This document shows positions 1 through 64,000 of a stretch of DNA of 64,000 bases, piece by piece. The DNA lies in the IMG/VR virus record IMGVR_UViG_3300032006_002011, positions 1-64,000 of that record; one strand, 5' to 3'. This DNA is from a virus. Numbering within the stretch: the first letter of the stretch is position 1; the number at the start of each line of letters is the position of its first letter. Made by a program: the position numbers and the translations under genes. Under the pieces are notes generated by a model. That model was not told the DNA's origin. It was given only the letters and a program-made list of their open reading frames with translations, and did no database searches.

Positions 1-299
1 AGGATTTGTTTGGTCTCGGCCGCGGTTGTGTTGTAAACCTTCACTCGCAATCTTGCCTTGTTGGGCAATAGACTCAAGTCACTAACACACGCACCATCAC
101 GTACGGTTATAGTATAATATCCATAGTCGTTGTGAACCTCTACGTGCTTTGGTTTGCGTTCCTTCACATCCCACAACACATACCCATGACCACGTGGGAG
201 TTCTCCGTGGTTTTGCTGAATCATGCTACCCGAGTAAACTACAACCGGTTTACTTGGATTGAGTCTTCGTATCTTTACGTATTTTTCTTTAGTTTCCAT
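1..299 (-). CDS. C-terminal part of SbcD/Mre11-type nuclease (partial, runs off the window; may continue into an SbcC/Rad50-like ATPase)
   Basis: Not in the ORF track. Manual translation from ATG 299: METKEKYVKIRRLNPSKPVVVYSGSMIQQNHGELPRGHGYVLWDVKERKPKHVEVHNDYGYYTITVRDG...; YxGS is the motif that follows GxxH in SbcD/Mre11; frame is open to position 1. Confidence 0.8.
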   Translation of the reverse strand, partial: METKEKYVKIRRLNPSKPVVVYSGSMIQQNHGELPRGHGYVLWDVKERKPKHVEVHNDYGYYTITVRDGACVSDLSLLPNKARLRVKVYNTTAAETKQI

Positions 300-1224
300 C
301 AAGTGCTATTCTTAAAATTTCCTCACCAACTTGGGCATCCGTTAAAAATGGATTTAACTCAACATGACCACCTTCTGGAAAATAAACATTTGGACCCAAA
401 AATGGTTTACGAGTTTCCAGACTATTTGTGTCACCTCCATTTTGTTGCCACCCAATTCCCTTTGGGCCGAACAGCTGATAGATATAGTCGGTGGTTATTA
501 TTGTCTTTGTACCGAGTGCCGATGAAACATTTGTAAGGCATCCTTCACCCCCAATAACATAATCACAATTCTTCATCAAACTTGCAGTAAATGAAAATTT
601 GCTAGTTGAATTCAAACAAGGATAATTCTTTGAAACCTTCTCATCAATACCCAATGCAAACAACATAATTTTTGGGGAAATCTCCAGGCAGTTAATTATG
701 TCAAATACATTTCGTTTTCCACTTCCGTACCCAGTTCCATCTTCTCCACCCTCCGCACGATAATATTCCTCTTCAGTAAACAGAAAACTTTTTCTGTCCC
801 AATCCGATTGGTATCCTATTTTAATCAAGTCATCGTCCCAATCACCAATTTGCGTCAACTCCTCCATACTTCTTTGTATAGAATAATCGAGTTGAGGATT
901 TGTAAAAACTTCAAAGGTATCATTGAAATTTTCAATTCCACACATTCGTTGAAACTGAGAAACTGCTGACTCATACGGACTTAATGTAGACACATCATCA
1001 TTCATCAATTGATATACTACATCATAATCTACATTTGCCGTTTCCTTGTAATACACTCCGTCTATATAAGGATTGTTGATAAGCAACTCCATAGGTTGCA
1101 AATAATTGACGTCATAATGAACAATGCAATTTGGATTCCGTTCTTTAAGTTTCTTTGCGACACTGCTTGAAAAAATCACATCACCTATGTGGATGTTCCG
1201 ACATCTTATCAGAATATTAGTCAT
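289..1224 (-). CDS. Glycosyltransferase family 9-like (heptosyltransferase-like, GT-B fold)
   Basis: HIGDVIFSSSVAKKLK...ELLINNPYID N-terminal motif and C-terminal TASLMKNCDYVIGGEG...SALGTKTI; start reassigned to ATG 1224, which overlaps the upstream stop. Confidence 0.75.
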   Translation of the reverse strand: MTNILIRCRNIHIGDVIFSSSVAKKLKERNPNCIVHYDVNYLQPMELLINNPYIDGVYYKETANVDYDVVYQLMNDDVSTLSPYESAVSQFQRMCGIENFNDTFEVFTNPQLDYSIQRSMEELTQIGDWDDDLIKIGYQSDWDRKSFLFTEEEYYRAEGGEDGTGYGSGKRNVFDIINCLEISPKIMLFALGIDEKVSKNYPCLNSTSKFSFTASLMKNCDYVIGGEGCLTNVSSALGTKTIITTDYIYQLFGPKGIGWQQNGGDTNSLETRKPFLGPNVYFPEGGHVELNPFLTDAQVGEEILRIALDGN

Positions 1225-1921
1225 CACACACCTCCCATCCGTCAAGTACATACTTATCTGCCTTAGATTCAGGAACAAACAATGCTTCCGTATGATATTC
1301 TTGTAAGATTTGGTGTTTGTGAATATCACCCAACATCACCATGTCATACCCATCAAACATATACATCGGCACATCACCACCGACAATAATGTAACCCACG
1401 TCAGTTCTGCTTCTTTTAATTGCCCCATGATAAACTGCAACCTTTGTTGAAATTGATTTGTCGGTTATATCCTTTCCTCTGACATATTCACTTGGATCTT
1501 CAAATATACCGAACACACTAATTGCCACGTCACCAATTTTATAAACCCCAGTATCTCTTAAATAAAACAGATTGTCATTATCAAGCATATCAACGATTGG
1601 GGTCAATACATCCAATCTATCTGGATTGTTCAAGTTGCAATCGTGGTTTCCGGCAATTAATATTGTTGGATGTATTTCAGCACATTTATTAAAGAAGTCT
1701 GCAATCTCCGAAATGAGTTCAGGACTCATCTCCGTTTTTGCATGGGCAACATCACCACCAATAAAAATTATTGCGTTTTCAAGTGCATCATCTTCTAACT
1801 GCTTGTAAAAGTTTTCAAATACACTTCGGTATTCTTTATGACGCTTTACGTTTCTTAGGTGAATATCCGATACATGATAAATCTTTTCAACTTTTTTTAT
1901 CTTCGTGTCTAACTCATGCAT
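1217..1921 (-). CDS. SbcD/Mre11-type metallophosphoesterase nuclease, N-terminal part
   Basis: SDIH, GGD, GNHD, YHG and LGDIH phosphoesterase motifs; located next to the primase. Confidence 0.85.
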   Translation of the reverse strand: MHELDTKIKKVEKIYHVSDIHLRNVKRHKEYRSVFENFYKQLEDDALENAIIFIGGDVAHAKTEMSPELISEIADFFNKCAEIHPTILIAGNHDCNLNNPDRLDVLTPIVDMLDNDNLFYLRDTGVYKIGDVAISVFGIFEDPSEYVRGKDITDKSISTKVAVYHGAIKRSRTDVGYIIVGGDVPMYMFDGYDMVMLGDIHKHQILQEYHTEALFVPESKADKYVLDGWEVCDD

Positions 1922-2835
1922 AATTTTTGTTTCATCAATGCGTCAAATCCCATCACGGGGGTATTCCGAAGTTTTTCCACCATTCCTCGGAATCCGACGT
2001 CGGCGGCATCTTCGTTTCCCATTTTAACGAATCGCACCTTGATGTCCTCATTTAACAATGTTTCTGTAATTGCTACTGCATTTTTAATGGCATCTTCGTC
2101 AAGAACCACATAAACTTCAGAAACTTTGTTTTCAATCATTTTAATTTTCAATTTACTTGGGATATTTTTACCCAACAAAGCAATTGCGTTTCTCCGTATC
2201 GCAATCGCATCAAAAACTCCTTCACATAGCACAATGGGTTCGGAAAAATCTATTTGATTCTCAAACACCACTACATCTTTGCTGACTGGTGGATTTTTAT
2301 ATTTCAAATAAGCAGTTCCTGTAAAATCTCTTGCAATAAAATAATTTAATTTATTATCCCCATCAAATGACGGAACAATAATTCTACCCGCATAATCACC
2401 GTCAGAACAATATCCTATATCATATCTTTCAATATCATACGATTCAATATTTCGGTTAGATAGATAGTTCATTGCTTTTGTGTAAGAAAAATCCTTGTGT
2501 GCTTCGGTCAATCTTTTAAACTCATATGGCAATGACACATATTGTTCTTCGGTGTCTGCCAATTTCGTATTCTTGGGAAGTTTTACAATCTTCGATAATT
2601 CTGCAAAATAATTGGCAGGTACCTGCAACCTCTTAAACAATGCAAAGATGCTTCTTCCCTTTGCGTTGGTATCAATCCAACTCTGCCATCTCTGTGTGGT
2701 GAGATTTACTGCCAACTTAGGTTTTCTGTGATGTGAGAACGGACACATAAACATTGCCTCATCTTTTGAGACAATCTTACCTTCACCTAAAACTTTTTGT
2801 AATAAGGTAAGCAATTTCTGTTCGGAAATCCCCAT
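1909..2835 (-). CDS. DNA primase (Zn-binding plus TOPRIM domains)
   Basis: CPFSHH N-terminal motif, RIIVP, KYKNP, LCEGVFDAIA, LDEDA. Confidence 0.9.
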   Translation of the reverse strand: MGISEQKLLTLLQKVLGEGKIVSKDEAMFMCPFSHHRKPKLAVNLTTQRWQSWIDTNAKGRSIFALFKRLQVPANYFAELSKIVKLPKNTKLADTEEQYVSLPYEFKRLTEAHKDFSYTKAMNYLSNRNIESYDIERYDIGYCSDGDYAGRIIVPSFDGDNKLNYFIARDFTGTAYLKYKNPPVSKDVVVFENQIDFSEPIVLCEGVFDAIAIRRNAIALLGKNIPSKLKIKMIENKVSEVYVVLDEDAIKNAVAITETLLNEDIKVRFVKMGNEDAADVGFRGMVEKLRNTPVMGFDALMKQKLCMS

Positions 2836-2838
2836 TTG

Positions 2839-3360
2839 CTACTTATACCAGTGATAAAGAGATGCTACGGTTGCATCCAACATATCATAGTTCTTTTTAT
2901 CATAATTATTTCTACTATTATAGACGATAAACTTAGATAAATCAATCTTTTTCTCAAGTTGTTCACGTACGAATTGTTTACTATCCACTCCCTTTTCACG
3001 ACTTTTGCCAAAAACACCCTTTCTAAGAGTTGATACGTTTACATGCGTAATCTCGGTTTCAAATATTGCTTCAGTTACATAACTTACTACCGCATTGCAC
3101 TTTGCGAGTTTCACGATAGTTTGCTGACTAGTTCTTCCCCCACCAAATCCACTTAAACTATCCTCAACAATAATAACACCCGGAGTTCCTTCCAAGTCCT
3201 CAAGAACCCTTGCAACTTTATGTGCCTTGTCCCGTATAGTAGTTTCCTTGTGAATATCAATATAACCCGCTTCGGTTATTTTTTTCTTGGAGGTGGACAT
3301 ACAATATCCAACAACCGTTGAACTTATATCCAATCCCAAACAATAGGATTTTTTATGCAT
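2839..3360 (-). CDS. RuvC-like Holliday junction resolvase
   Basis: LGLDISSTVVGY, IIVED and C-terminal DMLDA acidic pattern of the RNase H/RuvC fold. Confidence 0.8.
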   Translation of the reverse strand: MHKKSYCLGLDISSTVVGYCMSTSKKKITEAGYIDIHKETTIRDKAHKVARVLEDLEGTPGVIIVEDSLSGFGGGRTSQQTIVKLAKCNAVVSYVTEAIFETEITHVNVSTLRKGVFGKSREKGVDSKQFVREQLEKKIDLSKFIVYNSRNNYDKKNYDMLDATVASLYHWYK

Positions 3361-3368
3361 AACTTATT

Positions 3369-3397
3369 ATGTTATGCCAAATATATGAATTTTGCAA
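3369..3397 (-). promoter_or_regulatory. sigma70-type promoter for the resolvase-primase-nuclease operon
   Basis: TTGCAA-N17-TAACAT, 8 nt before ATG 3360. Confidence 0.55.
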
Positions 3398-3406
3398 GTA
3401 AGAAAC

Positions 3407-3841
3407 TTAACTGTTTGCGGATGTATTCGTGCGGAGGCCTTGGTTAAGACCATTAATTGCCTTTGAATCACCATACTTGTCTGCTTTCATGTAATTACGA
3501 TAAACACTCTTATCCGCAGCGGTTGACTTACCATTTGCAGTTCCTTCGTAATCAGATTCACCCATTGCTTGCTTTCCACAAACGAAACCTCTATTCTGAA
3601 TTTGTGGTGAAGCGGCCGCATTAAACTTACGAACGGTCGAACCATATCCAAAATAATCAGCCGCAACTCTATCTTCCTTCAAACCTGTGCTTGGGATTCC
3701 AGGAGCTCCTTTACCCGTTGGTGATGGTGCTGATTCTCTATAAACAGAGTTATACTGCTCTAACCTATCCAATAAATTGGTGTTAAGTGATGCTCTGCTT
3801 GTTTCGTTTTTAAATTCTGTCTTAGGTTGTGGTTTTGCCAT
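3407..3841 (-). CDS. Hypothetical protein
   Basis: 144-aa ORF with a strong SD (AAGGAG) and an upstream ATATTTAT motif. Confidence 0.7.
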   Translation of the reverse strand: MAKPQPKTEFKNETSRASLNTNLLDRLEQYNSVYRESAPSPTGKGAPGIPSTGLKEDRVAADYFGYGSTVRKFNAAASPQIQNRGFVCGKQAMGESDYEGTANGKSTAADKSVYRNYMKADKYGDSKAINGLNQGLRTNTSANS

Positions 3842-3891
3842 AATCTTCTCTCCTTAAAGGTTTGTTATTAATAAATATAATGTAATTTTGT

Positions 3892-6800
3892 TTAAGTGTC
3901 ATATTTCACCAAAAAATTAATTGGGTAGTTGGGAACTATCTTCACGGGTTTGCTTAACTTGGCAACCATTACCAAATCTAACCCACTGTATAATCCAACC
4001 GTGGTTACATACGGTGCCAGATAACTGCCCAATTGATCTTTTGCATCGTTCTCGCGATAGTCCACGAAATCTTGCAGTATTTCAATACCACGATTTTTAC
4101 CAGTTCTATCGTCCAAAAATTCTATTATTTGATACGCAACGGAACGTGTTTGTTTTATCGTTGCATTAGTAAACGTATCTATCAACCCATCAGTCAAATC
4201 TGTTCCGGTTCTGCCCACAAAATACCTAACAAGAAGTTTAGCATCCATGTGACTAACAACTCCGTCACCGTCTATATCAAGCAACCCACGTTCCTCCAAA
4301 GACTCCAACCTAGAAAGTATCAACTTATATTCATTTGCAGTAACCGTTCCTTCGGTTGAACGCAAAAGAACATTCATTAATACCACATCCTCCGACTCGG
4401 TTAAAACCAAATCATCATTTGGCCAACGAGTATTATTACCTTCCTCCATCTTAATGCCCGGAGCATAATCACCACCCGATGGAATTGTTAAAATCTGACC
4501 TACATATAAAGTCTCAGAACCAATTCCCGCATTGGCAGTTTGGATGGCATCCACAGTTACACCCGTAAACTTAGCAACTGACTGAATTGACTGAACTGAT
4601 CTAACAATGTGAACATAACCCGAAGAAAAGATCAGTTCGTCCCCAGGAACAATCGTATCATCGTACCTTAATTTATTACCAACAACCCCATTCGAATAAC
4701 TACGAATATCCAAAAATCCAAATGAAGACTCTACGGGTATCTTGCTTCGGGCATCTATATCATTTTTAGATGGATATGGTATGCCGTATTCTCTGCATAT
4801 TGTCTCCAATGTTTCCGAACCTACTACATATGTTTCCTTCGTATCATGTTTAATCTCCACCAGAGAACCTATCATATAACGATATATGTAAGCAAGATCC
4901 GTAATATCAAATTTCTTATCTACATTTACATCATAGTCAATATCGTCAAAAACAACAGATGTTGGATTCGTACTAACATTAAATTCGGAAGGTGAAACCG
5001 AACATAATATCTCATTCTCATATATTGCGTGTGTTCCACGATATGATACCTCAAATCCACTATCGGATGTTCCCGAAAACATATTTGAAAAATAATCAGA
5101 AGTATTCGTTATAACTGCTATTCCGTTCTTATAAAAAACATTTCCAACATAAACTCTCGATTGATCTCGTATTGATGCAACATCGTAGGCCAAGACTTTT
5201 CCTGCTATATCAATATCCATATTAGATAATCTACCCCATGCAATATCTCCATATTCGGAGTATATGGTAGAGCATTGCTCAAATAAACCTATATCCGCAC
5301 CCTCAAATGCCTCTACACCAGAGAGTGGAAAGTTTCCCATAATTGGACACCCTACATAGATATAATCAGAACTTAGTGTCACCGCAGTTCCATATTGATG
5401 CCTCACCCTGTGCGGATATTTATTCGTCTTTACGTTTGCCATCTTTTCTGCACCATCGGAGCCTATACGATAATAGTAAACATTTCCTTCCTCTGCACTT
5501 CGTTTTGTATAATAAACAAATTCTATGTCCTGTTCAAACCAACCGGTGGTTTCTGAGTTGTCTGCGATGTTTGTATCGACATCAACATAAAACCAAAGTT
5601 TGCCATCTTGAAACTTAGTCAAATCACGATATACTCCTCGGGTAACCGCACCCAAATTTTTTGTATATACATTAAGTCTACACCGAGAGTTTACCACTTC
5701 TCCTACATACGAAGTTCCGGATGAAATAAAATAAATCTTATTTGATGCGAGGGTTCCTGTTATTGTTACATGACCCATGAACTTATTATCTATATCATAT
5801 ATATCAATTGGAGACGGTGTGGCAGACGAATCTGTAACCACATCCGATAGCATCAATACACCGGGAGTAGTCCATACCGATGATATTATTCCTCGTTCAG
5901 TATCCGAAATCGCCACCTCAGGAGAAACTTCATATTCTCGGTGACCCCTCGGGAACTTAACCGAATGCAAAAGATTCTTATCAGTTTTAATAAAGTTTGC
6001 GGAAATCATAAACTCTGATATTAGGTCTAGATCAATAGTCATCGTATCAACTGATATTTTAACCGCAACATCGGGCATATCTCCACCCACATATATGCAC
6101 TCTGCATCTGTAAATACATTTACCTCAGATGTGTAGTATTTGTCTGATATATTCTTGGTCCCTCGTTTAAAGTCACGGACACCTACATTTTCACCACCAT
6201 CCAAAATTGAAATCTCACTTGCATCCGTACAGGGAGACCCAACTACAAAGTCCGTCCCTTTTAGTGATACACTACGGCCGTATTCACTTGAATATCTAAA
6301 CTCTTCATGTGGGTCAGAATACATCTTTTCAACAAATGAAAGTTTTCCATTTGTGGTGGAGTATACATAAGTTGCACCCGCACGATACTTGTCTTGTGTG
6401 TTGGAAGGATCGGTATACTCCCTGTCAAATGAATCACCAATAACCAGTGTATTCTCATTTGCATCCAACGATACTCCAAAGTTACCATCAACACTATAGT
6501 TATACTCATATGGATATTTCACACGTGAATTCCGTTGGGGTGTGTCATAATAAATTGGATTGATTGCCAAATTAATCCTAGATTGATGACCGACCAAAGT
6601 AGAATCTTTAGTGGTTCGGCCGAGGTATATATCATGGACTCCGTTTGTAAGTGTCAGTGCAAGTGTTCCTCCATCGATATGTGTTCCGTTGTGATTTACC
6701 AACTCTGTTTTAGATGACTCATTGAGTGGAGCATTAACACGATAAACAAACCCAGATTCGGCATCCGTGGCAGCTGCAATTGCCACCTTTATAAAAACCT

Positions 6801-9800
6801 CATTATCTTGTATTTCATAACTAATATCAGAAAATCCATCACCAAGGCCAACCGGGTCCGTATTAAAATTATATATACCATCTTTGGTTATATTATATGT
6901 GTGACGCCACCCAACTCCACAATCCGTAGGTTCATCTAACTTGCTCAACACACTACAATATTTAAATCGTGAACCCGGAGTCGTTGCATATATGGAGTTT
7001 GATGTCAACTTAACCCCCTCGCCCAGTCTACGAGAACCCGGAATCCTTATTACCTCAACCAACTCCCATGTCACATCACCCACGGCGTGAGCAGGAGACA
7101 TAGACCCATCTTCATACTCTGCATATCTCGGTGGTGGGAATCCAGTTACTGTTCCTTCGGTTGATATGGAAATTCCATCAAATGTTTCAATCTCCACCGC
7201 ATCAATGGAATCGCACGGTCCTTCTCTGTAGTCATCTGTATCAACTATATCATAAGGTGTCAATTTGCACTTGTTATCTACAATAACACCTGACTCACAT
7301 CCTACCGAACCCGATCTTTTAAAGTATATGTTCATGCTATACGGATTTCCGTAATATGTTATTGTGCCGAGAAGAATATTTCGGAAGTCATATACATCAA
7401 CCACATACGGTTGATTTCCATATTTTGTATCCGCATGAGAAAGTGATATTGTTCCGTTATATGTCCAAGATGATGACTTCACCCCCCAGTCCGAATCATC
7501 TATAACCAAGTCGGATGAAACTTCATATGTGTTAAACCCACTCTCGGTACACTCTTCTAACTCCAACTCAGGACCGGAAGTGTCCTTCAGTTGATGTCTA
7601 ATGTCGCACCTGCCCCCCTCAATTGAACCAAAAAATCTATCCCCAGTGGGAGTTGTAAAGTAAATAATGGACTGACCCGGATGACCCGAGTATGTAATGT
7701 GACCAACAAAGTTTTCATCTGCATCGTAAATATCAATTGGAAACGGTGTATTCGTAAGTGACGCATCGGATGGGGGAATTGATAGAATTCCCTCATATAA
7801 CCAACTAGACGAAACTACTCCACTATCTTGATCCCGTATCTCCGAGGTGGGTGATACTCTGTAATCATTTAAATCACTGGAAATTAATTTCCCAGACAAA
7901 GGTAACCCGTCCGATGGAGAAGATGAATCCCCCACTTTGGTCCCCGACATAACCAACTCAACAGGAAGAATGCATACGTGGTCATCAATCCTCCCATATA
8001 CACACGCAGAACTTTGGTCAGATGTTCTAAAATATAAATTCATGGATTTTGGTCGACCCGTATATGTTATGTGACCCACCAAGGTATTTGTGGAATCATA
8101 TACATCAACCGGATAAGGTGCAACTGATGTAGTCGAGTCTGAATCAGAAATTGACAATATTCCCGGTTTCATCCAGTTAGACGAAGTTACACCCGCAACT
8201 TTATCGTCTATCTTTTCGGAAAGGGACACTCGGTAGTCTGTGAACCCTGGTTCCGAACATTGATTTGGCAATATTCCTCCCGTCATTCTACACACATTAT
8301 TTTCAATAGTTCCACTTATGCAACTCGTCCCTCCCTCACCAAAAGAAAAATACAAACTCATAATCTTTGGTTTACCCGTATATGTTACATGGCCAAGGAA
8401 ATTATCCGATGAATCATATACGTCAACCGGATATGGGGATGAAGATTCTGACTGGTCTGCTGGGGAAGTTGCCAATATACCACTCATTGCCCACCCAGAT
8501 GTGGTTACTCCATTATCTTGATCTGATATGGGTCTGTCTGTAGAAATATCATATTGAATTAAACCCACCTCTGTACATCTCTTATACAATAGTTCACTAT
8601 CATCTCTATAAAAATGATTTAAGGTATCTGCGTTGGGTACAAGACTTGTAATGTTCCATTTAGAAATCCACTTATTATTTTTCTCAAGTATGTCACCCGA
8701 TGGTTTGCCTACATATACACCCTCACTATCAGACCACACATAATCATCATGCGAGTCAGAAATTCTCTTCCACGGATGATTTTCCGTTCGTACTCCCCGT
8801 TTAAACAAATATATCGCACCTTCGGACTTATTATGACCAGGTGCACCAACTGCCATATAATTTCCTTTTACTGACACCGAAGCACCAAACTCCGTTCCCG
8901 GTTCTCCCTCCAATACATTAACCAACCCCCAGTGGTCTGCACCTCCCTTTTCCTTATCATATACAAACACATGGCCAGTTGTACCGTTTTTACTACACAT
9001 TCCTCTGATGTGTGATTTTGAAGATCCTATTACACAGGTATTATGATTTAATTCAATCGCATCACCGAAATTATCATTTACGGAGTAATCTTCATTTACA
9101 AGAAGTCCCTCAAGTTCCGTCATCAAAAACCCCGTATTATCATTCTGTAATTCAATTGATAATCCGTTTTGCGTAAATGGATTTGTGAATTGTCGCAATA
9201 TCCTAAACTCACCCGTTTCATCATCCAACTTATACATAATTGCACGACCACTGTTTACTTCAGTTGGTGCATCTTCCATGACAGGTTGACCCGATAAAAA
9301 ATATTTTCCAGCAGATGCAAGTTTATACCCAAACGTTAAATCATTAAAATCAAATATCTTATTATTTTTATCAATCTTAGTAACACCAGATACACTACCC
9401 GACACTTCTTTAATCTCATTAAAAGACGATGTACTAATTACAAGATTTGTCGCACCATCATCTACAATTTCCAAAACTCCATAGGGAGAACTATAATCTC
9501 TAATTCTAAATTCACCTGGTTTGATTTTTTCTCCCATCTGCGAAGAATCAAACTGAACCACTATTATATCGTCCGAAATAAATCTTCGTTCATATTGACT
9601 GGGAGATTCTTTGTTAAATATCTGATTTTCCTCTTTGGACTGCATCATATAATTACCGGTCTCTGACCCAAATACCATTAGTGGGTTTTTAACATTACTA
9701 CCCGTGGCACTCATGGACGGACTGACACCATAATCATTATAGAACAAGTGTTTTATTGAATTATAGACCACGCGTTGGTATGTCCCATCTGGATTGGTGA

Positions 9801-10074
9801 ATTCGTGGGAAGAATCGTGCAGTTTATGACCCGTAGGATAAAATGTATCAGACGCATCGTATCGTTTTCCCCGACTAACTTTCAATGAAGTAGTTCTCTT
9901 CGATTGCTCGGGTGCAAGGATTGTTTGTTCGTCTATAAATAATGACAAGGGACCGGTTGAACTTTCCTGTTCAAGCAAAATTTCATCAGTAGAAGTTATG
10001 TTATCATAATTCCACTTTTTATGAGTTTTGAATCTCCTAACCGATTTGTCAGAAACTTTCAACGGCTTTATCAT
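3892..10074 (-). CDS. Large virion (tail/baseplate) protein with FG-GAP repeats, internal ~95-aa repeats, LysM and dockerin/EF-hand-like motifs
   Basis: FG-GAP-like FGASVSVKGNYMAVGAPG; LysM-like HIVRSVQSIQSVAKFTGVTVDAIQTAN...LYVGQILTIP; DVNVDKKFDITD and DIDGDGVVSHMD loops; C-terminal PYVTTVGLY...VAKLSKP shared with the next gene. Confidence 0.75.
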   Translation of the reverse strand: MIKPLKVSDKSVRRFKTHKKWNYDNITSTDEILLEQESSTGPLSLFIDEQTILAPEQSKRTTSLKVSRGKRYDASDTFYPTGHKLHDSSHEFTNPDGTYQRVVYNSIKHLFYNDYGVSPSMSATGSNVKNPLMVFGSETGNYMMQSKEENQIFNKESPSQYERRFISDDIIVVQFDSSQMGEKIKPGEFRIRDYSSPYGVLEIVDDGATNLVISTSSFNEIKEVSGSVSGVTKIDKNNKIFDFNDLTFGYKLASAGKYFLSGQPVMEDAPTEVNSGRAIMYKLDDETGEFRILRQFTNPFTQNGLSIELQNDNTGFLMTELEGLLVNEDYSVNDNFGDAIELNHNTCVIGSSKSHIRGMCSKNGTTGHVFVYDKEKGGADHWGLVNVLEGEPGTEFGASVSVKGNYMAVGAPGHNKSEGAIYLFKRGVRTENHPWKRISDSHDDYVWSDSEGVYVGKPSGDILEKNNKWISKWNITSLVPNADTLNHFYRDDSELLYKRCTEVGLIQYDISTDRPISDQDNGVTTSGWAMSGILATSPADQSESSSPYPVDVYDSSDNFLGHVTYTGKPKIMSLYFSFGEGGTSCISGTIENNVCRMTGGILPNQCSEPGFTDYRVSLSEKIDDKVAGVTSSNWMKPGILSISDSDSTTSVAPYPVDVYDSTNTLVGHITYTGRPKSMNLYFRTSDQSSACVYGRIDDHVCILPVELVMSGTKVGDSSSPSDGLPLSGKLISSDLNDYRVSPTSEIRDQDSGVVSSSWLYEGILSIPPSDASLTNTPFPIDIYDADENFVGHITYSGHPGQSIIYFTTPTGDRFFGSIEGGRCDIRHQLKDTSGPELELEECTESGFNTYEVSSDLVIDDSDWGVKSSSWTYNGTISLSHADTKYGNQPYVVDVYDFRNILLGTITYYGNPYSMNIYFKRSGSVGCESGVIVDNKCKLTPYDIVDTDDYREGPCDSIDAVEIETFDGISISTEGTVTGFPPPRYAEYEDGSMSPAHAVGDVTWELVEVIRIPGSRRLGEGVKLTSNSIYATTPGSRFKYCSVLSKLDEPTDCGVGWRHTYNITKDGIYNFNTDPVGLGDGFSDISYEIQDNEVFIKVAIAAATDAESGFVYRVNAPLNESSKTELVNHNGTHIDGGTLALTLTNGVHDIYLGRTTKDSTLVGHQSRINLAINPIYYDTPQRNSRVKYPYEYNYSVDGNFGVSLDANENTLVIGDSFDREYTDPSNTQDKYRAGATYVYSTTNGKLSFVEKMYSDPHEEFRYSSEYGRSVSLKGTDFVVGSPCTDASEISILDGGENVGVRDFKRGTKNISDKYYTSEVNVFTDAECIYVGGDMPDVAVKISVDTMTIDLDLISEFMISANFIKTDKNLLHSVKFPRGHREYEVSPEVAISDTERGIISSVWTTPGVLMLSDVVTDSSATPSPIDIYDIDNKFMGHVTITGTLASNKIYFISSGTSYVGEVVNSRCRLNVYTKNLGAVTRGVYRDLTKFQDGKLWFYVDVDTNIADNSETTGWFEQDIEFVYYTKRSAEEGNVYYYRIGSDGAEKMANVKTNKYPHRVRHQYGTAVTLSSDYIYVGCPIMGNFPLSGVEAFEGADIGLFEQCSTIYSEYGDIAWGRLSNMDIDIAGKVLAYDVASIRDQSRVYVGNVFYKNGIAVITNTSDYFSNMFSGTSDSGFEVSYRGTHAIYENEILCSVSPSEFNVSTNPTSVVFDDIDYDVNVDKKFDITDLAYIYRYMIGSLVEIKHDTKETYVVGSETLETICREYGIPYPSKNDIDARSKIPVESSFGFLDIRSYSNGVVGNKLRYDDTIVPGDELIFSSGYVHIVRSVQSIQSVAKFTGVTVDAIQTANAGIGSETLYVGQILTIPSGGDYAPGIKMEEGNNTRWPNDDLVLTESEDVVLMNVLLRSTEGTVTANEYKLILSRLESLEERGLLDIDGDGVVSHMDAKLLVRYFVGRTGTDLTDGLIDTFTNATIKQTRSVAYQIIEFLDDRTGKNRGIEILQDFVDYRENDAKDQLGSYLAPYVTTVGLYSGLDLVMVAKLSKPVKIVPNYPINFLVKYDT

Positions 10075-10105
10075 GGATATAAATATATTTTATCCAGGAT
10101 ATTTA

Positions 10106-11635
10106 TTAAAAATCAAGTTTTACCTTAATCAATGTCTCTGTATCAAAGCTCTTTAAAACTGGTACACTAAGTTTTGCTACTGCCACCAGTTCATTGTTTT
10201 CGTTGTATAGGCCAACGGTGGTGATATAAGTCTTTGAGTCATTTACAAATTCGTCATGTCGGACTCTTCCCAACCAATAGTTCTTGTCCGTGTTGGTTTG
10301 TGTTGCTTTTGCAATTGCTTCTTGGTTTTGATATACGAATGTTGGATTATTACTATAATTGAAGTCCGTATTTCTTACTCTAATAAAATAATGTTTAGAC
10401 GGAATGAACTCTGTACTACGACATTTGAAATTGCCCCCTTCCTTTAATGCAGTAAACAACTTTAAAAAGTTTTGATGATTTCTTTCCGTTCCGTTTGCCA
10501 AATCAGAATTAAGATTTGCACTGGGGTTAACGATTCCTGGCCAGGCAAGCATCTTTCCTACATTATTGACATTAGTAACATACTTGTCTTCTGGTAACGC
10601 ATCTATGTCATCTTGTATACTACCACCCAATTCATTTGCAAGTGCGTCTGGGTTAAGTATAATAATACCCAAGTCAGGATACACCAAACCAAAACCTTCC
10701 CCAACACCGACATTATCGGCATTTTGACTATTTGCATACTTTTGACTATCATGCAACTCGGTGTCCGCAATACTTCCCTTTACTATATTAAAAACCCGAC
10801 CAACCTTAGTCATCCCCGTCTGTTGCAATATTTGTGCCTCAAATCTACTATCATCTCGGAGAGTCAAAGACGCAGAAACCATAACTTCCGTCTCTAAGTC
10901 TTCTCCCGCGTCGTTTGATTTCGGATTGATTGTTTGGGACAAACTCAATGTAAACTCCAAATTTCCTTCATCTAACTTTTCACGCATCACCGAAGATGAA
11001 AAATTAATAACATATATATGATCTTTATCTACACCAGAGAGATTTCCACTTTTCTGAAAAGTAAACTTATCATCTCCAGGACCTAGCAAAATATTTCTAT
11101 ACTGGTTGTATATTGCCTTTGTGACATCCACTGCCTTTACCCCATTACCCGACATTCTAGAACCATACCCATGTCGGTGGCCATATGTAAGTGTCATTTG
11201 ATTTTTTGCACTTTCGTTAGAAACCCCTCCAACGGTGATGGGGTTGTCATACACATTGGCATAATAATCACCAAATGTTACATCGGTCCAGTTTTCTTCG
11301 TGGTAGTTTTTTGTTGCTTGGATGTTTAATGTTCCGGGTGCGTTATTAGATGTGCTATCATAATATCCATCATACGAACCCAAGTCCAAACTTTTTTGCA
11401 CAACATATTTACCATCGACAAGTTGAGCAGCGGTCTGGGTTTCTAATACATCCACCGACAGAGTGTCTGCTTCTGGATTTACAACATACCTAGATAAAGG
11501 AGTGTCCAACTCACCCTGCTCCGAAACATCCACATGAAATTGATCAAGATGGAATCCATCAGAAAAACTTCCAGATGAAACTTTTATAGTTCTGCCGAAA
11601 ACTTTGTCGGCATCCTCTATCTCTTTGTATATCAT
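10106..11635 (-). CDS. Virion structural protein (tail/baseplate-associated)
   Basis: C-terminus FNYSNNPT...TYITTVGLYNENNELVAVAKLS is paralogous to the end of the 2060-aa protein; structural context. Confidence 0.65.
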   Translation of the reverse strand: MIYKEIEDADKVFGRTIKVSSGSFSDGFHLDQFHVDVSEQGELDTPLSRYVVNPEADTLSVDVLETQTAAQLVDGKYVVQKSLDLGSYDGYYDSTSNNAPGTLNIQATKNYHEENWTDVTFGDYYANVYDNPITVGGVSNESAKNQMTLTYGHRHGYGSRMSGNGVKAVDVTKAIYNQYRNILLGPGDDKFTFQKSGNLSGVDKDHIYVINFSSSVMREKLDEGNLEFTLSLSQTINPKSNDAGEDLETEVMVSASLTLRDDSRFEAQILQQTGMTKVGRVFNIVKGSIADTELHDSQKYANSQNADNVGVGEGFGLVYPDLGIIILNPDALANELGGSIQDDIDALPEDKYVTNVNNVGKMLAWPGIVNPSANLNSDLANGTERNHQNFLKLFTALKEGGNFKCRSTEFIPSKHYFIRVRNTDFNYSNNPTFVYQNQEAIAKATQTNTDKNYWLGRVRHDEFVNDSKTYITTVGLYNENNELVAVAKLSVPVLKSFDTETLIKVKLDF

Positions 11636-11643
11636 TTTATAAC

Positions 11644-12309
11644 CTAACCAGTAATACTAGCAGTAACCGAGGCCTCTGGTTGTTCGCCCAAGTAAACTCT
11701 GACGGGAATTGTTCGTGAACCTCCACTTTCATTTCCAATAATAGTCAATTGTGCAGTTTCGTCTTTAGTAATGGATGCGTTTGGACGAAATGTAAATGTC
11801 AGACCAACCGCGGTAATTGCCTTCTCACTTGAAGTGTCCCCCAGAAACAACGAAGCAGATGCAGAGGCAGATGCCGAGACACCCTGGCCCTCCAATGTTC
11901 CCACCGCATTATTAGACAACACGGCGGTATACCCAAGAGTCGTGTTATAAACAGGATCGGTGGTTGGTGAAATTGTAACCACTCCTTGGTAGTTCTTGCT
12001 CAACAGAATATCTTGCTGACCCAACTCAATTACGGGAATCTTTTGTGTTCCCGTTGGGAGTGTGACCAACTTATATTTTAAGGATTGAGTTTCATCCGTA
12101 AGTGGTTCAAACACAGGCATACTACGCAACGCCGCATCAAAGTATTGCGAACCATCTGGGTGGTTCGGATCATACAGGGTATAATCAATTTCATCGTCTG
12201 CAAGAGCAAAACTCGTAATATTCAACCCGTTTTCGGAAGCAAGTAGTTCTCGGCCTTTACGGGTAAGAACCGCCTCAACCGTAATAGTTTCATTATTTAA
12301 ATATCCCAT
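11644..12309 (-). CDS. Putative virion structural protein
   Basis: 221 aa; AVLTRKGRELLA...ITSFALADDEIDY N-terminus resembles tail-collar/fibre attachment proteins; context. Confidence 0.55.
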   Translation of the reverse strand: MGYLNNETITVEAVLTRKGRELLASENGLNITSFALADDEIDYTLYDPNHPDGSQYFDAALRSMPVFEPLTDETQSLKYKLVTLPTGTQKIPVIELGQQDILLSKNYQGVVTISPTTDPVYNTTLGYTAVLSNNAVGTLEGQGVSASASASASLFLGDTSSEKAITAVGLTFTFRPNASITKDETAQLTIIGNESGGSRTIPVRVYLGEQPEASVTASITG

Positions 12310-12387
12310 AACGTTTCAATATATATATTAAACAACCAGTGTTTCATATACATAAATATTTATATATCATTTTTTTTAACAAAATCA

Positions 12388-13347
12388 TTAAAGTTCTGTA
12401 ATCTCTCCCGGTAAAGATCTGAATTTTCCATCTGCAAATCTCCTTGTTTGTTCGTTGGGTCCACCGACTATCGTAAATTTCTGCTCATCAAGTTGCTCCG
12501 AAGACTGTCTTTTAAGTACGTCTTCCAGATAACTACCCGTTTCATTCATCTCCTTAATTGTGTTATTTATGTAATTGTCATGTGCTTCAACATACTCATC
12601 AGTCTGTTTATAATAAACGCGGATTCCATCTGTTTGCTTTATGAAATCACCAACCATTTCAATTCTAGTTGGTGATCTATCTATCGGTGTTTGTTCGTAT
12701 TCCGTTCGGTTTAGTGAATACATATACGCAACCTCATGTGTGGCAGGACTATTTAATGGTACATTTCCATAATCAAGGGTGTCCGAATAAAATGTAACAT
12801 TATCCAACAATCCGGCAAACCGACCAATTTTTATATTATCAAACACAACCTTCTTTCTAATATACCCCATGTCATGTTCAGCAACATATATATTATTTAC
12901 AAACAATCTGGAAAGGCCGGACTTATATACTAACAATAATACATGACTCCACTGATTGAGTGGTATTTCCACCCCAAAATCTACATCCATCTCGGCCTCG
13001 GTAGTCCCCCATACATATCCCAAATTTAATTGGGATTCATTTGCTCTTAACAACAACCCGTATAACTTACCATCTGCATCCGTATTTAAAACTATGCCGG
13101 CAGAAGGAGGTGATGCCCCCTCTGGGTTTATCCAACATGATATCGTGGCCACGTCGGTTTCAAATGGGTTGGTATTTCCAACTTCAATATAAGAATTAGT
13201 ATTATTCGGATCTTCCGATGTATCATTCGGGAGACGAGCAATGCTTTTATAGTTTCTATCTTCACCCCCCACCTCAATAGTGCCATTATGTAAAATTCCA
13301 CTTCTGGAATTTTTTGAACTATCCTTTATTTCGTAGCTATTTACCAT
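12388..13347 (-). CDS. LamG/concanavalin A-like domain protein
   Basis: TISCWINP, LNQWSHV, RLFVN and IG..FAGLLDNVTFY LamG signature. Confidence 0.75.
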   Translation of the reverse strand: MVNSYEIKDSSKNSRSGILHNGTIEVGGEDRNYKSIARLPNDTSEDPNNTNSYIEVGNTNPFETDVATISCWINPEGASPPSAGIVLNTDADGKLYGLLLRANESQLNLGYVWGTTEAEMDVDFGVEIPLNQWSHVLLLVYKSGLSRLFVNNIYVAEHDMGYIRKKVVFDNIKIGRFAGLLDNVTFYSDTLDYGNVPLNSPATHEVAYMYSLNRTEYEQTPIDRSPTRIEMVGDFIKQTDGIRVYYKQTDEYVEAHDNYINNTIKEMNETGSYLEDVLKRQSSEQLDEQKFTIVGGPNEQTRRFADGKFRSLPGEITEL

Positions 13348-13362
13348 ATTCTCTATTCCCGT

Positions 13363-16300
13363 TTATTGTTCAGTTGGTGTAGGACTTGGGCTTGGGGTGA
13401 GTGAAGTTTCAATTGTCCACTCGGGTGCAGTTGCCGTATAACAAGTTCCCTCGGATTCGTAATAAATTGTAGGTGTCTCTCCATCTGGATAAGTGTTAGT
13501 TGTGATTATCCTTGCCACAGTAAAATTTCCATCCTTGATAGCAATGGTTATTTCTTCGGTTGATGTTTCAGAAAACTCCTTTGGATTAAAACTTACCACC
13601 GCAGTTGGTAAACTTATGAGAATCTTAAACTCACCCATAACAATTTCCGAAGATGAATATGGTACTTCGATGTACTCATCTGTGGGTGTGCATTGTTGCA
13701 CGGGGGTCGGTGTGGGTGTTGGGGTAGGTGTAGGTGTTGGGGTAGGTGTTGGGGTCGGAGTCAACTCTACCGAGTCTTCAAACGAATATGAAAACTCAAT
13801 CTTCTCTTGTTTTTCCTCGGACAACATCGGCGAAACTATCAGGCCTGGGTCTTCTCTCACTACGGATACCACAGGGGTGTCATCTATGAACCAAAAATGA
13901 TCAGGAGACCCACTACCCGTGCGGGTTCTTACTATTGGTGAGGTGGAATTTAGATGCCCCGACAAGTTTGCGGTAGTTGAGACATCATTGACACCTCGGC
14001 CGATAATATTTCGTCTAAAATTACTTCTATGTATAGGAAACTTTTTCTTTGTAAACAGAGAACCAGGTGTTCCAATATTTACTAAATCACACAATTGAGT
14101 TGGTCGTTCAATCACATAATCAAATGGAATAGTTTTTGATACCTGACGTGTCCATGATTTAAGTTGATTACCGTCAGCACTGATTCCGTCACCTATTCCA
14201 TATTCAAACTCATCAACATGAACTGATGTGTGTATTTTCTCCGCAACATAATCTTCACGACATCTTGGTGTAATAACAATCTTAACATCCAAGGTAACGT
14301 CAGAAATCAAACCAGTATAATTAGGTATATTCAATTTGCTTGATATAACCAAAGGAGTTTGTTTAATTATTTGCTCGGAAGTGACCACTGCACTTCCACT
14401 CTCCTCAACTCCGAAAAATTCAGCAGACCAATTAATAAGAGAATTTCCATCATAACTAAAACTAACTTTAGTATTTTCTCTAGTATCCTTGGTGAATATC
14501 TCCGGTTCGTGGGTAACATCAATAGGCAAAGTTATTTTATATAAATTGCTCTGTTGTGATGATATTGGGGTGATGGAAAACTTCACGGATGAATCTAACT
14601 GAGATGAAATCTTTTCACTGGAAAGTGTATCGAGTTTAGTAATCACCGGTGTTGGGTGGATATGATATGAAGTTGTATTCGTGGTGGGTGAATAATCTAC
14701 CTCATACTCAAATGTATCATAATTCATATCAGAAATTGACATATCCGAGGGATTCTTCAATTTATTAAGATTATCAAGTTCCGTTATTTGTGTCTTCTGT
14801 GGATCTTTGAACTGACCCAATAAAAGTTTATAGTTAACTACCAAAAATGATTCGGGGTCTATGTTTCTAACATCACCGAGGGCCAATTTAGGTGCAGTTA
14901 TACTTGCAAGGGTATTGGTTGGGGTGGACTTGACACTATCAAGATCATCCGTTGTTAACTTAAATTTATAAAACACACCTTGCATAAAGTCGGCCGAATT
15001 GTGGTTTGTTGGATTAACCTCCGAATCGAATCTATCTACGTTCTCAAATACTATACCCGACAGTTGTGTTTCGTATTTATCGGTGAATACCCACTTTGAC
15101 TGGAATGAGTTGGGTTTGCGATCCATACAAGCAATAATCCAATTATTTCTATTTGCAAATGTATACGCATTACCATTCGAGTCCATAGTGCCCGTTGTAG
15201 TATATATACCATTGGCATCCTCAATATCACACTCCGAAACTTCAACGGTTGTTAAATCTATCAACTTTAGCATAGCAACCGATTGCCAATTATCACGCAT
15301 TCTATATTCACCGGGGTGGGGACATAACATTGTTGCTAATTTATTTACATTTTTATCATATGCGTCCTGCGGGACTCCATTTCGTTTCTGTAAACTTGCT
15401 TCGGGAGAAGCCTCTAATGGTGGGACATCTATTGTTTTCAACGAAACATATATGTCTCGGCAACTTGTCACTCCCTCGTTTTTCAATTCCGCAACACCTA
15501 TATCATACGATGGGTTGTTTGGATCAGAGCTGCTCGTTGATGAAATATAAAGTGGATCAGTGTCTGATTTTCTTTGTATTATATACTTTGTAGGATCATC
15601 TCTTTTTATAAATAGTTTGTCCCCCGGTGATGTTCCTGTGTTAGTTTCCTCACGACTCTCGGTGTATACTCCATTAAATGTCGCAGACGCACCTGTCCCA
15701 CAGGAAACTTCGATTGCAAGTTCACCACCAATTCCATATAAATATGGTTTATCTACACCCAAATTAAGTAAGTCACACCTAGCAATATTTGAATTTTTTT
15801 CAATATTATTTTCAACTAAACTCGGAGATGCATATGGATATGCTTTCAAATCACGACAATCTACATCACCAACGGCCTCTTTCTTTACATGACCCCAATT
15901 TATGTATAAATCTTCCGATATCTCATCGGTGGTAGACAATGGAACTTTATTCGTAACAGGAATCCTTGGATTAAACGGGATGGGGGCAGACGGTGTACGT
16001 CTTGTATAAAATACATTGGAGCTTCCCGTGGGGAATATTTCAGATTGTTTCTCTCTATAAGTGCAGTCGGGAGTTATAGTTACCTCCGTGGTGGATTTAA
16101 TATATCCCAATTTAGTTGCAAGTGTCTCAGTTTCTTGAAACGACATATCCCGATAATATTCAGAGTAGTTTGGTTTTGAAACATGACTAATAATCCACCT
16201 ATCAGGAGTATTCATTTTAGTAGATTTTTTCAAACGAATTTCATACTCCTCGGAGGTAGATCTAAAAATCACATCATCTTCCGTATCGGTTAAACTTATA

Positions 16301-19300
16301 TTAACCCGTGTATATATTCCGCGTGGAATTTTTTCATTCTTGGCCGTGTTGGAATAATACATACTTCGGGTAGGATCAACTTCAACCGAAACCGTATTAT
16401 AATCATCAGGTATCCAATTAAGTATAACTTCCGCACCACCACCCTCTCTTCTATAATTGCCAGGAATTGGAAGGGTTGGAGTCTTCCTCTTCGCCACAAT
16501 ACACCACGCAAGCTTTTCTATTGAAGCTGCTAAGTTATCTGATTCAAATCTCGCAAAGTGATGTGGGTTGGGTATCAATCTAAAAGAATTTCCCACCACA
16601 GGGCCACTTGACGCAGAAAGCATATCAAGTCTTTCTGGGCTGGATGTTATTGTATCTCTAAAATAACTTGCCGAGGACTGATAACTCAGTTTGTTCTTTT
16701 GTTCAAGGGATGGAATATATGCGTATCCCGTTTGTGGGGCATACCCAAGGCCATCCGAAGTTTGCTGGAATGTCTTGCCACCCAGTTTTATATACAAATC
16801 GGTTTCATCATGTGTAGAGAACTTATTATCTTCATTAATCCTACAACTGAATTCACGTGCTAAATTAATAACCCACTTTGTTGGCATATGAGTATTAAAA
16901 TACTTTGTCAGATTCAATTGCTGATATGTAGTTTTCATGGAATTTCGTATCTCTGTTGCGAGTGGAACACACTCCACAAGAACCCAAGTATACACATCCT
17001 CGTTCCAATACAAATACCACCCACGGCCGTTTGTATATGATGGATTTTCCCCGGAAACCCCATTTACTTTTCTATATAACCCGTTTGCAGATAGGGCGAC
17101 ATTCTTGAAACCAAAAAGTTTCACCGCAGACGGATCTCTGAATATGTACACCAATCCATTTCCGTCTGTGTCCAACCCAAGTGCTTCGGCTGACAACAAA
17201 TTAACATATCCCTCTTCATCATTGTTGAGTAAATCTACAACCGGAGTATCGGTATTAAGTTCATTTCTATGATAACCGACATCACCACCATATAAAGTGT
17301 TAAACTCTGGGTGAGTTGCGTCTTCCTTTCCATAAATCCACATTATATCGTGCCGAACTGGACTTTCATGCGGAATATACAATTTTTGTTCATCGGTAAA
17401 ATTAATAGAATAGTTATTGCTATGGAGGAGTATCCACCTGTGATTTATATCACTCCAAAAAATGTAGTTAACCTTTCGACCTATAAATCCCTTTGGCAGA
17501 AGGTGGGCATCTCCACTAATATCTCCTATTACATTCTGGCGGTAGTTGCCATCTATGTCACGATCATTTCTATATAAAGATTTTCCATTATATGTTCCGA
17601 TCTCCAAATAAGATCCATTCAACATATCCATCTGACCCTCAAACTCAGTTATATCAATTGAATTAAATTTAGTTAATTCATAGACACAAAAATAATTCCC
17701 CAGGGTATCTGATTGGTTATAAGTTACATCTTTATCGAACGGCAAAATTTCCAATTCATATTTGTATGAGGGGTTTTCAATCTTTATATCAATTGGTATG
17801 TGTAAGTTGTTCTTTGTATATACAATTTTATCCGCAGTTCCACCGTCAAAGCCAACATCTTGAGTGACTATACTGGAATCATATGCCAATCTATGTTCTG
17901 CAAATACACTCGACAACTCAACCGTGCCACCCGGTCTTAATAACCCATAACCCAACCGAGGTGTTGCAGACCACTCCACAATTTCATCCGAAAGTGACAC
18001 CTTATCCAAACCTTGCTTGTCCACAGAATGTTTGACTCTGTGAATGTGGTCTTCACTGCGTCCAGACACCTTCTTTGTTGTGACGGTTTCCTCCAAATAC
18101 CCCACCAACCATATATTTTGAACTACATGTTTTTTGTGCGGCGATGATCCCAGTGAGGGGGATTTAATGTGAAAGAAACACACCTTGGAAATATCATGGT
18201 TTTCCAACTCCGTTATATTATAGGTGTTATATATGTAATTTCTATCAGAAAGTTCGGTATCTACTGAGGCTATAGTTTGAGTTAAAACAGAATTTATTCG
18301 GGCGTCCCAGTTTTCGGGATCATTTGACCTCTGTTGTTCCGCCCTAGCAACAAAATCTCTATTCTCAATATACTCATTACCCGAGGTAAAATTTTGATGA
18401 GAATAGTCATATTCATATATGTACCCAGAAACACAATTCGACCCAGAAGATACTATACTTACGTCTGGATTAGTTGAATCCGTGGAATCTATGGAAAACT
18501 CAACATTAAGTGGTCGGTCAACCGCCTGTAATCCTGTTTTCATTTTAATTCTATAATATTTTGTGTGTTCGGGATCAAGTTCCGTGTGAGCAAGTACCTT
18601 AATATCACGGAGGGTAGTTCCTCGTAAATTGGCCGTTAATTCCACCGAGTAATCTAACAGGGTAGGAAATGAGAACGTATCTGTAGTTCTGTGGTTAACT
18701 GCTAGAGAATAACTACCCGAAATCCGTTGGTCTCCACCGTGCCTAAACTCCAATTTGTTTTGTACATCATAGTGTACATATGGAGAATCCACTTCACCAT
18801 ATCTAATAGTAGTGTTTTCGTAGGTTTTAAAAGTTGATGTAACTGGTACTAAATTAACCGAGTCAAACTCCTTAGTTATATAGTTTGTTTTAATTTGAAC
18901 AGTCTCATCAAGATTTGTTGTTATACTACCCGATTCTTTATTTACTATATCATTTATGCTATATATCGTAGCACCCACATCGTCCGTTGGAAGCGTCCAC
19001 GGATTATCACAATCATAGTAATTCGCAGAATTTACTGTTCCCGTTACTCTAAAGTCTCCTCCACCTTGACCGAGTGTTCCTCTCAATAACTTCCCACTGA
19101 ACTTACCGTCCATGAAAATAGTTTTACTCACACCATCTTTTTCAAAGTGATAATTAGTAACCTCATAATATCCGGTTTTGGGTTGCCAAACATCCTCATT
19201 ATTTATACGAGTCAGCACCTTATATTTGCCCGAAAAATTACCATATAATTCACAACTCAAATTACCGACAACACGACCACGATCATCCGGCACATTGTTA

Positions 19301-22300
19301 GTGTTGATAGACAAAATTCTATCATTCATAACAGATGCAGACGGTAACAGACCAGAATCCACCTGAGTAATAGAATTGTTATCGTAATATGCAGTATTAT
19401 CTTTCTTGTTTCCAACAAACCGGCATGGCCATGTATACACCATGTTCTCACACGAATCACCCGTATCAAATACCCACAACAACCCCTCCTTGGGGATTAA
19501 TAACCCACCTTCTTCACTTATGCTTGCTGGGTTCTCATTTACCAACACCCACCTTTCTCTAGACCTACTCCAAAATATAAACCATGTTTTTGAGTTATTT
19601 GAAAACGACAACTTACCATTAATAAGAATACCCGACCTATATACACCATTTGCTTTCGCGAACTCACCCACATATGTGCCATCACCATTAACCAACCCAT
19701 CTATTTTAATTATTACATCCGTGAGGCGATCATAGTCTACATCACTGCTCATATCATACTTGATAGGAAGTCTTATTTGATACGACCTTGGCAATGACTC
19801 CACTTTGTACATAGTTGAACCAATTGTATGGACTCCATATATGGACGAAACACCGTACATATCTTGGTCAAGGGCATTGCTAACATAATTCCCTGTATAA
19901 TTAAAATTAAATGTCCTGTTATGATCTGGTTCATTTGCACTATCTGCTCTTTTATATCCTGCGTTTGAAGAAAGCAATACCACCGAAGTATCCTTTGACG
20001 TACCTCCGGGTGTTCTGGGATTTGCGAAAGATGCTATACTGGTAGTGGTATCGTGACATGACAATTTTATGTTATGTAATCTAGTTATCTTTCTCTCATT
20101 TGTCGCCTTTTCAGTAATAGAGTTCAGTCCCAACGGGTTGTTTATATTTTCCAACGATTCACTTGAAATTTTATTAAACTCAGAACGAACTGAAGATACC
20201 AACTTGGCACTTCTGAATTTATTTCTTTCAAGTATGCTCGGTTCAACCAATAAACCCGATATCAAACGGGTTCTGGCGGGAGTTAACTTTTCGATATTTT
20301 CAAACAACGAAGCATCGACATATGCCTTCATAATGTTCAAGTACATAGACCAGTCTATCTGACCGAATCCCTCTTTATAAAACACCCTCTTAAATTGATT
20401 ATATCGTTCATACTCACTTTCATATAAATCCGATGGATCACCTATGTAGTCACCCAATTCAAAATTACCAAAGAATCTTAATATCTCTGTGTTAATCAAA
20501 TCCGTTGGACTGAAAAACACTCCAAGAGTGTTGGTATCGACCGCCAACCTGTCACCCGACTTCTCCGTTGCTCTAGAATAAGGACTTAGTGTTCCTGTTA
20601 GTTTCTGTTCCTCTATTCTGATTTTTTTATTATTAAATGCCTGAGCACCGAATAAGGGAAGTTTTGCGTATTGCCGTCTAGCACTTCCCGTGAAATCATA
20701 GGGAAATTCCCGCGAACGGAAATTCCAACACTCAATTTCTTTAGGAGCATCTTCCCTGAATGCACTATTTAAAATAACTCCATGTGGTGACTCGTCTTGA
20801 GCATGGCTTGGGTTTCCGGCAGCCGTTATATCATAAGGGTAGTCAAAGTTAGATTTAAAAATCAACGACTCATTTAGTGTAAGTGGATCGTCTATATCAT
20901 ATGACTGATTAAATAATATATGATTTTCAAATCGGTCTTCCGGAATTTCAATATTATACATTCTCAGTCGATTAAATGTTCCGCGGTATGTAGAAGAAGC
21001 ATAATTTCCAAAAAATATGTTATTGTAAGAGTTAAACTTGGTAAACGCATCAAATGTGGTAGGTATTAAACTAGAATAACTAACCACCACATCAGCATCC
21101 ACCACCTTCTTAACATACAACTTTAAATATCGTGAGAACTCGGCCGTTGACGAGGTTGATTTCACAAGCATTATGTTATAGTCTCCCGCACCCAATACAT
21201 TTACCGGTGGGTGTGATTTATCTGGACAATAATGTCTACCACTTGCTTCGGATTCGAAGTAAAATCTACCATATCCGTCTTGTTGACGTCCCGGGGAAAT
21301 CTCAACCCCAATCTCCCAATCTGACGAAGCATCCTCATCATTAAATGACTTATCAGAATTAACGAAAGAAATATCAACAGAAACTGGGTTTAGTATACAT
21401 TCGTTATCACTAATCTGACCCACCAAGGTTTCTCCCTCATATAAACCCTCGGTTGGGGTGTAATATATTTTTAACCCAGAAAGTGTTCCACTTGGTATAC
21501 CCGTGTAAGTTATGTGGCCTGCCAGCGTTCCCTCGGGTCCATATACATCAACTGGATACGGAGAGGAGGTGTCATCTTCCATACCGTATACGGGAACCTC
21601 CGTTGTTGCGGATGGTATTGACATACGACCCGACCATTGCCACGTGGAAGATGTTATACCCCCGTCTTGATCCACAATCGGGGTGGAACGAGATACTGCA
21701 TATTCTAATTGGCCGAATTCCGTAGATAAGTTGGTGGTTCTCAATGAATCATCAAATGATAGTTCAAACTCAAGTGTTCTAACCTCATACAAATCAGAAT
21801 TCCAAGGAATTGCAAGATACTGATCGTCCTCTGAAAACTCTAGTTTATAATCAAATATATCAAAACTAAAAACCGAATCGTCCGACTCACCACTCGTTGA
21901 ATATCTTACACCCCCATATTCCTTTATTTTAAAAAGGTGATCTGGGACACCGTAACACCGAAGCAAAGCAGATATAGATCTCTCAGTTCCAATAGTCTTA
22001 AGGATGTGAGGAAGGTTGTTTAATATCCTCCTCCATATTATATCACGACGTTGCTTAATAGACAATTTATCAGATGGTTGAGATGCCGAAATATCATCAC
22101 CCGAATCATCTTGGCCTGAGAATCTTATTCCGAGTGAATTCATTATAAACCATACAAGTTGATTTGGAACTCCCTTGGTTGATTTGTTTCTCGGTTTGAG
22201 AGATGCACCCATATTGGCAATGTAAGTATAAATCAAATCAAAGTGATTTCCGACCAAATTTAGAAAATCAACAAAATCTTCATTAGAATCATCACGAACC

Positions 22301-24528
22301 AAAAACTCTGGTATGTTATTTCCCAGTGCATCATCATTAACTTTATCATATTTATCTGCCTCGTTTGCCCTCTCCAAGTACCAATAATACCCCGCATCAG
22401 ACTTAAAGTCATTTAAATCTTGTGGAATATAACGAGGTGAACGGGATTTGTTATCACCCACACCAACACAATCATACGAAACACTAAATAATGTAGACTC
22501 ATCAAACCCCGAGTTATTAAGTGTGGTCACAACCGAAGAACCCTCGGTACGAGAAATCTCATGTGGTGTCAAATTATCAATTAACACCGAGTCACTAGTT
22601 CTGGACGAACCATAAGCAATCCAGTTTCCAGTTTTAAGGGGACCGGTGTCTGACAAAACCCACCCCAATTCATTACCATCCCAAAACAAGGACCAGTCCC
22701 CTGCTTGGTGTGTATAGATAGGTCGTTCATTAAAGCGACCATCTTCATAATACACACCTTCGTACAAGACCGACTGAAATTTGCTTGTGGATGATGTGGT
22801 GATTACTAAATCGTTCGTGCGGGGCCATGCATCATCACTATTAGTGTAAAACAAAAACCGTTCATATTCAGTAAACGCAGAAATCAACTCATTTGCTTCA
22901 TCGTTTATCTTAACTATATCCATTTCATTTAAAATGGAAACCGAGTCAATTGCAGTGGCCTCTGCTATTGTTCCTAGTAACGAACGGGTTTTTAGAGCAT
23001 AAATCTCATTCTCCGCGTCAGTTCTCTTTCTATACAACTTAGATAACTGAGTTAGTTTAAACACGAAGGCATCTAATTTTTTGCGGGCAGACGAAAACCT
23101 TACAAAATTAGAAAAATCAGAATAATCTATTGACAGCTCGGTGCCCGATGTAATCTTGTTGAAATAATTTGAAATACCCGAGGAAATTTCATTACCCAAT
23201 TCCAATTCATCACTTGTATATTTCTTCGTACCTGCTCCCGAAGTCAGTAATGATACTCTGTCGGGGCCTCTAAGTTTATATGTCGTTGACTTTACTTCTT
23301 CCGTTACTATTACAGTTTGAACGACATCATCTGAACTTGATATATTTGATATGTAAAATCCATCACCCACACCAATTTCGTGTGGAAGTGGTTCTGGTAA
23401 TTTTAATATAGTTGGTTGGTGCTTTACATCATCGTCTACATTCTGAGTCGATGGTGTGTGTTTTAATATTGGATAATTCTCCCCGTTGGTAAAATTCATT
23501 ACATTGGAAAAGTAATTATCAAATCTATTTGCATATAATTCCGTCAAAAAATCCAGATCAAATAAACATATAAATGCAGATTTATAGAAATCTCTCTCAA
23601 CTGAATTGGTCTTAAGTATTCCGAGTTTGGTATGTTTTGAAATTATATACTCAACGCATTTCAAATATTCATCATAAAAATCGGACGATGCAAACGAAGA
23701 ACCATATTTAGATGTAATTGTATTTTCATATAAATCGGCCAACTTAGAATATTGAGTTAAAATATCCTTAATAAGTTTGTTATGGTGATTTGGTTTTATT
23801 GAACTTGGATCAACCCCTAGCAACGTGACCAACGTAGTTTCCAAACTTTTTTCATAGTTGGTGATGGATGATTTTAATTTATCAGAAAACCCCAAACCGG
23901 TATCATCTAACATATAAGAAGTATCAGACCTAAGAAACTTCTTTGTGTCGTGGTATATATGTGCAACCAAAATTCTCTTGTTCAAAAAATTATCATAATC
24001 AAAATTCAACGATGCGTCTTGTGCTCTAATTGAATTTTTCAAACACTCGGGTATAATCTTGATTTCTGTCCGAGAGGGAGAAATTTCAGAAATTACAAGC
24101 TTACTATCCGAGTCGTGCGAACCAACTATATCACTCTTGAACGAAATGCCAACACGATAAATTCCGGACGCCAGGCCGATCTCCTTTAGTTCGGTGACAG
24201 GTGATAGTATAATATTGCCATTTGCTGACGGATATATAGAGTCAAGAACTCTTATGCTCGCGGTGGTTGTCTCCCCATCATAGTTTGTGAACCGCAATTG
24301 CTTTGTTGTATAATTTTCTGCTCCCGCAACTACACCCCACCCTAGCATATTCTCACCGGTAGAATCATACGCACTAAACTCTACTACATCCTTATGAGAA
24401 CTACCAAAGTCAACCCCAACTGGTATTTTTTCAAACGCAAGATCTAGTGTCCCTGGTTCAACATAATACCCACGGGAAAAATCTAAGGTTTGTGTGGATT
24501 CATCAACATATTTCAAATATTGTGGCAT
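13363..24528 (-). CDS. Giant baseplate-wedge-like virion protein (3721 aa) with repeated modules and a Thr-Pro linker
   Basis: IPEFL...FVDFLNLVGNHFD and LPHILKTIGTERSISALLRCYGVP resemble wedge/tail-protein-I motifs; lies in the baseplate cluster. Confidence 0.65.
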   Translation of the reverse strand: MPQYLKYVDESTQTLDFSRGYYVEPGTLDLAFEKIPVGVDFGSSHKDVVEFSAYDSTGENMLGWGVVAGAENYTTKQLRFTNYDGETTTASIRVLDSIYPSANGNIILSPVTELKEIGLASGIYRVGISFKSDIVGSHDSDSKLVISEISPSRTEIKIIPECLKNSIRAQDASLNFDYDNFLNKRILVAHIYHDTKKFLRSDTSYMLDDTGLGFSDKLKSSITNYEKSLETTLVTLLGVDPSSIKPNHHNKLIKDILTQYSKLADLYENTITSKYGSSFASSDFYDEYLKCVEYIISKHTKLGILKTNSVERDFYKSAFICLFDLDFLTELYANRFDNYFSNVMNFTNGENYPILKHTPSTQNVDDDVKHQPTILKLPEPLPHEIGVGDGFYISNISSSDDVVQTVIVTEEVKSTTYKLRGPDRVSLLTSGAGTKKYTSDELELGNEISSGISNYFNKITSGTELSIDYSDFSNFVRFSSARKKLDAFVFKLTQLSKLYRKRTDAENEIYALKTRSLLGTIAEATAIDSVSILNEMDIVKINDEANELISAFTEYERFLFYTNSDDAWPRTNDLVITTSSTSKFQSVLYEGVYYEDGRFNERPIYTHQAGDWSLFWDGNELGWVLSDTGPLKTGNWIAYGSSRTSDSVLIDNLTPHEISRTEGSSVVTTLNNSGFDESTLFSVSYDCVGVGDNKSRSPRYIPQDLNDFKSDAGYYWYLERANEADKYDKVNDDALGNNIPEFLVRDDSNEDFVDFLNLVGNHFDLIYTYIANMGASLKPRNKSTKGVPNQLVWFIMNSLGIRFSGQDDSGDDISASQPSDKLSIKQRRDIIWRRILNNLPHILKTIGTERSISALLRCYGVPDHLFKIKEYGGVRYSTSGESDDSVFSFDIFDYKLEFSEDDQYLAIPWNSDLYEVRTLEFELSFDDSLRTTNLSTEFGQLEYAVSRSTPIVDQDGGITSSTWQWSGRMSIPSATTEVPVYGMEDDTSSPYPVDVYGPEGTLAGHITYTGIPSGTLSGLKIYYTPTEGLYEGETLVGQISDNECILNPVSVDISFVNSDKSFNDEDASSDWEIGVEISPGRQQDGYGRFYFESEASGRHYCPDKSHPPVNVLGAGDYNIMLVKSTSSTAEFSRYLKLYVKKVVDADVVVSYSSLIPTTFDAFTKFNSYNNIFFGNYASSTYRGTFNRLRMYNIEIPEDRFENHILFNQSYDIDDPLTLNESLIFKSNFDYPYDITAAGNPSHAQDESPHGVILNSAFREDAPKEIECWNFRSREFPYDFTGSARRQYAKLPLFGAQAFNNKKIRIEEQKLTGTLSPYSRATEKSGDRLAVDTNTLGVFFSPTDLINTEILRFFGNFELGDYIGDPSDLYESEYERYNQFKRVFYKEGFGQIDWSMYLNIMKAYVDASLFENIEKLTPARTRLISGLLVEPSILERNKFRSAKLVSSVRSEFNKISSESLENINNPLGLNSITEKATNERKITRLHNIKLSCHDTTTSIASFANPRTPGGTSKDTSVVLLSSNAGYKRADSANEPDHNRTFNFNYTGNYVSNALDQDMYGVSSIYGVHTIGSTMYKVESLPRSYQIRLPIKYDMSSDVDYDRLTDVIIKIDGLVNGDGTYVGEFAKANGVYRSGILINGKLSFSNNSKTWFIFWSRSRERWVLVNENPASISEEGGLLIPKEGLLWVFDTGDSCENMVYTWPCRFVGNKKDNTAYYDNNSITQVDSGLLPSASVMNDRILSINTNNVPDDRGRVVGNLSCELYGNFSGKYKVLTRINNEDVWQPKTGYYEVTNYHFEKDGVSKTIFMDGKFSGKLLRGTLGQGGGDFRVTGTVNSANYYDCDNPWTLPTDDVGATIYSINDIVNKESGSITTNLDETVQIKTNYITKEFDSVNLVPVTSTFKTYENTTIRYGEVDSPYVHYDVQNKLEFRHGGDQRISGSYSLAVNHRTTDTFSFPTLLDYSVELTANLRGTTLRDIKVLAHTELDPEHTKYYRIKMKTGLQAVDRPLNVEFSIDSTDSTNPDVSIVSSGSNCVSGYIYEYDYSHQNFTSGNEYIENRDFVARAEQQRSNDPENWDARINSVLTQTIASVDTELSDRNYIYNTYNITELENHDISKVCFFHIKSPSLGSSPHKKHVVQNIWLVGYLEETVTTKKVSGRSEDHIHRVKHSVDKQGLDKVSLSDEIVEWSATPRLGYGLLRPGGTVELSSVFAEHRLAYDSSIVTQDVGFDGGTADKIVYTKNNLHIPIDIKIENPSYKYELEILPFDKDVTYNQSDTLGNYFCVYELTKFNSIDITEFEGQMDMLNGSYLEIGTYNGKSLYRNDRDIDGNYRQNVIGDISGDAHLLPKGFIGRKVNYIFWSDINHRWILLHSNNYSINFTDEQKLYIPHESPVRHDIMWIYGKEDATHPEFNTLYGGDVGYHRNELNTDTPVVDLLNNDEEGYVNLLSAEALGLDTDGNGLVYIFRDPSAVKLFGFKNVALSANGLYRKVNGVSGENPSYTNGRGWYLYWNEDVYTWVLVECVPLATEIRNSMKTTYQQLNLTKYFNTHMPTKWVINLAREFSCRINEDNKFSTHDETDLYIKLGGKTFQQTSDGLGYAPQTGYAYIPSLEQKNKLSYQSSASYFRDTITSSPERLDMLSASSGPVVGNSFRLIPNPHHFARFESDNLAASIEKLAWCIVAKRKTPTLPIPGNYRREGGGAEVILNWIPDDYNTVSVEVDPTRSMYYSNTAKNEKIPRGIYTRVNISLTDTEDDVIFRSTSEEYEIRLKKSTKMNTPDRWIISHVSKPNYSEYYRDMSFQETETLATKLGYIKSTTEVTITPDCTYREKQSEIFPTGSSNVFYTRRTPSAPIPFNPRIPVTNKVPLSTTDEISEDLYINWGHVKKEAVGDVDCRDLKAYPYASPSLVENNIEKNSNIARCDLLNLGVDKPYLYGIGGELAIEVSCGTGASATFNGVYTESREETNTGTSPGDKLFIKRDDPTKYIIQRKSDTDPLYISSTSSSDPNNPSYDIGVAELKNEGVTSCRDIYVSLKTIDVPPLEASPEASLQKRNGVPQDAYDKNVNKLATMLCPHPGEYRMRDNWQSVAMLKLIDLTTVEVSECDIEDANGIYTTTGTMDSNGNAYTFANRNNWIIACMDRKPNSFQSKWVFTDKYETQLSGIVFENVDRFDSEVNPTNHNSADFMQGVFYKFKLTTDDLDSVKSTPTNTLASITAPKLALGDVRNIDPESFLVVNYKLLLGQFKDPQKTQITELDNLNKLKNPSDMSISDMNYDTFEYEVDYSPTTNTTSYHIHPTPVITKLDTLSSEKISSQLDSSVKFSITPISSQQSNLYKITLPIDVTHEPEIFTKDTRENTKVSFSYDGNSLINWSAEFFGVEESGSAVVTSEQIIKQTPLVISSKLNIPNYTGLISDVTLDVKIVITPRCREDYVAEKIHTSVHVDEFEYGIGDGISADGNQLKSWTRQVSKTIPFDYVIERPTQLCDLVNIGTPGSLFTKKKFPIHRSNFRRNIIGRGVNDVSTTANLSGHLNSTSPIVRTRTGSGSPDHFWFIDDTPVVSVVREDPGLIVSPMLSEEKQEKIEFSYSFEDSVELTPTPTPTPTPTPTPTPTPTPVQQCTPTDEYIEVPYSSSEIVMGEFKILISLPTAVVSFNPKEFSETSTEEITIAIKDGNFTVARIITTNTYPDGETPTIYYESEGTCYTATAPEWTIETSLTPSPSPTPTEQ
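13702..13761 (-). repeat. (Thr-Pro)10 coding repeat
   Basis: Degenerate 6-bp repeat encoding TPTPTP near the C-terminus of the 3721-aa protein. Confidence 0.9.
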
Positions 24529-24548
24529 AACCTATAACCTTTTGTATT

Positions 24549-25136
24549 CTATGTTCCCATAAAAGGAAAACTCTCCCTCGGTAAATCGTTAGATAATTTC
24601 TCAGTAGAAGTTAATGGCAAAAATGGAAAGACCTCAGAAAAATCTGATGGGGAATTTCCTTCACCCGCTGCTATCCGTTGAGTTATGATTATATCCCGTG
24701 ACGCATTGAATGTCTGCACCGCATCTTCCTTGAACCGCACAGACTTGTCAATTTCTTCATCCAACTTTTCGCTCAACTCATCAATTTGAGATTGAAGTAG
24801 TTTCTGCTCATCTATATTTTCCTCAACCTCGTCAAGCACATCCAAGAGTTCACTAGTCTGAGTCGGATCTTCTGTCCCATCTCCTTGTGCGTCTGGGAAC
24901 TCTGAAATTGACGTATCATAAAATGTCTCTATCTGTTGTGGGATTTGTTTTCTTTTTTGTGTTGGTACTCCAATCAAATAATCACCCACATTAGAACCCT
25001 CAGCGGGATCTCCAAATTTAACAATTAAATTATTCATGGCATCCCGTTGATTATTAAACTTTCCCGACTTCAACGATTCATCAAGTTCACTTTGATTAAA
25101 CTCATGTGCTTCTATATATTCAGGTAACTTATACAT
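24549..25136 (-). CDS. Hypothetical protein with an acidic coiled coil
   Basis: 195-aa ORF, heptad segment QKLLQSQIDELSEKLDEEI. Confidence 0.7.
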   Translation of the reverse strand: MYKLPEYIEAHEFNQSELDESLKSGKFNNQRDAMNNLIVKFGDPAEGSNVGDYLIGVPTQKRKQIPQQIETFYDTSISEFPDAQGDGTEDPTQTSELLDVLDEVEENIDEQKLLQSQIDELSEKLDEEIDKSVRFKEDAVQTFNASRDIIITQRIAAGEGNSPSDFSEVFPFLPLTSTEKLSNDLPRESFPFMGT

Positions 25137-25140
25137 CTTA

Positions 25141-26667
25141 TTATGACCTCACAATAAATCTTCGTTTATCTTCATGCACCACATCACCCTCATCAGATTC
25201 CACTAGTATTAAAAACTTATATATTCTACCCACAGGGAGACAAGTGAAATCAAAATTAAAATAATGGCCAGACGCGTCGCAACTTATACGACTATATTCG
25301 TCAAAATCAACAATTACCTCATCTGTCTCCGCATCCCTGACCGAATATTTCATGGTGTGCAATGTATAGTTATTCAAATCATAAGATGACTTTGATGAGA
25401 ATGTTTTGGTTGGGTGCTTTGTCCGAACCCCCACCGAAATCCTTTGTCTTGATAAAGTTCTGTATTCCTTCTTTACCCTCTTTATGTGCGGGACAATATC
25501 TTCATCAACCTGATTAAGATTTGGTTCTAACTCGACTACCTCAATACTATACGGTGGTACGTCTTTCTCACTTACGGAACTAAGACAATTTGTAATAACC
25601 ACCCCAAGTAAAGCATCTGTTGTATCATTATCTGTGGTGGTAATCTCGGTAATGGTTCCCGAAACAAGACTGCCCGATTCTAGGGTACCCGAAAATAAAT
25701 TATGTGGGTCTAGTGTGTCAAATGATAAACTACCCGATTCAATAGTACCCGAAAACAGACTTCCCAGTTCAATAGTACCCGAAAACAGACTTCCCGATTC
25801 AATGGTACCAGAAAACAGACTTCCCGATTCAATGGTACCAGAAAACAGACTTCCCGATTCAATGGTTCCCGACTCGGGGCACATGTGGTGACTTGGAGTT
25901 GGTGTCGGCAACGTAACCTTACCAACTGCGGGAGTTGGGCATACCAACTTTCTAACTTTTCTTTTTTGGCATGGATTAAAAAAGTAATCATCATAGGAAA
26001 CTTGCAAATATGGATAATAAATTGTATTAGTATCACTAGAATAAAACTTTACATTCCCACTATCTTCCTCCGATTCTTGAGAAAACTTTATTATTACTCC
26101 ATAATTAGGAATGCTTCCTTCCAACCAATAATTTACTATTTTCGTAATATCAACCTTAACATCCGAGAAATTCTTAACAAATTGAAACGAACAATCAATG
26201 TCTGTCGGTGCGGTGGATATATCAAGACACAATTCCTTGTCATACCAACCTCCTCCACCAGTAGAATCTCTATGTGAGCCCTGTTCCCACATGGTATCCT
26301 CACCATCCGTGTACTTCCAGTTTGCACCAGGACTAAAATACTTTGCATCCGAGGAAGGGACGAATCTTCCATTTCCCTCCACCCAAGGTTTGGTTAAAGG
26401 ATACACATTTATCTTATCCAGTGGCATCAACTCTGAAGAAGTCATCAACCGCAGATTCAACACATACTTTGCTGAAGTTAGTTTCTCCTTAACAGAGTTT
26501 ATTCCCGACAAATCAAACTGCATGAGTATTCGTGACAGATCATGACCGACTGCTTCATCATGGATATTTGACAATTCAATAACTTCGTCCGAACCTGCAT
26601 TAAGCAATCTGTGTTTTTTCAGCTTATACAATGTAGTGTCTTTTGATGGATAAAGAAAAAAGTTCAT
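25141..26667 (-). CDS. DNRLRE/CBM96-like domain virion protein with a 10-aa tandem repeat
   Basis: KDTTLY...SRILMQFDLS...VDITKIVNYWLEGSIPNYGVIIK...FYSSD...PYLQVSY pattern. Confidence 0.6.
   Translation of the reverse strand: MNFFLYPSKDTTLYKLKKHRLLNAGSDEVIELSNIHDEAVGHDLSRILMQFDLSGINSVKEKLTSAKYVLNLRLMTSSELMPLDKINVYPLTKPWVEGNGRFVPSSDAKYFSPGANWKYTDGEDTMWEQGSHRDSTGGGGWYDKELCLDISTAPTDIDCSFQFVKNFSDVKVDITKIVNYWLEGSIPNYGVIIKFSQESEEDSGNVKFYSSDTNTIYYPYLQVSYDDYFFNPCQKRKVRKLVCPTPAVGKVTLPTPTPSHHMCPESGTIESGSLFSGTIESGSLFSGTIESGSLFSGTIELGSLFSGTIESGSLSFDTLDPHNLFSGTLESGSLVSGTITEITTTDNDTTDALLGVVITNCLSSVSEKDVPPYSIEVVELEPNLNQVDEDIVPHIKRVKKEYRTLSRQRISVGVRTKHPTKTFSSKSSYDLNNYTLHTMKYSVRDAETDEVIVDFDEYSRISCDASGHYFNFDFTCLPVGRIYKFLILVESDEGDVVHEDKRRFIVRS
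25651..25874 (-). repeat. 30-bp tandem repeat (~7 units, SGTIESGSLF)
   Basis: Unit ttcccgattcaatggtaccagaaaacagac repeated head to tail with a few substitutions and one degenerate unit. Confidence 0.9.
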
Positions 26668-28628
26668 TACACAACCCTCCCCACAATATCTCTTCCTGGA
26701 AACTTCAATTCAAAAATTGAAGGGTCCATTGAAGGATAAAGAATCTTATTGATTGTTGCTCCGTTGATGTCATATTCGTTTTCAGAATAATCTCCATCTT
26801 TAACAGTTAAGTTCTTAATATCAAGACGAGAAATTGACTTAACTCCAGCAACCTTAGAAAGTTCAAGTTCTAAATTTCCCAATTCAACTGGTTGTGATAT
26901 TTGCCACTTGTCTATGTTGAAAAAGTTCCTTACGGAATCAATAGCAGAATATAGAACTTCCTTCTTGTTATAGTTATGAAATACTGAAATCTCAAACTCC
27001 ACTCCAATGTTTATTATGAATGCACTCGTTATATTCAGGCCGTCTGTTACGAGTCTATACTGAGATAAGTATGTGCTCAAATTCTCCAGTACCAACTTGT
27101 TTGGGTTTACCAACTTCTTCTCTGCATTATAACTCAATATATATAAATTTACTGCGAACGGATTGTTAATCTCCCCATAAACCGTATTCATCCCGTTTGG
27201 AATCACCTCGTCATCCAACTCACCCGTGGACTTTAGTATATCCAACTGAGACTTAGTGTCTAAAATGCCATCCTTGGTAACAAATGCCTTGGCAACACTC
27301 CCAAACCTAGTTGGCATTGAATATGATCGTATCACATAATCATCTCTCGTTACTGCTCGATTTTGTGAAGAAAAACTGGCAAGGCCTTTTATTCGTATTT
27401 CATCAATACTTTCCTCGTCACGACCCCCAAGTGCAGGTTCTGGATTATTGACCGTAACACTGCCCTTAATAGTTTCTAAGATATTTTGTTCAGTCGTACT
27501 TAAATATTGATCAGTATCATTAAACTCAATGGTGCTTATGTTATTTAAAGTATTGGACTTAACATTTGAACTTAACCCACCACCCGCATAATAATTAACG
27601 GTTAGTGTGGTGTTTGATGGGGATTCTCCATACGAGTCTGTCTTTAAAAAATTTGCAGGATCATAAGGCACATCAAAATTTTTATTTGAGCCAACTGCAC
27701 GTCCTATGCTATCAAGTGAAGGTATTATGAGTTCTTCGTCTAACCTATCTGTTCCTTGGCCAAATTCCAATGTAGTTGTATTGTCGGAATTCACCAAAGT
27801 CGTAAATCTCTTTGATGTCTTCAGATACCTCATAATGTATGGTACCAGATTTGCATATTTCGATGTATGTGGGCTAAACTTATCAGAGTTTGGTTCTTCC
27901 ACCAAAACCGTATCTTGTGATAAGTATGGAACTTCATGCCACTTGTTTCCCATTGAATCCGTGACCGACTCGATTTCCAAAACATTGGAATCTGGAATCT
28001 CTATTTCAAAAAACTCCTCGGGTTCACCGACCACCACATTTAGTGTCTTAGCTTCACCGGCCGAGGCTTTAATTTTCTTCCTTAACAGATAAAATGTAGG
28101 TTGGCCGTTGGCATCGCGTTGGAACACATTAATATCGGTTGGATTCCGAGGGTCTGTTTCAGAAAAATTAACACTATCAACTGTTCGGAATACTACACTT
28201 GTATCACTTGCCGCCAATATTTCCATACCCGGTCTAATATTAAGTGCAAACTTCATATCAGGAACATTTCTGCCATCTTCACCCACCTTCGATGGAACTA
28301 GTTGCATAATATCCAAGTCGGTGGTGGCGGCCGTTGATGGTCTTGGTTTATACCCAAGATAGTTCGCAAGCGTTACAACGTTGTTTCGTTCCGATGCATA
28401 TTGTATAAAGCCTTCCTTGAACTGATAGTCAATATAATATGAAAGTACATCACCGACATAACTTGCCAATTCAATAAACATCATACCCGTTGAGTTCTCA
28501 CTAAAATCCTTATACGTACCTGGGTAGTAGGATTTTACATACTCAACCAAATTGCGTTTAAAACTATTAAAGTCCTTGCTTAAATAGTTTATGTCTTTTC
28601 CCGAAGTTAATTGTGAATAGTCATCCAT
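26667..28628 (-). CDS. Baseplate wedge protein (T4 gp6 / baseplate J-like)
   Basis: YLSKDF...DFSENSTGMMFIELASYVGDVLSYYID; GGRDEESIDEIR...QNRAVTRDDY. Confidence 0.9.
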   Translation of the reverse strand: MDDYSQLTSGKDINYLSKDFNSFKRNLVEYVKSYYPGTYKDFSENSTGMMFIELASYVGDVLSYYIDYQFKEGFIQYASERNNVVTLANYLGYKPRPSTAATTDLDIMQLVPSKVGEDGRNVPDMKFALNIRPGMEILAASDTSVVFRTVDSVNFSETDPRNPTDINVFQRDANGQPTFYLLRKKIKASAGEAKTLNVVVGEPEEFFEIEIPDSNVLEIESVTDSMGNKWHEVPYLSQDTVLVEEPNSDKFSPHTSKYANLVPYIMRYLKTSKRFTTLVNSDNTTTLEFGQGTDRLDEELIIPSLDSIGRAVGSNKNFDVPYDPANFLKTDSYGESPSNTTLTVNYYAGGGLSSNVKSNTLNNISTIEFNDTDQYLSTTEQNILETIKGSVTVNNPEPALGGRDEESIDEIRIKGLASFSSQNRAVTRDDYVIRSYSMPTRFGSVAKAFVTKDGILDTKSQLDILKSTGELDDEVIPNGMNTVYGEINNPFAVNLYILSYNAEKKLVNPNKLVLENLSTYLSQYRLVTDGLNITSAFIINIGVEFEISVFHNYNKKEVLYSAIDSVRNFFNIDKWQISQPVELGNLELELSKVAGVKSISRLDIKNLTVKDGDYSENEYDINGATINKILYPSMDPSIFELKFPGRDIVGRVV

Positions 28629-28631
28629 GTG

Positions 28632-29027
28632 TTATACCTCCACCTTTATTTCAATTTCTTGTTCCGACTCTGGTATGTTGTTTACACTAAATGTAATGTT
28701 TAGGGTGGCCACATAAGGATTATTTTCCAGGTCGCGAGTAGTGACTACACCCAATATGTCTACTTCAGACATCCATGTTTCAGCTGCATCTTTTACCGCA
28801 TCTTCAAATAACTCGTCCACATAATCGGGGGTGTTGGGGTTGAACAACAACGCACGTAGGTCACTTCCGTAGGTCGGCATCATTGGTCTTTCACCCTTTG
28901 CAGTCATAAGCAAAAATGCAAGATTTGTTCTTGCACGTTCCAGCATAGAGTAAGTTTGGGCAAAGAACCCATCTCCTTCTCCTCTTGAATATGGTATTGT
29001 AATACCTACTGGAACTTCATTTGCCAA
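28632..29027 (-). CDS. gp25-like baseplate wedge / sheath initiator
   Basis: NLAFLLMTAKGERPMMPTYGSDLRALLF motif. Confidence 0.9.
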   Translation of the reverse strand: MANEVPVGITIPYSRGEGDGFFAQTYSMLERARTNLAFLLMTAKGERPMMPTYGSDLRALLFNPNTPDYVDELFEDAVKDAAETWMSEVDILGVVTTRDLENNPYVATLNITFSVNNIPESEQEIEIKVEV

Positions 29028-29029
29028 AA

Positions 29030-29464
29030 TTAACTACCTCCTTTTTTCTTGTCCACCAAATTAAGCAACTCGGAATAATCACGTGTTAGTGCATTGGAAA
29101 CATGATCTGGTAACGCATCTACATCAACCTCCTGACCCTGAAAGTCTGTAACTTGTTCTGTTGGTTGCTCCACACCACTTACCATAGAACCTTCTTGTGG
29201 CACTCCACCCACGGTTGCGTTTAGTGCTTCGTTCAAAGCTGCATTTCGTGTAAACTGAACCGTTGGTGTTTTCTTTGGTGTTCTTACCATTTTCTTGGGG
29301 GAATCCTCTAAAACTTTTTTAGTTAGTTCCACGGGATCCGCCGTCTGCGTTTTCACAGACTTAAGACATTTATTTACACTTTCTGTAACCAATTTGGGTA
29401 AATAATCCTTTAGTTCTGCTCTGACCGCAATCCTAATTACTTCTATTAACTCACTTTTTTTCAT
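29030..29464 (-). CDS. Hypothetical protein
   Basis: 144-aa ORF tightly packed in the baseplate operon. Confidence 0.7.
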   Translation of the reverse strand: MKKSELIEVIRIAVRAELKDYLPKLVTESVNKCLKSVKTQTADPVELTKKVLEDSPKKMVRTPKKTPTVQFTRNAALNEALNATVGGVPQEGSMVSGVEQPTEQVTDFQGQEVDVDALPDHVSNALTRDYSELLNLVDKKKGGS

Positions 29465-29479
29465 TGTTTAATAACCTTT

Positions 29480-32400
29480 CTAACCAGCTATAAATACTCT
29501 GGTACTTAATAATGTTGGCAATCTTGCCCGTAAACCTGCTAATTGTCCTTGTTGAGCGGGACTTGAGGTGGTAATATATGGGTCGTGGTGAACATGGCCA
29601 CTCAACCAACCACACAAACTGCCTAACCATGCAGTTGCTACATCTCCTTTCAAAACGGGATGCCTTCTTGTTATATATTCTCCGAGGTGAATTGTGGGTG
29701 ATACCACAGATGTATGTGTAGCCGTTACAGTTACAAGTCTCTTTACGCAATTTAAAGTCATTTCATCATCGGTGGTCATACCAAACTTGCCCTTTCCATA
29801 AAACGCAAGTTCTTTGGTTTTTGCTGATACGATAATTCTCTCAGAATTCAATATTATCTGATTTCCGTCAAGTTGGGGAAGTTGCTTTCCGAACATAATA
29901 TTGCCACCGTCTTGTTCTTCCTCAACTTTTTTTTCAACCGCATCCATTTTTTTATTGAACTCATTATCCTTTTTCTTCTTTGCCTCATTGATATCATCAT
30001 TAACCTGTTTTGTATCTTTCAAAGAATTCAAATCTTCTGGGTGGAGAAGTGAGACTGCATTCATGTCCGCATTTTCCAAATGAGTCCCAACCAAATCACC
30101 TTTTGAAATTTCCTCTCCGTTATGGAAATTCTTTACAGTGTCAGGATTTTGAGGAACTTGCCCCGAGTCGGTTGTCGTGGTTGCGGGAGGAGTTGGGGAT
30201 GGACTTGCAAGTTCAGTAGATGGTGTTGGTGTTGGAGATGCGGGTGACGATGGTGTGGTTGTGGACGAGGGTGCAGATGAAGATTGGTCTGAGTCGGTTA
30301 ATGTTGAGGTTGTTGTGACAGCTGTGGTGGAAGTTGTTGACGCCGTTCCCGTATATTGAATTCCCCCTGTATTTGTCGTATCATAGGATATTGTTCCCAT
30401 GTTTGGTGTTACGGGTGTGTCTAATGATTCTGCGGTTGGTGTGGGTGGGGTTTCTCTGTATAAACCCGAGATGGGATCAAACGACATGGTTGCAACCTGA
30501 GAAGAGCCTTTATTCAAAGACAACGAAGTTTGTCCGAACATTCCAGCAGCTGCTTTCAGAGCCGAACCATCTCCTATTAAAGATTTATACTGCATATCAA
30601 AGTCTGGGTTACCTCTTGCATAAGCATCGTAATTGCCATCTTGCATCAGTTTATTTCCGGCAAACATAGTTAGTTCTTTTGGATTAAGTGCCTTGGTTGC
30701 TTCACTTTTAAAAGTATCCGCAAGACTTGAACCATACTCAATTTGATTTACCCAGTCACACAAATCAAACAACAAATTATTCAAATCAAACCCAAGAAGT
30801 GAACCGATGTTGAATTTAAGATCACGGAGTCTTGCGAAAATCGCCGCAAGGATGGCAAGCAATTCCAAGTTTATTCCAATTGACAACAACCACCCGAGTT
30901 CGTCCTCGGTTCTTGAACCGTGCTTCTTATCCTTTAGACCTGCACAAATAGAACGGAGTCCAAAAGATGCCAACTTAAAAACCTTAAACATTGGACTATC
31001 ACTTGGTGTCATTCCCATCGCAGATGCTCCTGGTATATCGATGCCAAGAGAATTTGCAGCGGAAATTGCAGGACCCGACTTTGATGACATCAGTGAGTCC
31101 TTTCCAGCCTTGGTACCCGATTTAATAGAACTAACTATACCCGTTTCAAATGTAGGGTTTAATGTAAATGCACCGCGGCCTACGTCGGCCATGAACTCTG
31201 CTTTGGGTGACTTAGTTCCAACCGAAGCAGCGATTCCCATACTTGACGAACCACCACTCGCAGAATTGGCCTTCAGGGCATCTGACGATGGGCCCGTGTC
31301 TATGTATTTAGCGGCCCGGTTGGCCGACATACCATCGAATCGTTTACCAACTGCTTGACCATTGTCAGAACCAAGGGCTGCACTGAAACTTGATGTCATT
31401 GACCCACCCAAATCGGAGTTCGCTGCAAACTTGGCAGCTGCTATCTGCGGTCCGTATGCTGTTTCTGCGTATGTCTTTCCCGCCTTTACCGCAAGATCAC
31501 CCGTAACTTTTGCAGTATCAAGTGCAGGTTCTGCAATGTCCTTAATGCCCTTTGACCCCACATCAGACTTAGCAAGATTTGAAAGACCATCCAATCCACC
31601 TTTTTTCTTTTTCTTCGGTTTTGGTTTGGGTCCTACTAATGTATGCTTAAACTTTGAAATTGTTTTTCCAGACGTAATATGAATAGACGAACCATCTTTG
31701 TTTATGTCTTCAAGAATAGTGTGTTGAAATATTTTTTCATTGTCTTTGTCTTTTGTGTCGGGTCCTGGAATTTTTAGAGGGCGTTGGCGATTTCTAATTA
31801 ATATCATGGGGTTTCCACGATTAGCATCGTAGTTTTCTCCATGCCCTTCCGCAGTTCCTATATCAAATTTAGGGTTGTCCTCATAACAACCAAACCTAAC
31901 ACTTGAACCAAACCTACTCTCCAATACAGTATCTCCCTCAAAGTGTTTGAGGGGGCGTATCCAGGAGTTGGCCTTGAAATATCGTCCCAAATAACTTGCA
32001 ATTGAATTACACTCTTTGCTAATATTTGACTTATTCTTAGCATTTTTTAACGCAGGACTTTTTAACTTAGTAATAGGAGTTGATCCTGAAAACTTGGGCT
32101 CCCACCTATAATCCCCTGAATGATTTATAAAATTTCGTGAATTGATTTTTCTATGATAATACCAACCATCTAGATATTTTACAACCACCACCATTTCATT
32201 GACAAGTGGCCATTCCTTGTAGGTACTATCCATAGGAATCATCCAAGTAAGTTCTGACCAAGGGGTTTGGGCCTGACTATGTATTGGTCTTGCTTTTATT
32301 CTACCTATAAACGAGTAATCTGGTTTAGTGGAGTCATTCCACCCTTCTGGCCATTCCGTCTCTACTATTTTCGGTTCTTTCCCACCTTCTTTGAAAATGG

Positions 32401-32560
32401 GGTGGTTTTCATCTTGTATGACATCCAAAACAACGGCCGCCTCAAGCTCATAAAACATAACCGTGTCGGGGGTTTCTAATTTTAACCCACGCAAGGTGGC
32501 CAACGCGTTAGTTGACAATTCCTTTTTTACGGACTTTTTAGTATAAGTGCTATATGCCAT
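29480..32560 (-). CDS. Central baseplate spike (gp5/gpV-like) with a large insertion
   Basis: N-terminal OB-like IGRIKAR...PLVNEMV; EGDTVLESRFGSSVRFG; C-terminal QIILNSERII beta-repeat and HVH apex motif; two genes upstream of gp25. Confidence 0.7.
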   Translation of the reverse strand: MAYSTYTKKSVKKELSTNALATLRGLKLETPDTVMFYELEAAVVLDVIQDENHPIFKEGGKEPKIVETEWPEGWNDSTKPDYSFIGRIKARPIHSQAQTPWSELTWMIPMDSTYKEWPLVNEMVVVVKYLDGWYYHRKINSRNFINHSGDYRWEPKFSGSTPITKLKSPALKNAKNKSNISKECNSIASYLGRYFKANSWIRPLKHFEGDTVLESRFGSSVRFGCYEDNPKFDIGTAEGHGENYDANRGNPMILIRNRQRPLKIPGPDTKDKDNEKIFQHTILEDINKDGSSIHITSGKTISKFKHTLVGPKPKPKKKKKGGLDGLSNLAKSDVGSKGIKDIAEPALDTAKVTGDLAVKAGKTYAETAYGPQIAAAKFAANSDLGGSMTSSFSAALGSDNGQAVGKRFDGMSANRAAKYIDTGPSSDALKANSASGGSSSMGIAASVGTKSPKAEFMADVGRGAFTLNPTFETGIVSSIKSGTKAGKDSLMSSKSGPAISAANSLGIDIPGASAMGMTPSDSPMFKVFKLASFGLRSICAGLKDKKHGSRTEDELGWLLSIGINLELLAILAAIFARLRDLKFNIGSLLGFDLNNLLFDLCDWVNQIEYGSSLADTFKSEATKALNPKELTMFAGNKLMQDGNYDAYARGNPDFDMQYKSLIGDGSALKAAAGMFGQTSLSLNKGSSQVATMSFDPISGLYRETPPTPTAESLDTPVTPNMGTISYDTTNTGGIQYTGTASTTSTTAVTTTSTLTDSDQSSSAPSSTTTPSSPASPTPTPSTELASPSPTPPATTTTDSGQVPQNPDTVKNFHNGEEISKGDLVGTHLENADMNAVSLLHPEDLNSLKDTKQVNDDINEAKKKKDNEFNKKMDAVEKKVEEEQDGGNIMFGKQLPQLDGNQIILNSERIIVSAKTKELAFYGKGKFGMTTDDEMTLNCVKRLVTVTATHTSVVSPTIHLGEYITRRHPVLKGDVATAWLGSLCGWLSGHVHHDPYITTSSPAQQGQLAGLRARLPTLLSTRVFIAG

Positions 32561-32975
32561 CAGAACTCTCGACTTCGTCCGTTTTTTCTTTGAGGGACTT
32601 GAGTTCTTCCGTTATTTTCTGTTCTTCTTCGACCGTTTCCGACAACTCGTCCCTCACAGTATCAAGTAGTGAGGCCTTTTCAGCCTCCGATAACCCACCC
32701 GATGAAAAATCCGACTCTGAAGAAGAACCCGAGTTAATAACTCTCTGCAATACTGCGGATAACTTGATTAGTTGATCATCGTTTTTAACCCCCACATCAA
32801 GATAATCTTTTATCATAGGAGCAACCACAGTTGCCGAGCCCACGTCTTTAACCATCGTGTGCAAATCCTTGATGATTTGATTTATTTGGTCTCTCTTATG
32901 CGAAGAATTGCTATAAATATCACGGGCAAGTGATGAAAAAGTTTTTCCTTCAAATATTTCAGGGTCGGAATCCAT
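32550..32975 (-). CDS. Hypothetical protein
   Basis: 141-aa helical ORF preceded by ATATTTAT. Confidence 0.7.
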   Translation of the reverse strand: MDSDPEIFEGKTFSSLARDIYSNSSHKRDQINQIIKDLHTMVKDVGSATVVAPMIKDYLDVGVKNDDQLIKLSAVLQRVINSGSSSESDFSSGGLSEAEKASLLDTVRDELSETVEEEQKITEELKSLKEKTDEVESSDGI

Positions 32976-33015
32976 AAAACATAAATATAAATGTATATAT
33001 GTTTTTTACAATAAC

Positions 33016-33882
33016 TCAGTCTAAATCTATCCTACCTTGGTCAATATATTTCCTATGCAAAGCAAATTGTGTTTCCTTCATCTTATTAACGACCTTGGTT
33101 ATATTTTGAGTTTTGCAATCAGTCATTTCACGTATATACAAATACAATGCCTTTTTATTGAAATTTTCAATTGAATCGCAGTTTCTGAATATCTCCACTA
33201 CGGCAGCTGCGATTCTTAATTCTTGTGGTTTCTTAAAAAACTTTTCGAGGTTTTCGTCCCAGTACCCTATCATCAGTTTTATAAATTCACTTAACTCTTT
33301 CTTTTTAATTTCCGACTTTGGACTTACAGTTAATTCTTTTTGTTCATATACAATTTCGTCATCGTCCACACTTGTATGTCGTTTAAACTTCTTATAGTTT
33401 CCGTTATTATATAAAATTAAAAAGTTTTTTGCTATAATACTAAAATACGAAAAGGCCTTTCCGTTTTCTTGTTTATATTTGTGAATATTACTTACCAAAT
33501 TACTAACAGTTTCCCGCTGAACATCTTCATGACTACATTGAAAATAAGAAAACTTAAAAGTATTTAGTATGTTCTCTGCAAGTTTGTCGAACGGATAACT
33601 TATTGACTCGTTATATATTTTATTTCGTTTTATAGTACACTCTGTCGAGTTATACAACACAATTGCATCTTCGGTTTCTTGAGTAAAATATAACTTTTTC
33701 TTTGTCTTGGAACGCCTGCGCCTTCTTTTTTTAGGGGCTGGTTGTTTATCTACCTCGACCTTAACATTAGAAACTTTCTTCTTAGTAGTTGCCTTCTTCT
33801 TGGAAGCTGCTTTAGTAGTTGCAGCCTTCTTAGAAGTTGCTTTAGTAGTTGCCTTCTTCTTGGCAGTTGCCTTTGCTTTCAT
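33016..33882 (-). CDS. Phage sigma-like transcription factor (gp55-like) with a Lys/Ala-rich N-terminal tail
   Basis: KLAENIL...EDVQRE...IHKYKQENGKAFSYFSIIAKN resembles sigma region 2; N-terminal KKATTKA repeats. Confidence 0.6.
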   Translation of the reverse strand: MKAKATAKKKATTKATSKKAATTKAASKKKATTKKKVSNVKVEVDKQPAPKKRRRRRSKTKKKLYFTQETEDAIVLYNSTECTIKRNKIYNESISYPFDKLAENILNTFKFSYFQCSHEDVQRETVSNLVSNIHKYKQENGKAFSYFSIIAKNFLILYNNGNYKKFKRHTSVDDDEIVYEQKELTVSPKSEIKKKELSEFIKLMIGYWDENLEKFFKKPQELRIAAAVVEIFRNCDSIENFNKKALYLYIREMTDCKTQNITKVVNKMKETQFALHRKYIDQGRIDLD

Positions 33883-34154
33883 ATTTCGTCCTCATTAATT
33901 TTACTATCTAAATCCAGTATTATATCTCGTATACCAGAATATACCACACCCACCTCATCATCACTCTCAAATAACTCCTTTGAGTCAATGTCCTTAATAT
34001 CATTACTCAGTTTAGTTACCGAGTCTCTGGTTTCCAGTATCCACTGCTCATATACACCATTTTTAATATATAAATTTCTTATAATATATATTAATAGAGG
34101 TATAATAATTACCCAAGAAACTGCCAACGCAATTATATAATACGTTTCATACAT
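33879..34154 (-). CDS. Small membrane protein
   Basis: N-terminal TM YYIIALAVSWVIIIPLLIYII; ATGA overlap with the sigma-like gene. Confidence 0.7.
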   Translation of the reverse strand: MYETYYIIALAVSWVIIIPLLIYIIRNLYIKNGVYEQWILETRDSVTKLSNDIKDIDSKELFESDDEVGVVYSGIRDIILDLDSKINEDEI

Positions 34155-34198
34155 AGGCACTGTATATTATATATATATTTATTTGTCAACAAAATAAA

Positions 34199-35077
34199 TC
34201 ATTTGTTATCTTTTTGTGAATCGTCTTTTTTGTCCGATTCTTTTTCTGTGGGCATATTACCAAGTGTACTTCCTGGTATATATTCCCTATCTCTTTTGTA
34301 TCGTTTTCTTATAATATATTCTTCATATGCTTTCATTGAAGTTTCTTTCCAAGGCACATAATATGGACCTTTATTAAATCCTGCTGGGTCTAATTTATTC
34401 ACCTTAACAAACTCTTCCCACTCATCTTCATTATCATACATAGGAGTTGACATAACATTATCATCTTCTTGTTTTTTTGGAGTCGGGGTCGGGGTCGGGG
34501 TTGGAGTCGGAGTCGGGGTTGGTGTTGGAGTCGGGGTCGGGGTTGGTGTTGGAGTCGGGGTTGGTGTCGGGGTTGGAGTCGGGGTTGGTGTTGGTGTTGG
34601 AGTCGGGGTTGGTGTTGGAGTCGGGGTTGGTGTCGGAGTCGGGGTTGGTGTCGGGGTTGGAGTTGAAAATTCCTCACACGCATCTGGTAATAACAATGTA
34701 TCGTCTGTCCATTCTGTATCTTGATATGGAAACTCAACATCTTCGGCCATTCCCACTAGTTGCCACGGATGGGCATCTTCTCTGCTATGGTCCGTCTTGT
34801 GCCACCCCATTGCCCAAAAGTTGTCAATTGATGTCCAGAAAATCCATCGTTCGTTTTCCATGCCGATATACTCATCGGAGCAGCTGCCTTCACATCGTTT
34901 TACCCACGCAGGTTTTCCCTGCCACAACTCGGAATCAAGGTGATATTCCCCACTATATGCAAACGAGTCTTCGGTTTTTGAAACACATATAACAGAAGAT
35001 GGTTGTGGAGTTGGGGTGGGTGTAAAGTCACTCTCCTCTTGATACCTATCAGCAAAGGGAAGATTGTCTATCCAATT
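34199..35077 (-). CDS. Start-less -1-frame extension of the upstream membrane protein (aromatic module plus (TP)31 linker)
   Basis: The frame of the 242-aa track ORF stays open 50 codons upstream (NWIDNLPFADRYQEESDFTPTPTPQPSS...) to the A10 run, with no ATG/GTG/TTG in that stretch. Confidence 0.65.
   Translation of the reverse strand, partial: NWIDNLPFADRYQEESDFTPTPTPQPSSVICVSKTEDSFAYSGEYHLDSELWQGKPAWVKRCEGSCSDEYIGMENERWIFWTSIDNFWAMGWHKTDHSREDAHPWQLVGMAEDVEFPYQDTEWTDDTLLLPDACEEFSTPTPTPTPTPTPTPTPTPTPTPTPTPTPTPTPTPTPTPTPTPTPTPTPTPTPTPTPTPTPTPKKQEDDNVMSTPMYDNEDEWEEFVKVNKLDPAGFNKGPYYVPWKETSMKAYEEYIIRKRYKRDREYIPGSTLGNMPTEKESDKKDDSQKDNK
34478..34663 (-). repeat. (Thr-Pro)31 coding repeat
   Basis: 186 nt of ACN-CCR dicodons. 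Confidence 0.95.
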
Positions 35078-36168
35078 TTTTTTTTCGGGGTGTCTAATTC
35101 ATCGTCACGGGTTAACTTTCCACCCGATATAATGTTGTATGCAAGAACAAGTGCAACCGCAAGTGGATCAAACACGATAACAATTACAATGATAAACCAC
35201 TTAACAACTTGGTCGATTGGAGTATTAAACGAATCAGCAATGAACTGAAAACTTCCTATGTCCGTATTTCTAATAGAGTCCTTTTCCTCAAGAATGCGTT
35301 GCTCGTTTTTTCTTAACTTCTCATAGTTTGCTTCAATTGCGGGTGTGTTATCTATCTTATTAGACTCATCTCGTAAACTATTTACCTTTCCCGTGAAGAT
35401 CCCGTATTCTCTTTCAATTTCCGCGTCAATTGCGTTGATTTGTTCATTGTATAGGGCAACCGCGGATGTTTCTTCATCATCAATTTTTTTCATAGACTCT
35501 GCAATGGATGCCCGTTCTGGTGCCTGAGCCTTTGCAAGTTCTTCAAGTTTCTTCTTCTTATTGGAGAACAAACCACCACTTGATGCTTCTAACTCACTTC
35601 TTGCCTTGTCAAGTATTGCAAGTCTATCCAATAGTTGTTGCCTTCGTGATTGACGGGTTTCGGAATCAGACTTGTGTCTATCTGACAGAGATGCTTGTCT
35701 TGCTCGTCTATCCTCAACAAAGTCATCATAAATTTTTTGGAATCCAGCAATGGTTTCCGTTGATTTGTTGTCAACTGTGTCCGATGATTGCTTGAGTGAT
35801 TCCATCTCACCTTTAATATGTTCGTTCTCTGCTTGTATTTGGACGATGTTATTGTTGTGCATTTCAACCTTTGCACGTGTATCGTCATACGCATCACTTA
35901 AAAATCCATAAATACCAAGTGACGTTATCCCCACTAGGGTTATCACCGCAGTAGTTGAATATATTTTCAACATACGTGGAACTCGGTCCCAATATCGATA
36001 TAGAAACGAAGTCATTACCAATTTTCCTGCTTCAAGGACACCTGCCATTATCATAGCGGCGATGGATGCTCCTGCAAATAATAAACTTATTCCCCAAACT
36101 GAAAAGAAGGCTGCCGTTCCCGCCACCGCAAGTGCCAAAAGGCCGACTATTGCCGTAAACATCTTCAT
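35068..36168 (-). CDS. Membrane protein: 3 N-terminal TMs, long coiled coil, C-terminal TM
   Basis: Hydrophobic segments, LEAGKLV...LYRYW, GIYGFLS, FIIVIVIVFDPLAVALVLA; SD GGGAGG. Confidence 0.85.
   Translation of the reverse strand: MKMFTAIVGLLALAVAGTAAFFSVWGISLLFAGASIAAMIMAGVLEAGKLVMTSFLYRYWDRVPRMLKIYSTTAVITLVGITSLGIYGFLSDAYDDTRAKVEMHNNNIVQIQAENEHIKGEMESLKQSSDTVDNKSTETIAGFQKIYDDFVEDRRARQASLSDRHKSDSETRQSRRQQLLDRLAILDKARSELEASSGGLFSNKKKKLEELAKAQAPERASIAESMKKIDDEETSAVALYNEQINAIDAEIEREYGIFTGKVNSLRDESNKIDNTPAIEANYEKLRKNEQRILEEKDSIRNTDIGSFQFIADSFNTPIDQVVKWFIIVIVIVFDPLAVALVLAYNIISGGKLTRDDELDTPKKKIG
35076..35085 (-). other. A10 slippery site (candidate -1 ribosomal frameshift or transcriptional slippage)
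   Basis: CCG AAA AAA AAA ATT GGA TAG in frame 0; AAT TGG ATA GAC... open in the -1 frame. Confidence 0.6.
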
Positions 36169-36235
36169 AATAATATATATCCTCCCATTAGTTTATTTAA
36201 TCCGTATCATCCTCATATAAATATAATATAATTAT

Positions 36236-36267
36236 AAAAAAACGGAGGTTTTTTTAAAACCCCCGTT
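36236..36267 (-). terminator. Rho-independent terminator after hsp20
   Basis: AACGGGGGTTTT-AAA-AAAACCTCCGTT stem followed by a T run. Confidence 0.75.
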
Positions 36268-36294
36268 CAAAACGAATTGTTTTAAGTTGTTATG

Positions 36295-36789
36295 TTAAAG
36301 GATTTTTACCTTTTTTGATTTAGTCTCGATTACTTCCTTCTTGGGAATTGTAACATTGAGAATTCCGTTATCGAACTTTGCGGAAATATCTTCTACTTCA
36401 AGAGTAGAATCGTCTACCTTAAAAGAACGCTTAAACGAAGAACGTTTCAGTTCCTTATACACATACTTTACATTGGGTTCTTCAATCTCAGTTTTCTTTT
36501 CACCTGAAATTGTAAGCAATCCGTCTTCGTATTCTACCGAGACATCTTCCTTGGTTAACCCCGCAATTTCTGCTTCAATAAGTATTGAGTCTGATGTATC
36601 TGCTACATTTACCCTTGGATACGAGCTATTTCCAAAAAAGTTTACTCCGAATTCTTGACCGAAGTTTGGAAATGCTTGATTTACTACCTTATCAAACAAC
36701 GAGTCGAATGGTGTTAAAAATTCGTCTCGCAACGATGGAACGTGTTTATTAAGTCCTGTTCCGTTGGACTTATATCCGTATTTTTTCAT
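36295..36789 (-). CDS. Small heat-shock protein (Hsp20/alpha-crystallin)
   Basis: YPRVNV, AEIAGLTKEDVSV, LTISGEK, FKRSF, AKFDNGILNVTIPK; start reassigned to ATG 36789 after AGGA. Confidence 0.95.
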   Translation of the reverse strand: MKKYGYKSNGTGLNKHVPSLRDEFLTPFDSLFDKVVNQAFPNFGQEFGVNFFGNSSYPRVNVADTSDSILIEAEIAGLTKEDVSVEYEDGLLTISGEKKTEIEEPNVKYVYKELKRSSFKRSFKVDDSTLEVEDISAKFDNGILNVTIPKKEVIETKSKKVKIL

Positions 36790-36810
36790 GTTATTTTTCC
36801 TATTTGAATT

Positions 36811-36860
36811 ACGAACCCCAAGTTGGGCATCCGCCGAACAACCTCGTTTGAGCATTGTTC
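36811..36860 (-). promoter_or_regulatory. Structured hsp20 5' leader (two tandem bulged-G hairpins)
   Basis: GAACAAT-G-CTC-AAAC-GAG-GTTGTTC and GCGGAT-G-CCCA-ACT-TGGG-GTTCGT. Confidence 0.6.
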
Positions 36861-36869
36861 TATATTATA

Positions 36870-36898
36870 AATATACCACAAAATATTAAATTTGTCAA
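36870..36898 (-). promoter_or_regulatory. sigma70-type promoter of hsp20 (overlaps an ATATTTAT motif)
   Basis: TTGACA-N17-TATATT with extended TG. Confidence 0.7.
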
Positions 36899-36900
36899 AA

Positions 36901-37572
36901 TTATGGGTCAAATTTCATAATATCGTCTTGTTGAGACTTCTCAACCAAGCAGGACATATGGTCTGCCCAATGAACTATTCTTGGTAGTTCGGTCTTCAAT
37001 CCGACCTCCTTTGAAAAGGCCTTTAGATATTGAATGTTTGAATCGTCATACATACCATCAGACAACTTGATTCCCAAAAATTCCTTTTCAGTCAAAGCAA
37101 TTCCAAAGTGCTGAAGAAGAAACACCGACCTATCCGTAACGGACATCCAATGAATGTCTGGGTTTATATTATATAGTTTTCCTTGATTCTTTCTGTGCCA
37201 CTCACTATCATTATAGACATATTGTTCACCATCAAGAGTTCCTAACTTTCCCAAATCGTGATTAAGTGCAGAAAACATCATTTCGTCATCGGTAAAGTCT
37301 ATTTTAGCACCCAAACTCTGCACAAGTACCTTAACCCCACGCACCGCACGGCAGACACCCATTACATGGTCTATATAACCCCCATCATACGCATTGTGAA
37401 ATCTATCTATGCTTGATGCGGGTGATGTCAATGCTCGTAGTCCAAGGCATCCATCGTCCGTTCCATACATATGAAGGAGTTTTTCTTGTCGTTCTCCTTC
37501 AAAGGTGTCCTCAATAAATTTCAGAAAGTTTGTATAATTTGTTTCTAATTCTGCTTCTGTATAATTTTTCAT
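36901..37572 (-). CDS. HD-domain phosphohydrolase
   Basis: PAS...FHNAYDGGYIDHV, ALNHDLGK, VHWAD; start reassigned to ATG 37572. Confidence 0.85.
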   Translation of the reverse strand: MKNYTEAELETNYTNFLKFIEDTFEGERQEKLLHMYGTDDGCLGLRALTSPASSIDRFHNAYDGGYIDHVMGVCRAVRGVKVLVQSLGAKIDFTDDEMMFSALNHDLGKLGTLDGEQYVYNDSEWHRKNQGKLYNINPDIHWMSVTDRSVFLLQHFGIALTEKEFLGIKLSDGMYDDSNIQYLKAFSKEVGLKTELPRIVHWADHMSCLVEKSQQDDIMKFDP

Positions 37573-37578
37573 GGTACT

Positions 37579-37607
37579 ATAATATAACACCACAGGTAAT
37601 TCGTCAA
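37579..37607 (-). promoter_or_regulatory. sigma70-type promoter, probably giving a leaderless transcript
   Basis: TTGACG-N17-TATTAT, 6 nt before the ATG. Confidence 0.65.
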
Positions 37608-38338
37608 GTAAAATTAGTTCCCATATATTCGATTGAATGTTCCGAGTCAGTTGTTTGAATCATGGATTTTCTTGTATTGGAATACATTTTATAATTGTTG
37701 TCCACGTGGGTTTGTGGTGGTCTTTCATGAAAAAGATGATATGCAGTAGTGTCCACGGACCCAACCCGTATATCGGTTGGTAATCTATTTTCAACAAAGT
37801 CCAAGTCTTGAAACCCCCATCCGATGAAGCGTTCGTCCATACCGCCCACCGACTCAAAAACCTCCCGTTTAACTATAAAGGAAAACTTACCCGTTTGGTT
37901 GTTTGCAGTATAATCACCTCCAATAGTTAGTTGACCTGTGGTGATTAGTTCGTCAGTTTCGTCATCAGTTAAAAACAACACCGATTCAAACGGACGAACC
38001 AGATCATGTTCACACTCTTCCATATAATTGATTATCTCTTGATATTGAGTGAAGAAATCCGCATCTATCACCCACACATAGGCGGTGTTCACTAGACTAA
38101 CCGAGTGGTTTATTAACGCAGATTTATGAATTTCATTCGCACCCTCAACCGATAAAGTGGTATACATCGCACCACATTCACTTACATACTCACCGACACT
38201 TAGATCGCTAGTCTGCTCACATACCATAACATCACACTTAAGTTTCGTAATGTTTTTAAGGACAAACCTAAAATTTCTCAATCTTTGACCCGATAATCTG
38301 TATACGGGTATTATTATCGTGAGAGTTGTACTCTCCAT
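37604..38338 (-). CDS. Glycosyltransferase (GT-A fold, GT2/GT7-like)
   Basis: TIIIPVY, IDAD, GGMDERFIGWGFQDLDF, YHLFH. Confidence 0.85.
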   Translation of the reverse strand: MESTTLTIIIPVYRLSGQRLRNFRFVLKNITKLKCDVMVCEQTSDLSVGEYVSECGAMYTTLSVEGANEIHKSALINHSVSLVNTAYVWVIDADFFTQYQEIINYMEECEHDLVRPFESVLFLTDDETDELITTGQLTIGGDYTANNQTGKFSFIVKREVFESVGGMDERFIGWGFQDLDFVENRLPTDIRVGSVDTTAYHLFHERPPQTHVDNNYKMYSNTRKSMIQTTDSEHSIEYMGTNFT

Positions 38339-38352
38339 ATTACATATCTAAA

Positions 38353-40452
38353 TTAACCACACGATTGTGGACACCCAACGGTGGTGTTGGATAATAGTCC
38401 CGCAGTACACAACTCCTGAATTGTGTAGTGAGTGCCTTCTATTGTTCCATTGAAGGTGACTGAAAGACAACATTCGGTTCTTGCCGTTCCATAATTTAGC
38501 GTCACTTTGATGGTTTCCCCATTAAGGGTATCTTGTGCTCCGATTTCTGCAAGAACATATCTGGGATCGTAATCAAACTGATCCATTTCTTGACCCTCTA
38601 CGTGCGGTCTTGCTTCATTTGAGTAAATAGTCATAAACGCAGGTTCGGTGCCTGCTTGGATTCCAGAATTGTAGCATATCTGAATATCCTCTCTTACGTT
38701 CTTCCATGACACCTCAAGTGCATCGGCAGGTGCTTGACCACCCGGCCAAACTATATTGGAGTCATCGGACATGGTGTATAATCTTGCACCATCTGCGTTA
38801 TTAATCAGAGTGGTGTCCGTTCCACCAAGAAGTGGTGTAATTGATACCGATGTACCTATGTTGCTTCGGATAATGGCCTTTCCTGATCCACAACACATCG
38901 CATCACTACACAGATTTGGGAATGTCTGTTGCGATAGGTAACTTGCCCAGTGACCTTCTGGTAGTTCACCGGATACACCCTTAACTCTAAGGGTTACCAT
39001 CTTCTCGGTGATTCCTCCACCTGCTTCGTTTACAGGGAATACCTCCACCGCCGAATCAACATTTCCATCTTGATCAAGGTCGGCGGGTAGTTTAAATGTT
39101 GTTGTTGCACTATCTGTCTGCGATGAATCTGCTTCACTTTCCCACTCCATCTCAACTGCAAGTGTTATTGGCATTGGAATTACGAAATCAACGGTGTCCT
39201 CGGTGGTAGTTCCTCCTACTCCCGCAACACTTGATATTTCAAACATAGCACCCTCATTAATCGTTAGATTCTCGTCTCCACCTGCAATATCGTTATGAAT
39301 GTCACTTTGTTGTTCCTCGGCGCAACGACCTTGAATTTCAAGTTTTGGAATTGAATAAATCGTATTGCTGGATGCCTTTGGTGTTACAATTCTTCCTGCT
39401 CCAACGAAGTCAGTCGTGGGGCGGCCATCAACGGTGTCAGAAAATATTTCCACAAACAAACTACCCACACCATTGACACCCTTGCTTCCATACGATGAAG
39501 TAGTTCCAAATTCAGCAGACCCAGAAGTTACTTTAAACTCAAATTCATTCTCACGTTCTTCAGAACCACTTACATTTGCTTGTGGAAGACTCCTCAATTC
39601 ACCTATATGCTTGCTCATGTGTGTTGGGCCACCACCCACCATTTGATTGTAGTGTAAGATGGCAACCAATGGGTTTCTGCTTGCAAGGTTTCCTATGTTT
39701 ACAACCTTAACATTCCACCCACCAGGAATCAATGTAAGTTCAATAATGTAATCTTCTGTTTCAATCTGACCCCCAGAGGAGGAACCTGTCATCGGTCTGT
39801 AGTGTGTTACAATCCCTTTATTTTTACCCGTGGCAAGTAGCATTGGTTTGCTTATGGCAGGTTCTGCAATCGATAAGTTGTGAGAAAACTTAACTTGATT
39901 AACTGAACCCCTGTCATGTAGGAAATATGTCGTACCTGGTATCAGTGCGTTATTTACCAAGTCCACGTTTTTGAATTCAATTTCACCGAACATAACAATG
40001 GTGGCATCTGCCGTTGAGGATACACTTGTTCCGTCACATGAAGTTTCCACACTTTCAACTATTCCCATTGCCTCGGTTAAGTGTTCAAGATCATTGTTCG
40101 CGGCATTGTTGTCGTATGTTGCCCATGCGAGGGCATATTCTCCGTTGACATAATCATAACGAACGACATCCCCAACTTTTGGACAATCATACGATAATTT
40201 TGCAGGAAATGCAATTCGTCTCCCGTTAATTCCATGATTGGCCAGATGATCGTTTATTGCGTTGGAAACCGCATTTTTTAATGCCTGTTCCGTTTGGTTT
40301 GCAAGTAGTTCTGCTTCAACATTCAAAGAATCGGTTAAATTCTCCGTCTGTTCGTGCTTTACACGAACCGTGATTTCCGAACCACACGCACTTGCACCCG
40401 CAGCCCCACCTGTGCTTGAGCATCCTCTTAAATTGAAAGTAGAACCTGGCAT
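38353..40452 (-). CDS. Putative fibre/decoration-type virion protein
   Basis: KVGDVVR...AMGIV...MFGEI...PGTTYFL...ISKPMLLAT module shared with the 630-aa gene; Cys-rich C-terminus. Confidence 0.5.
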   Translation of the reverse strand: MPGSTFNLRGCSSTGGAAGASACGSEITVRVKHEQTENLTDSLNVEAELLANQTEQALKNAVSNAINDHLANHGINGRRIAFPAKLSYDCPKVGDVVRYDYVNGEYALAWATYDNNAANNDLEHLTEAMGIVESVETSCDGTSVSSTADATIVMFGEIEFKNVDLVNNALIPGTTYFLHDRGSVNQVKFSHNLSIAEPAISKPMLLATGKNKGIVTHYRPMTGSSSGGQIETEDYIIELTLIPGGWNVKVVNIGNLASRNPLVAILHYNQMVGGGPTHMSKHIGELRSLPQANVSGSEERENEFEFKVTSGSAEFGTTSSYGSKGVNGVGSLFVEIFSDTVDGRPTTDFVGAGRIVTPKASSNTIYSIPKLEIQGRCAEEQQSDIHNDIAGGDENLTINEGAMFEISSVAGVGGTTTEDTVDFVIPMPITLAVEMEWESEADSSQTDSATTTFKLPADLDQDGNVDSAVEVFPVNEAGGGITEKMVTLRVKGVSGELPEGHWASYLSQQTFPNLCSDAMCCGSGKAIIRSNIGTSVSITPLLGGTDTTLINNADGARLYTMSDDSNIVWPGGQAPADALEVSWKNVREDIQICYNSGIQAGTEPAFMTIYSNEARPHVEGQEMDQFDYDPRYVLAEIGAQDTLNGETIKVTLNYGTARTECCLSVTFNGTIEGTHYTIQELCTAGLLSNTTVGCPQSCG

Positions 40453-40465
40453 CTTAAATATTTCC

Positions 40466-40915
40466 TTACTGATTTTCCTGTTGTGTTGGGTTTATGTGAT
40501 CAGCTGGGTTTACTGATTTGGTTGGACTGGAGGTAAGCATCCATTGTTGCTCGGTTTCCCCCGTATAGCCACCAACCACCTTAACCGTAGATCTGCGGAA
40601 TATGTATATATTTTCAACAAGAATAACTCCGGTGGAGTCTTGTTTTATATAAGTTATAAACGCAGTATCGTCTTCTGCATTATATCCGAAAATGGCATCC
40701 CTTGGCCAAACCTTATGAAGAAAGCTCTGAAGTTGGCCTATTAAGTTAGCAAATTTAACATCATGTTCTGCCTTGGCAGCTGCGTTATCTGCTTCAGACA
40801 AAGCAGGATTACTAACATACTCCTTGTCAAGTGGTGTATATTCACTTGCATCTCCACGCGAATAGAACGTAAAGTGCTTATATCTCATGTTTCCTATGTC
40901 GTACAATGAACCCAT
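40466..40915 (-). CDS. Hypothetical protein (149 aa)
   Basis: Start reassigned to ATG 40915 directly after the upstream TGA, with a GAGGGA SD. Confidence 0.7.
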   Translation of the reverse strand: MGSLYDIGNMRYKHFTFYSRGDASEYTPLDKEYVSNPALSEADNAAAKAEHDVKFANLIGQLQSFLHKVWPRDAIFGYNAEDDTAFITYIKQDSTGVILVENIYIFRRSTVKVVGGYTGETEQQWMLTSSPTKSVNPADHINPTQQENQ

Positions 40916-40916
40916 A

Positions 40917-42809
40917 TCATATTCCCTCACTTTCTGTGACCTCGGTCCAGTTTCCATAGACCCCCAAAGCACTGACATCCGCGGACAAGTACCACTTCTT
41001 TGTAACGAACTCTCCTGGGGCCTGAATAAATGTATCCGTACCACTCCACCCCGTGTGTGTTATATATGTGTAGTCATTTTCTTGGGCATGGGGAAGGGCC
41101 GATTTTAAAAATTTATTAGCGGTTACATTATCATATGGTTGATCGGTGGTGGTTAAATTCGTAGTTTTGTTTGCGTCACCGCAAAAAGATGATGATGTTG
41201 GATCTGGGTTGGTTGCATTACATTGGTCTATCGGTGATGGATATGCAGGTGAGTTGAGCAATAAAATTTGAGTATCACTGACTGCATAGAACACTGGTTT
41301 TTCATAAACAGTTACCTTACCCGTAACGGAATCACGTTGAAACGGATTGTGTATCGTCACATTTCGGAATGGTGTTATACCAGTTGTTACATCTAACATA
41401 TCCGTATCTGCCCACGTTGCACTTGTGGGATCTTGAAACGCATCCTCGTATTGCTGAGATGTATAATCATACACCGTATTTGACAACCTTGTCTGTGATG
41501 TCGATGTAGTTTGACCCGACTCTGGTTCAAACGAATTCAAGTAGTATGTGTATCCTCGTTTAAAAATTGCATTTGGTCGGTTTTTCTTAACATCACTATT
41601 GACGATACCATTTGGTTTTTCAAAATTTATCATACCCGATGTCTGAACTTGGAAATAGTCGGGGGTTGAAACAATTACAATGCCAAGTATATCGGTGTAG
41701 TAAGAACGGTCTTCATCGGGTATTGGGTTGGTATCATCTCCATATGCAGCTCTTGCGTTTGACATAATATAGTCTCCGTCAATAACCACATCAAGATATG
41801 AAGGTTTTGCACCCTCGTTTACCTCTTCAAACGGTGATGTCGGTGCAGTTCCAAAAGTTTTATCTGCATTTCTTCTAATTTTTCGTTTAAGACGGAGTAT
41901 ATCACCGACCTTGACATTACTACAAGACGCATCAACCTCTATAATAAACTTATGAGGTTCTTCTCCACTCTCACATATCAACCCTCTGTAATTAACAAGA
42001 ACCCCGGATGATTCCGAGGTAGCTACCAATACAGGTTTGGATACATGACTCAACGCGTCACTAAAAGAAGAGGCGGGATCGGTGCTTGAAAGTAGTCCGT
42101 CTAAATTATCCGTGTTGTCAGATGACAGAAAATAAGTGCGACCATCTGAAAGTGGTGTTGGTTGCGGGGTACCCTGTGACATGACGTCTTGGGTAACAGG
42201 TTGCACCGGACTTCCGTCAGGTGCTTCAAATTGTACATGACCCCCAAATGCAATATTAATATGAGTGATCTCAGAAGAATCATCTGACGGGTCTTGTCTT
42301 TTTATTTTTCGGATTACTCCCACAACCTCCATTAGTGATTGGTCGATGATTGCATCGGTTTCCTCAGATTTATAAATTGATGATGCCCTTCGGTATTTGT
42401 TTCCATTTCTAGTTAAGATGTACCCAACTTTATATTGATCGTTGAGAGTGCTTCCCTCGGGGATATAAAAATTTGATATTCCATTGGAGTCAACTGCGGG
42501 GATGGATAACTCGGACGCACCTGGAGAATCTGTAAAGGATACTCCGTCTTCTGATTCGTTTATTTGCAGGTAACCTCCACCCCAACCCGAATAATCGTTA
42601 GGTACATCCGAGAGAGCAGGGAGACTAATACCTACATCTCCTTGATGAATTTCTGCAAGTTGAGACGCAAGTGTAGTTGCCTCAATAGCCATCGTTTCAC
42701 CTGTTGATGAACCCGATATCCCCGAGGCGTCCGTATCCACTACTAGAAGTAAATCCGATTTGGATAACTTCTGCATCTTGTTTAAATCTGTTATTTTTTG
42801 GTTGGCCAT
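40917..42809 (-). CDS. Putative tail-fibre/decoration virion protein
   Basis: MANQKITDL...DLLLVVD fibre-type N-terminus; two copies of the KVG...G(V/I)...G.TY(F/Y)L...KPV module. Confidence 0.55.
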   Translation of the reverse strand: MANQKITDLNKMQKLSKSDLLLVVDTDASGISGSSTGETMAIEATTLASQLAEIHQGDVGISLPALSDVPNDYSGWGGGYLQINESEDGVSFTDSPGASELSIPAVDSNGISNFYIPEGSTLNDQYKVGYILTRNGNKYRRASSIYKSEETDAIIDQSLMEVVGVIRKIKRQDPSDDSSEITHINIAFGGHVQFEAPDGSPVQPVTQDVMSQGTPQPTPLSDGRTYFLSSDNTDNLDGLLSSTDPASSFSDALSHVSKPVLVATSESSGVLVNYRGLICESGEEPHKFIIEVDASCSNVKVGDILRLKRKIRRNADKTFGTAPTSPFEEVNEGAKPSYLDVVIDGDYIMSNARAAYGDDTNPIPDEDRSYYTDILGIVIVSTPDYFQVQTSGMINFEKPNGIVNSDVKKNRPNAIFKRGYTYYLNSFEPESGQTTSTSQTRLSNTVYDYTSQQYEDAFQDPTSATWADTDMLDVTTGITPFRNVTIHNPFQRDSVTGKVTVYEKPVFYAVSDTQILLLNSPAYPSPIDQCNATNPDPTSSSFCGDANKTTNLTTTDQPYDNVTANKFLKSALPHAQENDYTYITHTGWSGTDTFIQAPGEFVTKKWYLSADVSALGVYGNWTEVTESEGI

Positions 42810-42873
42810 ACCTTTAGTGCTAACAATATATATAATAAATATACATATATTTTTATATTTTCATAAATATTAT

Positions 42874-43617
42874 CTATCTTAAACTTTTTATCCTCTTGAC
42901 TATGAATTTTACTAGTTCTGAACGAATTATGTCATCTTCGTTAAATTCAAAGCTATAGATTCCTTTACTTTTTGATTCATCGTCAGAAAAAAGATTAATG
43001 ATATTCTTAAGTCCTCCTTTGTTTCCAATGTCACTTTGCATAACATCGCCGCATATGAAAACTTTAGTGTTTTCTCCGATACGAGTCATCGTAGTAATAA
43101 GTTCTTTTTCGGTCATATTTTGAGCTTCGTCAAGTATAACAAACTTATCATTCCAACTTGCACCACGGAGGAATCCAACGGGGATTCCGTATATTCTTTC
43201 CTCTTCCTGTAAGTATCTCACGTCAACTGCCGACAGGAATTCTTCTAGTTTATCTTTGAATGGTTCTAGGTAAGGAGCCATTTTGTCTTCTTGTGCTCCT
43301 GGGAGAAATCCTAATTTTGAATCGGAACTTTCAACTGCACTTCTAATATAAACAAGTTCACTCACTTTTGCATTACTAATTAATTCTAGACCACAATATA
43401 CACTTAAATAAGTTTTAGCACAACCGGCCGGACCTTGAATGAACATCATTTTTGTATCTTCATTTAAAGCTATATCAATGAATGCTTTTTGTTTGTCTGT
43501 GAACGGTTTGTGCTTTATTTGCAATTTCCGAGCCAACTGGTTGCTTCTCATGTTATCTTGTAGATGGCAATCGTGAATTAAGTTTTTCGTAACCGTTTTT
43601 GATTTCTTGCTTGACAT
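42874..43617 (-). CDS. phoH: PhoH-family ATPase
   Basis: GPAGCAKTYL, LGFLPG, FLRG, ILDEAQN, TRIGEN, GDVMQSD, DIIRSELV. Confidence 0.95.
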   Translation of the reverse strand: MSSKKSKTVTKNLIHDCHLQDNMRSNQLARKLQIKHKPFTDKQKAFIDIALNEDTKMMFIQGPAGCAKTYLSVYCGLELISNAKVSELVYIRSAVESSDSKLGFLPGAQEDKMAPYLEPFKDKLEEFLSAVDVRYLQEEERIYGIPVGFLRGASWNDKFVILDEAQNMTEKELITTMTRIGENTKVFICGDVMQSDIGNKGGLKNIINLFSDDESKSKGIYSFEFNEDDIIRSELVKFIVKRIKSLR

Positions 43618-43658
43618 GATGCTTTTCCTGTTTATTATGACGTGAGTCCGATGTTCTG

Positions 43659-43991
43659 TTAGTCTTGTTCAGCTTCTCCGTCTTTATTATTCATATTTTC
43701 TATTTTATTTATAATGTCTTTTATACTAGCGCAACTTTCATATTCTTCTAGTTCTATATAATAGTCTAGCAGATTTTGTAAGTTTGCTATATAACTTTCT
43801 GATTTGACAACCACTTCAAGATTTGTATTCTTAAATCTAAAAAGAGTTATTTTCTCAGGTGCGTTTTTTATAAAATCAATGGATTCAAAGGTTTCAAGGA
43901 TATGATTCATATAATTTGGTTTACGAGATTTTATATCCGCATCAAGTGATTCGTTGTCCTTGGGTATAACAAAAATGTCCTCATTCATCAT
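43659..43991 (-). CDS. Small protein with a UvrB/UvrC-like helical motif
   Basis: YYIELEEYESCASIKDII; start reassigned to ATG 43991 behind ATACTTAT. Confidence 0.6.
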   Translation of the reverse strand: MMNEDIFVIPKDNESLDADIKSRKPNYMNHILETFESIDFIKNAPEKITLFRFKNTNLEVVVKSESYIANLQNLLDYYIELEEYESCASIKDIINKIENMNNKDGEAEQD

Positions 43992-44039
43992 ATATAAGTA
44001 TTTGAGTTTCTTCAATTTCACGAAAGGTTATTAAATCAA

Positions 44040-44450
44040 ATGGGAAAAGTTTTTAAAAGGTATAAAGGTAACGATAATACACCCACTCCGGTGAAGTCCA
44101 AACCAATTCCAACCAATACCACCCCAATACCAACACCAACCCCAACGGTCGTTAAAAATAAACCACACCAAACACAAACCCCTTCGGCCGAGGAAACTCC
44201 CAAACATGGGTTCTTTGGTCTTGCTAAAAATTTGGCAACTTCTTTAATAGCATGGCAAAAGGCGGGTAGACCCGTGGTAACATCGGAGCAATGGGATGCA
44301 AGACTCGCAATATGCAGAGGTTGTGAATATTGGCAAGAAATAGGAACTACTAATGTAGCAAGATGCAAAAAGTGTGGGTGCAGTAGTGGGAAATTATTAC
44401 TTGCAACTAGCAGATGCCCACTAAACCCACCAAAGTGGGATAGTGTATAA
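44040..44450 (+). CDS. Pro/Thr-rich protein with a C-terminal Cys cluster (DUF6171-like, putative Zn binding)
   Basis: RLAICRGCE...CKKCGC...K...SRCP...KW. Confidence 0.65.
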   Translation: MGKVFKRYKGNDNTPTPVKSKPIPTNTTPIPTPTPTVVKNKPHQTQTPSAEETPKHGFFGLAKNLATSLIAWQKAGRPVVTSEQWDARLAICRGCEYWQEIGTTNVARCKKCGCSSGKLLLATSRCPLNPPKWDSV

Positions 44451-44517
44451 TTATAAAAACTCGGGTAAAAACGAGATAGATGAAACGAAAAGTATTTTTC
44501 AGTTATATTTATGGACA

Positions 44518-44715
44518 ATGAACGATGCTAACTATAAGTTGACTACTGTAAAAGTTTTGTCAGAAAACTACTCCGAATTTAAAATGAAAACCTTAAATTC
44601 AGACATGACTTTGCAAAAATTGGTAAATCGTGCGATTCACTTATATTTGACTGATCCCGATTTCAAGAAACAACTTACCGACACTTCCCCGATAACTGAT
44701 AATAAAAAGTATTGA
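44518..44715 (+). CDS. Small putative ribbon-helix-helix DNA-binding protein
   Basis: KLTTVKV strand followed by two helices (YSEFKMK; TLQKLVNRAIHLYL); start reassigned to ATG 44518 behind ATATTTAT. Confidence 0.55.
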   Translation: MNDANYKLTTVKVLSENYSEFKMKTLNSDMTLQKLVNRAIHLYLTDPDFKKQLTDTSPITDNKKY

Positions 44716-44744
44716 TTGACTTATCTACATAAACATAGTATTGT
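44716..44744 (+). promoter_or_regulatory. sigma70-type promoter, probably giving a leaderless transcript
   Basis: TTGACT-N17-TATTGT, 6 nt before ATG 44751. Confidence 0.65.
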
Positions 44745-44750
44745 TTAGGT

Positions 44751-46010
44751 ATGAAGAAAAAGATATTGCTCCTTGGAGATGATATTCGAGTCGTGTCGGG
44801 GGTTTCCCGTATTTGCAAACAATTGATACTGTCGGGTATACACACATATGATTGGGTGCAGGTCGCTGCTCAAAAAAACAATCCCGACAACGGAAATGTA
44901 ATTGATGTGTCAGATTCGGTCAATTCACTCATGGGTAGTGATGATGCTTATGTTAGACTTTATTGTACTTCGGGGTATGGAAACCAAGCAACTATACGAC
45001 AGATTCTAGCAGAAGAAAAACCCGATGCACTTTTACATGTAACTGATCCAAGATACTGGGGTTGGTTATATAGAATGGAAAACGAAATTAGAAAAAATAT
45101 TCCATTGTGTTATTATCATGTGTGGGACAACGAACCAGTTCCTTTGTATAATAAGACCATATACGAATCATGTGATTGGATTGGTTGTATCAGCAAGGTA
45201 ACTCATAAATGTGTAGAGGGTGCAAGTGGGGTGAACAATCACTCATATGTCCCGCACGGAGTGGATACATCCACATATTGTCCATTAGATAAAGATGTAT
45301 CTATTAAGTGTAAGCAAAACTTACTTGAATCGTCCTGTGAGTTTATGCTATTTGTAAATAATGCAAACATGAGGCGTAAGCAGATGTTACTAACACTTGA
45401 AGCATTTGATAAGTTTTGTAGTAAACTTAAACTAAGTGAATCGCAGTCTGTTGCGATAATGTTGCACACAAACCCAACTAATAATGTTGGTTCAAATCTA
45501 AACATTGCAATTGACAATTTATACCCAAACAGAAATATAATATTCTCCACGTCGGTGGTTTCCGATGAAACCCTAAACCAAATGTATAACTCGGCCGACG
45601 TGACGTTAAACTTGGCAAGCAATGAAGGTTTTGGTCTGGCAACACTGGAATCACTTTCCGCAGGAACTCCGATAATAGTGAATAAGTCGGGTGGGTTGTC
45701 TGAGCAAATTGATGATGAAAACACTTGGGGAATTGGAATCAACCCAAAGGTGCGTAATTTAATAGGTAGTCCAAATGTTCCGTATATATACGATGATATA
45801 TGTTGTGCGGATGACGTTGCTGAAGCAATATATGAAATGTATCAAAAAACCTACGAGGAAAGATGTACAATGGGTCTTGCTGGACGTGACTTTGTAATGA
45901 ACTCGGGGTATACCAATCAAGATATGTGCGAAGGAATTTACACAGGTCTTGAAAGTGCAATAGATAATCATACCCCACGTGAAACATTCAGGTGCTTGAA
46001 AGTAACATAA
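44751..46010 (+). CDS. Glycosyltransferase family 4 (GT-B)
   Basis: VPHGVD, RRK, MYNSADV, EGFGLATLESLSAGTPII. Confidence 0.9.
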   Translation: MKKKILLLGDDIRVVSGVSRICKQLILSGIHTYDWVQVAAQKNNPDNGNVIDVSDSVNSLMGSDDAYVRLYCTSGYGNQATIRQILAEEKPDALLHVTDPRYWGWLYRMENEIRKNIPLCYYHVWDNEPVPLYNKTIYESCDWIGCISKVTHKCVEGASGVNNHSYVPHGVDTSTYCPLDKDVSIKCKQNLLESSCEFMLFVNNANMRRKQMLLTLEAFDKFCSKLKLSESQSVAIMLHTNPTNNVGSNLNIAIDNLYPNRNIIFSTSVVSDETLNQMYNSADVTLNLASNEGFGLATLESLSAGTPIIVNKSGGLSEQIDDENTWGIGINPKVRNLIGSPNVPYIYDDICCADDVAEAIYEMYQKTYEERCTMGLAGRDFVMNSGYTNQDMCEGIYTGLESAIDNHTPRETFRCLKVT

Positions 46011-47254
46011 TGAAAGAAAACAAAATATTATTTATAGGACCCGTTGCATCACGAAGTGGTTATGGAGAACATGCGCGTGAAATTGCAGACTATCTATGTA
46101 AGTGGGATGCGGACTTTCTCGTTACAAGTTGGGGAGATAATCCCATGACTGCACTTGAGAATGAAGATGAAATCACCAAGAAAATTACAGAACGAATTGT
46201 GCCGAAGGCAACGAAAGGTTCATATGACGTGTGTATTCACCTTGGTATGCCAACAGAATTTCAAAAAATTGGAAATTACAATATAGGAATTACTGCTGGA
46301 GTGGAAACGGATAGATGCCCAGTTCAGTTTTTAAAGGGATGCAATGATGTTGACTTGGTAATCGTACCTTCGGATTTTTCCAAAAGCACATTCTTGAATA
46401 CAGAGTGTATAGAAGACGGAAAACAAATTAAATGCACAACTCCAATTGAAGTTATATCCGAAACAGTTAACCCAGCATTCCACTACAAGGAGAACGCACA
46501 CTCAGACACATTAAATTCCAAACTAAATGCAATAACCGAAGATTTTTGTTTTATGTTTGTTGGTCAGTGGGTTTCATCTCAAACAGATGACGGGGGTCGG
46601 AAGAATGTAAATTCACTTATATCAACATTCTGTGAGACATTTAAAAACGAATCAAACCCACCTGCGTTAGTGTTGAAAACCAATGGAGTAGATTTCAGTT
46701 TATTTGACGAGGTTAACACACGACAACTCATTGAATCCGTTACCGATAACTTTGAAAATCCTCCTAGCATTTATTTAATACACGGGGAATTAACAGAACA
46801 TGAAATGGCATCATTATACAACCACCCCAAAATTAAATGCCACATCAGTCACACACGGGGAGAAGGATTTGGCAGACCTTTGTTGGAAGCATCGTTAAGT
46901 GGTAAACCCGTTATCGCACCCAAGTGGTCGGGTCACTTAGACTTTCTTCCCAAGAAAAATAACTTGTTGATTCCGGGTAAGATGAAACCAGTCGGAGTAG
47001 TTAATTCACTATTTGCAGATGGTGCTCAATGGTTTGATGTGGACGTTGACCGCAGTCGTGAATTAATGAAAGATGTCTATGTAAATTACGACAAACATCA
47101 GAAACGTGCAATTGCATTGGCAGATGATAATCTTGAAAAGTTTAGTAGAAAGTCAATATTTAATATATATGACAATATATTCAATCAATATATTCCCCCC
47201 AAGAAACGGGAAGTTGAATTGAAATTACCTAACATTAAAAAACTACCGACTTAA
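46010..47254 (+). CDS. Glycosyltransferase family 4 (GT-B)
   Basis: SRSGYG, IVPSDF, RKNV, RGEGFGRPLLEASLSGKPVIAPKWSGHLDF; TAATG overlap. Confidence 0.9.
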   Translation: MKENKILFIGPVASRSGYGEHAREIADYLCKWDADFLVTSWGDNPMTALENEDEITKKITERIVPKATKGSYDVCIHLGMPTEFQKIGNYNIGITAGVETDRCPVQFLKGCNDVDLVIVPSDFSKSTFLNTECIEDGKQIKCTTPIEVISETVNPAFHYKENAHSDTLNSKLNAITEDFCFMFVGQWVSSQTDDGGRKNVNSLISTFCETFKNESNPPALVLKTNGVDFSLFDEVNTRQLIESVTDNFENPPSIYLIHGELTEHEMASLYNHPKIKCHISHTRGEGFGRPLLEASLSGKPVIAPKWSGHLDFLPKKNNLLIPGKMKPVGVVNSLFADGAQWFDVDVDRSRELMKDVYVNYDKHQKRAIALADDNLEKFSRKSIFNIYDNIFNQYIPPKKREVELKLPNIKKLPT

Positions 47255-47255
47255 A

Positions 47256-47978
47256 ATGAGAACTTTTTTTCCTGCATACCGACGTAAAATGGTGGCGGGA
47301 TTTGTTCCCACCCACATATCACGGATACTTCGGGGTCAAATAATTACATTTAGATACCCCGAAGACAGAAACCGAGTACCAACGGGAGGAACAGGTACAG
47401 TACCAAGATTGGTATTTGTTTTAAACAACCGAATCAATCCAAATGGTAACGGACGATTGTTACACGGATTAAATCTGTCTCACATACCTTGGGTGCAATT
47501 TAGAACATTTATTAAAAAACTAATGGTTCAAGATACCTTGACATTAATCAAAAGAAGATACGACATAAAAGCACCTATTAATGAATTGATTGAAAGACCC
47601 AAAACATTCTACTCACAATATATTAAAACATATCTGGGGGATGTTCATTGTTATCGTACATATTTTGTACATTTAATAAAACAACCCAAAATGGGTATGC
47701 TAAATTATGCTTCGATATTTCCACCTGCAAACAAAACTGCACGGGAGTTACTTGTCAGTAAAACCGAAACACTAAAAGATATACAGGAAGAAGTTAGAAT
47801 ATTAAATGATATTATTAACGTAAATACAATGAAATTAAAAGACGATAATTTTAAGCAAATAATAATGTCTCGGTTTGGTAGTGTTGAAAACTTTGTGGAA
47901 GCTGTTCTTGATATCGAAAACTATATAGATGAAACTTCTACAACTGACATGAACGAGATAGACGATTTATTAAAATGA
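47256..47978 (+). CDS. Hypothetical protein, weak resemblance to T4 gp2 DNA end protector
   Basis: GQIITFRY...PRLVFVL...LHGLNLSHIP...HCYRTY pattern. Confidence 0.4.
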   Translation: MRTFFPAYRRKMVAGFVPTHISRILRGQIITFRYPEDRNRVPTGGTGTVPRLVFVLNNRINPNGNGRLLHGLNLSHIPWVQFRTFIKKLMVQDTLTLIKRRYDIKAPINELIERPKTFYSQYIKTYLGDVHCYRTYFVHLIKQPKMGMLNYASIFPPANKTARELLVSKTETLKDIQEEVRILNDIINVNTMKLKDDNFKQIIMSRFGSVENFVEAVLDIENYIDETSTTDMNEIDDLLK

Positions 47979-48649
47979 GCAAATCAATAAGTTATGCAAT
48001 AACCACCCACAACGAAACCGATGTATTGGGCGAGTTGATAAATACTTTACAAGCGTATATAAAAGAAGAGGATGAGATGGTTATACTTGATGATCATTCA
48101 GATAACCCACAAACTTGCAATATACTAAAGAACTTACCAAACGTACATAAATCAAAGTTCACCGGCAATTATGCCGACCACAAAAATAACTTAAACAACA
48201 AATGTAAAAAGGATTATATTTTTCAGTTGGACGGTGATGAAGTTCCCACCGAATTGTTATTATACAATATAAAAGAAATTATAAACTCAAACGATGTTGA
48301 TTTAATTTACTTGCCACGGGAAAACATAATAAACGGCATTGAGGACTTTCATCTTAAAAAGTGGAAATGGTCAAAGGATGACAAAGACCGAATAAACTAC
48401 CCAGACTTTCAAGGAAGGGTTTACAGAAATACAGAGCAGATTAAGTGGGAAAGACCACTACATGAATACATAACAGGTCATGTAACTTGGTCAAAGATCC
48501 CACCAAACTCGGGATTGGATCTTATTCATATAAAGGACATAGAAGTTCAAGTACAAAGCAACAACAGATACGACAACGACTACGATAGAAATGATAACTT
48601 TTCTTATCGTCAATCGGTCACCAAGCAGAAAGATGAAGACGGAAAATGA
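47975..48649 (+). CDS. Glycosyltransferase family 2
   Basis: ISYAITTHNE, ILDDHSD, YADHKN, DYIFQLDGDE, YPDFQGR, LHE. Confidence 0.9.
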   Translation: MSKSISYAITTHNETDVLGELINTLQAYIKEEDEMVILDDHSDNPQTCNILKNLPNVHKSKFTGNYADHKNNLNNKCKKDYIFQLDGDEVPTELLLYNIKEIINSNDVDLIYLPRENIINGIEDFHLKKWKWSKDDKDRINYPDFQGRVYRNTEQIKWERPLHEYITGHVTWSKIPPNSGLDLIHIKDIEVQVQSNNRYDNDYDRNDNFSYRQSVTKQKDEDGK

Positions 48650-50420
48650 AAAGCACCAAGACGATAAACTTGGAGTAGTATGTTGTTATTTCAATCCATG
48701 TAATTATCTTTCGCGATATATAAACTTTATATCATTCTATCAAGGTCTTCGTGAATATCCAAATATCAAGTTGCTTGTTGTAGAGTCTTATTCAGATTCT
48801 TCAAAATATAGAATATCAAAAGTTTGTCCTGACGTAATATCAATAGAATCTTCCGAGATATATTGGCAAAAGGAGCAACTCCTTAATATAGGACTTGAAA
48901 AATTATACAAGGAAGGATATGAATGTATAACTTGTCTCGATGCGGATATAGAATTTTCAAATAAAGATTGGGTAGAAAACTCAATCTCTGCAATACGAGA
49001 ATATAAAATGGTTCAGTTATTTGATAAATGTATCAAAAAACTACCGAATAGTAAAAAACGCATTATCTCAAAATCTACGTGTGCGTATTTTAAGAATCAA
49101 CTTCCTCCTGTCGATAAACTTCTGCAACGACCAGGAGAACCTGGGTTTGCATATGGCTACCACTCCAGTATACTAGAAACTTTTAGATTATACGAAAATG
49201 CCATTATGGGTTCGGGTGATTTCCTGAACTTGTTGGGGTGTATTTATGATGGGAATGATTTGTCTGTCATGAAATCAGATAGATTTTTTGCAGGAGGCAA
49301 TGAAGAATTTTTCAATGATTATATAGAGTGGGTATCTCGTAATGATTTGGAAATCGGTGAAATTAACACCGCAAACAATACAATCTATGTTGAATACCAC
49401 GGCGAATATATGAAACGTTCTTATGTAGGACGAGAAGTAATATTAAAAAGAACCAACTACAATCCCAAGGAAGATGTAACTTTATTAAAAACGGGATTGT
49501 ATAAAATCAACAACCAATCTTTGAGACAACAAATTTTATCCTACTTTCAGTCTAGAGATGAAGATGGTTTTATCGGAGTGGTTAACCGAAATCGTCCGTT
49601 TAGAAATAAGATATTAAAATTAATACTAAACAACAACCCCGATTATGATATAACTCAAACAGAACTTGATAATTTGAATGAACTTGAATACAAAGAACCA
49701 CCTGAACTTCATTGTGATATTCCCAAACTTTCAAACGACACAAATCGTGTGGTGATTGCATCAAAGACAACCGAGGAATTTTTCGCGGTCAAAAGAATCT
49801 CAGCTGACGAACACATTGTGGTAGATAAATCAAAATACCCACAGAGAAATACAATCAAATCAACAAATGGTTCAGGAGACGCAGAAACATACTTAAGTTT
49901 CATAATCAAAAATTATGAAATTTTACCCGAGTGTTGTGTGTTTATATCAGATAATCTTAAAAGAAAAACAAGAGAGTATCAACCTTTGGTCAACAAAGTC
50001 TTGAAAACAAACCCGACCCCCGATGACAAATTAATCTATATAGTTGATTCATACAACACAATATATGTTGATAAAACTATTCATATAAAGGGTACTATAA
50101 AAGTAACGCATAAAACCAAGCAATATGTAAACTCATTGATGCCGAGTAATTACAACTATACAAACTGGGTGGAACACTTTATATCCAAGGAGAAGTTTCA
50201 AGTACTAAATAGGAGTGTAAACAAACTCACACAGACAATGATACTGAAAGATGGAGTCCAATTAAAATATAATCCGAATAATTCATTCTTAATAAGTGGT
50301 GATAAAATTAGAAACCGAGAAAAGTCATTTTATGAAACACTATACTCTCGGTTGGTTGGAGAACACAATACAGAGGAATCGTTATATATAAACAGAAGTT
50401 GGGATATTATATTCAAATGA
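48633..50420 (+). CDS. GT-A-like protein with an extra C-terminal domain (DUF3431-like)
   Basis: CYFNP, WQKEQLLNIG, LDADIEF, VQLF, GSGD; C-terminal ETYLSFIIKNYEILP...F. Confidence 0.55.
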   Translation: MKTENEKHQDDKLGVVCCYFNPCNYLSRYINFISFYQGLREYPNIKLLVVESYSDSSKYRISKVCPDVISIESSEIYWQKEQLLNIGLEKLYKEGYECITCLDADIEFSNKDWVENSISAIREYKMVQLFDKCIKKLPNSKKRIISKSTCAYFKNQLPPVDKLLQRPGEPGFAYGYHSSILETFRLYENAIMGSGDFLNLLGCIYDGNDLSVMKSDRFFAGGNEEFFNDYIEWVSRNDLEIGEINTANNTIYVEYHGEYMKRSYVGREVILKRTNYNPKEDVTLLKTGLYKINNQSLRQQILSYFQSRDEDGFIGVVNRNRPFRNKILKLILNNNPDYDITQTELDNLNELEYKEPPELHCDIPKLSNDTNRVVIASKTTEEFFAVKRISADEHIVVDKSKYPQRNTIKSTNGSGDAETYLSFIIKNYEILPECCVFISDNLKRKTREYQPLVNKVLKTNPTPDDKLIYIVDSYNTIYVDKTIHIKGTIKVTHKTKQYVNSLMPSNYNYTNWVEHFISKEKFQVLNRSVNKLTQTMILKDGVQLKYNPNNSFLISGDKIRNREKSFYETLYSRLVGEHNTEESLYINRSWDIIFK

Positions 50421-51277
50421 TAATCATATCAATACATCTGTTTCCACACGAAATAAAAAGATTTAGGCGTATCGTCCAAACTTTTAAAAAGTCCGTTCCG
50501 TATATAGAAGACACCTCCCAAATAAAAATGTTAGTTACTCTAAATACGAACTCTAAGTTAATTGACTGGGGTACTGAATCTGATGATATAGTATGTGCGG
50601 AGTTTGAAGAAATATGCAAAACAATTCCGTTTGCAGTTTGTTGGGAAATAAAAAACGAACCCACTTATTTGGGAGTTAACGAACACAGAAGAAATTCTAT
50701 ACACACATCCTTGCTTGGTGATACAATAATATTTCTAGACACAGATTTATACTTTGAAGAGCGACTTCTTGCACACCAAATAAATGCAATAAGTTTAATT
50801 AAAACATTAAATGAGTATTATGTAATATCCCCACAGATATTAAGATTATGGGATGCTACGTGGGATTGTATAGTTAATAAAAAATATCTAGATAAACCAC
50901 TTGATTATTACAAAACCGCAACTCCAATAGATCATGTAAACGTAGACCACGGAAGTGTTGGGGTACTTCCCATTCAAACTTTCAAATGGGGTGGTGGTTG
51001 GTTCAATGCAATTTCCGCAAACCTTTTAAAATACATTGGACTACCCGAGTCATTTGTGGGATACGGACCCGATGACACATTTGTCATGGAGTGTTGTAAG
51101 ATAATGAAAAAGCATAACAAAGACATACAACAATATGTGCTTTCAAATATGATAGTAATGGAAGATCAAGAACCCATTGAAAGTTCAATAAAACTTAAAA
51201 ACAACACTCTCAACTTTAGAGAAGAATGTAACAAACACTTTTTATCCGAGATTTCCAAGTTTACACAAAAACTATAA
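50417..51277 (+). CDS. GT-A-like glycosyltransferase
   Basis: IFLDTD DxD motif, GGGWFNAIS, FVGYGPDDTF; ATGA overlap. Confidence 0.65.
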   Translation: MIIISIHLFPHEIKRFRRIVQTFKKSVPYIEDTSQIKMLVTLNTNSKLIDWGTESDDIVCAEFEEICKTIPFAVCWEIKNEPTYLGVNEHRRNSIHTSLLGDTIIFLDTDLYFEERLLAHQINAISLIKTLNEYYVISPQILRLWDATWDCIVNKKYLDKPLDYYKTATPIDHVNVDHGSVGVLPIQTFKWGGGWFNAISANLLKYIGLPESFVGYGPDDTFVMECCKIMKKHNKDIQQYVLSNMIVMEDQEPIESSIKLKNNTLNFREECNKHFLSEISKFTQKL

Positions 51278-51290
51278 AAATTTCATATAT

Positions 51291-52103
51291 ATGGATATGA
51301 AACTGCGACATATTCTAACCTCAGGAACCATCCTTGCACTGGCACTTATGAACCAGGGTTGCTTTAATGTAACATGGGGATTAAAAGAACAACGAACAGA
51401 AATTGCAGGAGAAATTGCAAGAAAAGAAGGTGAACTAGACCGGCACACAAGAGCATTCGTTTCGGGAACTGTAGACGCCCTGTCCCTTTCAGAAGAGAAA
51501 TCCAAGGAAGATTTGGTGGCACTTAATCTCGCACAAAAGGCACAAGAAATAATCGGACTACCACAACCGGGTGATAAAATTCATGTTGAAGACGTAATCA
51601 ATCAAAACGAACTTGCTTTGGAAAATCTATCCGACAGAGACACCGATGTCATTAAACTTAGCAGACGAAAGGAAATGCTCGGCCACGACTTAAAGGATAC
51701 CGAAGAAAAACTTATTAGTTTGGGAGAACTCAAAGCACAAGAAGAAAAAGACGGATTCTTTTCCTCATTGTGGGGGTGGTTAACGGGAACATTCGGCTTA
51801 CTCGGAGCAATCGCAGTTTGCATAATAGCAGGTCCTGCATTGCTCCCACTCATAACCCAATTATTCGGTTGGTTGGTAGGTAAGATACCAGGACTAATTA
51901 CATGGTTGGGAATTACAAGTAGTAGGATGACAAGTAATATCATTAAGGGTGTCCACGATGCCAAAGAAAAAATTCGTGCGGTGGAAGATGACAAGAAATT
52001 CAGTAAGAACGAAGTTTTGGGAATATTCGGTTCATCTCTTGGAAACTCAACCAATGACACCGACAAAAATGTCATTGCGAGAATAAAACGCAGATTCAAG
52101 TAA
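51291..52103 (+). CDS. Putative lipoprotein/membrane protein with a coiled coil
   Basis: Signal-like N-terminus ending QGC, helical middle, hydrophobic segment FFSSLWGW...ITWLG. Confidence 0.6.
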   Translation: MDMKLRHILTSGTILALALMNQGCFNVTWGLKEQRTEIAGEIARKEGELDRHTRAFVSGTVDALSLSEEKSKEDLVALNLAQKAQEIIGLPQPGDKIHVEDVINQNELALENLSDRDTDVIKLSRRKEMLGHDLKDTEEKLISLGELKAQEEKDGFFSSLWGWLTGTFGLLGAIAVCIIAGPALLPLITQLFGWLVGKIPGLITWLGITSSRMTSNIIKGVHDAKEKIRAVEDDKKFSKNEVLGIFGSSLGNSTNDTDKNVIARIKRRFK

Positions 52104-52173
52104 TAAACCCCCACCTTTGTTATATTTATAACAAAAGGTTATACCGCATTTTAATTTATGGAGATTGCGTTAT

Positions 52174-53049
52174 ATGAAGATTGGAGTTGTTGGTAATGGG
52201 TTCGTGGGTCATGCAATGACATTGCTTAGACCACACGTTGAAGTATTGGTATGGGACATAGTTGCCGAAAAGAGAGATCCAAAGACATTGGATATTGAAA
52301 CATTTGTCGAAGAGTCCGAAATTATTTTCGTTGCAGTTCCTACACCGATGAATTCAGATGGTAGTTGCAACCTAAACATTGTTCGTGACGTATGCGAAGA
52401 AATACAAGAAATAGATGACACCAAGTATATAGTGTTACGTTCTACAGTTCCTCCTGGAACAAGTGAAGAACTTGACGTGGCATTCATGCCGGAATTCCTC
52501 ACGGAAAAGAATTGGAAAACCGATTTTAAAAATTGCGATCAATGGATACTTGGTTCAACCGATCCGTTCTTGTATGAAAAAATGAAACGTATGTTTGAAC
52601 TTGCCCACGACAATGGTAATGGTTCGGTAATAAACAAGAGCGTTATTCAGTGCAAACCAAGTGAAGCAGAAATGATAAAGTATTTAAAGAACGTATTTCT
52701 TAGTGTTAAGGTTGGGTTCTTTAACGAACTTGAGTCAATATGCTCAGAGTTGGACATTAATTATGAAAATGTTCGTTGTATCGCAACCCAAGATAAACGA
52801 ATTGGAAGTGGTCATACTAAAGTTCCTGGACATGATGGACACCGAGGTTTCGGTGGAACGTGTTTCCCAAAGGACACCAATGCACTCGCAAGTTTTGCAG
52901 AAGACAATATGATACCAACTCCGATTCTTGATGCGGTTATCAAAAGAAATGAAGAACTTGATCGTCCAGAAAAAGATTGGATGGCAGATAAAGGTCGAGC
53001 AGTCTCCGCAGAAATCAAATCAAAGAAATCCAAAAAAGAAACCGAGTAA
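52174..53049 (+). CDS. UDP-glucose/GDP-mannose dehydrogenase family (short form lacking the C-terminal domain)
   Basis: GVVGNGFVG, VAVPTP, RSTVPPGT, PEFL, EAEMIKY..N, GFGGTCFPKD. Confidence 0.9.
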   Translation: MKIGVVGNGFVGHAMTLLRPHVEVLVWDIVAEKRDPKTLDIETFVEESEIIFVAVPTPMNSDGSCNLNIVRDVCEEIQEIDDTKYIVLRSTVPPGTSEELDVAFMPEFLTEKNWKTDFKNCDQWILGSTDPFLYEKMKRMFELAHDNGNGSVINKSVIQCKPSEAEMIKYLKNVFLSVKVGFFNELESICSELDINYENVRCIATQDKRIGSGHTKVPGHDGHRGFGGTCFPKDTNALASFAEDNMIPTPILDAVIKRNEELDRPEKDWMADKGRAVSAEIKSKKSKKETE

Positions 53050-53052
53050 GAT

Positions 53053-54006
53053 ATGGACTACTACGATTTCTTTAATGGTGATGCGGATGGTATCATAAGT
53101 CTACATCAATACAGAACGCACTATCCAAAGAACTCCAAGTTGTTTACTGGAGTCAAACGTGACGTGAAGTTACTTAGACATTGTACCGACATAAAAGACT
53201 CCATGTTTACTGTGTTTGATATATCCTTGCTTTCCAATGCAGACTATATAAAACCAATATTGGATAATGGAAATCATGTCAAGTGGTTTGACCACCATGA
53301 ACCAGGTGAAACGGAACTGGGAGATAACTTTAGCATCAAGGTGGATGCAGACCCCAATTGTTGCACAAACATATTGGTTGATGAGTATTTGAATGGTTTG
53401 TATCGTCCGTGGACAATATGTGGAATATATGGAGATAACCTCCACGAACAAGCAGACAAATTTAATCCATGCTTCAACAAAGAGTCAATGAACAAATTAA
53501 AGGAAGTTGGTGAAACATTAAACTACAATGGATATGGAAACGAGGAACTTGACTTGACTGTTCACCCCAAAGACGTATATCTTGACCTGAAGGATTATGA
53601 ATCTCCGTTCGAATACAGAAAGAAGTCGGAAACCTATCACAAGATTCACACACAGATGACCTCAGACGAAGCAGAATTAAGTTCTTCGGAAATTATATAC
53701 GATACGGAAGTTGGAATGGTTATCATCTTACCCAACACAAGAGCATCAATAAGATATTCGGGAATTTATAGCAATCAACAAACAACAGATAATCCAGACA
53801 AAGCATTTGCAATACTTACTTCAGTAGACGGAGGGAACTACCGCATCAGCATTCGTTCACCAAAAACAAATCCATACGGAGCAAGCAAACTGGCATTGCA
53901 GTTTCCAACGGGGGGTGGGCGTGAGAAAGCTGCGGGAATAAACGAACTCCCAAAGTCAGAACTAATAAATTTTATTTCAAAGTTTGAAGAAGTATACGGA
54001 AAATGA
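53053..54006 (+). CDS. DHH-family phosphoesterase
   Basis: NGDADG, FDIS, FDHH and DHHA1-like SIR...GGGREKAAG. Confidence 0.85.
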   Translation: MDYYDFFNGDADGIISLHQYRTHYPKNSKLFTGVKRDVKLLRHCTDIKDSMFTVFDISLLSNADYIKPILDNGNHVKWFDHHEPGETELGDNFSIKVDADPNCCTNILVDEYLNGLYRPWTICGIYGDNLHEQADKFNPCFNKESMNKLKEVGETLNYNGYGNEELDLTVHPKDVYLDLKDYESPFEYRKKSETYHKIHTQMTSDEAELSSSEIIYDTEVGMVIILPNTRASIRYSGIYSNQQTTDNPDKAFAILTSVDGGNYRISIRSPKTNPYGASKLALQFPTGGGREKAAGINELPKSELINFISKFEEVYGK

Positions 54007-54632
54007 TTGTATCTCATAAGCACAAGTTCATATTTTTCAAACCGTGGAAAGTCGGTGGTAATAGTGTTGAACATAATTTGATTGAGCATTGTGGTGATAA
54101 AGACTTAATAGACACAACACACAGAAATCCCAAAGACACCCTTGACATAATAGGAAAACGAAAGTTCAACAAGTACTTTAAGTTTACAATCGCAAGGAAT
54201 CCTTGGGATAGAATGGTTTCTTATTTTTGGTGGCAAGACGGGGGTTTGGTAGGAAAGAATCACAGAAAGAACATTAACAAACTTGTAAAGATGCAGTTTA
54301 ACGGATATCAGTTCAAAGAACAATTTGCTCGTTGGATTGGAAACTATTCCCACTTCAACCAACCTTTCTATTTTGATGACAAAGGAAATCCAATAATGGA
54401 CCACTATATGAAGTTTGAGAACCTGGACAACGACTATAAGAAAATTTGCAAGAAGCTAAAGTTACCATACAAGAGTCTTAAAAAAATAGGAACATTTCCA
54501 TTCAAGAAAAAGAATGAAGAATATTGGAAATATTACAACTATGAGTCGGGTGCGGTAATTGCACAACGACACAAAAAAACAATAGAAATGTTTAATTATA
54601 CGTGCGGTCCCGCACCAAAGAAAGATATTTAA
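54003..54632 (+). CDS. Sulfotransferase (Sulfotransfer_2 family)
   Basis: HKFIFFKPWKVGGNS (5'-PSB) and FTIARNPWDRMVSYF (3'-PB), KFENL. Confidence 0.85.
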   Translation: MIVSHKHKFIFFKPWKVGGNSVEHNLIEHCGDKDLIDTTHRNPKDTLDIIGKRKFNKYFKFTIARNPWDRMVSYFWWQDGGLVGKNHRKNINKLVKMQFNGYQFKEQFARWIGNYSHFNQPFYFDDKGNPIMDHYMKFENLDNDYKKICKKLKLPYKSLKKIGTFPFKKKNEEYWKYYNYESGAVIAQRHKKTIEMFNYTCGPAPKKDI

Positions 54633-54636
54633 TTAT

Positions 54637-54888
54637 ATGAAGTTATCAGATGTCAAAATAGAAAACGATCAAATAGTTCTGAAATTTGATTATCGTATGT
54701 ATGGCATTGGTGATGATATTACCATGATGCACGATTTGAAATTGTGGTCAAACCCAAAGAAAGTTTGTGAAGACTTGGTAAATACCGCAAATGGTATTAT
54801 AGATATATTAGAACTTGATATGGAAATTAAATCGGTAGAAACAAAGTCCGACATTTCTTCACAAGACTTGTCCGACAGATGGGGATAA
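54637..54888 (+). CDS. Hypothetical protein
   Basis: 83-aa ORF packed in the operon. Confidence 0.6.
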   Translation: MKLSDVKIENDQIVLKFDYRMYGIGDDITMMHDLKLWSNPKKVCEDLVNTANGIIDILELDMEIKSVETKSDISSQDLSDRWG

Positions 54889-54892
54889 AATT

Positions 54893-55264
54893 ATGAGTGA
54901 ACAAGACGAAAGCATTAGACCTTGGGGAAATTACGAAATTCTCCTAGACGCAGATTACTGCAAAGTTAAACGCATCTTTGTAAAACCCGGACAACGACTT
55001 AGTTATCAGTACCACCACAAACGACAAGAAGCATGGACGGTCGTTAGTGGAGTTGCAAGAATAACCTTGGATGACGTTACCGAAGATTACAAACCAGGTG
55101 AAACTGTTTTGATTCCACTTGGTGCAAAGCATCGCATGGCAAACCCAAGTGATGACGAAATGATGATTTTAATTGAAGTTCAAACAGGAACTTATTTTGG
55201 TGAGGACGATATTGTGCGTGTTCAAGATGACTATGATCGTCCAGAAAAACACGAATCGGAGTAA
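54893..55264 (+). CDS. Mannose-6-phosphate isomerase type II cupin domain
   Basis: RPWG, VKPGQRLSYQYHHKRQEAW, HR.AN, IEVQTGTYFGEDDIVR.QDDY. Confidence 0.92.
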   Translation: MSEQDESIRPWGNYEILLDADYCKVKRIFVKPGQRLSYQYHHKRQEAWTVVSGVARITLDDVTEDYKPGETVLIPLGAKHRMANPSDDEMMILIEVQTGTYFGEDDIVRVQDDYDRPEKHESE

Positions 55265-55268
55265 CCTT

Positions 55269-55676
55269 ATGAAAACAGTAGCAGTTAGTGGATACTTTGA
55301 CCCAATTCATGTGGGACACTTGGAATACCTTGAGTTGGCAAAAGAACTTGGTGATCGTCTTGTTGTTATCGTAAACAACAATCATCAATGTGTTCTTAAA
55401 AAAGGCAAACCATTTATGGATGAAGCAGACCGAGTAAAAATCGTAGAAGCACTCGGAATCGTTGATGAGGCATTTCTCAGCATTGATAAGGACAAAAGTG
55501 TATGTGCTTCACTCGATGCAATTAAACCAGACATCTTTGCAAATGGTGGAGACAGAAGTGTGGGTGAAGTTCCAGAAAGTGTTGTTTGTAAGAAACATGG
55601 AATAGAAATGGTTGATGGTCTCGGCGACAAAATCAGAAGTTCTTCTGACCTGACTGGACTAAAAGAAAAGAAGTAA
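55269..55676 (+). CDS. Cytidylyltransferase-family nucleotidyltransferase (TagD/RfaE-II-like)
   Basis: SGYFDPIHVGH (HxGH), KKGKPFM, FANGGDR, KIRSSS; start ATG 55269. Confidence 0.9.
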   Translation: MKTVAVSGYFDPIHVGHLEYLELAKELGDRLVVIVNNNHQCVLKKGKPFMDEADRVKIVEALGIVDEAFLSIDKDKSVCASLDAIKPDIFANGGDRSVGEVPESVVCKKHGIEMVDGLGDKIRSSSDLTGLKEKK

Positions 55677-55695
55677 GGTTTGTCTACTTATAGTT

Positions 55696-56601
55696 GTGGA
55701 CAAAGTACTTATAACAGGTGGTGCGGGATTTGTCGGAACTGCACTAATTAAAAAACTTATACGCAAGTATAAGAACATTGAAATTGTTTCCATTGACAAT
55801 TATAGTAGTGGTTCGGTGAACAATCATGTAAAGAGCAAGAAAGTAACTTATCTTGATAAGGATACTCAAAACTTAGTTCCCAAAAAATTCGGCATGAACG
55901 ATACCAAGATGGACATTGCCGATGCATTTGAACCAGATGTCGTTTTTCATTTCGGTGAGTTCTCAAGAATCGTAACGAGTTTCGATTCTTTTGATAATTG
56001 TTGGGACTACAATATGCAAGGCACAAAAATGGTTCTTGATTATTGTGTCGCAAAAAAAGCAAAGTTGGTTTATAGTGCAAGTTCAAGTAAGTTCGGAAAC
56101 GATGGGAAGGACGAAAACCTTTCTCCATATGCTTGGATGAAAGCAAAGATGGTTGAACTAATTAAAAACTATTCAGAGTGGTTTGACTTAAAATATGAAA
56201 TCACCTATTTCTATAATGCGTATGGACCAGGACAAATAAGAACTGGGGATTATGCAACCGTCATCGGAATCTTTGAAGAGCAATACTCCAAGGGAGAACC
56301 ACTTACAGTTGTAGAACCAGGTGAACAATCAAGAGACTTTACCCACATCAGTGATATTGTACGGGGAGTTATACTGGCCGCAGAGAAAGGAAGGCAAGAT
56401 GAGTATCCCCTCGGCACGGCAATTTCACATAAAATTATTGATGTGGCAAAAATGTTTAACCATGAATATGTTATGATTCCAGAAAGGAGAGGTGAGAGAT
56501 TTTACGGAAAAGCAATTCCCTCACTAACTTATCAGCATCTTGGTTGGGTAGCAAAAATTAAGTTGGAAGATTATATTTCAAAAATCATATGTAAAAAGTA
56601 A
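55696..56601 (+). CDS. NAD-dependent nucleotide-sugar epimerase/dehydratase
   Basis: ITGGAGFVG, YSASSS, SPYAWMK (YxxxK), FYNAYGP, RDFTHISD. Confidence 0.92.
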   Translation: MDKVLITGGAGFVGTALIKKLIRKYKNIEIVSIDNYSSGSVNNHVKSKKVTYLDKDTQNLVPKKFGMNDTKMDIADAFEPDVVFHFGEFSRIVTSFDSFDNCWDYNMQGTKMVLDYCVAKKAKLVYSASSSKFGNDGKDENLSPYAWMKAKMVELIKNYSEWFDLKYEITYFYNAYGPGQIRTGDYATVIGIFEEQYSKGEPLTVVEPGEQSRDFTHISDIVRGVILAAEKGRQDEYPLGTAISHKIIDVAKMFNHEYVMIPERRGERFYGKAIPSLTYQHLGWVAKIKLEDYISKIICKK

Positions 56602-56630
56602 TTGACTTATTTTAGTCAATGGGCTATAAT
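56602..56630 (+). promoter_or_regulatory. sigma70 promoter of the five-gene operon, with an inverted repeat over the -35 box
   Basis: TTGACT-N17-TATAAT; ATTGACT-N6-AGTCAAT palindrome. Confidence 0.75.
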
Positions 56631-56640
56631 ATATGATACA

Positions 56641-58287
56641 ATGTGCGGTATATTAGGCGGTAACCAATTCAACGATATAGAACAGGTCAAAACTGGTCTG
56701 GCATCTATCATGCATCGTGGTACGGACGGAAACGTAGTGTTCCACTTCAAAGAAAATGACTTCTATATGTGTCATAACAGGTTGTCTATTCAAGACTTAT
56801 CAGAGTCAGCAAATCAACCGCTCATATCAGAAGATGAAAAATTTATTTTGGCATTTAACGGGGAGATGTGGAAACCATTCTTTAGGAAGTTCAATTCCAA
56901 ACTAAGAAAAAAATACAACTTCAAGACTGAGCGGAGTGATTCGGAGTTGTTACTTTATTACTTAATAGATAATCGTGACAACATATTGAAGTCAATGAAG
57001 AAACTTGACGGAATGTTTTGTTTTGCTTTTTATGACATAGAAAGAAACGAACTTACGTTGGGCAGAGATTTCATCGGAAGGCTTCCTTTATACTATGCGT
57101 TTGAAAAAAACAAAATAGTTTTCTCAAGTGAAGTAAAGGGAATACAATCGGCAAAACCAGAATATAAGTTTTTTAATGTAGACAGAAGTCGTAAACCACC
57201 CGAGGGACAGGAAGAGAAAATAAAGGTTGTAGAACCAGGAACAATTGTAACGGTTTCCAAAAATTTCTTTGGTACTATCAGTTGCGAAATCAAACGATGG
57301 AACGATTTCAAACCCGAGTTCAACCCAGAGAACCCAACCCTATATACTCGTTCCGAGACAGACTTAACCCTACTTGAAGGGGAGGACTTAGGAATTGACT
57401 ATTACGCATCCGAGTTCAGAAAACGGTTGGAAAAAGCAGTTGACGATGAATTGATTAGTGACACCCCAATCTGTACGATTTTAAGTGGTGGCATTGATAG
57501 TACAATCATCACATATCTTCTAAAAAAGAAGAACCCAGACATTGAAGCATTCGTGGTAAACGTAACGTCAAACAGAAAGCAGACACTAAAAGATGACTTA
57601 TATTATGCCAAGATAGCTGCCAACGAATTGGGAGTTAGGTTACACGAAGTTAATGTCAGCAAAGACGATATTGAAAACAATCTAAAAGAAAGCATCTGGG
57701 CATCCGAGACTCATAAGTGGACACAGGTATCTCCTGCGGTTGCTCAACTATTCTTGTCGTGGGAAATCCGTGACAAAGGATATAAGGTTGTATTTGGTGG
57801 AGAGGGAGCAGATGAAATCTTTGCAAGTTATGGAGACGTCAAGAGATTCTGTTGGCCCGACCCACTTGCTTGGCATCAAAAAAGAGTCAACCTCATCAAC
57901 AACCTTCACAAGAATAATCTCATCAGAACCAACAAGGCAATGATGTATGGTGGCAAGGTAGAATTGAGAACTCCGTTTCTAAACAAGGAAGTTATTGATT
58001 TCGGTTTAAGGATTCCGACCAGATATAGAGATGAAGCAGATGGTAAGGGAAACATAATGAAGTATGTTTTGCGGAAAGCATTTGAGGGAGAGATTTCAGA
58101 AGAACTTCTCTGGAGACCCAAAAAGACTTTTCAACAAGGATGTCACACGGATTACTTAAAGAAGGAGCAGGAGACCATAGATAAATACTTTAATGAATTG
58201 TTCGTTGAAAACAAAGTTCCTGCCAAATATATTGGTAGGAGTATTGGTCATGTATCTGCTAGAATCAAAGTAAAGGAGATGGCATGA
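56641..58287 (+). CDS. asnB: Asparagine synthetase B-like glutamine amidotransferase
   Basis: Start reassigned to MCGILGG (Ntn Cys); [40 protein letters not shown]. Confidence 0.9.
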
Positions 58288-59093
58288 ACATATTACTAAA
58301 AGACAAATCAGACCTCGGTGAAGTAGACAAGTTTATCCCCAATGCCCATGTTCTTGGAGCAATGCAAAAAGCAGACGGCATTCCAACCCAAGACATTAAA
58401 GTAATATCCACCAAGTTCAGCAAGGTGGGCAAGACCACCCTAGACAAATACCCAAACCTTGAGTGGGTTGTTCACAGAGGTCATGGGGTTGATTCGGTCA
58501 ACCTAAAGTTATGCAAACAACATAACGTGGGAGTCGTTGCAACAAGCCCAAACACAAACGGATGTGCTTACTGGATAAAGGATAAACTGATTGAGGGTGA
58601 TTGCGTTATATTCGGCAACGGAGTCATTTCCAAAAAAGTTCAAGGTATCGTTGAAGAAAATTTTGAAATTATAAATTCAAAGACGGATAGTGCAACAATT
58701 AAACAGATAGTGTCACTTCCCAATATCAAAAACATAATCACAACAGTACCGTTGAATGATTCCACAAAAAATATGTTTGATGCAGAATTGTTTGAAAACT
58801 GCAACTCGGTGAACTTTGTATCCATCAGTCGTGCGGAATGCCATGACAATTTAGCCTTGCTTTCTCTGATAAACGGTGGTAATATAGCATCCGCACATAT
58901 TGATACATTGGGAACAGAGTTAAGGGAAGAACTAATCGACACCGAAAAAGTTAAATACTACAATCACACCTCATGGGATTTCCTTGGGGAAAAGAACGAT
59001 CATAAAAAGTTGAGTGAGATTATCAACGATTGTTTGAATGACAAAGTAAGCAATGCAATTTTAGAAAGGCAAGAAAACAAATGGTTTCAGTAA
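58284..59093 (+). CDS. D-isomer-specific 2-hydroxyacid dehydrogenase-like protein (compact)
   Basis: PNLEWV...[40 protein letters not shown]. Confidence 0.75.
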
Positions 59094-60289
59094 AAGAAAA
59101 GAAGACACAGAAAGTCAAAGTCAAGGATGACATTTCAGATGAAGTTAAGGATGCGTTTAGGAAACACGCAAAGTTTTATCAGGAATACGATGTTCCACCA
59201 CAGTGGAAAGACCAACCCATTGCGTGTAAAGAACCCAACCTAGATCCATTTAAGAAAATTAATTGGAAGAACTTATGGGAAGCAGACCGAAAGGGAAGGT
59301 TGTTTTGGCACGAAGATGAAAACAATGAAATTGTATGGAGTTACATTTGTGCGGAAGCAAAGTCGAGTCGTGGTATCAAGGATATAGCAGAAGATGTCGT
59401 GGCAACCATCAAGGCAGGTGATTTGCAAATCTCACGATTCGCATATGCACCCGAATGGAAGCAAGAGTTAATTGATGACATTGAATCCAAACGTGAATTG
59501 GAAAACGACTTCTTCAACACCAAGAGAGACTTATTTTTTACAGACGTCAACATGGAACTTCAACAAGACAAAGATGTCTGCGAGGCACTAAATGCAACTT
59601 GGTTGAGTAGCAAGGTAACCGCAGTTGGATCGGAAGTCCGTGGTATTTGGTATGAAGGCGAATTGAAGCAACCCGGTGTATCCAAGTACGAAGACATCAA
59701 AATTAAAAAGATGAAACTATCTTCTATCAACAAAAAGGAATGTGCGGAACTTGTTCAAGAAATCAAAGATTACAAGGAAGCAGTTAATCCTTGGAGTTAT
59801 GATGGAATCAACGGAAACTACGGAGGACCAGAAAAGACTTGGTACACCATTGAAGTAGTTCCAATTAATCCCAATAGTGAAACTGACTATACGATTCTTG
59901 AGAAACTTCCCAAACTTGCCAAGATTGTAAACGAAATAACTTCAGTTGACAAATGCACTTGGTTGGTTATCACAAGAGTAGAACCAAAGAAGGGAGTCAT
60001 TCAACGGCATACCGACATTGGTCACGATAGTTGGGACTACCAAACCAAAAATGGTCCTAAACTTGGTCGTTCTCTGCGAGTACACTTCCCAATTCAAGTT
60101 GACGAAGATTGTGTATTCACTCAAGTTGGACTTGACGGAGAAACCGAAGACTTCCGTTTAAAGACGGGGGAATATTACTATATGGATAAACGCAAACCTC
60201 ACTGGGTTGTAAACAACTCCGAAGATTATAGGTTTCATGTAATCATGGATTTGGAGTGTGAACAAAAACACTTGGATGCTCTCCTTTAA
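59081..60289 (+). CDS. Unassigned (possibly GNAT-like) N-domain fused to an aspartyl/asparaginyl beta-hydroxylase-type 2OG-Fe(II) dioxygenase
   Basis: IQRHTD, RVHFPI, GEYYYMD...PHWVVN...RFHVIMD (HxD...H...R). Confidence 0.75.
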
Positions 60290-61157
60290 TTTCAATACTC
60301 CCACCGAAGAATATTCTTGTGATGGTCGTTCTGTTTATGTAAAACGGGATGATTTGCTCAACGGAGATATGGACTTACCTCCTTGGGCAAAGATGGAAGG
60401 CATCCGCAGGGTACTTGAAAGTGGTGACCTAAACAAAGATATTCCAATTATACACTTATCAGTTCGTGTAAGTTATAGTGGTTGGGCATTGGCATATATA
60501 GGTCGTGAACTTGGGTTTGACATTAAGATTGCTTATCCAGATAGTAAGGACTACCCAAAAGAAGCACTTAAAAAGATAGAGAGTTTCGGTGCGGAAACGG
60601 TGCCAATTAAACCCAACCTACTTAGCATTGTGCTGAACCGAGTTAAGGCAATGGCAAAAGAAGAAGGATTTCAAATGATGCCGTATGCGTTTAATCACCC
60701 TGCTTATATTGATTATTTCCAAACAAGGATGCAAGATATATTAAAAGAAACAGATTTTGACCACCTTGTTATTAGTGGTGGTAGTGGGGTTACGGGTTCG
60801 GGTTTAATCCGTGGGTTTATGGACTTTGATAGTTTTTTCCCCAAGAAGAAAGTCCACATTATTTCTACTGCATCGGAGAATTCCATTGCAAACGTATTAA
60901 AGAAGTGGAACGCATATCACAGAAGCAACATCCGAATTCACGAAACCGAACATGATTTCTTTGATGACATGGATTGGTGCGAAGTTCCATTTCCGTGCAA
61001 CGGAAATTGGGATAAGAAAGCATGGATATGGTTACAAGAAAATGCTCGCAATTTAGACGGAAGCGTACTATTCTATAATCTTGGTGGACATAGTGCATCA
61101 TATTTTTGGAAAACACAAAATGAAGAAATACTTTTACGAGAAGAACAACCTAACTGA
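60276..61157 (+). CDS. PLP-dependent enzyme, fold type II (Trp synthase beta / ACC deaminase / cysteine synthase-like)
   Basis: VYVKRDDL...AK (PLP Lys), SYSGWALAY, SGGSGVTGSGL phosphate loop, DKKAW. Confidence 0.8.
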   Translation: MLSFNFNTPTEEYSCDGRSVYVKRDDLLNGDMDLPPWAKMEGIRRVLESGDLNKDIPIIHLSVRVSYSGWALAYIGRELGFDIKIAYPDSKDYPKEALKKIESFGAETVPIKPNLLSIVLNRVKAMAKEEGFQMMPYAFNHPAYIDYFQTRMQDILKETDFDHLVISGGSGVTGSGLIRGFMDFDSFFPKKKVHIISTASENSIANVLKKWNAYHRSNIRIHETEHDFFDDMDWCEVPFPCNGNWDKKAWIWLQENARNLDGSVLFYNLGGHSASYFWKTQNEEILLREEQPN

Positions 61158-62709
61158 GTGTAAGGTCAATATCACATTTCATGAACTTCTTCAGAAGAAC
61201 GGAGAAGAACTTGAACAATGGATAGACGAACTTAGAAACTATATCGTTGAGACATGGGATAAGCAGGGGTTACCACCAAGAACAGGTAAAAACGAAAAAG
61301 ACATCATCGCTCAGTTCAATAAACTTCAACGATACGACACCAAGAAGTTTCTACATAAAGATGAAATGGATGGAACTATGACCATCGTAAAGAACTTCAA
61401 TAAGTTTGCAACTGTCATTGACCAATTCTTTCCAACGATGCTCAAGACCAAAATTGGTTCAAGCAAACACACGTCTTGGAGTGTATATGATTGCTTTGCC
61501 AATCCAGAGAAACGAGAAAGTTTTCATACTTGCATGAGACGAACGATACGCAGAGATTCCTTTTTTGCTCATGGAAAAACGATAGGAAAAAACGATACCT
61601 CAGTTCCGTGTCCAACTGAAGATGGTGAGGAGTGGGTTAGGAACTTTGTCAAGGAAAAGGAACTTCACCCCGAGAACGACTTTTGGATTATTGAATTGTT
61701 CACCGAAAAGAAGTTTGACTCGTATGAAGAAAGTAGTTTGATGTTGACTGCAAAGCAAATCAAGAAATTGTACAAAGAAGGTTTACTCGAAACAAACAAC
61801 ATTAGAAATCTTGAACGAACCGCAAACTTCGGTGACGATATGGAAAACCTAAACGACACCATCATTGAAGATGAGAAGGAAGTTAATTTTAAATTCAGCA
61901 TTCGTTATTACGACAAGACTTCTCGTATTTTTCCTTCAGCAATGGAAGCATTCAAACTTGGGTTGAGTCAACCGGCGGTAAACTTTCCTCCTCTGACTGC
62001 AAAATATATATACCAGAAGTACACGGATCACGTGGACAACAAAGATGATATTACCATATATGATCCAAGTTCTGGGTGGGGTGGAAGAATTCTCGGTGCT
62101 ATGAGCATTGATGATAGGCAGATTCATTATGTTGGAACTGACCCAAATACCGACAACTATATTGATGAAATTGGAAAGTCTCGTTACGAATATGTTGCCG
62201 ACTTCTTCAATGAAAAGACCAATGGTGGTAATCCGTTCTTTGGCCATCGTAATACATATGATGTTTATCAAGACGGAAGTGAGGACATTCACAAGAACCC
62301 ACGATTTCAGAAATACAAAGGTAAACTTGATTTGGTTTTTACAAGTCCACCATATTTTAATCGTGAACAATACTCAGCTGACGAATCTCAGAGTTTCAAA
62401 AAGTTTCCTGAGTATGAAGATTGGAGAGACAACTTTCTTCGTCCCACGTTGAAAACCGCATCGGAATATCTAAAGCATGATCGTTATCTATTGTGGAACA
62501 TTGCGGATATCGGTGATGGGGATGGATTCATGCCACTTGAGCAAGATAGCAAAGATATTCTTGCGGAATACGGACTTGAGTATGTTGAAACTCTTAAGAT
62601 GCTTATGACAACAATGAGAGGAGTCAAGGCAGAACAGGTAAAGAATTGTTGCAAGATAAACGGAGAACTACAGAAGTACGAACCTATATTTGTGTTCTAC
62701 AAGAAGTGA
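61120..62709 (+). CDS. SAM-dependent amino-DNA methyltransferase-like protein (N4-C/N6-A type)
   Basis: YDPSSGWGGRILGA (motif I), YVGTDPN, DLVFTSPPYF (motif IV); start ATG 61120. Confidence 0.8.
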   Translation: MKKYFYEKNNLTECKVNITFHELLQKNGEELEQWIDELRNYIVETWDKQGLPPRTGKNEKDIIAQFNKLQRYDTKKFLHKDEMDGTMTIVKNFNKFATVIDQFFPTMLKTKIGSSKHTSWSVYDCFANPEKRESFHTCMRRTIRRDSFFAHGKTIGKNDTSVPCPTEDGEEWVRNFVKEKELHPENDFWIIELFTEKKFDSYEESSLMLTAKQIKKLYKEGLLETNNIRNLERTANFGDDMENLNDTIIEDEKEVNFKFSIRYYDKTSRIFPSAMEAFKLGLSQPAVNFPPLTAKYIYQKYTDHVDNKDDITIYDPSSGWGGRILGAMSIDDRQIHYVGTDPNTDNYIDEIGKSRYEYVADFFNEKTNGGNPFFGHRNTYDVYQDGSEDIHKNPRFQKYKGKLDLVFTSPPYFNREQYSADESQSFKKFPEYEDWRDNFLRPTLKTASEYLKHDRYLLWNIADIGDGDGFMPLEQDSKDILAEYGLEYVETLKMLMTTMRGVKAEQVKNCCKINGELQKYEPIFVFYKK

Positions 62710-64000
62710 TCACTCAGAAAACAATTCTATCTTTCCGTTTATACCACACGTGGCAAGTTTGATACCAAAAAACTTTTGCAGATAATCAAGTGCTTTTGCA
62801 CCTTGTTTCTTTATCCAGGCAAATGCCTTGGATACTCTCTCGGAAATCCAATTCCAAATCTTAACAAACCGGTCTTTAACTTTATTACTTACAGATGCGA
62901 TTCCATCTCGGACTTTCTTAATCATTTGCCATTCATTAAGATTTTGAAAACTCGATTCGGTTAAAAGTCGTTTTCCAAATTCGTCTTGCTCAAGACCTTG
63001 TTGGATGATTGTAGAAAAGGTTGGACATATCGCTGAAAAGTTTTTATTTTCCATTATCTGCTTTTGCATCCAAGCAGTAACCTTTTTTGGGTCTTGCTCC
63101 ATGTTCCCCCGAAGTGCCATATAAGGAGTGCTATTCCCACTTGTCTTGAATGACAAATAAAACTTGTATTGACTTGCAAGAGAAGAAATATCCTTTACGG
63201 TATTCATTTTATAATTTGATGTGATCTTACCACTATTGGTATCTATTTCCACCATAGTATCAGCACGACTCTCTGAAGAGTCACCAAACTTTACTGAACC
63301 AGTTGCGGCCTCAAACACAAATAAGTCTTTAAACTTTGCATCCGACAAAAACAGACGATTCATTTCAGACGTAATATACTTTCCATCCTCACGTGCTTGT
63401 TTAAGATTGTCAACGACTGGTTTTAGTTTTTTCATTTTCTTGGGGTCTGCCTCACTTGCCTTTATATCTTTTTCAAGAGAGTCTATGCTACCTCGGTAAC
63501 CACTTTCCGATAAATCAAGAACTGCGGTTTTGAATTTATCCAAGATTTTATTTACTTCACTTGGATAATTCTTGCCATACATTCTAACCGCCGCACCAAA
63601 CGTAGATGCAGCCTCTGCTTGCTTGGCACTCATTGCTTGAGAACCACCTGCTTTCTTTAATGAAATTTTCTTTGAACCACCCTTAATGTCAGTCTTGGGG
63701 GTTTTGTTCATTGTACCACTTCCATACTCCTTGAATATATCTCCCCACTCACCGGACACACCAGCACCACCCTTCCCACTACCTGTTTGTGAGATTGGAG
63801 AATATCCATTCTTCTTAAATGCAGACGCGAGTTTTTCAGCAATGTCTCTATTAAAATCATCATTCCAGAATCCCTTTCTCTCTATTCTACTCCATTCGTC
63901 TGGAACTTCTTTAGAAGGATCTTTCTTCTGAATAGTTGCAAGACCGATAGCAATCATTGCTTCCCAATCTTCACCACTTGGATTTCCACTACTGGCACCA
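62710..64000 (-). CDS. Hypothetical protein with a PD-(D/E)xK-like motif (partial, begins beyond the window)
   Basis: Frame open to the window edge (…GASSGNPSGEDWEAMIAIG); TPKTDI…KISLKK motif. Confidence 0.5.
   Translation of the reverse strand, partial: GASSGNPSGEDWEAMIAIGLATIQKKDPSKEVPDEWSRIERKGFWNDDFNRDIAEKLASAFKKNGYSPISQTGSGKGGAGVSGEWGDIFKEYGSGTMNKTPKTDIKGGSKKISLKKAGGSQAMSAKQAEAASTFGAAVRMYGKNYPSEVNKILDKFKTAVLDLSESGYRGSIDSLEKDIKASEADPKKMKKLKPVVDNLKQAREDGKYITSEMNRLFLSDAKFKDLFVFEAATGSVKFGDSSESRADTMVEIDTNSGKITSNYKMNTVKDISSLASQYKFYLSFKTSGNSTPYMALRGNMEQDPKKVTAWMQKQIMENKNFSAICPTFSTIIQQGLEQDEFGKRLLTESSFQNLNEWQMIKKVRDGIASVSNKVKDRFVKIWNWISERVSKAFAWIKKQGAKALDYLQKFFGIKLATCGINGKIELFSE

Follow-up and report, generated by a model that had tools for sequence, protein, structure and literature searches.

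A viral Mre11-Rad50 gene broken within its nuclease domain carries a GT9-like gene in what is probably a former homing-endonuclease slot

Why would an uncultured marine phage carry a nuclease gene that stops inside its catalytic domain and resumes only after a glycosyltransferase-like gene? The question is raised by the window (the whole stretch of DNA analysed, 64,000 nucleotides, positions 1 to 64,000 of the IMG/VR virus record IMGVR_UViG_3300032006_002011), in which three genes lie in series on the minus strand, each in a different reading frame. The first (1217..1921) encodes the 234-aa N-half of a split Mre11-Rad50, with phosphoesterase motifs I-V followed by a tail of 25-30 aa. Motif V (GDIHK, residues 198-202, 1316..1330), identified in the sequence and aligned to the GDIHK of contiguous relatives, is the final metal-binding motif ahead of the break; residue 204 is the last of GDIHKHQ, and 30 residues further on comes the stop codon. 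The N tail, delimited by alignment (residues 210-234, HTEALFVPESKADKYVLDGWEVCDD, 1220..1294), leads into an 8-nt overlap (ATGACTAA, 1217..1224) within which the second gene begins. This cargo gene (289..1224) encodes a 311-aa GT-B fold, GT9-like glycosyltransferase-like protein, and its end contains the start of the C-half within an 11-nt overlap (ATGGAAACTAA, 289..299). The C-half begins with METKEKYVKIRRLNPSKPVVVYSGSMIQQNHGE and is seen for 99 aa (1..299, ORF 299-3), being truncated because the first base of the window is also that of its contig; the full C-half, 869 aa long in the near-identical contig L002, comprises the remaining nuclease domain, the capping domain and a Rad50/SbcC ATPase. 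Its first 16 residues, the C head (METKEKYVKIRRLNPS, 252..299), are an extra peptide before the conserved KPVVVYSGS, in which motif VI (YSGS, residues 22-25, 225..236) aligns to the Y-x-G-S of contiguous relatives. The coordinates of the initial annotation all hold on re-reading of the sequence.

The same N-half, glycosyltransferase (GT), C-half order is found in at least 37 independent IMG/VR viral contigs. The 8-nt overlap between N-half and cargo is identical in 32 of 33 clade loci, the 33rd having GTG there, and the overlap between cargo and C-half measures 8, 11 or 14 nt in all 33. The GATG direct repeat, considered as an insertion signature, is not conserved in relatives, in which only the ATG is kept. 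Directly upstream of the N-half, on the same strand, lies a DNA primase gene (1909..2835; PHROG 47, 1.7e-35), the end of which overlaps the N-half start by 13 nt and which is the same neighbour in contiguous and split relatives alike. When positions 4500-10600 of L002 were scanned, promoter-like sites occurred at chance level and no plus-strand terminator-like site was found from the N-half start to the C-half start. Among cultured phages, only four records match the N-half and none has the GT-like protein.

The identity of the interrupted gene follows from profile matches and from its relatives. The N-half matches Pfam Metallophos (9.3e-9) and positions 18-222 of the PHROG 100 'SbcD-like' profile, and the C-fragment is its direct continuation, since the same profile resumes there at 224-303. 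The metal-ligand motifs DIH, GGD, GNHD, YHG and GDIHK all lie within the N-half, and their residues are invariant across a 41-sequence alignment. Profile continuity and alignments thus bear out three proposals of the initial annotation, namely that the ORF at 1921-1217 carries motifs I-V and stops 30 residues past LGDIHKHQ, that the ORF at 299 is the next part of the nuclease, and that the nuclease is in two pieces, broken inside its phosphoesterase domain. That annotation had also suggested looking for contiguous homologues, and these were found in most relatives, at about 1050 aa. They revise its assignment of the gene as a plain SbcD/gp47: the intact ancestor is a fused Mre11-Rad50 (SbcD-SbcC) of about 1050 aa, uninterrupted in most relatives. 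The contiguous proteins match Metallophos, AAA_23 and SMC_N as well as SbcC, Rad50 and Mre11 in the PDB (in L036, AAA_23 at 1.1e-10, SMC_N, SbcC 6s6v_C at 1.5e-9, plus Rad50), and the L002 C-half matches the SbcC-like PHROG 77 (3.2e-46) and SMC_N. ATPase lobes and a coiled coil on the nuclease chain are seen in the relatives, the window itself holding 99 aa of the C-half only. Likewise, the Mre11-type fold (sandwich plus capping domain) was obtained on an uninterrupted relative with an in-frame scar, L089, rather than on the window's two chains together; the AF2 model of its residues 1-400 (pLDDT 85) matched 3qg5 (6.6e-13), E. coli SbcD 6s6v (3.3e-11) and 7dog by Foldseek.

All three genes are under purifying selection, as are the tail and the head. 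The dN/dS was 0.08 for the N core (33 loci) and 0.08 for the rest of the C-half, in line with the selection on both halves that a working two-chain nuclease implied in the initial annotation, and 0.18 each for the tail, the GT gene and the head in the GT clade; all of these values are rough because dS is near saturation (about 1.0-1.4).

The break falls in a surface loop between motif V (GDIHK) and motif VI (YxGS), after LQEY. As in other fractured genes, the two halves are separately encoded and flanked at the break by peptides absent from uninterrupted homologues, the N tail being missing from contiguous relatives with a short loop and homologous to the tails of splits that bear an endonuclease. 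A tail pattern (..E..h.h.E..h...Y...GW..) and a head pattern (K.Y.K.KR) are common to the GT splits and the endonuclease or remnant splits. The initial annotation had reported no visible homing endonuclease, which is correct for the window but not for related phages, where homing-endonuclease-like genes sit at the exact break between a homologous tail and head. In those lineages the endonuclease-like gene is found intact, in a decayed state, as a remnant only, or deleted with an in-frame scar left in its place. The slot gene of L082 combines a zinc-ribbon/NUMOD-like DNA-binding part (PHROG 1271, 3.5e-15) with a TnsA-like nuclease domain that scores above the Pfam cut-off (27.2 bits), and the slots of L035 and L074 hold the same kind of gene; a viral contig scan for a full-length L035-type endonuclease gave only the same truncated contig, and relatives of L074 amounted to one further fragment. 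L087 has a Vsr-like ORF that lacks a start, a remnant of about 105 nt of a Vsr-like ORF separates the halves in L085, and L089 and L090 have an in-frame scar at the break. The distribution of the split is patchy and recombination tracts lie beside the insert. On N-core trees the split state is scattered, with well-supported branches forcing at least 4 to 6 changes and split and contiguous forms occurring as sister pairs (L035/L088, support 98; P0137/P0164, 100; P0140/P0168, 98), and the DNA of L035 and L088 is 97-100% identical early in the gene, falling to about 80% in the final 300 nt ahead of the break.

We consider it likely that the window records an old homing-cassette split of Mre11-Rad50, the slot of which was later taken over by the GT9-like gene. 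A free-standing homing endonuclease gene would have fractured the single-chain Mre11-Rad50 at the motif V-VI loop, the break would have been gained and lost repeatedly across lineages, and in the window's clade a GT-B (GT9-like) gene would have taken the endonuclease slot once. The initial annotation's proposal that the junction accepted a cargo gene thus stands as to the cargo in the junction, which was most likely a homing-cassette slot taken over. In the window and in all 37 clade loci the gene between the halves is GT-like, and an endonuclease remnant is absent from all 37 GT-bearing loci. For this reason the 'replacement' is argued from the homology of tail, head and break point, and the window, its slot being filled by a GT-like gene, is classed as a variant, and not as a member, of the endonuclease-fractured genes.

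It is possible, at odds clearly below even, that the tail and head are instead the halves of an in-frame insert module, in the hairpin of which first an endonuclease and later the GT gene landed. Uninterrupted proteins of 1083-1101 aa from several lineages (P0129, P0168, P0184, P0187) carry the tail and head as a homologous in-frame insert of 36-50 aa, so that the peptides may predate the endonuclease, and the length of the motif V-VI loop varies as a continuum (11-12, 17-24 and 36-50 aa). However, two of the long-insert forms are sister to split forms (P0168/P0140, 98; L089/L087, 94), L089 lacks the YL..GW part, as a deletion scar would, and the insert enters short-loop backgrounds along with the endonuclease (L035 vs L088).

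The nature of the cargo bears on why it occupies the slot. Its AF2 model (pLDDT 89.6, pTM 0.89) finds GT9 enzymes as the best Foldseek matches (3tov at 2.3e-9, WaaF, WaaC and TibC), in agreement with the initial annotation of a GT9-like gene overlapping both halves, by 8 nt and 11 nt. With the GT9 enzymes (WaaC, WaaF, TibC; PDB 2h1h, 1psw, 4rap, 3tov) it shares the two-Rossmann-domain GT-B fold (Foldseek E 2e-9 to 1e-6), but its sequence identity to them is 10-12%. The fold is thus GT-B and closest to GT9 structures, and sequence membership in the Pfam family was not found; we use the term 'GT9-like' rather than GT9 member because the protein has no Pfam Glyco_transf_9 match. It has no PHROG match either, and DUF354 (0.039) was its only Pfam match at E up to 0.1. 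On the N-core tree the GT clade is monophyletic (support 99), and a single branch (support 100) separates slot copies, which form one clade, from free-standing ones. The 37 copies that reach at least 51% identity all occupy the slot, the 38 with no more than 40% all lie outside it, and no paralogue of the cargo was found within the window. The free-standing homologues sit in gene clusters for sugar-nucleotide enzymes and glycosyltransferases. From these sequence relationships, the cargo appears to have been captured once from a free-standing phage family of sugar-gene clusters.

Two further explanations give the glycosyltransferase a larger part. It could work together with the nuclease or in DNA metabolism, its position in the slot being selected for co-expression. 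The coupling geometry is strictly kept across about 50% protein divergence, the cargo sits in a primase / RuvC-like / Mre11-Rad50 module, and the DNA glucosyltransferases of phage T4 have a GT-B fold too. We nevertheless regard this as unlikely, given that the best structural matches are GT9 heptosyltransferases, that the free-standing homologues are all found among sugar-nucleotide enzymes and other glycosyltransferases and not among DNA genes, and that the need to keep the C-half translated would equally explain the conservation of the overlap. Alternatively, the GT gene itself could have broken an intact Mre11-Rad50 in this clade, with no endonuclease stage, as the lack of remnants in all of the GT-bearing loci and the tightness of the start and stop overlaps would allow. 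This we hold to be quite improbable: the break lies after the same residue (following LQEY) as in the endonuclease and remnant splits of distant lineages, and an independent insertion would not recreate a homologous tail and head.

Rejoining of the halves as one chain by RNA splicing, protein splicing or ribosomal bypass seems scarcely credible. Group I introns and inteins do often interrupt phage genes, and two proteins of this family, P0127 and P0171, have an intein at another site, motif III, but cmscan of L001, L082, L035 and L074 gave no Rfam intron match at E up to 1, and the interval is coding throughout, its genes overlapping at their starts and stops, so that an intron core could not be fitted in. 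Selection acts on the tail and head as protein and, at 25 and 16 aa, they are far too short for split-intein halves; Pfam scans found no intein families, and an intein, which would need a +1 nucleophile and blocks of about 100 aa (N) and 35 aa (C), was rejected, as was a bypass, on the length of these peptides and the full coding density. A bypass of 930 nt would be without precedent. These scans and peptide lengths sustain the initial statement that neither intron nor intein is visible at the locus. Lastly, that the N-half is a decaying relic beside a working Rad50-like C-half, or the layout an assembly artefact, has nothing beyond the split itself in its favour and merits almost no credence, the N core having a dN/dS of 0.08 with all motifs intact across 33 loci, tailed N-halves forming at least 9 separate 50%-identity clusters, and the recurrence of the layout in 37 independent assemblies leading us to reject misassembly.

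If the slot of an old homing cassette has indeed been taken over, the locus would work as follows. A single message would carry the three genes, with ribosomes terminating and reinitiating at the 8-nt and 11-nt overlaps to translate them in turn. The 234-aa N-half, with all of the metal ligands, and the 869-aa C-half, which would contribute the capping domain, Rad50 and the roughly three strands still missing from the nuclease sandwich, are expected to reassemble without covalent joining. By analogy with Aeh1 NrdA, the mostly acidic tail and the basic head probably aid this reassembly. In the window the tail is mostly acidic and the head weakly basic, the head being strongly basic in L085 and L087; the mean charges in the GT clade (tail -3.2, head +1.3) make for a weak contrast, and in the model of the scar form L089 the loop has a pLDDT of 56-61 and no secondary structure. 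The glycosyltransferase would be a passenger serving phage glycan chemistry, not the nuclease.

Parts of this arrangement have counterparts in known systems. In Aeromonas phage Aeh1, nrdA is split by mobE (Friedrich et al., 2007, PNAS, as cited in PMC3045599), and NrdA activity requires the unique C- and N-terminal tails found at the break (Crona et al., 2011, Nucleic Acids Res 39:1381, PMC3045599). There too a free-standing homing endonuclease gene has broken up the gene for an essential enzyme, the pieces of which are translated separately, although the enzyme is a ribonucleotide reductase and the HNH endonuclease is still present. The function of the tails was tested by experiment in Aeh1 and is deduced by us for the nuclease; moreover, the Aeh1 tails serve higher-order assembly and not a-b pairing, which advises caution with a simple 'clasp' reading (PMC3045599). 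In marine phages, DNA-metabolism genes are fractured with split inteins and a free-standing endonuclease gene lies between the halves (PMC2677866). Those genes are likewise in two pieces around a selfish endonuclease gene, but their products are rejoined by trans protein splicing, which is not expected here because the 25- and 16-aa peptides lack intein blocks.

The closest likeness is an intein-less split SbcD-like gene that has already been published (Dassa et al., 2009, PMC2677866). In that locus two ORFs without an intein match the N and C halves of an SbcD-like exonuclease. Between consecutive conserved motifs, the upstream ORF closes with about 25 additional residues and the downstream ORF opens with about 9, and the inserted ORF overlaps the downstream half; L087 and L085 of the present analysis are of this type. 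Its slot holds a Vsr-like homing endonuclease gene, in contrast to the long-kept, clade-wide GT9-like gene described here. The earlier work concerned one locus, whereas the gene is here a Mre11-Rad50 fusion and its break a hot spot that has been used again and again, where several types of endonuclease, remnants and re-fusion scars occur. A limited literature search found no published description of the GT form of the split.

It could also be that the slot, lying within an essential gene, is a protected landing pad for 'addicted' cargo of a non-selfish kind, or that the direct target of the cargo is DNA or the nuclease, a pair of readings that we judge decidedly unlikely. In the former case, any gene in the slot would be hard to delete because the C-half would need the 11-nt overlap with its upstream neighbour in order to be translated, and the cargo would be expressed alongside replication genes; in either case, gene fracture would be a route for fixing new phage genes and not only a scar of selfish DNA.

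In summary, for annotation, the N-half and its 869-aa partner are one split Mre11-Rad50 rather than a truncated SbcD and an 'AAA protein'. A natural Mre11 nuclease domain in two pieces with short peptides is also a candidate self-assembling split-enzyme system. The locus and its relatives provide a natural series of uninterrupted gene, intact endonuclease, decayed endonuclease, remnant, in-frame scar and cargo replacement, from which it appears that a gene broken by selfish DNA can remain split and functional over long evolution, and that the gap of a broken gene can be reused by an ordinary metabolic gene.

The N-terminal piece of the split nuclease (the N-half; minus strand, 1921-1217) is a 234-aa ORF carrying the calcineurin-type phosphoesterase motifs DIH, GGD, GNHD, YHG and GDIHK, and it stops 30 residues past GDIHKHQ. 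The gene in the gap (the cargo; minus strand, 1224-289, 311 aa) overlaps the end of the N-half with its first 8 nt (ATGACTAA), and the ATG of the C-terminal piece (the C-half; minus strand, 299 to the window edge, opening METKEKYVKIRRLNPSKPVVVYSGSMIQQNHGE) precedes the cargo end by 11 nt (ATGGAAACTAA), with the three ORFs lying in three different frames. The PHROG 100 ('SbcD-like') profile matches the first ORF over positions 18-222 and the third over 224-303, and the two pieces therefore continue each other exactly. The third ORF is truncated by a contig end, since base 1 of the window is also base 1 of its 77.6-kb IMG/VR contig; in the near-identical contig L002 (97% identity in the N-half, 98% in the cargo, 100% in the C-fragment) the C-half is 869 aa long and matches PHROG 77 'SbcC-like' (3.2e-46). 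The initial annotation, which described an SbcD/Mre11 nuclease split within its catalytic domain around a glycosyltransferase gene, was accurate in this observation and in every coordinate; its interpretation is supported in part.

Upstream of the N-half are a RuvC-like resolvase and a primase gene (minus strand, 1909-2835) that terminates 13 nt inside the N-half ORF (overlap 1909-1921), so that, from primase through N-half and cargo to C-half, each of the four genes overlaps the next. The closest cultured-phage primases, from Flavobacterium phage vB_FspM_immuto and Microcystis phage Mel-JY01, are ~39.5% identical, and the replication module has no close cultured relative. In L002, the gene that follows the C-half, just beyond where the window's contig ends, encodes a 356-aa protein with Zeta-toxin/AAA_33 kinase-like domains (10251-11321; 2.5e-11). 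An ORF of 2060 aa further upstream in the window (minus strand, 3892-10074) contains several repeat units of ~100 aa each (..SSW...GIL.....D......P.P.D.YD....L.GHITY.G.P..) and probably encodes a virion fibre or an adhesin-like protein.

Where unbroken, the gene encodes an Mre11-Rad50 fusion. Proteins related at ~50% identity are single chains of ~1050 aa with Metallophos, AAA_23 and SMC_N domains, the ends of which match solved structures of Mre11/SbcD and SbcC/Rad50, and the majority of the best 150 phmmer hits (1.84 billion representative proteins searched) are 1040-1070 aa long. The first 400 residues of one relative, modelled with AlphaFold2 (pLDDT 85), match the Mre11/SbcD structures 3qg5 (6.6e-13) and E. 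coli SbcD 6s6v. In uninterrupted proteins, GDIHKxQ (motif V) and YxGS (motif VI) are separated by 10-22 residues (e.g., GDIHKRQILQEYDPQNGKPIVSYCGS), and this loop, located in the model between two nuclease-sandwich strands (residues 202-205 and 230-233), is where the split forms break, after LQEY. The N-half thus formed holds all metal ligands and ends in an extra tail of ~25 residues (HTEALFVPESKADKYVLDGWEVCDD), while the C-half opens with an extra head of ~16 residues (METKEKYVKIRRLNPS) and, according to the model, supplies some three more strands of the core together with the capping domain and Rad50.

The order N-half, cargo, C-half was found in 33/33 loci of the window's clade in the first scan and in all 37 loci with a cargo at least 51% identical. 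The 8-nt first overlap is present in 32 of the 33 loci, with GTG at that place in the 33rd, and the second junction overlaps by 8, 11 or 14 nt in all 33. Median pairwise dN/dS (219 pairs; the values are rough, as dS is near saturation) is 0.08 in the N core, 0.18 in each of tail, cargo and head, and 0.08 in the rest of the C-half. The conserved layout, the overlaps across the clade loci and dN/dS rule out both a decaying relic and a misassembly.

The cargo protein has no match in Pfam, in PHROG or among 50,697 cultured-phage records, and 131 metagenomic homologues were found. Its predicted fold (44-sequence alignment; pLDDT 89.6, pTM 0.89) is GT-B by Foldseek, with GT9 enzymes ranking first (3tov, 2.3e-9; WaaF, WaaC, TibC). 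In no case do nuclease halves flank a homologue of 29-40% identity. One free-standing locus, L165 (1662-9360), was examined closely: the homologue's neighbours there include a GT7-like gene, a GT2, a PfkB kinase, two NAD epimerases/dehydratases and a UDP-glucose dehydrogenase. Taken together, the clusters of L165 and L171 hold these genes and a KAS III-like enzyme, and look like a phage glycan-building kit. One branch of the cargo tree (support 100) parts slot copies from free copies, and the cargo-bearing clade is monophyletic in the N-core tree (99). The cargo was taken up a single time, its source being a glycan-related phage gene family.

In other lineages, the same break holds endonuclease-like genes or their traces. 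In the 484-kb phage LR756508 (L082; LR756508.1, 116547-129233), an N-half of 243 aa (tail ..EYEVEEMVVEEDELEKYLNSGWKL..) and an 861-aa C-half opening ..DDKYRVKRVWPEAVFSGS enclose a 305-aa ORF with zinc-ribbon/NUMOD-like repeats and a TnsA-like PD-(D/E)xK domain (for the repeats, PHROG 1271 'HNH endonuclease', 3.5e-15; TnsA-like domain 27.2 bits, exceeding the Pfam cut-off). The C-terminal nuclease domain of this ORF resembles an 'endonuclease' of Bacillus phage Moonbeam and, at 27.5% identity (6e-5), 'head completion' proteins of the T4 gp4 type from Synechococcus phages. In L035 and L074 the slot is filled by similar cysteine-rich/NUMOD-like ORFs, truncated by contig ends; L087 has a Vsr-like frame of 103 codons without a start codon, of which L085 retains a ~105-nt remnant from N stop to C start. 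L089 and L090 are uninterrupted and carry an in-frame scar in which half of the tail and the greater part of the head persist (GDIHKPNQTLQEYSCEELVVNESKLTTKKIKHIKPAIKYSGS). Two tailed N-halves outside the window, P0127 (551 aa) and P0171 (545 aa), contain an intein of ~315 aa at motif III (GNHD|C...), starting CFTGEHEV, with a LAGLIDADG-like LLGFSFADG, and ending VAGN|C; one gene has therefore been struck by both an intein and the splitting cassette.

The split is mobile. Tailed N-halves fall into nine or more distinct clusters at 50% identity, and the split state is scattered over the N-core trees, where well-supported branches force at least 4 to 6 changes; split and uninterrupted forms are sisters in L035/L088 (support 98), P0137/P0164 (100), P0140/P0168 (98) and L087/L089 (94). 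The split L035 and the short-loop L088 are 97-100% identical in DNA at gene nt 60-270 and only ~80% identical over the 300 nt leading up to the break, a pattern expected from gene conversion next to a homing site. Several uninterrupted proteins of 1083-1101 aa (P0129, P0168, P0184, P0187) carry, between motifs V and VI, a 36-50-aa in-frame insert homologous to tail plus head. Either these inserts are re-fusions after endonuclease loss (two of the proteins are sisters of split forms), or tail and head are the two parts of a small module already present when the endonuclease arrived.

For the split Mre11-Rad50, the anatomy is shown, as are its conservation, the selection on it, the folds and the phylogenetic pattern; how it works can be proposed. 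The three coupled reading frames would be translated from a single message, and the halves would reassemble non-covalently by complementing the nuclease sandwich. On the coding strand, the intervals between the genes contain no terminator-like site, and no intron is detectable. For split inteins, the tail and head peptides are much too short. Tail and head may aid reassembly. Split forms share the patterns E..h.h.E..h...Y...GW (tail) and K.Y/I.K.KR (head). Most tails are acidic (-3 to -12; a single one at +3), and heads are basic in L085, L087 and L082 (+2 to +5). Because the charge contrast is weak in the window's clade (-3.2 vs +1.3) and the scar is modelled in L089 with low pLDDT (56-61) and no secondary structure, a tail-head clasp is put forward only tentatively. 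The role of such tails was shown for split ribonucleotide reductase, where activity depends on those of Aeh1 NrdA, although the two pieces pair without them (Crona et al., 2011; PMC3045599).

The split locus of Dassa et al. (2009; PMC2677866) is of the L087 type, and our literature search found no paper describing the glycosyltransferase form. What is new here is the identification of the gene as a Mre11-Rad50 fusion, the recognition of endonuclease types, remnants and scars as a series at one hot spot, and a glycosyltransferase gene that occupies the slot and is retained throughout a clade.

What the first reader, a model, noticed from the sequence alone, without database searches (positions are those of the whole stretch)
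34199..36168. A10 slippery site joins a membrane coiled-coil protein to a start-less ORF with a (Thr-Pro)31 stalk
Seen: the 366-aa membrane protein ends CCG AAA AAA AAA ATT GGA TAG. The -1 frame is closed by a TGA a few codons before the run, then stays open 292 codons. Its first 50 codons have no ATG/GTG/TTG yet look coding (FTPTPTPQP, and the start of the aromatic module YSGEYHLDSELWQGKPAW). An imperfect hairpin (TCTTCCCTT...AAGAGGAGA) starts 12 nt downstream. Established: long A runs support RNA polymerase slippage and A_AAA_AAN heptamers support -1 frameshifting. Inference: two products of 366 and about 656 aa, at a locus other than the classic tail-chaperone frameshift.
Basis: partly seen in the sequence, partly recalled or inferred. 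Interest (0 to 1): 0.7.

Follow-up and report, generated by a model that had tools for sequence, protein, structure and literature searches.

The report
Conserved A10 frame-switch in phage membrane gene
A run of ten A's at the end of a membrane-protein gene of an uncultured marine T4-like phage is a strictly conserved slip site that most likely lets one gene make a 366-residue protein and a 656-residue form with a long Thr-Pro stalk; the trick is known, its use in this gene family is not described.

Summary
ORF-A (35068-36168, minus strand, 366 aa) ends CCG-A10-TTGGATAG. The -1 frame is closed by TGA just upstream, then runs 292 codons with no ATG/GTG/TTG in the first 50.

It is not an assembly error. 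All 38 related IMG/VR contigs found (34 datasets, ORF-A 65-89% identical) carry exactly A10 and an open -1 frame. An independent run also holds A10.

The -1 frame is translated from the run onward:
- Codon periodicity shifts by -1 at the run.
- pN/pS is 0.08-0.36 in the first 18 codons.
- The peptide NWIDNLPFA..Q..GDF follows the run in every contig.
- In most relatives the first start codon lies more than 120 codons downstream.

No single-ORF fused form exists in two large protein libraries.

The mechanism is inferred: RNA polymerase slippage on the run (about 60%), ribosomal -1 shifting or sliding otherwise. A weak upstream stem is inconclusive. Function is unknown. ORF-A models as four membrane helices plus a long helical hairpin.

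The closest analogue is Citrobacter tssM1. Earlier notes of this scan report the same site on other DNA. Four literature searches found no description.

The parts
35068..36168 (-). ORF-A. A 366-aa membrane protein: three N-terminal membrane helices, a long helical hairpin, a fourth membrane helix and a short tail ending PKKKIG, then TAG.
   Evidence: hydropathy; AlphaFold2 on 50 sequences, mean pLDDT 78.7: helices 2-24, 26-58, 65-195, 204-300, 318-348. The family has 2028 proteins at E<1e-5.
35076..35085 (-). The A10 run (T10 on the template strand). This is the slip site.
   Evidence: Exactly A10 in 38 of 38 related contigs. A10 also in an independent run's contig.
35068..35070 (-). The 0-frame stop TAG, two codons after the run. 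It overlaps the -1 frame codons ATA GAY.
   Evidence: TAG in all contigs. Its G is the first base of the conserved Asp codon of the -1 frame.
35099..35101 (-). TGA that closes the -1 frame upstream of the run. It confines the shift to a window of about 30 nt.
   Evidence: In relatives the upstream -1 stop lies 25-175 nt before the ORF-A stop.
34199..35077 (-). The -1 frame extension: 292 codons from AAT, plus the stop TGA at 34199-34201.
   Evidence: 25 distinct complete versions among 36 complete copies. 24 of the 25 keep the C-terminal module.
35024..35077 (-). Junction peptide NWIDNLPFADRYQEESDF. It has no start codon and is the most conserved part of the extension.
   Evidence: Variable columns by codon position are 8, 5 and 16 of 18. 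pN/pS is 0.08-0.36 in 9 pairs.
34664..34999 (-). Aromatic and Cys-containing module (YSGEY..CEGSCSDEY..RWIFWTS..). It is an insertion found only in part of the clade.
   Evidence: Present in the window, L018 and P0001-P0004 only. Window against L018: pN/pS 0.29 for codons 1-50 and 0.13 for codons 51-138.
34925..34927 (-). The first canonical start codon (TTG) in the -1 frame, at codon 51.
   Evidence: No Shine-Dalgarno-like motif at the usual distance (read).
34478..34663 (-). (Thr-Pro)31 stalk.
   Evidence: Mixed codons (CCA 16, CCG 15, ACC 13, ACT 10, ACA 8). A TP/SP/EP-rich linker is present in all relatives.
34202..34477 (-). C-terminal module (DDNV.STPMYD .. GPYYVPWK.TSM .. YIPGSTLGN .. 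K/D/E-rich end).
   Evidence: phmmer against 1.84 billion representatives gave 12 hits, all ORFs of 37-190 aa.
35088..35125 (-). A weak predicted stem whose 3' arm ends 2 nt before the run. It is a possible slippage stimulator but is unproven.
   Evidence: -7.5 kcal/mol, z = -0.47; 84.3% of cells paired against 81.3% in shuffles, with one compensatory pair.
36231..36268 (-). Terminator-like hairpin after hsp20, overlapping a promoter-like TTTAAA-16-TATAAT. This is the probable 5' boundary of the ORF-A transcription unit.
   Evidence: consensus matches only.
36180..36186 (-). GGGAGGA Shine-Dalgarno-like motif, 11 nt before the ORF-A ATG.
   Evidence: Read.

Best explanation
The A10 run is a selected recoding site. 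One gene gives two membrane proteins with the same first 364 residues. The short form is 366 aa and ends KKKIG. The long form is 656 aa; after KKK it continues in the -1 frame with NWIDNLPFADR.., an aromatic module, a (Thr-Pro)31 stalk and a small C-terminal module.

Most likely mechanism: the host RNA polymerase slips on the ten rA:dT pairs that fill its 9-10 bp hybrid. This yields a mixed mRNA population. Transcripts with one extra A (or two fewer) are read by ordinary translation into the long form. A10 transcripts give the short form. A9 transcripts stop within a few codons and also give a short form. Ribosomal -1 shifting or sliding on A_AAA_AAA may add to this.

The positive-inside rule and the model place the helical hairpin outside the cytoplasm and the tail inside it. 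The long form would then hang a flexible stalk with a binding module on the cytoplasmic face.

Shown here: the site, its conservation, and coding selection on the -1 frame. Inferred: the slippage mechanism, the ratio of products, the topology and the function.
For: 1. Exactly A10 in 38 of 38 related contigs from 34 datasets, with ORF-A 65-89% identical.
2. A10 in an independent run: X3, a 591-nt contig with 0 differences and 0 gaps. X7, a relative with 18 differences, also shows 0 gaps.
3. The three Lys codons are AAA in every contig, even where the gene prefers AAG (L018 AAA 5 / AAG 19; L019 6/18).
4. Codon periodicity shifts by -1 at the run. Upstream, variable columns are 13, 6 and 28 of 28 in frame 0. 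Downstream they are 8, 5 and 16 of 18 in frame -1.
5. pN/pS is 0.08-0.36 for the first 18 codons of the -1 frame in 9 pairs. It is 0.29 for the window's start-less 50 codons against L018.
6. Among 18 sequences, 14 had their first start in the -1 frame at codon 46-233, 10 of them beyond codon 120; one had GTG at codon 22 and three had no start.
7. The 0-frame change ATT to ACT is synonymous in the -1 frame (AAT to AAC). TAG is invariant because its G begins the conserved Asp codon.
8. No fused single ORF was found.
9. A/T runs of 8 or more are depleted elsewhere in the record: 3 seen against 17.6 expected.
10. Published precedent. The tssM1 A11 run gives about 20% frameshift, and RNA with 10-15 A's was measured (PMC4256274, sections 7-8). 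[quoted passage not shown]
11. No conserved downstream structure or Shine-Dalgarno-like stimulator of the kind usual for ribosomal -1 shifting.
Against: No RNA or protein data exist. No RNA run was listed, so neither product nor any A11 transcript has been seen.

All ten A's can also be explained by a ribosomal A_AAA_AAA heptamer plus Lys and Asn coding. Conservation therefore does not separate polymerase from ribosome.

The host and its RNA polymerase are unknown.

The upstream stem that could aid slippage is statistically weak.

Topology rests on the positive-inside rule, a model and sub-threshold Tetraspanin hits. Thr-Pro linkers are more typical of exported proteins.

The model of the extension failed (pLDDT 41). 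No function can be read from it.
Confidence: 0.8

Rival explanations
1. Purely ribosomal recoding. Transcripts are uniform A10, and a fraction of ribosomes shift -1, or slide, on A_AAA_AAA with tRNA-Lys in the P and A sites.
For: The heptamer is in the right phase. A few tailed-phage shifts work without stimulators (PMC5009743 passage). Sliding on A runs is reported (PMC5009743 passage). In the 364-aa subclade a GGAG lies 12 nt before the run.
Against: No conserved downstream structure. The GGAG is absent from the window, L017, L018, L028 and L030. A run of 9 or more A's is itself prone to polymerase slippage. Uniform transcripts would therefore be unexpected if the host enzyme behaves like those studied.
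Confidence: 0.25
2. Assembly or sequencing error. The true run is A11 and the gene is one 656-aa ORF.
For: Homopolymers are error-prone, and the fused frame is fully coding.
Against: 38 of 38 contigs from 34 datasets have A10, and none has A11. An independent contig agrees. About 5.8 billion and 1.84 billion predicted proteins hold no fused form. The 0-frame stop and the upstream -1 stop are kept in every contig.
Confidence: 0.02
3. The downstream ORF is a separate gene, started at TTG 34927 or at a non-canonical codon such as the ATA overlapping the TAG.
For: Gene callers predict stand-alone ORFs of 185-281 aa (P0001-P0006, P0010). Some start near the window's TTG.
Against: Those calls simply begin at the first available ATG. 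Among 18 sequences, 14 had their first start at codon 46-233, one at codon 22, and three had none. The best-conserved peptide lies before any start and is under purifying selection. The Asn and Trp codons before the ATA are conserved in the -1 frame, and ATA is GTA in L021 and L022. No Shine-Dalgarno motif stands before the TTG.
Confidence: 0.03
4. DNA-level phase variation. Replication slippage switches the phage population between A10 (short form) and A11 (long form).
For: Homopolymer tracts act as contingency loci in bacteria and some phages (general knowledge).
Against: The consensus is A10 in all 38 contigs. No insertion or deletion was listed in four runs (table 4). Contigs hide rare variants, however.
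Confidence: 0.03

Closest known systems
Citrobacter rodentium tssM1 and Yersinia pseudotuberculosis tssM (transcriptional frameshifting; PMC4256274, abstract and sections 7-8 read)
   Same: A poly-A run (A11) lies shortly before a premature stop in the gene of an inner-membrane protein. The C-terminal domain lies in another frame. Both a short and a full-length variant are made. No Shine-Dalgarno motif or RNA structure stands nearby.
   Different: That is a bacterial secretion gene and unrelated in sequence. The shift there is +1, with the run 28 nt before the stop. RNA heterogeneity (10-15 A's) and about 20% efficiency were measured there; nothing is measured here. Here the site is fixed across a deep phage clade rather than in one or two species.
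Thermus thermophilus dnaX, and Shigella spa13, mxiE, spa33 and mxiA slippage sites (PMC5009743, passages read)
   Same: Runs of about 9 A or T are used productively to give two products from one gene through mixed transcripts.
   Different: In dnaX, slippage shortens the product. Those are cellular genes. None encodes a stalked membrane protein.
Phage tail assembly chaperone G/GT -1 frameshift (lambda and many tailed phages; PMC5009743 passage)
   Same: A phage gene in which a minority product carries a C-terminal extension from the -1 frame, conserved by position across phages.
   Different: It is ribosomal, usually on G_GGA_AAG-type heptamers. The gene lies between the tail tube and tape measure genes. 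The protein is soluble. Here the gene is a 4-helix membrane protein next to hsp20, and the signal is a 10-nt homopolymer.
Roseiflexus IS630 stem-loop-dependent slippage (PMC5009743 passage)
   Same: A nascent-RNA hairpin abutting the hybrid is proposed to promote realignment. A weak stem ending 1-2 nt before the run can be drawn here.
   Different: That motif (T5C5) needs the hairpin. A10 should slip without one. The stem here has only one compensatory pair.
Overlapped two-component spanin genes (Rz/Rz1 type; recalled, plus a weak PHROG hit)
   Same: A membrane-anchored coiled-coil protein gene with a Pro-rich ORF overlapping its 3' end in another frame.
   Different: The second ORF here has no start codon, no signal peptide and no lipobox. 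ORF-A has four membrane helices, not one. The PHROG match has E = 0.0078 only.

Membership tests
Programmed transcriptional slippage sites of bacteria | Homopolymeric A or T run long enough to fill the RNA:DNA hybrid (9 or more) inside a coding region | tested here: met
   A10 at 35076-35085. The threshold is taken from PMC5009743.
Programmed transcriptional slippage sites of bacteria | Run length conserved among diverged relatives, including at synonymous positions | tested here: met
   38 of 38 contigs have A10. AAA is kept where AAG is the preferred Lys codon.
Programmed transcriptional slippage sites of bacteria | Alternative frame after the run is coding and has no initiation of its own | tested here: met
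Programmed transcriptional slippage sites of bacteria | Transcripts with non-templated extra or missing A's, absent from the DNA | not testable with these tools
   No RNA run listed. Only DNA contigs were laid.
Programmed transcriptional slippage sites of bacteria | Two protein products sharing the N-terminus | not testable with these tools
   No proteomic data.
-1 programmed ribosomal frameshift cassette (dnaX / IS3 type) | X_XXY_YYZ heptamer in the 0 frame | tested here: met
   A_AAA_AAA within CCG AAA AAA AAA ATT.
-1 programmed ribosomal frameshift cassette (dnaX / IS3 type) | Stimulatory hairpin or pseudoknot 5-9 nt downstream | tested here: not met
   Consensus fold of 12 sequences is -1 kcal/mol. 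Window z = +1.05. 2 of 8 loci reach z of -2.9 or lower, but with different folds.
-1 programmed ribosomal frameshift cassette (dnaX / IS3 type) | Shine-Dalgarno-like element about 10-14 nt upstream | tested here: not met
   GGAG is present only in the 364-aa subclade. It is absent in the window and in 4 other distinct sequences.
Phase-variable contingency locus | Tract length polymorphic at DNA level among strains | tested here: not met
   A10 in all 38 contigs. No indel was listed in 4 runs. Rare variants cannot be seen in contigs.
Tail assembly chaperone G/GT | Small soluble chaperone gene upstream of the tape measure gene | tested here: not met
   ORF-A is a membrane protein with four helices. 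It lies between hsp20 and small ORFs.
Two-component spanin (Rz/Rz1) | Second ORF with its own start, signal peptide and lipobox Cys | tested here: not met
   No start for 50 codons in the window and more than 120 in most relatives. No hydrophobic leader.
Tetraspanin (PF00335) | Pfam gathering score reached | tested here: not met
   The window protein has no hit. 11 of 50 family members hit weakly (best E = 2e-4, below the cut-off). Only the arrangement of four helices and a large loop is alike.

The most novel reading that the evidence does not exclude
The site is a terminator-like slippage cassette: a GG..CC-clamped stem abutting a run the length of the hybrid. It fixes the ratio of two isoforms of a tetraspanin-like envelope protein found widely in large marine and freshwater phages. 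The long isoform uses its Thr-Pro stalk to hold a lineage-specific binding module at a set distance from the membrane. Because the template strand carries ten T's and the same phage record encodes a candidate thymidine-hypermodification pathway (earlier notes, not tested here), the slip rate, and so the isoform ratio, could be tuned by the phage's own DNA modification.
Probability: 0.12. Interest if true: 0.8.

Novelty: new member of a known kind. Interest (0 to 1): 0.6.

Why it matters
Recoding in tailed phages is known mainly from tail chaperones and a few capsid genes. This is a deeply conserved site in a membrane protein of uncultured marine T4-like phages.

- It hides about 290 codons from gene callers. 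Public libraries hold only truncated ORFs of 37-281 aa for the extension.
- It gives a clean natural test case for polymerase against ribosome slippage on a homopolymer, with 38 natural variants of the context.
- It shows that the hypervariable C-terminal tail of a very large, unannotated phage membrane-protein family (2028 proteins at E<1e-5) can be made optional.

For annotation pipelines, the rule 'A10 plus a start-less conserved frame' would recover the long isoform.

Tried and rejected
1. Rosetta-stone idea. I asked whether the C-terminal module (GPYYVPWK..) is homologous to the in-frame tails of distant relatives (PYYL/M..W and PFPQYMTK types). hhalign gave probability below 1% and E of 0.17-0.24. 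Rejected.

2. Recoding in other branches of the family. 70 loci were examined (L102, L112, L113 and L125 were left out as cut or partial). 67 distant ones (29-48% identity) have ordinary in-frame tails and no long alternative frame. The other 3 (L057-L059) are A10-clade contigs already counted (the output was cut in the middle). The query P0191, which ends QKKKK, returned only A10-clade contigs. The P0191 branch itself therefore remains unexamined.

3. Structure of the extension. AlphaFold2 on 8 sequences gave pLDDT 41, which is unusable. The Atlas gave no usable hit for the C-terminal module.

4. Function of ORF-A.
   - Pfam and PHROGs gave only sub-threshold coiled-coil hits.
   - The PDB sequence search gave nothing below E = 0.1.
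   - Foldseek against the PDB gave no match at E of 0.001 or less, only generic antiparallel coiled coils.
   - BFVD gave uncharacterised phage proteins.
   - The Atlas gave viral hypothetical clusters.

5. Lysis context. The distant homologue lies next to a putative glucosaminidase in Pelagibacter phage Mosig. It lies 2 kb after a chitinase and holin in Flavobacterium phage immuto. There is no such context in Mel-JY01 or XacN1. That is 2 of 4, a hint only.

6. BLASTP best E values were 0.069 and 0.17. Not established.

7. No RNA holder was listed, so expression could not be examined. X1 and X2 did not cover the junction in the contigs shown.

8. blastn against the phage collection found nothing.

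9. The first two lines (window against L018) came from a bad pairwise alignment. They are replaced.

10. Literature. Four full-text searches found no description of this site or family. Supplementary tables of the frameshift surveys (PMC4066793, PMC3711429) were not opened and might list phage clusters.
Full report
**What is in the window**

All features lie on the minus strand. ORF-A (35068-36168, 366 aa) has a GGGAGGA motif 11 nt before its ATG. It follows a terminator-like hairpin and a promoter-like site behind the hsp20 gene.

ORF-A ends CCG AAA AAA AAA ATT GGA TAG. The ten A's are 35076-35085. The -1 frame is closed by TGA at 35099-35101. It is then open for 299 codons stop to stop, or 292 from the AAT that straddles the end of the run. 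Its first ATG/GTG/TTG is TTG at codon 51. It holds a (Thr-Pro)31 tract at 34478-34663. A shift at the run would give 364 + 292 = 656 aa.

The exception is the downstream hairpin, which is no better than chance: z = +1.05, and 176 of 200 shuffles fold at least as well.

**It is not an error**

Two scans of IMG/VR gave loci related to ORF-A.
- From, 17 of 19 loci include the 3' end; L033 and L035 are cut. All 17 have exactly A10, then (T/C)TGG(A/G)TAG, and a -1 frame open for 102-365 codons.
- From, 20 of 21 showed the same directly.
- The 21st, L054, has a break early in the gene, but its junction also holds A10.

This makes 38 distinct contigs from 34 metagenome datasets, at 65-89% ORF-A identity. 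A pattern search over all loci held found no copy with A7-9 or A11-14 before the same motif.

In public runs, a 591-nt contig of run X3 (another study than the probable source) spans 34891-35481 with 0 differences and 0 gaps. A diverged contig of X7 (18 differences) spans the run without a gap.

Of the 36 closest protein clusters (P0121-P0156, 59% identity or more), 33 end PKKK(I/T)G. The other three are cut short (P0140, P0147) or are an internal fragment (P0155).

No predicted protein longer than 190 aa carries the C-terminal module among 1.84 billion representatives (12 hits, all 37-190 aa). None of 512-2000 aa does so in the 5.8-billion library. No assembly therefore holds a single fused ORF.

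**The -1 frame is translated from the run onward**

- *Codon periodicity.* In 12 distinct junction sequences, variable columns upstream of the run follow frame 0: 13, 6 and 28 of 28 at codon positions 1, 2 and 3. In the 18 codons after the run they follow frame -1: 8, 5 and 16 of 18.
- *Selection.* For these 18 codons, pN/pS against nine relatives is 0.08-0.36. For the window's whole start-less stretch (codons 1-50) against L018 it is 0.29. For codons 51-138 it is 0.13.
- *Conserved peptide.* NW(I/V)D(N/D/K)LPF(A/T/E)..Q..(G)(D/E)F follows the run in every contig.
- *Small details that agree.* ATT to ACT changes Ile to Thr in frame 0 but is silent in frame -1. The stop is always TAG because its G begins the conserved Asp codon of frame -1.
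- *No independent start.* Among the 18 sequences, the first start codon in the -1 frame lies at codon 46-233 in 14, beyond codon 120 in 10 of those. One has a GTG at codon 22. Three have none; two of these run off their contig.
- *What follows.* The stand-alone 'homologues' of 185-281 aa found are gene calls that begin at the first internal ATG. After the junction peptide come a Thr/Pro/Ser/Glu-rich linker and a C-terminal module. The module is kept in 24 of 25 distinct complete versions. The exception, L028, loses frame inside the repeat, while L029 with an identical ORF-A does not.
- *The insertion.* The aromatic, Cys-containing module is specific to the window, L018 and P0001-P0004.

**The run itself is under selection at the nucleotide level**

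The three Lys codons are AAA in all contigs. L018 and L019 otherwise use AAG for 19 of 24 and 18 of 24 Lys codons of the gene.

The 77.6-kb record has only three A/T runs of 8 or more, against 17.6 expected from a first-order model. The A10 is its longest homopolymer.

The shift can only occur between the upstream -1 stop and the 0-frame stop. That window is as short as 25 nt in L041 and consists mostly of the run.

**Mechanism (inferred)**

The A11 run of Citrobacter tssM1 gives RNA with 10-15 A's and about 20% full-length product. It has no Shine-Dalgarno motif or structure nearby (PMC4256274, sections 7-8).

Here a run of hybrid length is conserved. No downstream structure is shared (consensus -1 kcal/mol). 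Eight loci gave z from +1.05 to -3.19 with different folds. An upstream GGAG is present only in one subclade.

I therefore put polymerase slippage at about 0.6 and ribosomal shifting or sliding on A_AAA_AAA at about 0.25-0.3. Both give the same long protein. Transcripts that lose one A end after LDR in most relatives (eight codons in the window), so they yield a short form too.

**Upstream stem**

Earlier notes of this scan described a small hairpin in front of such runs in other phages. I tested this here.

A stem of up to 7 pairs, clamped by an invariant GG..CC whose 3' arm ends one base before the run, can be drawn. 84.3% of cells are paired. Shuffles give 81.3% (49 of 500 reach the observed value), and only one pair shows compensatory change. 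None of 12 sequences folds at z of -2 or lower. The result is inconclusive.

**What the protein is**

ORF-A belongs to a very large family of phage proteins without annotation: 2028 at E<1e-5 among 8000 scored. The Atlas clusters are viral.

The model (50 sequences, pLDDT 78.7) shows:
- two membrane helices;
- a third that continues as a helix to residue 195;
- a tip with the invariant GG.FS motif followed by KKKK;
- return helices to residue 300;
- a short amphipathic helix;
- a fourth membrane helix (318-348);
- a disordered tail.

The loop between helices 2 and 3 has four positive residues to one negative. The start of the hairpin is acidic. The hairpin should therefore be periplasmic and both termini cytoplasmic. 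Weak Tetraspanin hits in 11 of 50 members fit that arrangement but are below the cut-off.

Distant relatives (29-49% identity) have in-frame tails of 2-142 aa that are unrelated to one another. The tail is thus the variable, probably partner-binding, end. Only this clade makes it optional.

The function is unknown. A link with lysis genes is seen in 2 of 4 cultured phages only.

The record is an IMG/VR fragment estimated 31% complete. Its baseplate protein is 36-41% identical to those of Microcystis phage Mel-JY01, Flavobacterium phage immuto and an uncultured 484-kb phage.

**Novelty**

The kind of event is known. Four full-text searches found no report of it in this family. Supplementary lists of frameshift surveys were not seen.

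The scan itself has met the same site before on other DNA:
- notes on four other genomes share sequence words with this stretch;
- follow-up reports describe A10 sites in the same or related membrane genes of marine and freshwater phages.

I reached the tssM comparison through my own search before reading those notes.

Noticed in passing
window 1-64000 and the rest of the record (G000, 77603 bases): A/T homopolymers are strongly depleted. Only two T8 (12370, 29927) and the T10 are 8 or longer, against 17.6 expected from a first-order model. This is consistent with selection against accidental slippage everywhere but here.
   Followed up: partly
L028 against L029 (same ORF-A sequence): L028's extension loses its frame inside the Thr-Pro repeat (135 codons, then nonsense-like PRKLQ repeats). 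L029 is intact. This is probably a repeat assembly error, or a real indel variant in the stalk.
   Followed up: no
L054, about 279-425: This relative has a frame break in the N-terminal membrane region of ORF-A, yet keeps A10 and the extension. It is either an assembly error or a decaying copy.
   Followed up: no
window 35560-35590 (ORF-A residues 196-207): The tip of the predicted helical hairpin carries family-wide invariant residues (G198, G199, F201, S202) followed by KKKK. It is a candidate contact site of the hairpin with wall or outer membrane.
   Followed up: no
L065-L126 (distant family members): The C-terminal tails fall into recurrent but mutually unrelated types (DPFPQYMTKAETEEVLEKWWAKRNG; LPYYLQPDFDWNN..LW; WWEIYKDK). 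The gene is often followed at once by a TTGACA..TATATT promoter-like site.
   Followed up: partly
L132 (Pelagibacter phage Mosig) and L133 (Flavobacterium phage immuto): The distant ORF-A homologue lies directly after a putative glucosaminidase (Mosig). In immuto it lies 2 kb after a chitinase and holin. This is a possible link of the family with cell-envelope or lysis functions.
   Followed up: partly
window 33879-34160 (minus strand): A small ORF directly after the extension encodes one N-terminal membrane helix and an acidic C-terminal part. It has no family match and may belong with ORF-A functionally.
   Followed up: no
window 34664-34999 against 13363-24528: The Trp-rich motif of the extension (ERWIFWTSIDNFW) weakly resembles repeats in the 3721-aa protein (E = 0.069 and 0.17). 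This is not significant on its own.
   Followed up: partly

Follow-up and report, generated by a model that had tools for sequence, protein, structure and literature searches.

Gene content and layout of the locus

The window, a 64,000-nucleotide stretch of viral DNA (IMG/VR record IMGVR_UViG_3300032006_002011, positions 1 to 64,000), comes from an uncultured marine T4-like phage and carries five plus-strand genes at 56641-62709, each overlapping the next and all lying 3' of a TTGACT-N17-TATAAT site. With the start of the PLP enzyme set at 60276, the overlaps are 4, 13, 14 and 38 nt, which bears out the five ORFs and overlaps of the original prediction. The module spans six kilobases and is the 3' end of a block of 19 co-directional genes (44751-62709). 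The operon had been described as self-contained, a description which is not supported: it is not isolated, and a second, related methyltransferase gene lies 11.5 kb downstream. The stretch is present in several marine metagenome studies. The features of the locus are:

44751..56601, plus strand, 14 co-directional glycosyltransferase and sugar-nucleotide genes (Pfam)
56602..56630, plus strand, sigma70-like promoter candidate (TTGACT-N17-TATAAT, read directly)
56641..58287, plus strand, AsnB-type glutamine-dependent amidotransferase / amide synthetase, 548 aa (Pfam)
58284..59093, plus strand, compact D-isomer 2-hydroxyacid dehydrogenase, 269 aa (both Pfam domains above cut-offs)
59081..60289, plus strand, protein with a GNAT-fold N-domain (about residues 20-196) and a 2OG-Fe(II) oxygenase domain (about 201-395), 402 aa
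60276..61157, plus strand, gp52-like fold-II PLP enzyme (PHROG 7093), 293 aa (PALP and phrog_7093)
61120..62709, plus strand, amino-methyltransferase-fold protein, 529 aa, with an N-domain (1 to about 280) and a class-I methyltransferase domain

The promoter candidate, predicted as a near-consensus sigma70 site and found as such, occupies the sole intergenic gap (39 nt) of the plus-strand block, and its -35 element lies inside a 6-bp inverted repeat (TTGACT...AGTCAA). It is the top-scoring site (11/12) across 44000-63500 (19.5 kb), and is conserved in the relatives L003 and L008 and missing from L002 and L059. Sites scoring at least 11/12 number 3 in the 64-kb window against 4 +/- 2 in Markov-1 simulations, an unexceptional count. 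Its position 5' of the module suggests that the genes may be transcribed early.

In the proteins of all five genes, the catalytic motifs examined for the respective families are retained, and the family calls made for them in the original prediction are backed by Pfam matches, a PHROG 498 match and methyltransferase motifs I and IV. The AsnB-type protein matches Asn_synthase (179 bits, 2.4e-52) and GATase_7 (1.5e-25) in Pfam and E. coli AsnB 1ct9 (2.5e-47), and is intact; its Cys2 nucleophile right after the ATG (MCGILG, residues 1-6) and its PP-loop SGGIDS at 282 are the N-terminal Cys and SGGxDS motif of a class II glutamine amidotransferase / asparagine synthetase B. The dehydrogenase contains 2-Hacid_dh_C (PF02826, 36.6 bits) and 2-Hacid_dh (PF00389, 32.9 bits) domains and belongs by these, by an NAD-binding glycine motif in the variant form G-N-G-x-I-S and by its catalytic Arg and His to the D-isomer 2-hydroxyacid dehydrogenases. 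Residues R65-x-H67-G68-x-D70, G111-x-G113, R183 and H228 are invariant in its alignment (A6), in which an invariant Glu was not found, and the family is narrow (54 clusters, all metagenomic).

The third protein matches Asp_Arg_Hydrox in Pfam (36 bits, 7e-9), has H310-x-D312...H374 and R384 invariant in alignment A2 and gave an AF2 model with a pLDDT of 82.7. The modelled C-domain resembles proline 3-hydroxylase 1e5r (Z 14.9, rmsd 2.7, 156 residues) and AspH (Z 12.9), and the HxD...H triad, 2OG-binding Arg and double-stranded beta-helix are those of a 2OG-Fe(II) oxygenase of the AspH / proline hydroxylase type. The extra N-domain proposed for this protein is present and models as a GNAT fold, with GNAT acetyltransferases at Z 11-12 (2pc1 and 8zt3 both at Z 12.0, 143-150 residues); this is a fold-level match only, and a clear acyl-CoA motif Q/R-x-x-G-x-G/A was not seen in the N-domain in alignment A2. 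The family is again narrow, with 87 clusters from metagenomes only.

The longest ORF of the PLP enzyme opens at GTG 60258, and its relatives start at the Met of MLSFNF, which corresponds to ATG 60276. The protein matches PALP (49 bits, 5.6e-13) and phrog_7093 (3e-25), and its profile aligns over the full length with gp52 of Pseudomonas phage M6 (hhalign probability 99.9, E 2.2e-31, 259 columns). The Schiff-base lysine, K45 in the window protein, is aligned with gp52 K36 and is invariant in alignment A1; the two proteins have the C-terminal signature PFPCN..WD.KAW.WL..FWN.G in common, and tblastn matched phages M6 and YuA at 24% identity and 93% cover. Gp52 decarboxylates amino-acid-thymine conjugates in polymeric DNA in vitro, and decarboxylation of a DNA-linked amino acid has been assayed for gp52 and ViI gp226 only (PMC8989533). 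The enzyme is thus a full-length member of a family whose namesake acts on DNA, in agreement with the predicted link to phage thymidine hypermodification; its reaction type may differ from that of gp52 because identity is only 24-28%.

The methyltransferase-fold protein, compared with N6-adenine / N4-cytosine DNA methyltransferases, has DPSSGWGGR as motif I and, further on, FTSPPYF as motif IV, both invariant in alignment A3. A Pfam search of the window protein gave no match; PF01555 is precomputed for many homologues. The C-terminal part matches PHROG 498 'DNA methyltransferase' and is 27-31% identical to the 'DNA methyltransferase' of Twort-like phages, and the family comprises more than 2000 clusters of full-length relatives. 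Close relatives keep this protein at 84-90% identity without the cassette (L009, L010) or with another one (L001, L004-L007, L011), so that it can work without the other four enzymes. Gp1 of Erythrobacter phage R6L is a ParB-methyltransferase of the same subfamily into which a related gp52-like PLP domain is inserted, between motif I and the sole (S/C)PPY motif; its extended motif IV, F-x-S/C-PPY-x3-E-x-YS-x-D, has the form found in the window protein. In loci of the L162 type, the dehydrogenase and AsnB genes flank a gene for a 314-aa homologue that is 37% identical to residues 283-529 of the window protein.

Co-occurrence of the five families across viral loci

A set of 80 loci with the PLP gene (27-46% GC, contigs up to 375 kb) was compared, and the genomes carrying the cassette are all incomplete. 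Among the 38 loci at least 12 kb long, a methyltransferase of the window family occurs in 37, AsnB in 29, and PolB, clamp or clamp loader in 18; homologues of the window's sugar genes occur in just 2. All 38 have either a dCMP-type thymidylate-synthase-like gene (25 loci) or the dehydrogenase (13 loci), never both, and the two are mutually exclusive across all 80. The dehydrogenase label must have changed at least 4 times along well-supported branches of the PLP tree.

Leaving replication families aside, just five families recur in 23 divergent loci that are either dehydrogenase-type or from the window's own clade: the PLP enzyme (23), dehydrogenase (22), methyltransferase (21), AsnB (16) and oxygenase (15). 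Gene order is shuffled among these loci, and the five families are co-conserved as one set. In the dehydrogenase-type loci, the core consists of precisely these five families of the window. Outside the window's clade, the module usually adjoins PolB, clamp and clamp-loader genes rather than sugar genes.

The module with the thymidylate-synthase-like gene, found in uncultured marine and freshwater phages, has PLP, AsnB and methyltransferase genes homologous to those of the window (41-50%, 32% and 43-47% identity, respectively). Both it and the dehydrogenase version occur in the same broad phage groups, and it differs in that the dehydrogenase and GNAT-oxygenase of the window take the place of the thymidylate-synthase-like gene. 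Such sister modules likewise lend a self-contained operon no support. The literature search found no paper on either version.

Comparison with known DNA modification systems

The module resembles the thymidine hypermodification pathways of M6 and ViI in its gp52-family PLP enzyme with an aligned Schiff-base lysine, in being a phage-encoded, multi-enzyme set for tailoring a base-appended group and in lying near nucleotide-metabolism and replication genes (Lee et al., PMC8989533). Unlike those pathways, it is without a dUMP hydroxymethylase, 5-hmdU DNA kinase, amino acid:DNA transferase or radical SAM isomerase, and its PLP enzyme is accompanied instead by AsnB, the 2-hydroxyacid dehydrogenase, the GNAT-2OG oxygenase and the amino-methyltransferase-fold protein. 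Synechococcus phage S-B43 makes 5-carboxymethylcytosine and its glycine amide with CmoA, CmoX and CmoY, the last being an AsnB homologue that amidates a carboxylate on a DNA base; a second, putative CmoY cluster also has a glutaminase domain (PMC12783734). A methyltransferase-fold enzyme is thus combined with an asparagine-synthetase homologue in both systems, and CmoY sets a precedent for the action of an AsnB homologue on a DNA base. The window methyltransferase differs from CmoX in having the amino-type motif IV FTSPPYF, not the C5-type SPPC with R350, and the window adds the PLP enzyme, dehydrogenase and oxygenase and has no CmoA. At the tblastn thresholds applied, the AsnB proteins showed no link to Synechococcus phages.

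As in phage TET/JBP pathways, a 2OG oxygenase lies beside a methyltransferase in a phage DNA-modification neighbourhood (PMC8256090, PMC13229309). In contrast to those pathways, the window oxygenase belongs to the AspH / proline-hydroxylase type and is GNAT-fused, the methyltransferase is not a C5 enzyme, and kinase, transferase and ParB partner are absent from the window. The TET/JBP-type 5-methylpyrimidine dioxygenase is a post-replicative alternative to the thymidylate-synthase homologue (PMC8256090, PMC13229309), and base handles are installed alternatively by thymidylate-synthase homologues or dioxygenases (PMC13326640, PMC13229309).

The known initiating enzymes 5-hmdU kinase, amino acid:DNA transferase and CmoA were absent from the genome records searched, which are partly incomplete. 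For the kinase and transferase, PF18748 and PF18724 had no significant match in the partly incomplete records G000-G004, and for the Cx-SAM synthase CmoA, TIGR00740 had no match in G000-G004. PF00303, which covers the dUMP hydroxymethylase (a thymidylate synthase homologue), was absent from G000-G003 and G005-G009 (13-84% complete), and homologues of M6 gp51, gp53, gp54 and gp55 were found in none of the 80 loci, whose records are partly incomplete. To our knowledge, the starting point of all described pathways is a hydroxymethylated, hydroxylated or carboxymethylated pyrimidine. It is the product of a thymidylate-synthase homologue, of a TET/JBP oxygenase or of CmoX, and is taken further by a kinase plus a transferase, by a glycosyltransferase or by an amide ligase. 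The window module has none of the known starters, yet it has two tailoring families common to known pathways.

Proposed function and alternatives

The five genes most likely build an undescribed DNA base modification. Judged from sequence comparison, they would be a thymidylate-synthase-independent variant of a widespread phage module that hypermodifies a viral DNA nucleobase or nucleotide precursor, to which we assign a probability of roughly 0.6. The new hypermodification pathway put forward in the original prediction is partly supported, by the co-conserved set, the gp52-family PLP enzyme, the usual replication neighbourhood and the CmoY precedent; the order of steps predicted there, from methylation through hydroxylation, oxidation and amidation to PLP tailoring, is a putative one, as is self-containment. 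The methyltransferase-fold enzyme, PLP enzyme and AsnB would form a conserved back end, in which the first two may act on the same base and AsnB would convert the carboxylate of the appended group to a carboxamide with ammonia from glutamine. The dehydrogenase and GNAT-oxygenase would be a front end that replaces the dCMP-type thymidylate-synthase-like enzyme and makes or tailors a reactive handle.

The 14 glycan and sugar-nucleotide genes directly upstream gave rise to an initial reading in which the four enzymes other than the methyltransferase decorate a nucleotide sugar made upstream. They might, for instance, amidate UDP-glucuronate and attach or trim an amino-acid substituent, the product serving a glycan on virion proteins or DNA, and the methyltransferase would be an unrelated neighbour. 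This same-strand block (GT4 x2, GT2 x2, UDP-glucose dehydrogenase, sulfotransferase, cupin, cytidylyltransferase and NAD epimerase in Pfam) has UDP-glucose dehydrogenase and epimerase genes nearest the cassette, and these and related genes could be a source of a uronic-acid carboxylate. The cassette is also present, swapped or missing at one site between the epimerase and methyltransferase genes, as is often so in glycan loci, and clusters for DNA glycosylation that combine GT-B enzymes with NDP-sugar genes are known from T4-like phages (PMC13326640). The comparative data overturned this reading, which we now regard as unlikely: the sugar block is linked to the module in the window's own clade only, and the conserved sugar-gene linkage of a WbpS-like cassette amidating uronic acids is not seen (2/38 long loci), the enzyme set lying elsewhere among replication genes. 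The sole characterised PLP relative, gp52, acts on DNA, and methyltransferase genes are embedded in the module or fused to it elsewhere, as in R6L.

Marine phages carry many auxiliary metabolic genes, and each of the four families is frequent in amino-acid metabolism, the closest folds of the oxygenase being free-proline hydroxylases and the PLP profile also matching serine dehydratase and ACC deaminase. A role in producing or converting a free amino or keto acid (asparagine, hydroxy-aspartate, serine-type) for the infected cell, with the methyltransferase as an ordinary DNA methylase, is nevertheless improbable in view of the narrow, metagenome-only dehydrogenase and oxygenase families, the tight methyltransferase linkage, the alternation with a thymidylate-synthase-like gene, the specific signature common to the PLP enzyme and gp52, and the gp52-like PLP domain inside the R6L methyltransferase. 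Hypermodification of tRNA or another RNA would accord with the closest solved folds of the methyltransferase, the tRNA m2G enzymes Trm11, TrmN and Trm14 (Z 14-15), and aminocarboxypropyl and amide chemistries are long familiar from the modification of tRNA and proteins. An RNA target is very improbable, however, since the sister modules pair with a dCMP-type homologue of thymidylate synthase, which acts on deoxynucleotides, the gp52 substrate is DNA, the R6L fusion bears a ParB-type DNA-binding domain, and the genes adjoin PolB, clamp and clamp loader.

Under the preferred reading of DNA hypermodification, a specific five-step route with each enzyme in its usual reaction class can be drawn up, with low confidence and at best a small chance of being correct. 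An amino-acid-like side chain, possibly the aminocarboxypropyl part of SAM, would be placed on the base; the oxygenase would hydroxylate its beta carbon; PLP-dependent beta-elimination of the amino group would give a 2-oxo acid, or the PLP enzyme would decarboxylate as gp52 does; the dehydrogenase would reduce the 2-oxo acid to a 2-hydroxy acid; and AsnB would amidate the carboxylate. Amidating and decarboxylating one and the same carboxylate would conflict. It is a rather long shot that the SPPY enzyme itself puts the 3-amino-3-carboxypropyl group of SAM, or an amino-acid-like group, on an exocyclic amine of the base after replication and that the other four enzymes sculpt a hydroxylated amide. 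If true, this would be a diphthamide-like logic on DNA, and the first amino-acid-type hypermodification with a starting point other than a 5-hydroxymethyl or 5-carboxymethyl pyrimidine.

By hypermodifying their DNA, phages defeat both restriction enzymes and CRISPR nucleases, and the pathways involved are a source of new enzymes for DNA chemistry and sequencing. The modification proposed for this module would likely shield the phage DNA from host nucleases, and the alternation of its front ends, thymidylate-synthase-like enzyme or dehydrogenase and oxygenase, leads to the testable hypothesis that two routes yield one kind of modified base.

The five-gene module and its genomic setting

The window belongs to a single viral contig of 77.6 kb (G000) from which a terminal repeat is absent. 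Genes for a baseplate wedge protein, PhoH and giant structural proteins lie in the window; from these structural genes, and from the PolB polymerase and the T4-type clamp and clamp loader found in relatives, the source was assigned to an uncultured T4-like myophage. Four metagenome runs of marine plankton or seawater, from two studies, contain at least 0.83 of the words sampled from the five-gene stretch, and no RNA dataset was listed among the sequencing runs containing it. The GC content of the cassette (38.5-40 %) is the same as that of the remainder of the contig, so there is no sign of a recent foreign origin. Between contigs GC content differs, being 38.5 % in G000 and 32.9 % in the close relative G001 (170 kb; proteins 84-95 % identical). 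The T4-like contigs of 130-170 kb designated G001, G002 and G003 (the IMG/VR records of loci L004, L007 and L002) carry the IMG/VR label 'provirus', perhaps because the sugar-gene block was taken for host DNA. The features of the region are as follows.

44751-56601, + strand: sugar block of 12 kb, 14 genes co-directional with and directly upstream of the cassette
52165-53049, + strand: UDP-glucose dehydrogenase homologue within the sugar block, only 294 aa, with N-terminal and central domains
56602-56630: TTGACT-N17-TATAAT site
56641-62709, + strand: AsnB, dehydrogenase, GNAT-oxygenase, PLP enzyme and methyltransferase genes
62710-72246 region, minus strand, partly past the window: three paralogue-sized unknowns (543, 520 and 517 aa) converging on the methyltransferase gene
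G000:C1:74237-75454, same contig, beyond the window: second methyltransferase, 405 aa, of a related PF01555-type subfamily

The five open reading frames, the overlaps of 4, 13, 14 and 38 nt between them and the sigma70-like site proposed in the original prediction were all located in the sequence. The site occupies the sole intergenic gap of the gene block, is the top sigma70-like match within 19.5 kb and is retained in two of the four relatives bearing the identical cassette type; matches of this quality are nevertheless no rarer than chance across the 64-kb window (three observed, 4 ± 2 simulated).

The AsnB protein is intact by sequence, with both the Cys2 nucleophile and the SGGIDS PP-loop present (match to E. 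coli AsnB, 2.5e-47). The second protein is a compact D-2-hydroxyacid dehydrogenase with invariant Arg and His, and in the oxygenase the HxD...H triad and an Arg are invariant in the alignment. In an AF2 model of the oxygenase (pLDDT 82.7), residues 201-395 matched proline hydroxylase and AspH folds (Z 13-15) and residues 20-196 matched GNAT acetyltransferase folds (Z 11-12); the 'extra N-domain' noted earlier on this enzyme is thus predicted, from these model matches, to have a GNAT fold. The PLP protein is a member of PHROG 7093. The methyltransferase carries an invariant DPSSGWGGR followed by an invariant FTSPPYF, matches no Pfam family and has a class-I methyltransferase fold closest to Trm11, TrmN and Trm14; Foldseek and VIA returned only generic class-I methyltransferase neighbours and no assignment for its N-domain (1 to about 280). 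A PDB sequence search with the oxygenase and methyltransferase gave zero matches, and in the protein atlas every match was an unnamed viral cluster scoring below 0.9. The PHROG/Pfam scan assigned the first of the three minus-strand unknowns to no family (a bVLRF1 Pfam match fell below the cut-off), and these unknowns vary strongly among close relatives (31-86 % identity).

Conservation and exchange of the module among viral loci

Among close relatives, in which the methyltransferase is 84-90 % identical, the epimerase and methyltransferase genes are fixed and the intervening DNA is variable. Four loci (L002, L003, L008 and L059) have the window-type four-gene cassette at this position, six (L001, L004-L007 and L011) have a different cassette, which encodes a 156-aa unknown along with distant homologues of the GNAT-oxygenase and the PLP enzyme, and two (L009 and L010) have no genes there. 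As L009 and L010 keep the methyltransferase although no cassette accompanies it, this enzyme has a cassette-independent function. In L001, L005, L006, L008 and L009 the gene for the 529-aa methyltransferase is immediately followed by a tandem second copy (about 11587-13161 in each) with 70-74 % identity. The 405-aa methyltransferase of G000 shares 43 % identity with the PolB-adjacent one of G004, a distant relative, and 29 % (over 214 residues) with the window methyltransferase.

A profile search with the PLP protein recovered 80 viral loci (27-46 % GC, contigs up to 375 kb), and a single-sequence search recovered only three; gene contexts were drawn from IMG/VR loci only. A thymidylate-synthase-like gene occurs in 39 of the 80, a dehydrogenase in 24, an oxygenase in 17 and AsnB in 54, and at none of the 80 was the thymidylate-synthase-like gene found together with a dehydrogenase or oxygenase.

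Table. Gene families in the 38 long loci (at least 12 kb)
Methyltransferase of the window family: 37/38
AsnB: 29/38
Thymidylate-synthase-like gene: 25/38
PolB, clamp or clamp loader: 18/38
Dehydrogenase: 13/38
Homologues of the window's sugar genes: 2/38 (window's own clade only)
M6-type kinase, transferase or radical SAM isomerase: 0/38

When ORFs were clustered from 23 loci of the dehydrogenase type or the window's clade, the common non-replication core was exactly the window's five families, which bears out the predicted co-conservation of the gene set. Gene order varies from lineage to lineage: in one, the dehydrogenase and AsnB genes flank a gene for a 314-aa methyltransferase that shares 37 % identity with residues 283-529 of the window protein, and on jumbo-phage contigs the AsnB partner lacks the glutaminase domain. 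In G004, a complete genome of 177 kb, the methyltransferase lies between clamp and clamp loader, and AsnB (32 %) and PLP (45 %) homologues with overlapping ends are flanked by thymidylate-synthase-like and dUTPase-like genes, with PolB and another related methyltransferase following just downstream.

A maximum-likelihood tree of the PLP proteins was rooted at the midpoint; its partner labels were taken solely from ±7 kb, and truncated contigs gave rows with the label 'none'. In this tree, rows with a thymidylate-synthase partner are interspersed with rows that have a dehydrogenase partner, at least four changes of the dehydrogenase label are required on well-supported branches, and the window's clade and a mixed clade are sisters (98/90). 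The partner in the sister modules, which have a thymidylate-synthase-like gene instead of the dehydrogenase gene, is represented by the following.

L052:689-1384, with homologues in L098, L100 and L104: thymidylate-synthase-like partner, 228-235 aa, Pro-Cys146 and Arg166-Ser167 kept

The catalytic Cys is retained, and in a low-identity alignment Asp stands at ThyA N177 (dCMP type) and Arg at D169, so the enzyme is neither a normal ThyA nor of the D169N 5-hydroxy-dCMP synthase type.

Relationship to known DNA modification systems

The only relatives of the PLP protein among cultured phages are 'threonine dehydratases' of the M6/YuA group. In Pseudomonas phage M6 the gene for one of these, gp52, lies between the amino acid:DNA transferase and radical SAM isomerase genes of the 5-NedU cluster, and gp52 decarboxylates an amino-acid-thymine conjugate in DNA in vitro (PMC8989533). 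Profile comparison of the window protein with gp52 gave a probability of 99.9 (E 2e-31, 259 columns), with K45 aligned to gp52 K36 and a distinctive C-terminal signature common to both. In the alternative cassette, the PLP homologue matches (36 % identity, 95 % cover) the middle of a 'DNA modification methylase' of an Erythrobacter phage.

L083:4921-7341: gp1 of Erythrobacter phage vB_EliS_R6L, 807 aa, ParB-methyltransferase with an inserted gp52-like PLP domain

The order in R6L gp1 is a ParB-like domain, methyltransferase motif I, the gp52-like domain and a single (S/C)PPY motif, whose extended form is identical to that of the window methyltransferase; because the gp52-like domain falls between motif I and the sole (S/C)PPY, the protein is a window-subfamily methyltransferase with a PLP domain inserted within it. 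The region is also matched in Erythrobacter phage ZS04 and Microcystis phage Mae-JY30.

The nearest precedents are three systems: an AsnB homologue that ligates glycine to 5-carboxymethylcytosine in DNA and has a glutaminase-bearing sister cluster of putative function (PMC12783734); arabinosylated 5-hydroxycytosine in T4-like phages, made with thymidylate-synthase homologues, GT-B glycosyltransferases and NDP-sugar genes (PMC13326640); and dioxygenases as an alternative post-replicative route (PMC13229309). The module shares a PLP homologue with the M6 thymidine pathway but lacks, in the 38 long loci, its kinase, transferase and radical SAM isomerase, and it shares an AsnB homologue with the CmoA/CmoX/CmoY system of S-B43, in which such a homologue acts on a DNA base. 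Neither CmoA nor 5-hmdU kinase, amino acid:DNA transferase or thymidylate-synthase homologues were detected in the window's genome and close relatives (records 13-84 % complete); a 14-bit ADDT match within the GT2/DUF3431 gene of G001 was under the cut-off and was dismissed. Against cultured phages, blastn with the 6.1 kb module gave no match, and tblastn with the window AsnB, the window dehydrogenase and the synthetase-only AsnB-like protein of L100 found no module-bearing phage and no link to S-B43 CmoY. No description of the five-enzyme combination was found in a literature search.

Interpretation of the module

Initially the enzymes were judged likely to serve the glycan pathway of the upstream genes, given the 14 co-directional glycosyltransferase and sugar-nucleotide genes immediately before them and the resemblance of the variable DNA between fixed epimerase and methyltransferase genes to a glycan-tailoring hot spot. 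However, among the 38 long loci sugar-gene homologues are confined to the window's clade, the module homologues of G004 lie among replication genes (clamp, clamp loader, PolB), the PLP enzyme is a relative of gp52, which acts on DNA, and R6L gp1 has a PLP domain inside a window-subfamily methyltransferase. In light of these comparative data, sugar tailoring was given up as improbable. The sugar block itself (two GT4, two GT2, one with DUF3431, UDP-glucose dehydrogenase with no match to the C-terminal UDP-binding domain, a DHH-like protein, sulfotransferase, cupin, cytidylyltransferase and NAD epimerase) could, by analogy with RB69 and DLP3, glycosylate DNA, or else virion proteins, and may be part of one larger DNA-modification island or serve virion glycosylation; its GT4a-GT4b-GT2a genes are kept (33-39 % identity) beside replication genes of distant relatives.

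DNA or nucleotide hypermodification is instead given a probability of about 0.6, on the basis of intact catalytic motifs, co-conservation, replication context in most lineages, gp52-family membership and the methyltransferase-PLP fusion. The original base-hypermodification interpretation finds partial support: the five genes very probably form a single pathway with a nucleobase as target. Any particular chemistry is unlikely at present. The methyltransferase-fold enzyme, PLP enzyme and AsnB would form a back end acting on a base-attached group, and the dehydrogenase and GNAT-oxygenase a front end exchangeable with the thymidylate-synthase-like enzyme. In one tentative route, with every enzyme family in its usual reaction class, the beta carbon of an amino-acid-like side chain would be hydroxylated, PLP-dependent elimination would give a 2-oxo acid, the dehydrogenase would reduce this to a 2-hydroxy acid, and AsnB would amidate the carboxylate. 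Alternatively the PLP enzyme could decarboxylate as gp52 does, which conflicts with amidation by AsnB unless the appended group has two carboxylates.

On this reading the module is an undescribed variant of phage DNA hypermodification, and R6L, ZS04 and Mae-JY30 are cultured phages that offer a testable methyltransferase-PLP pair.
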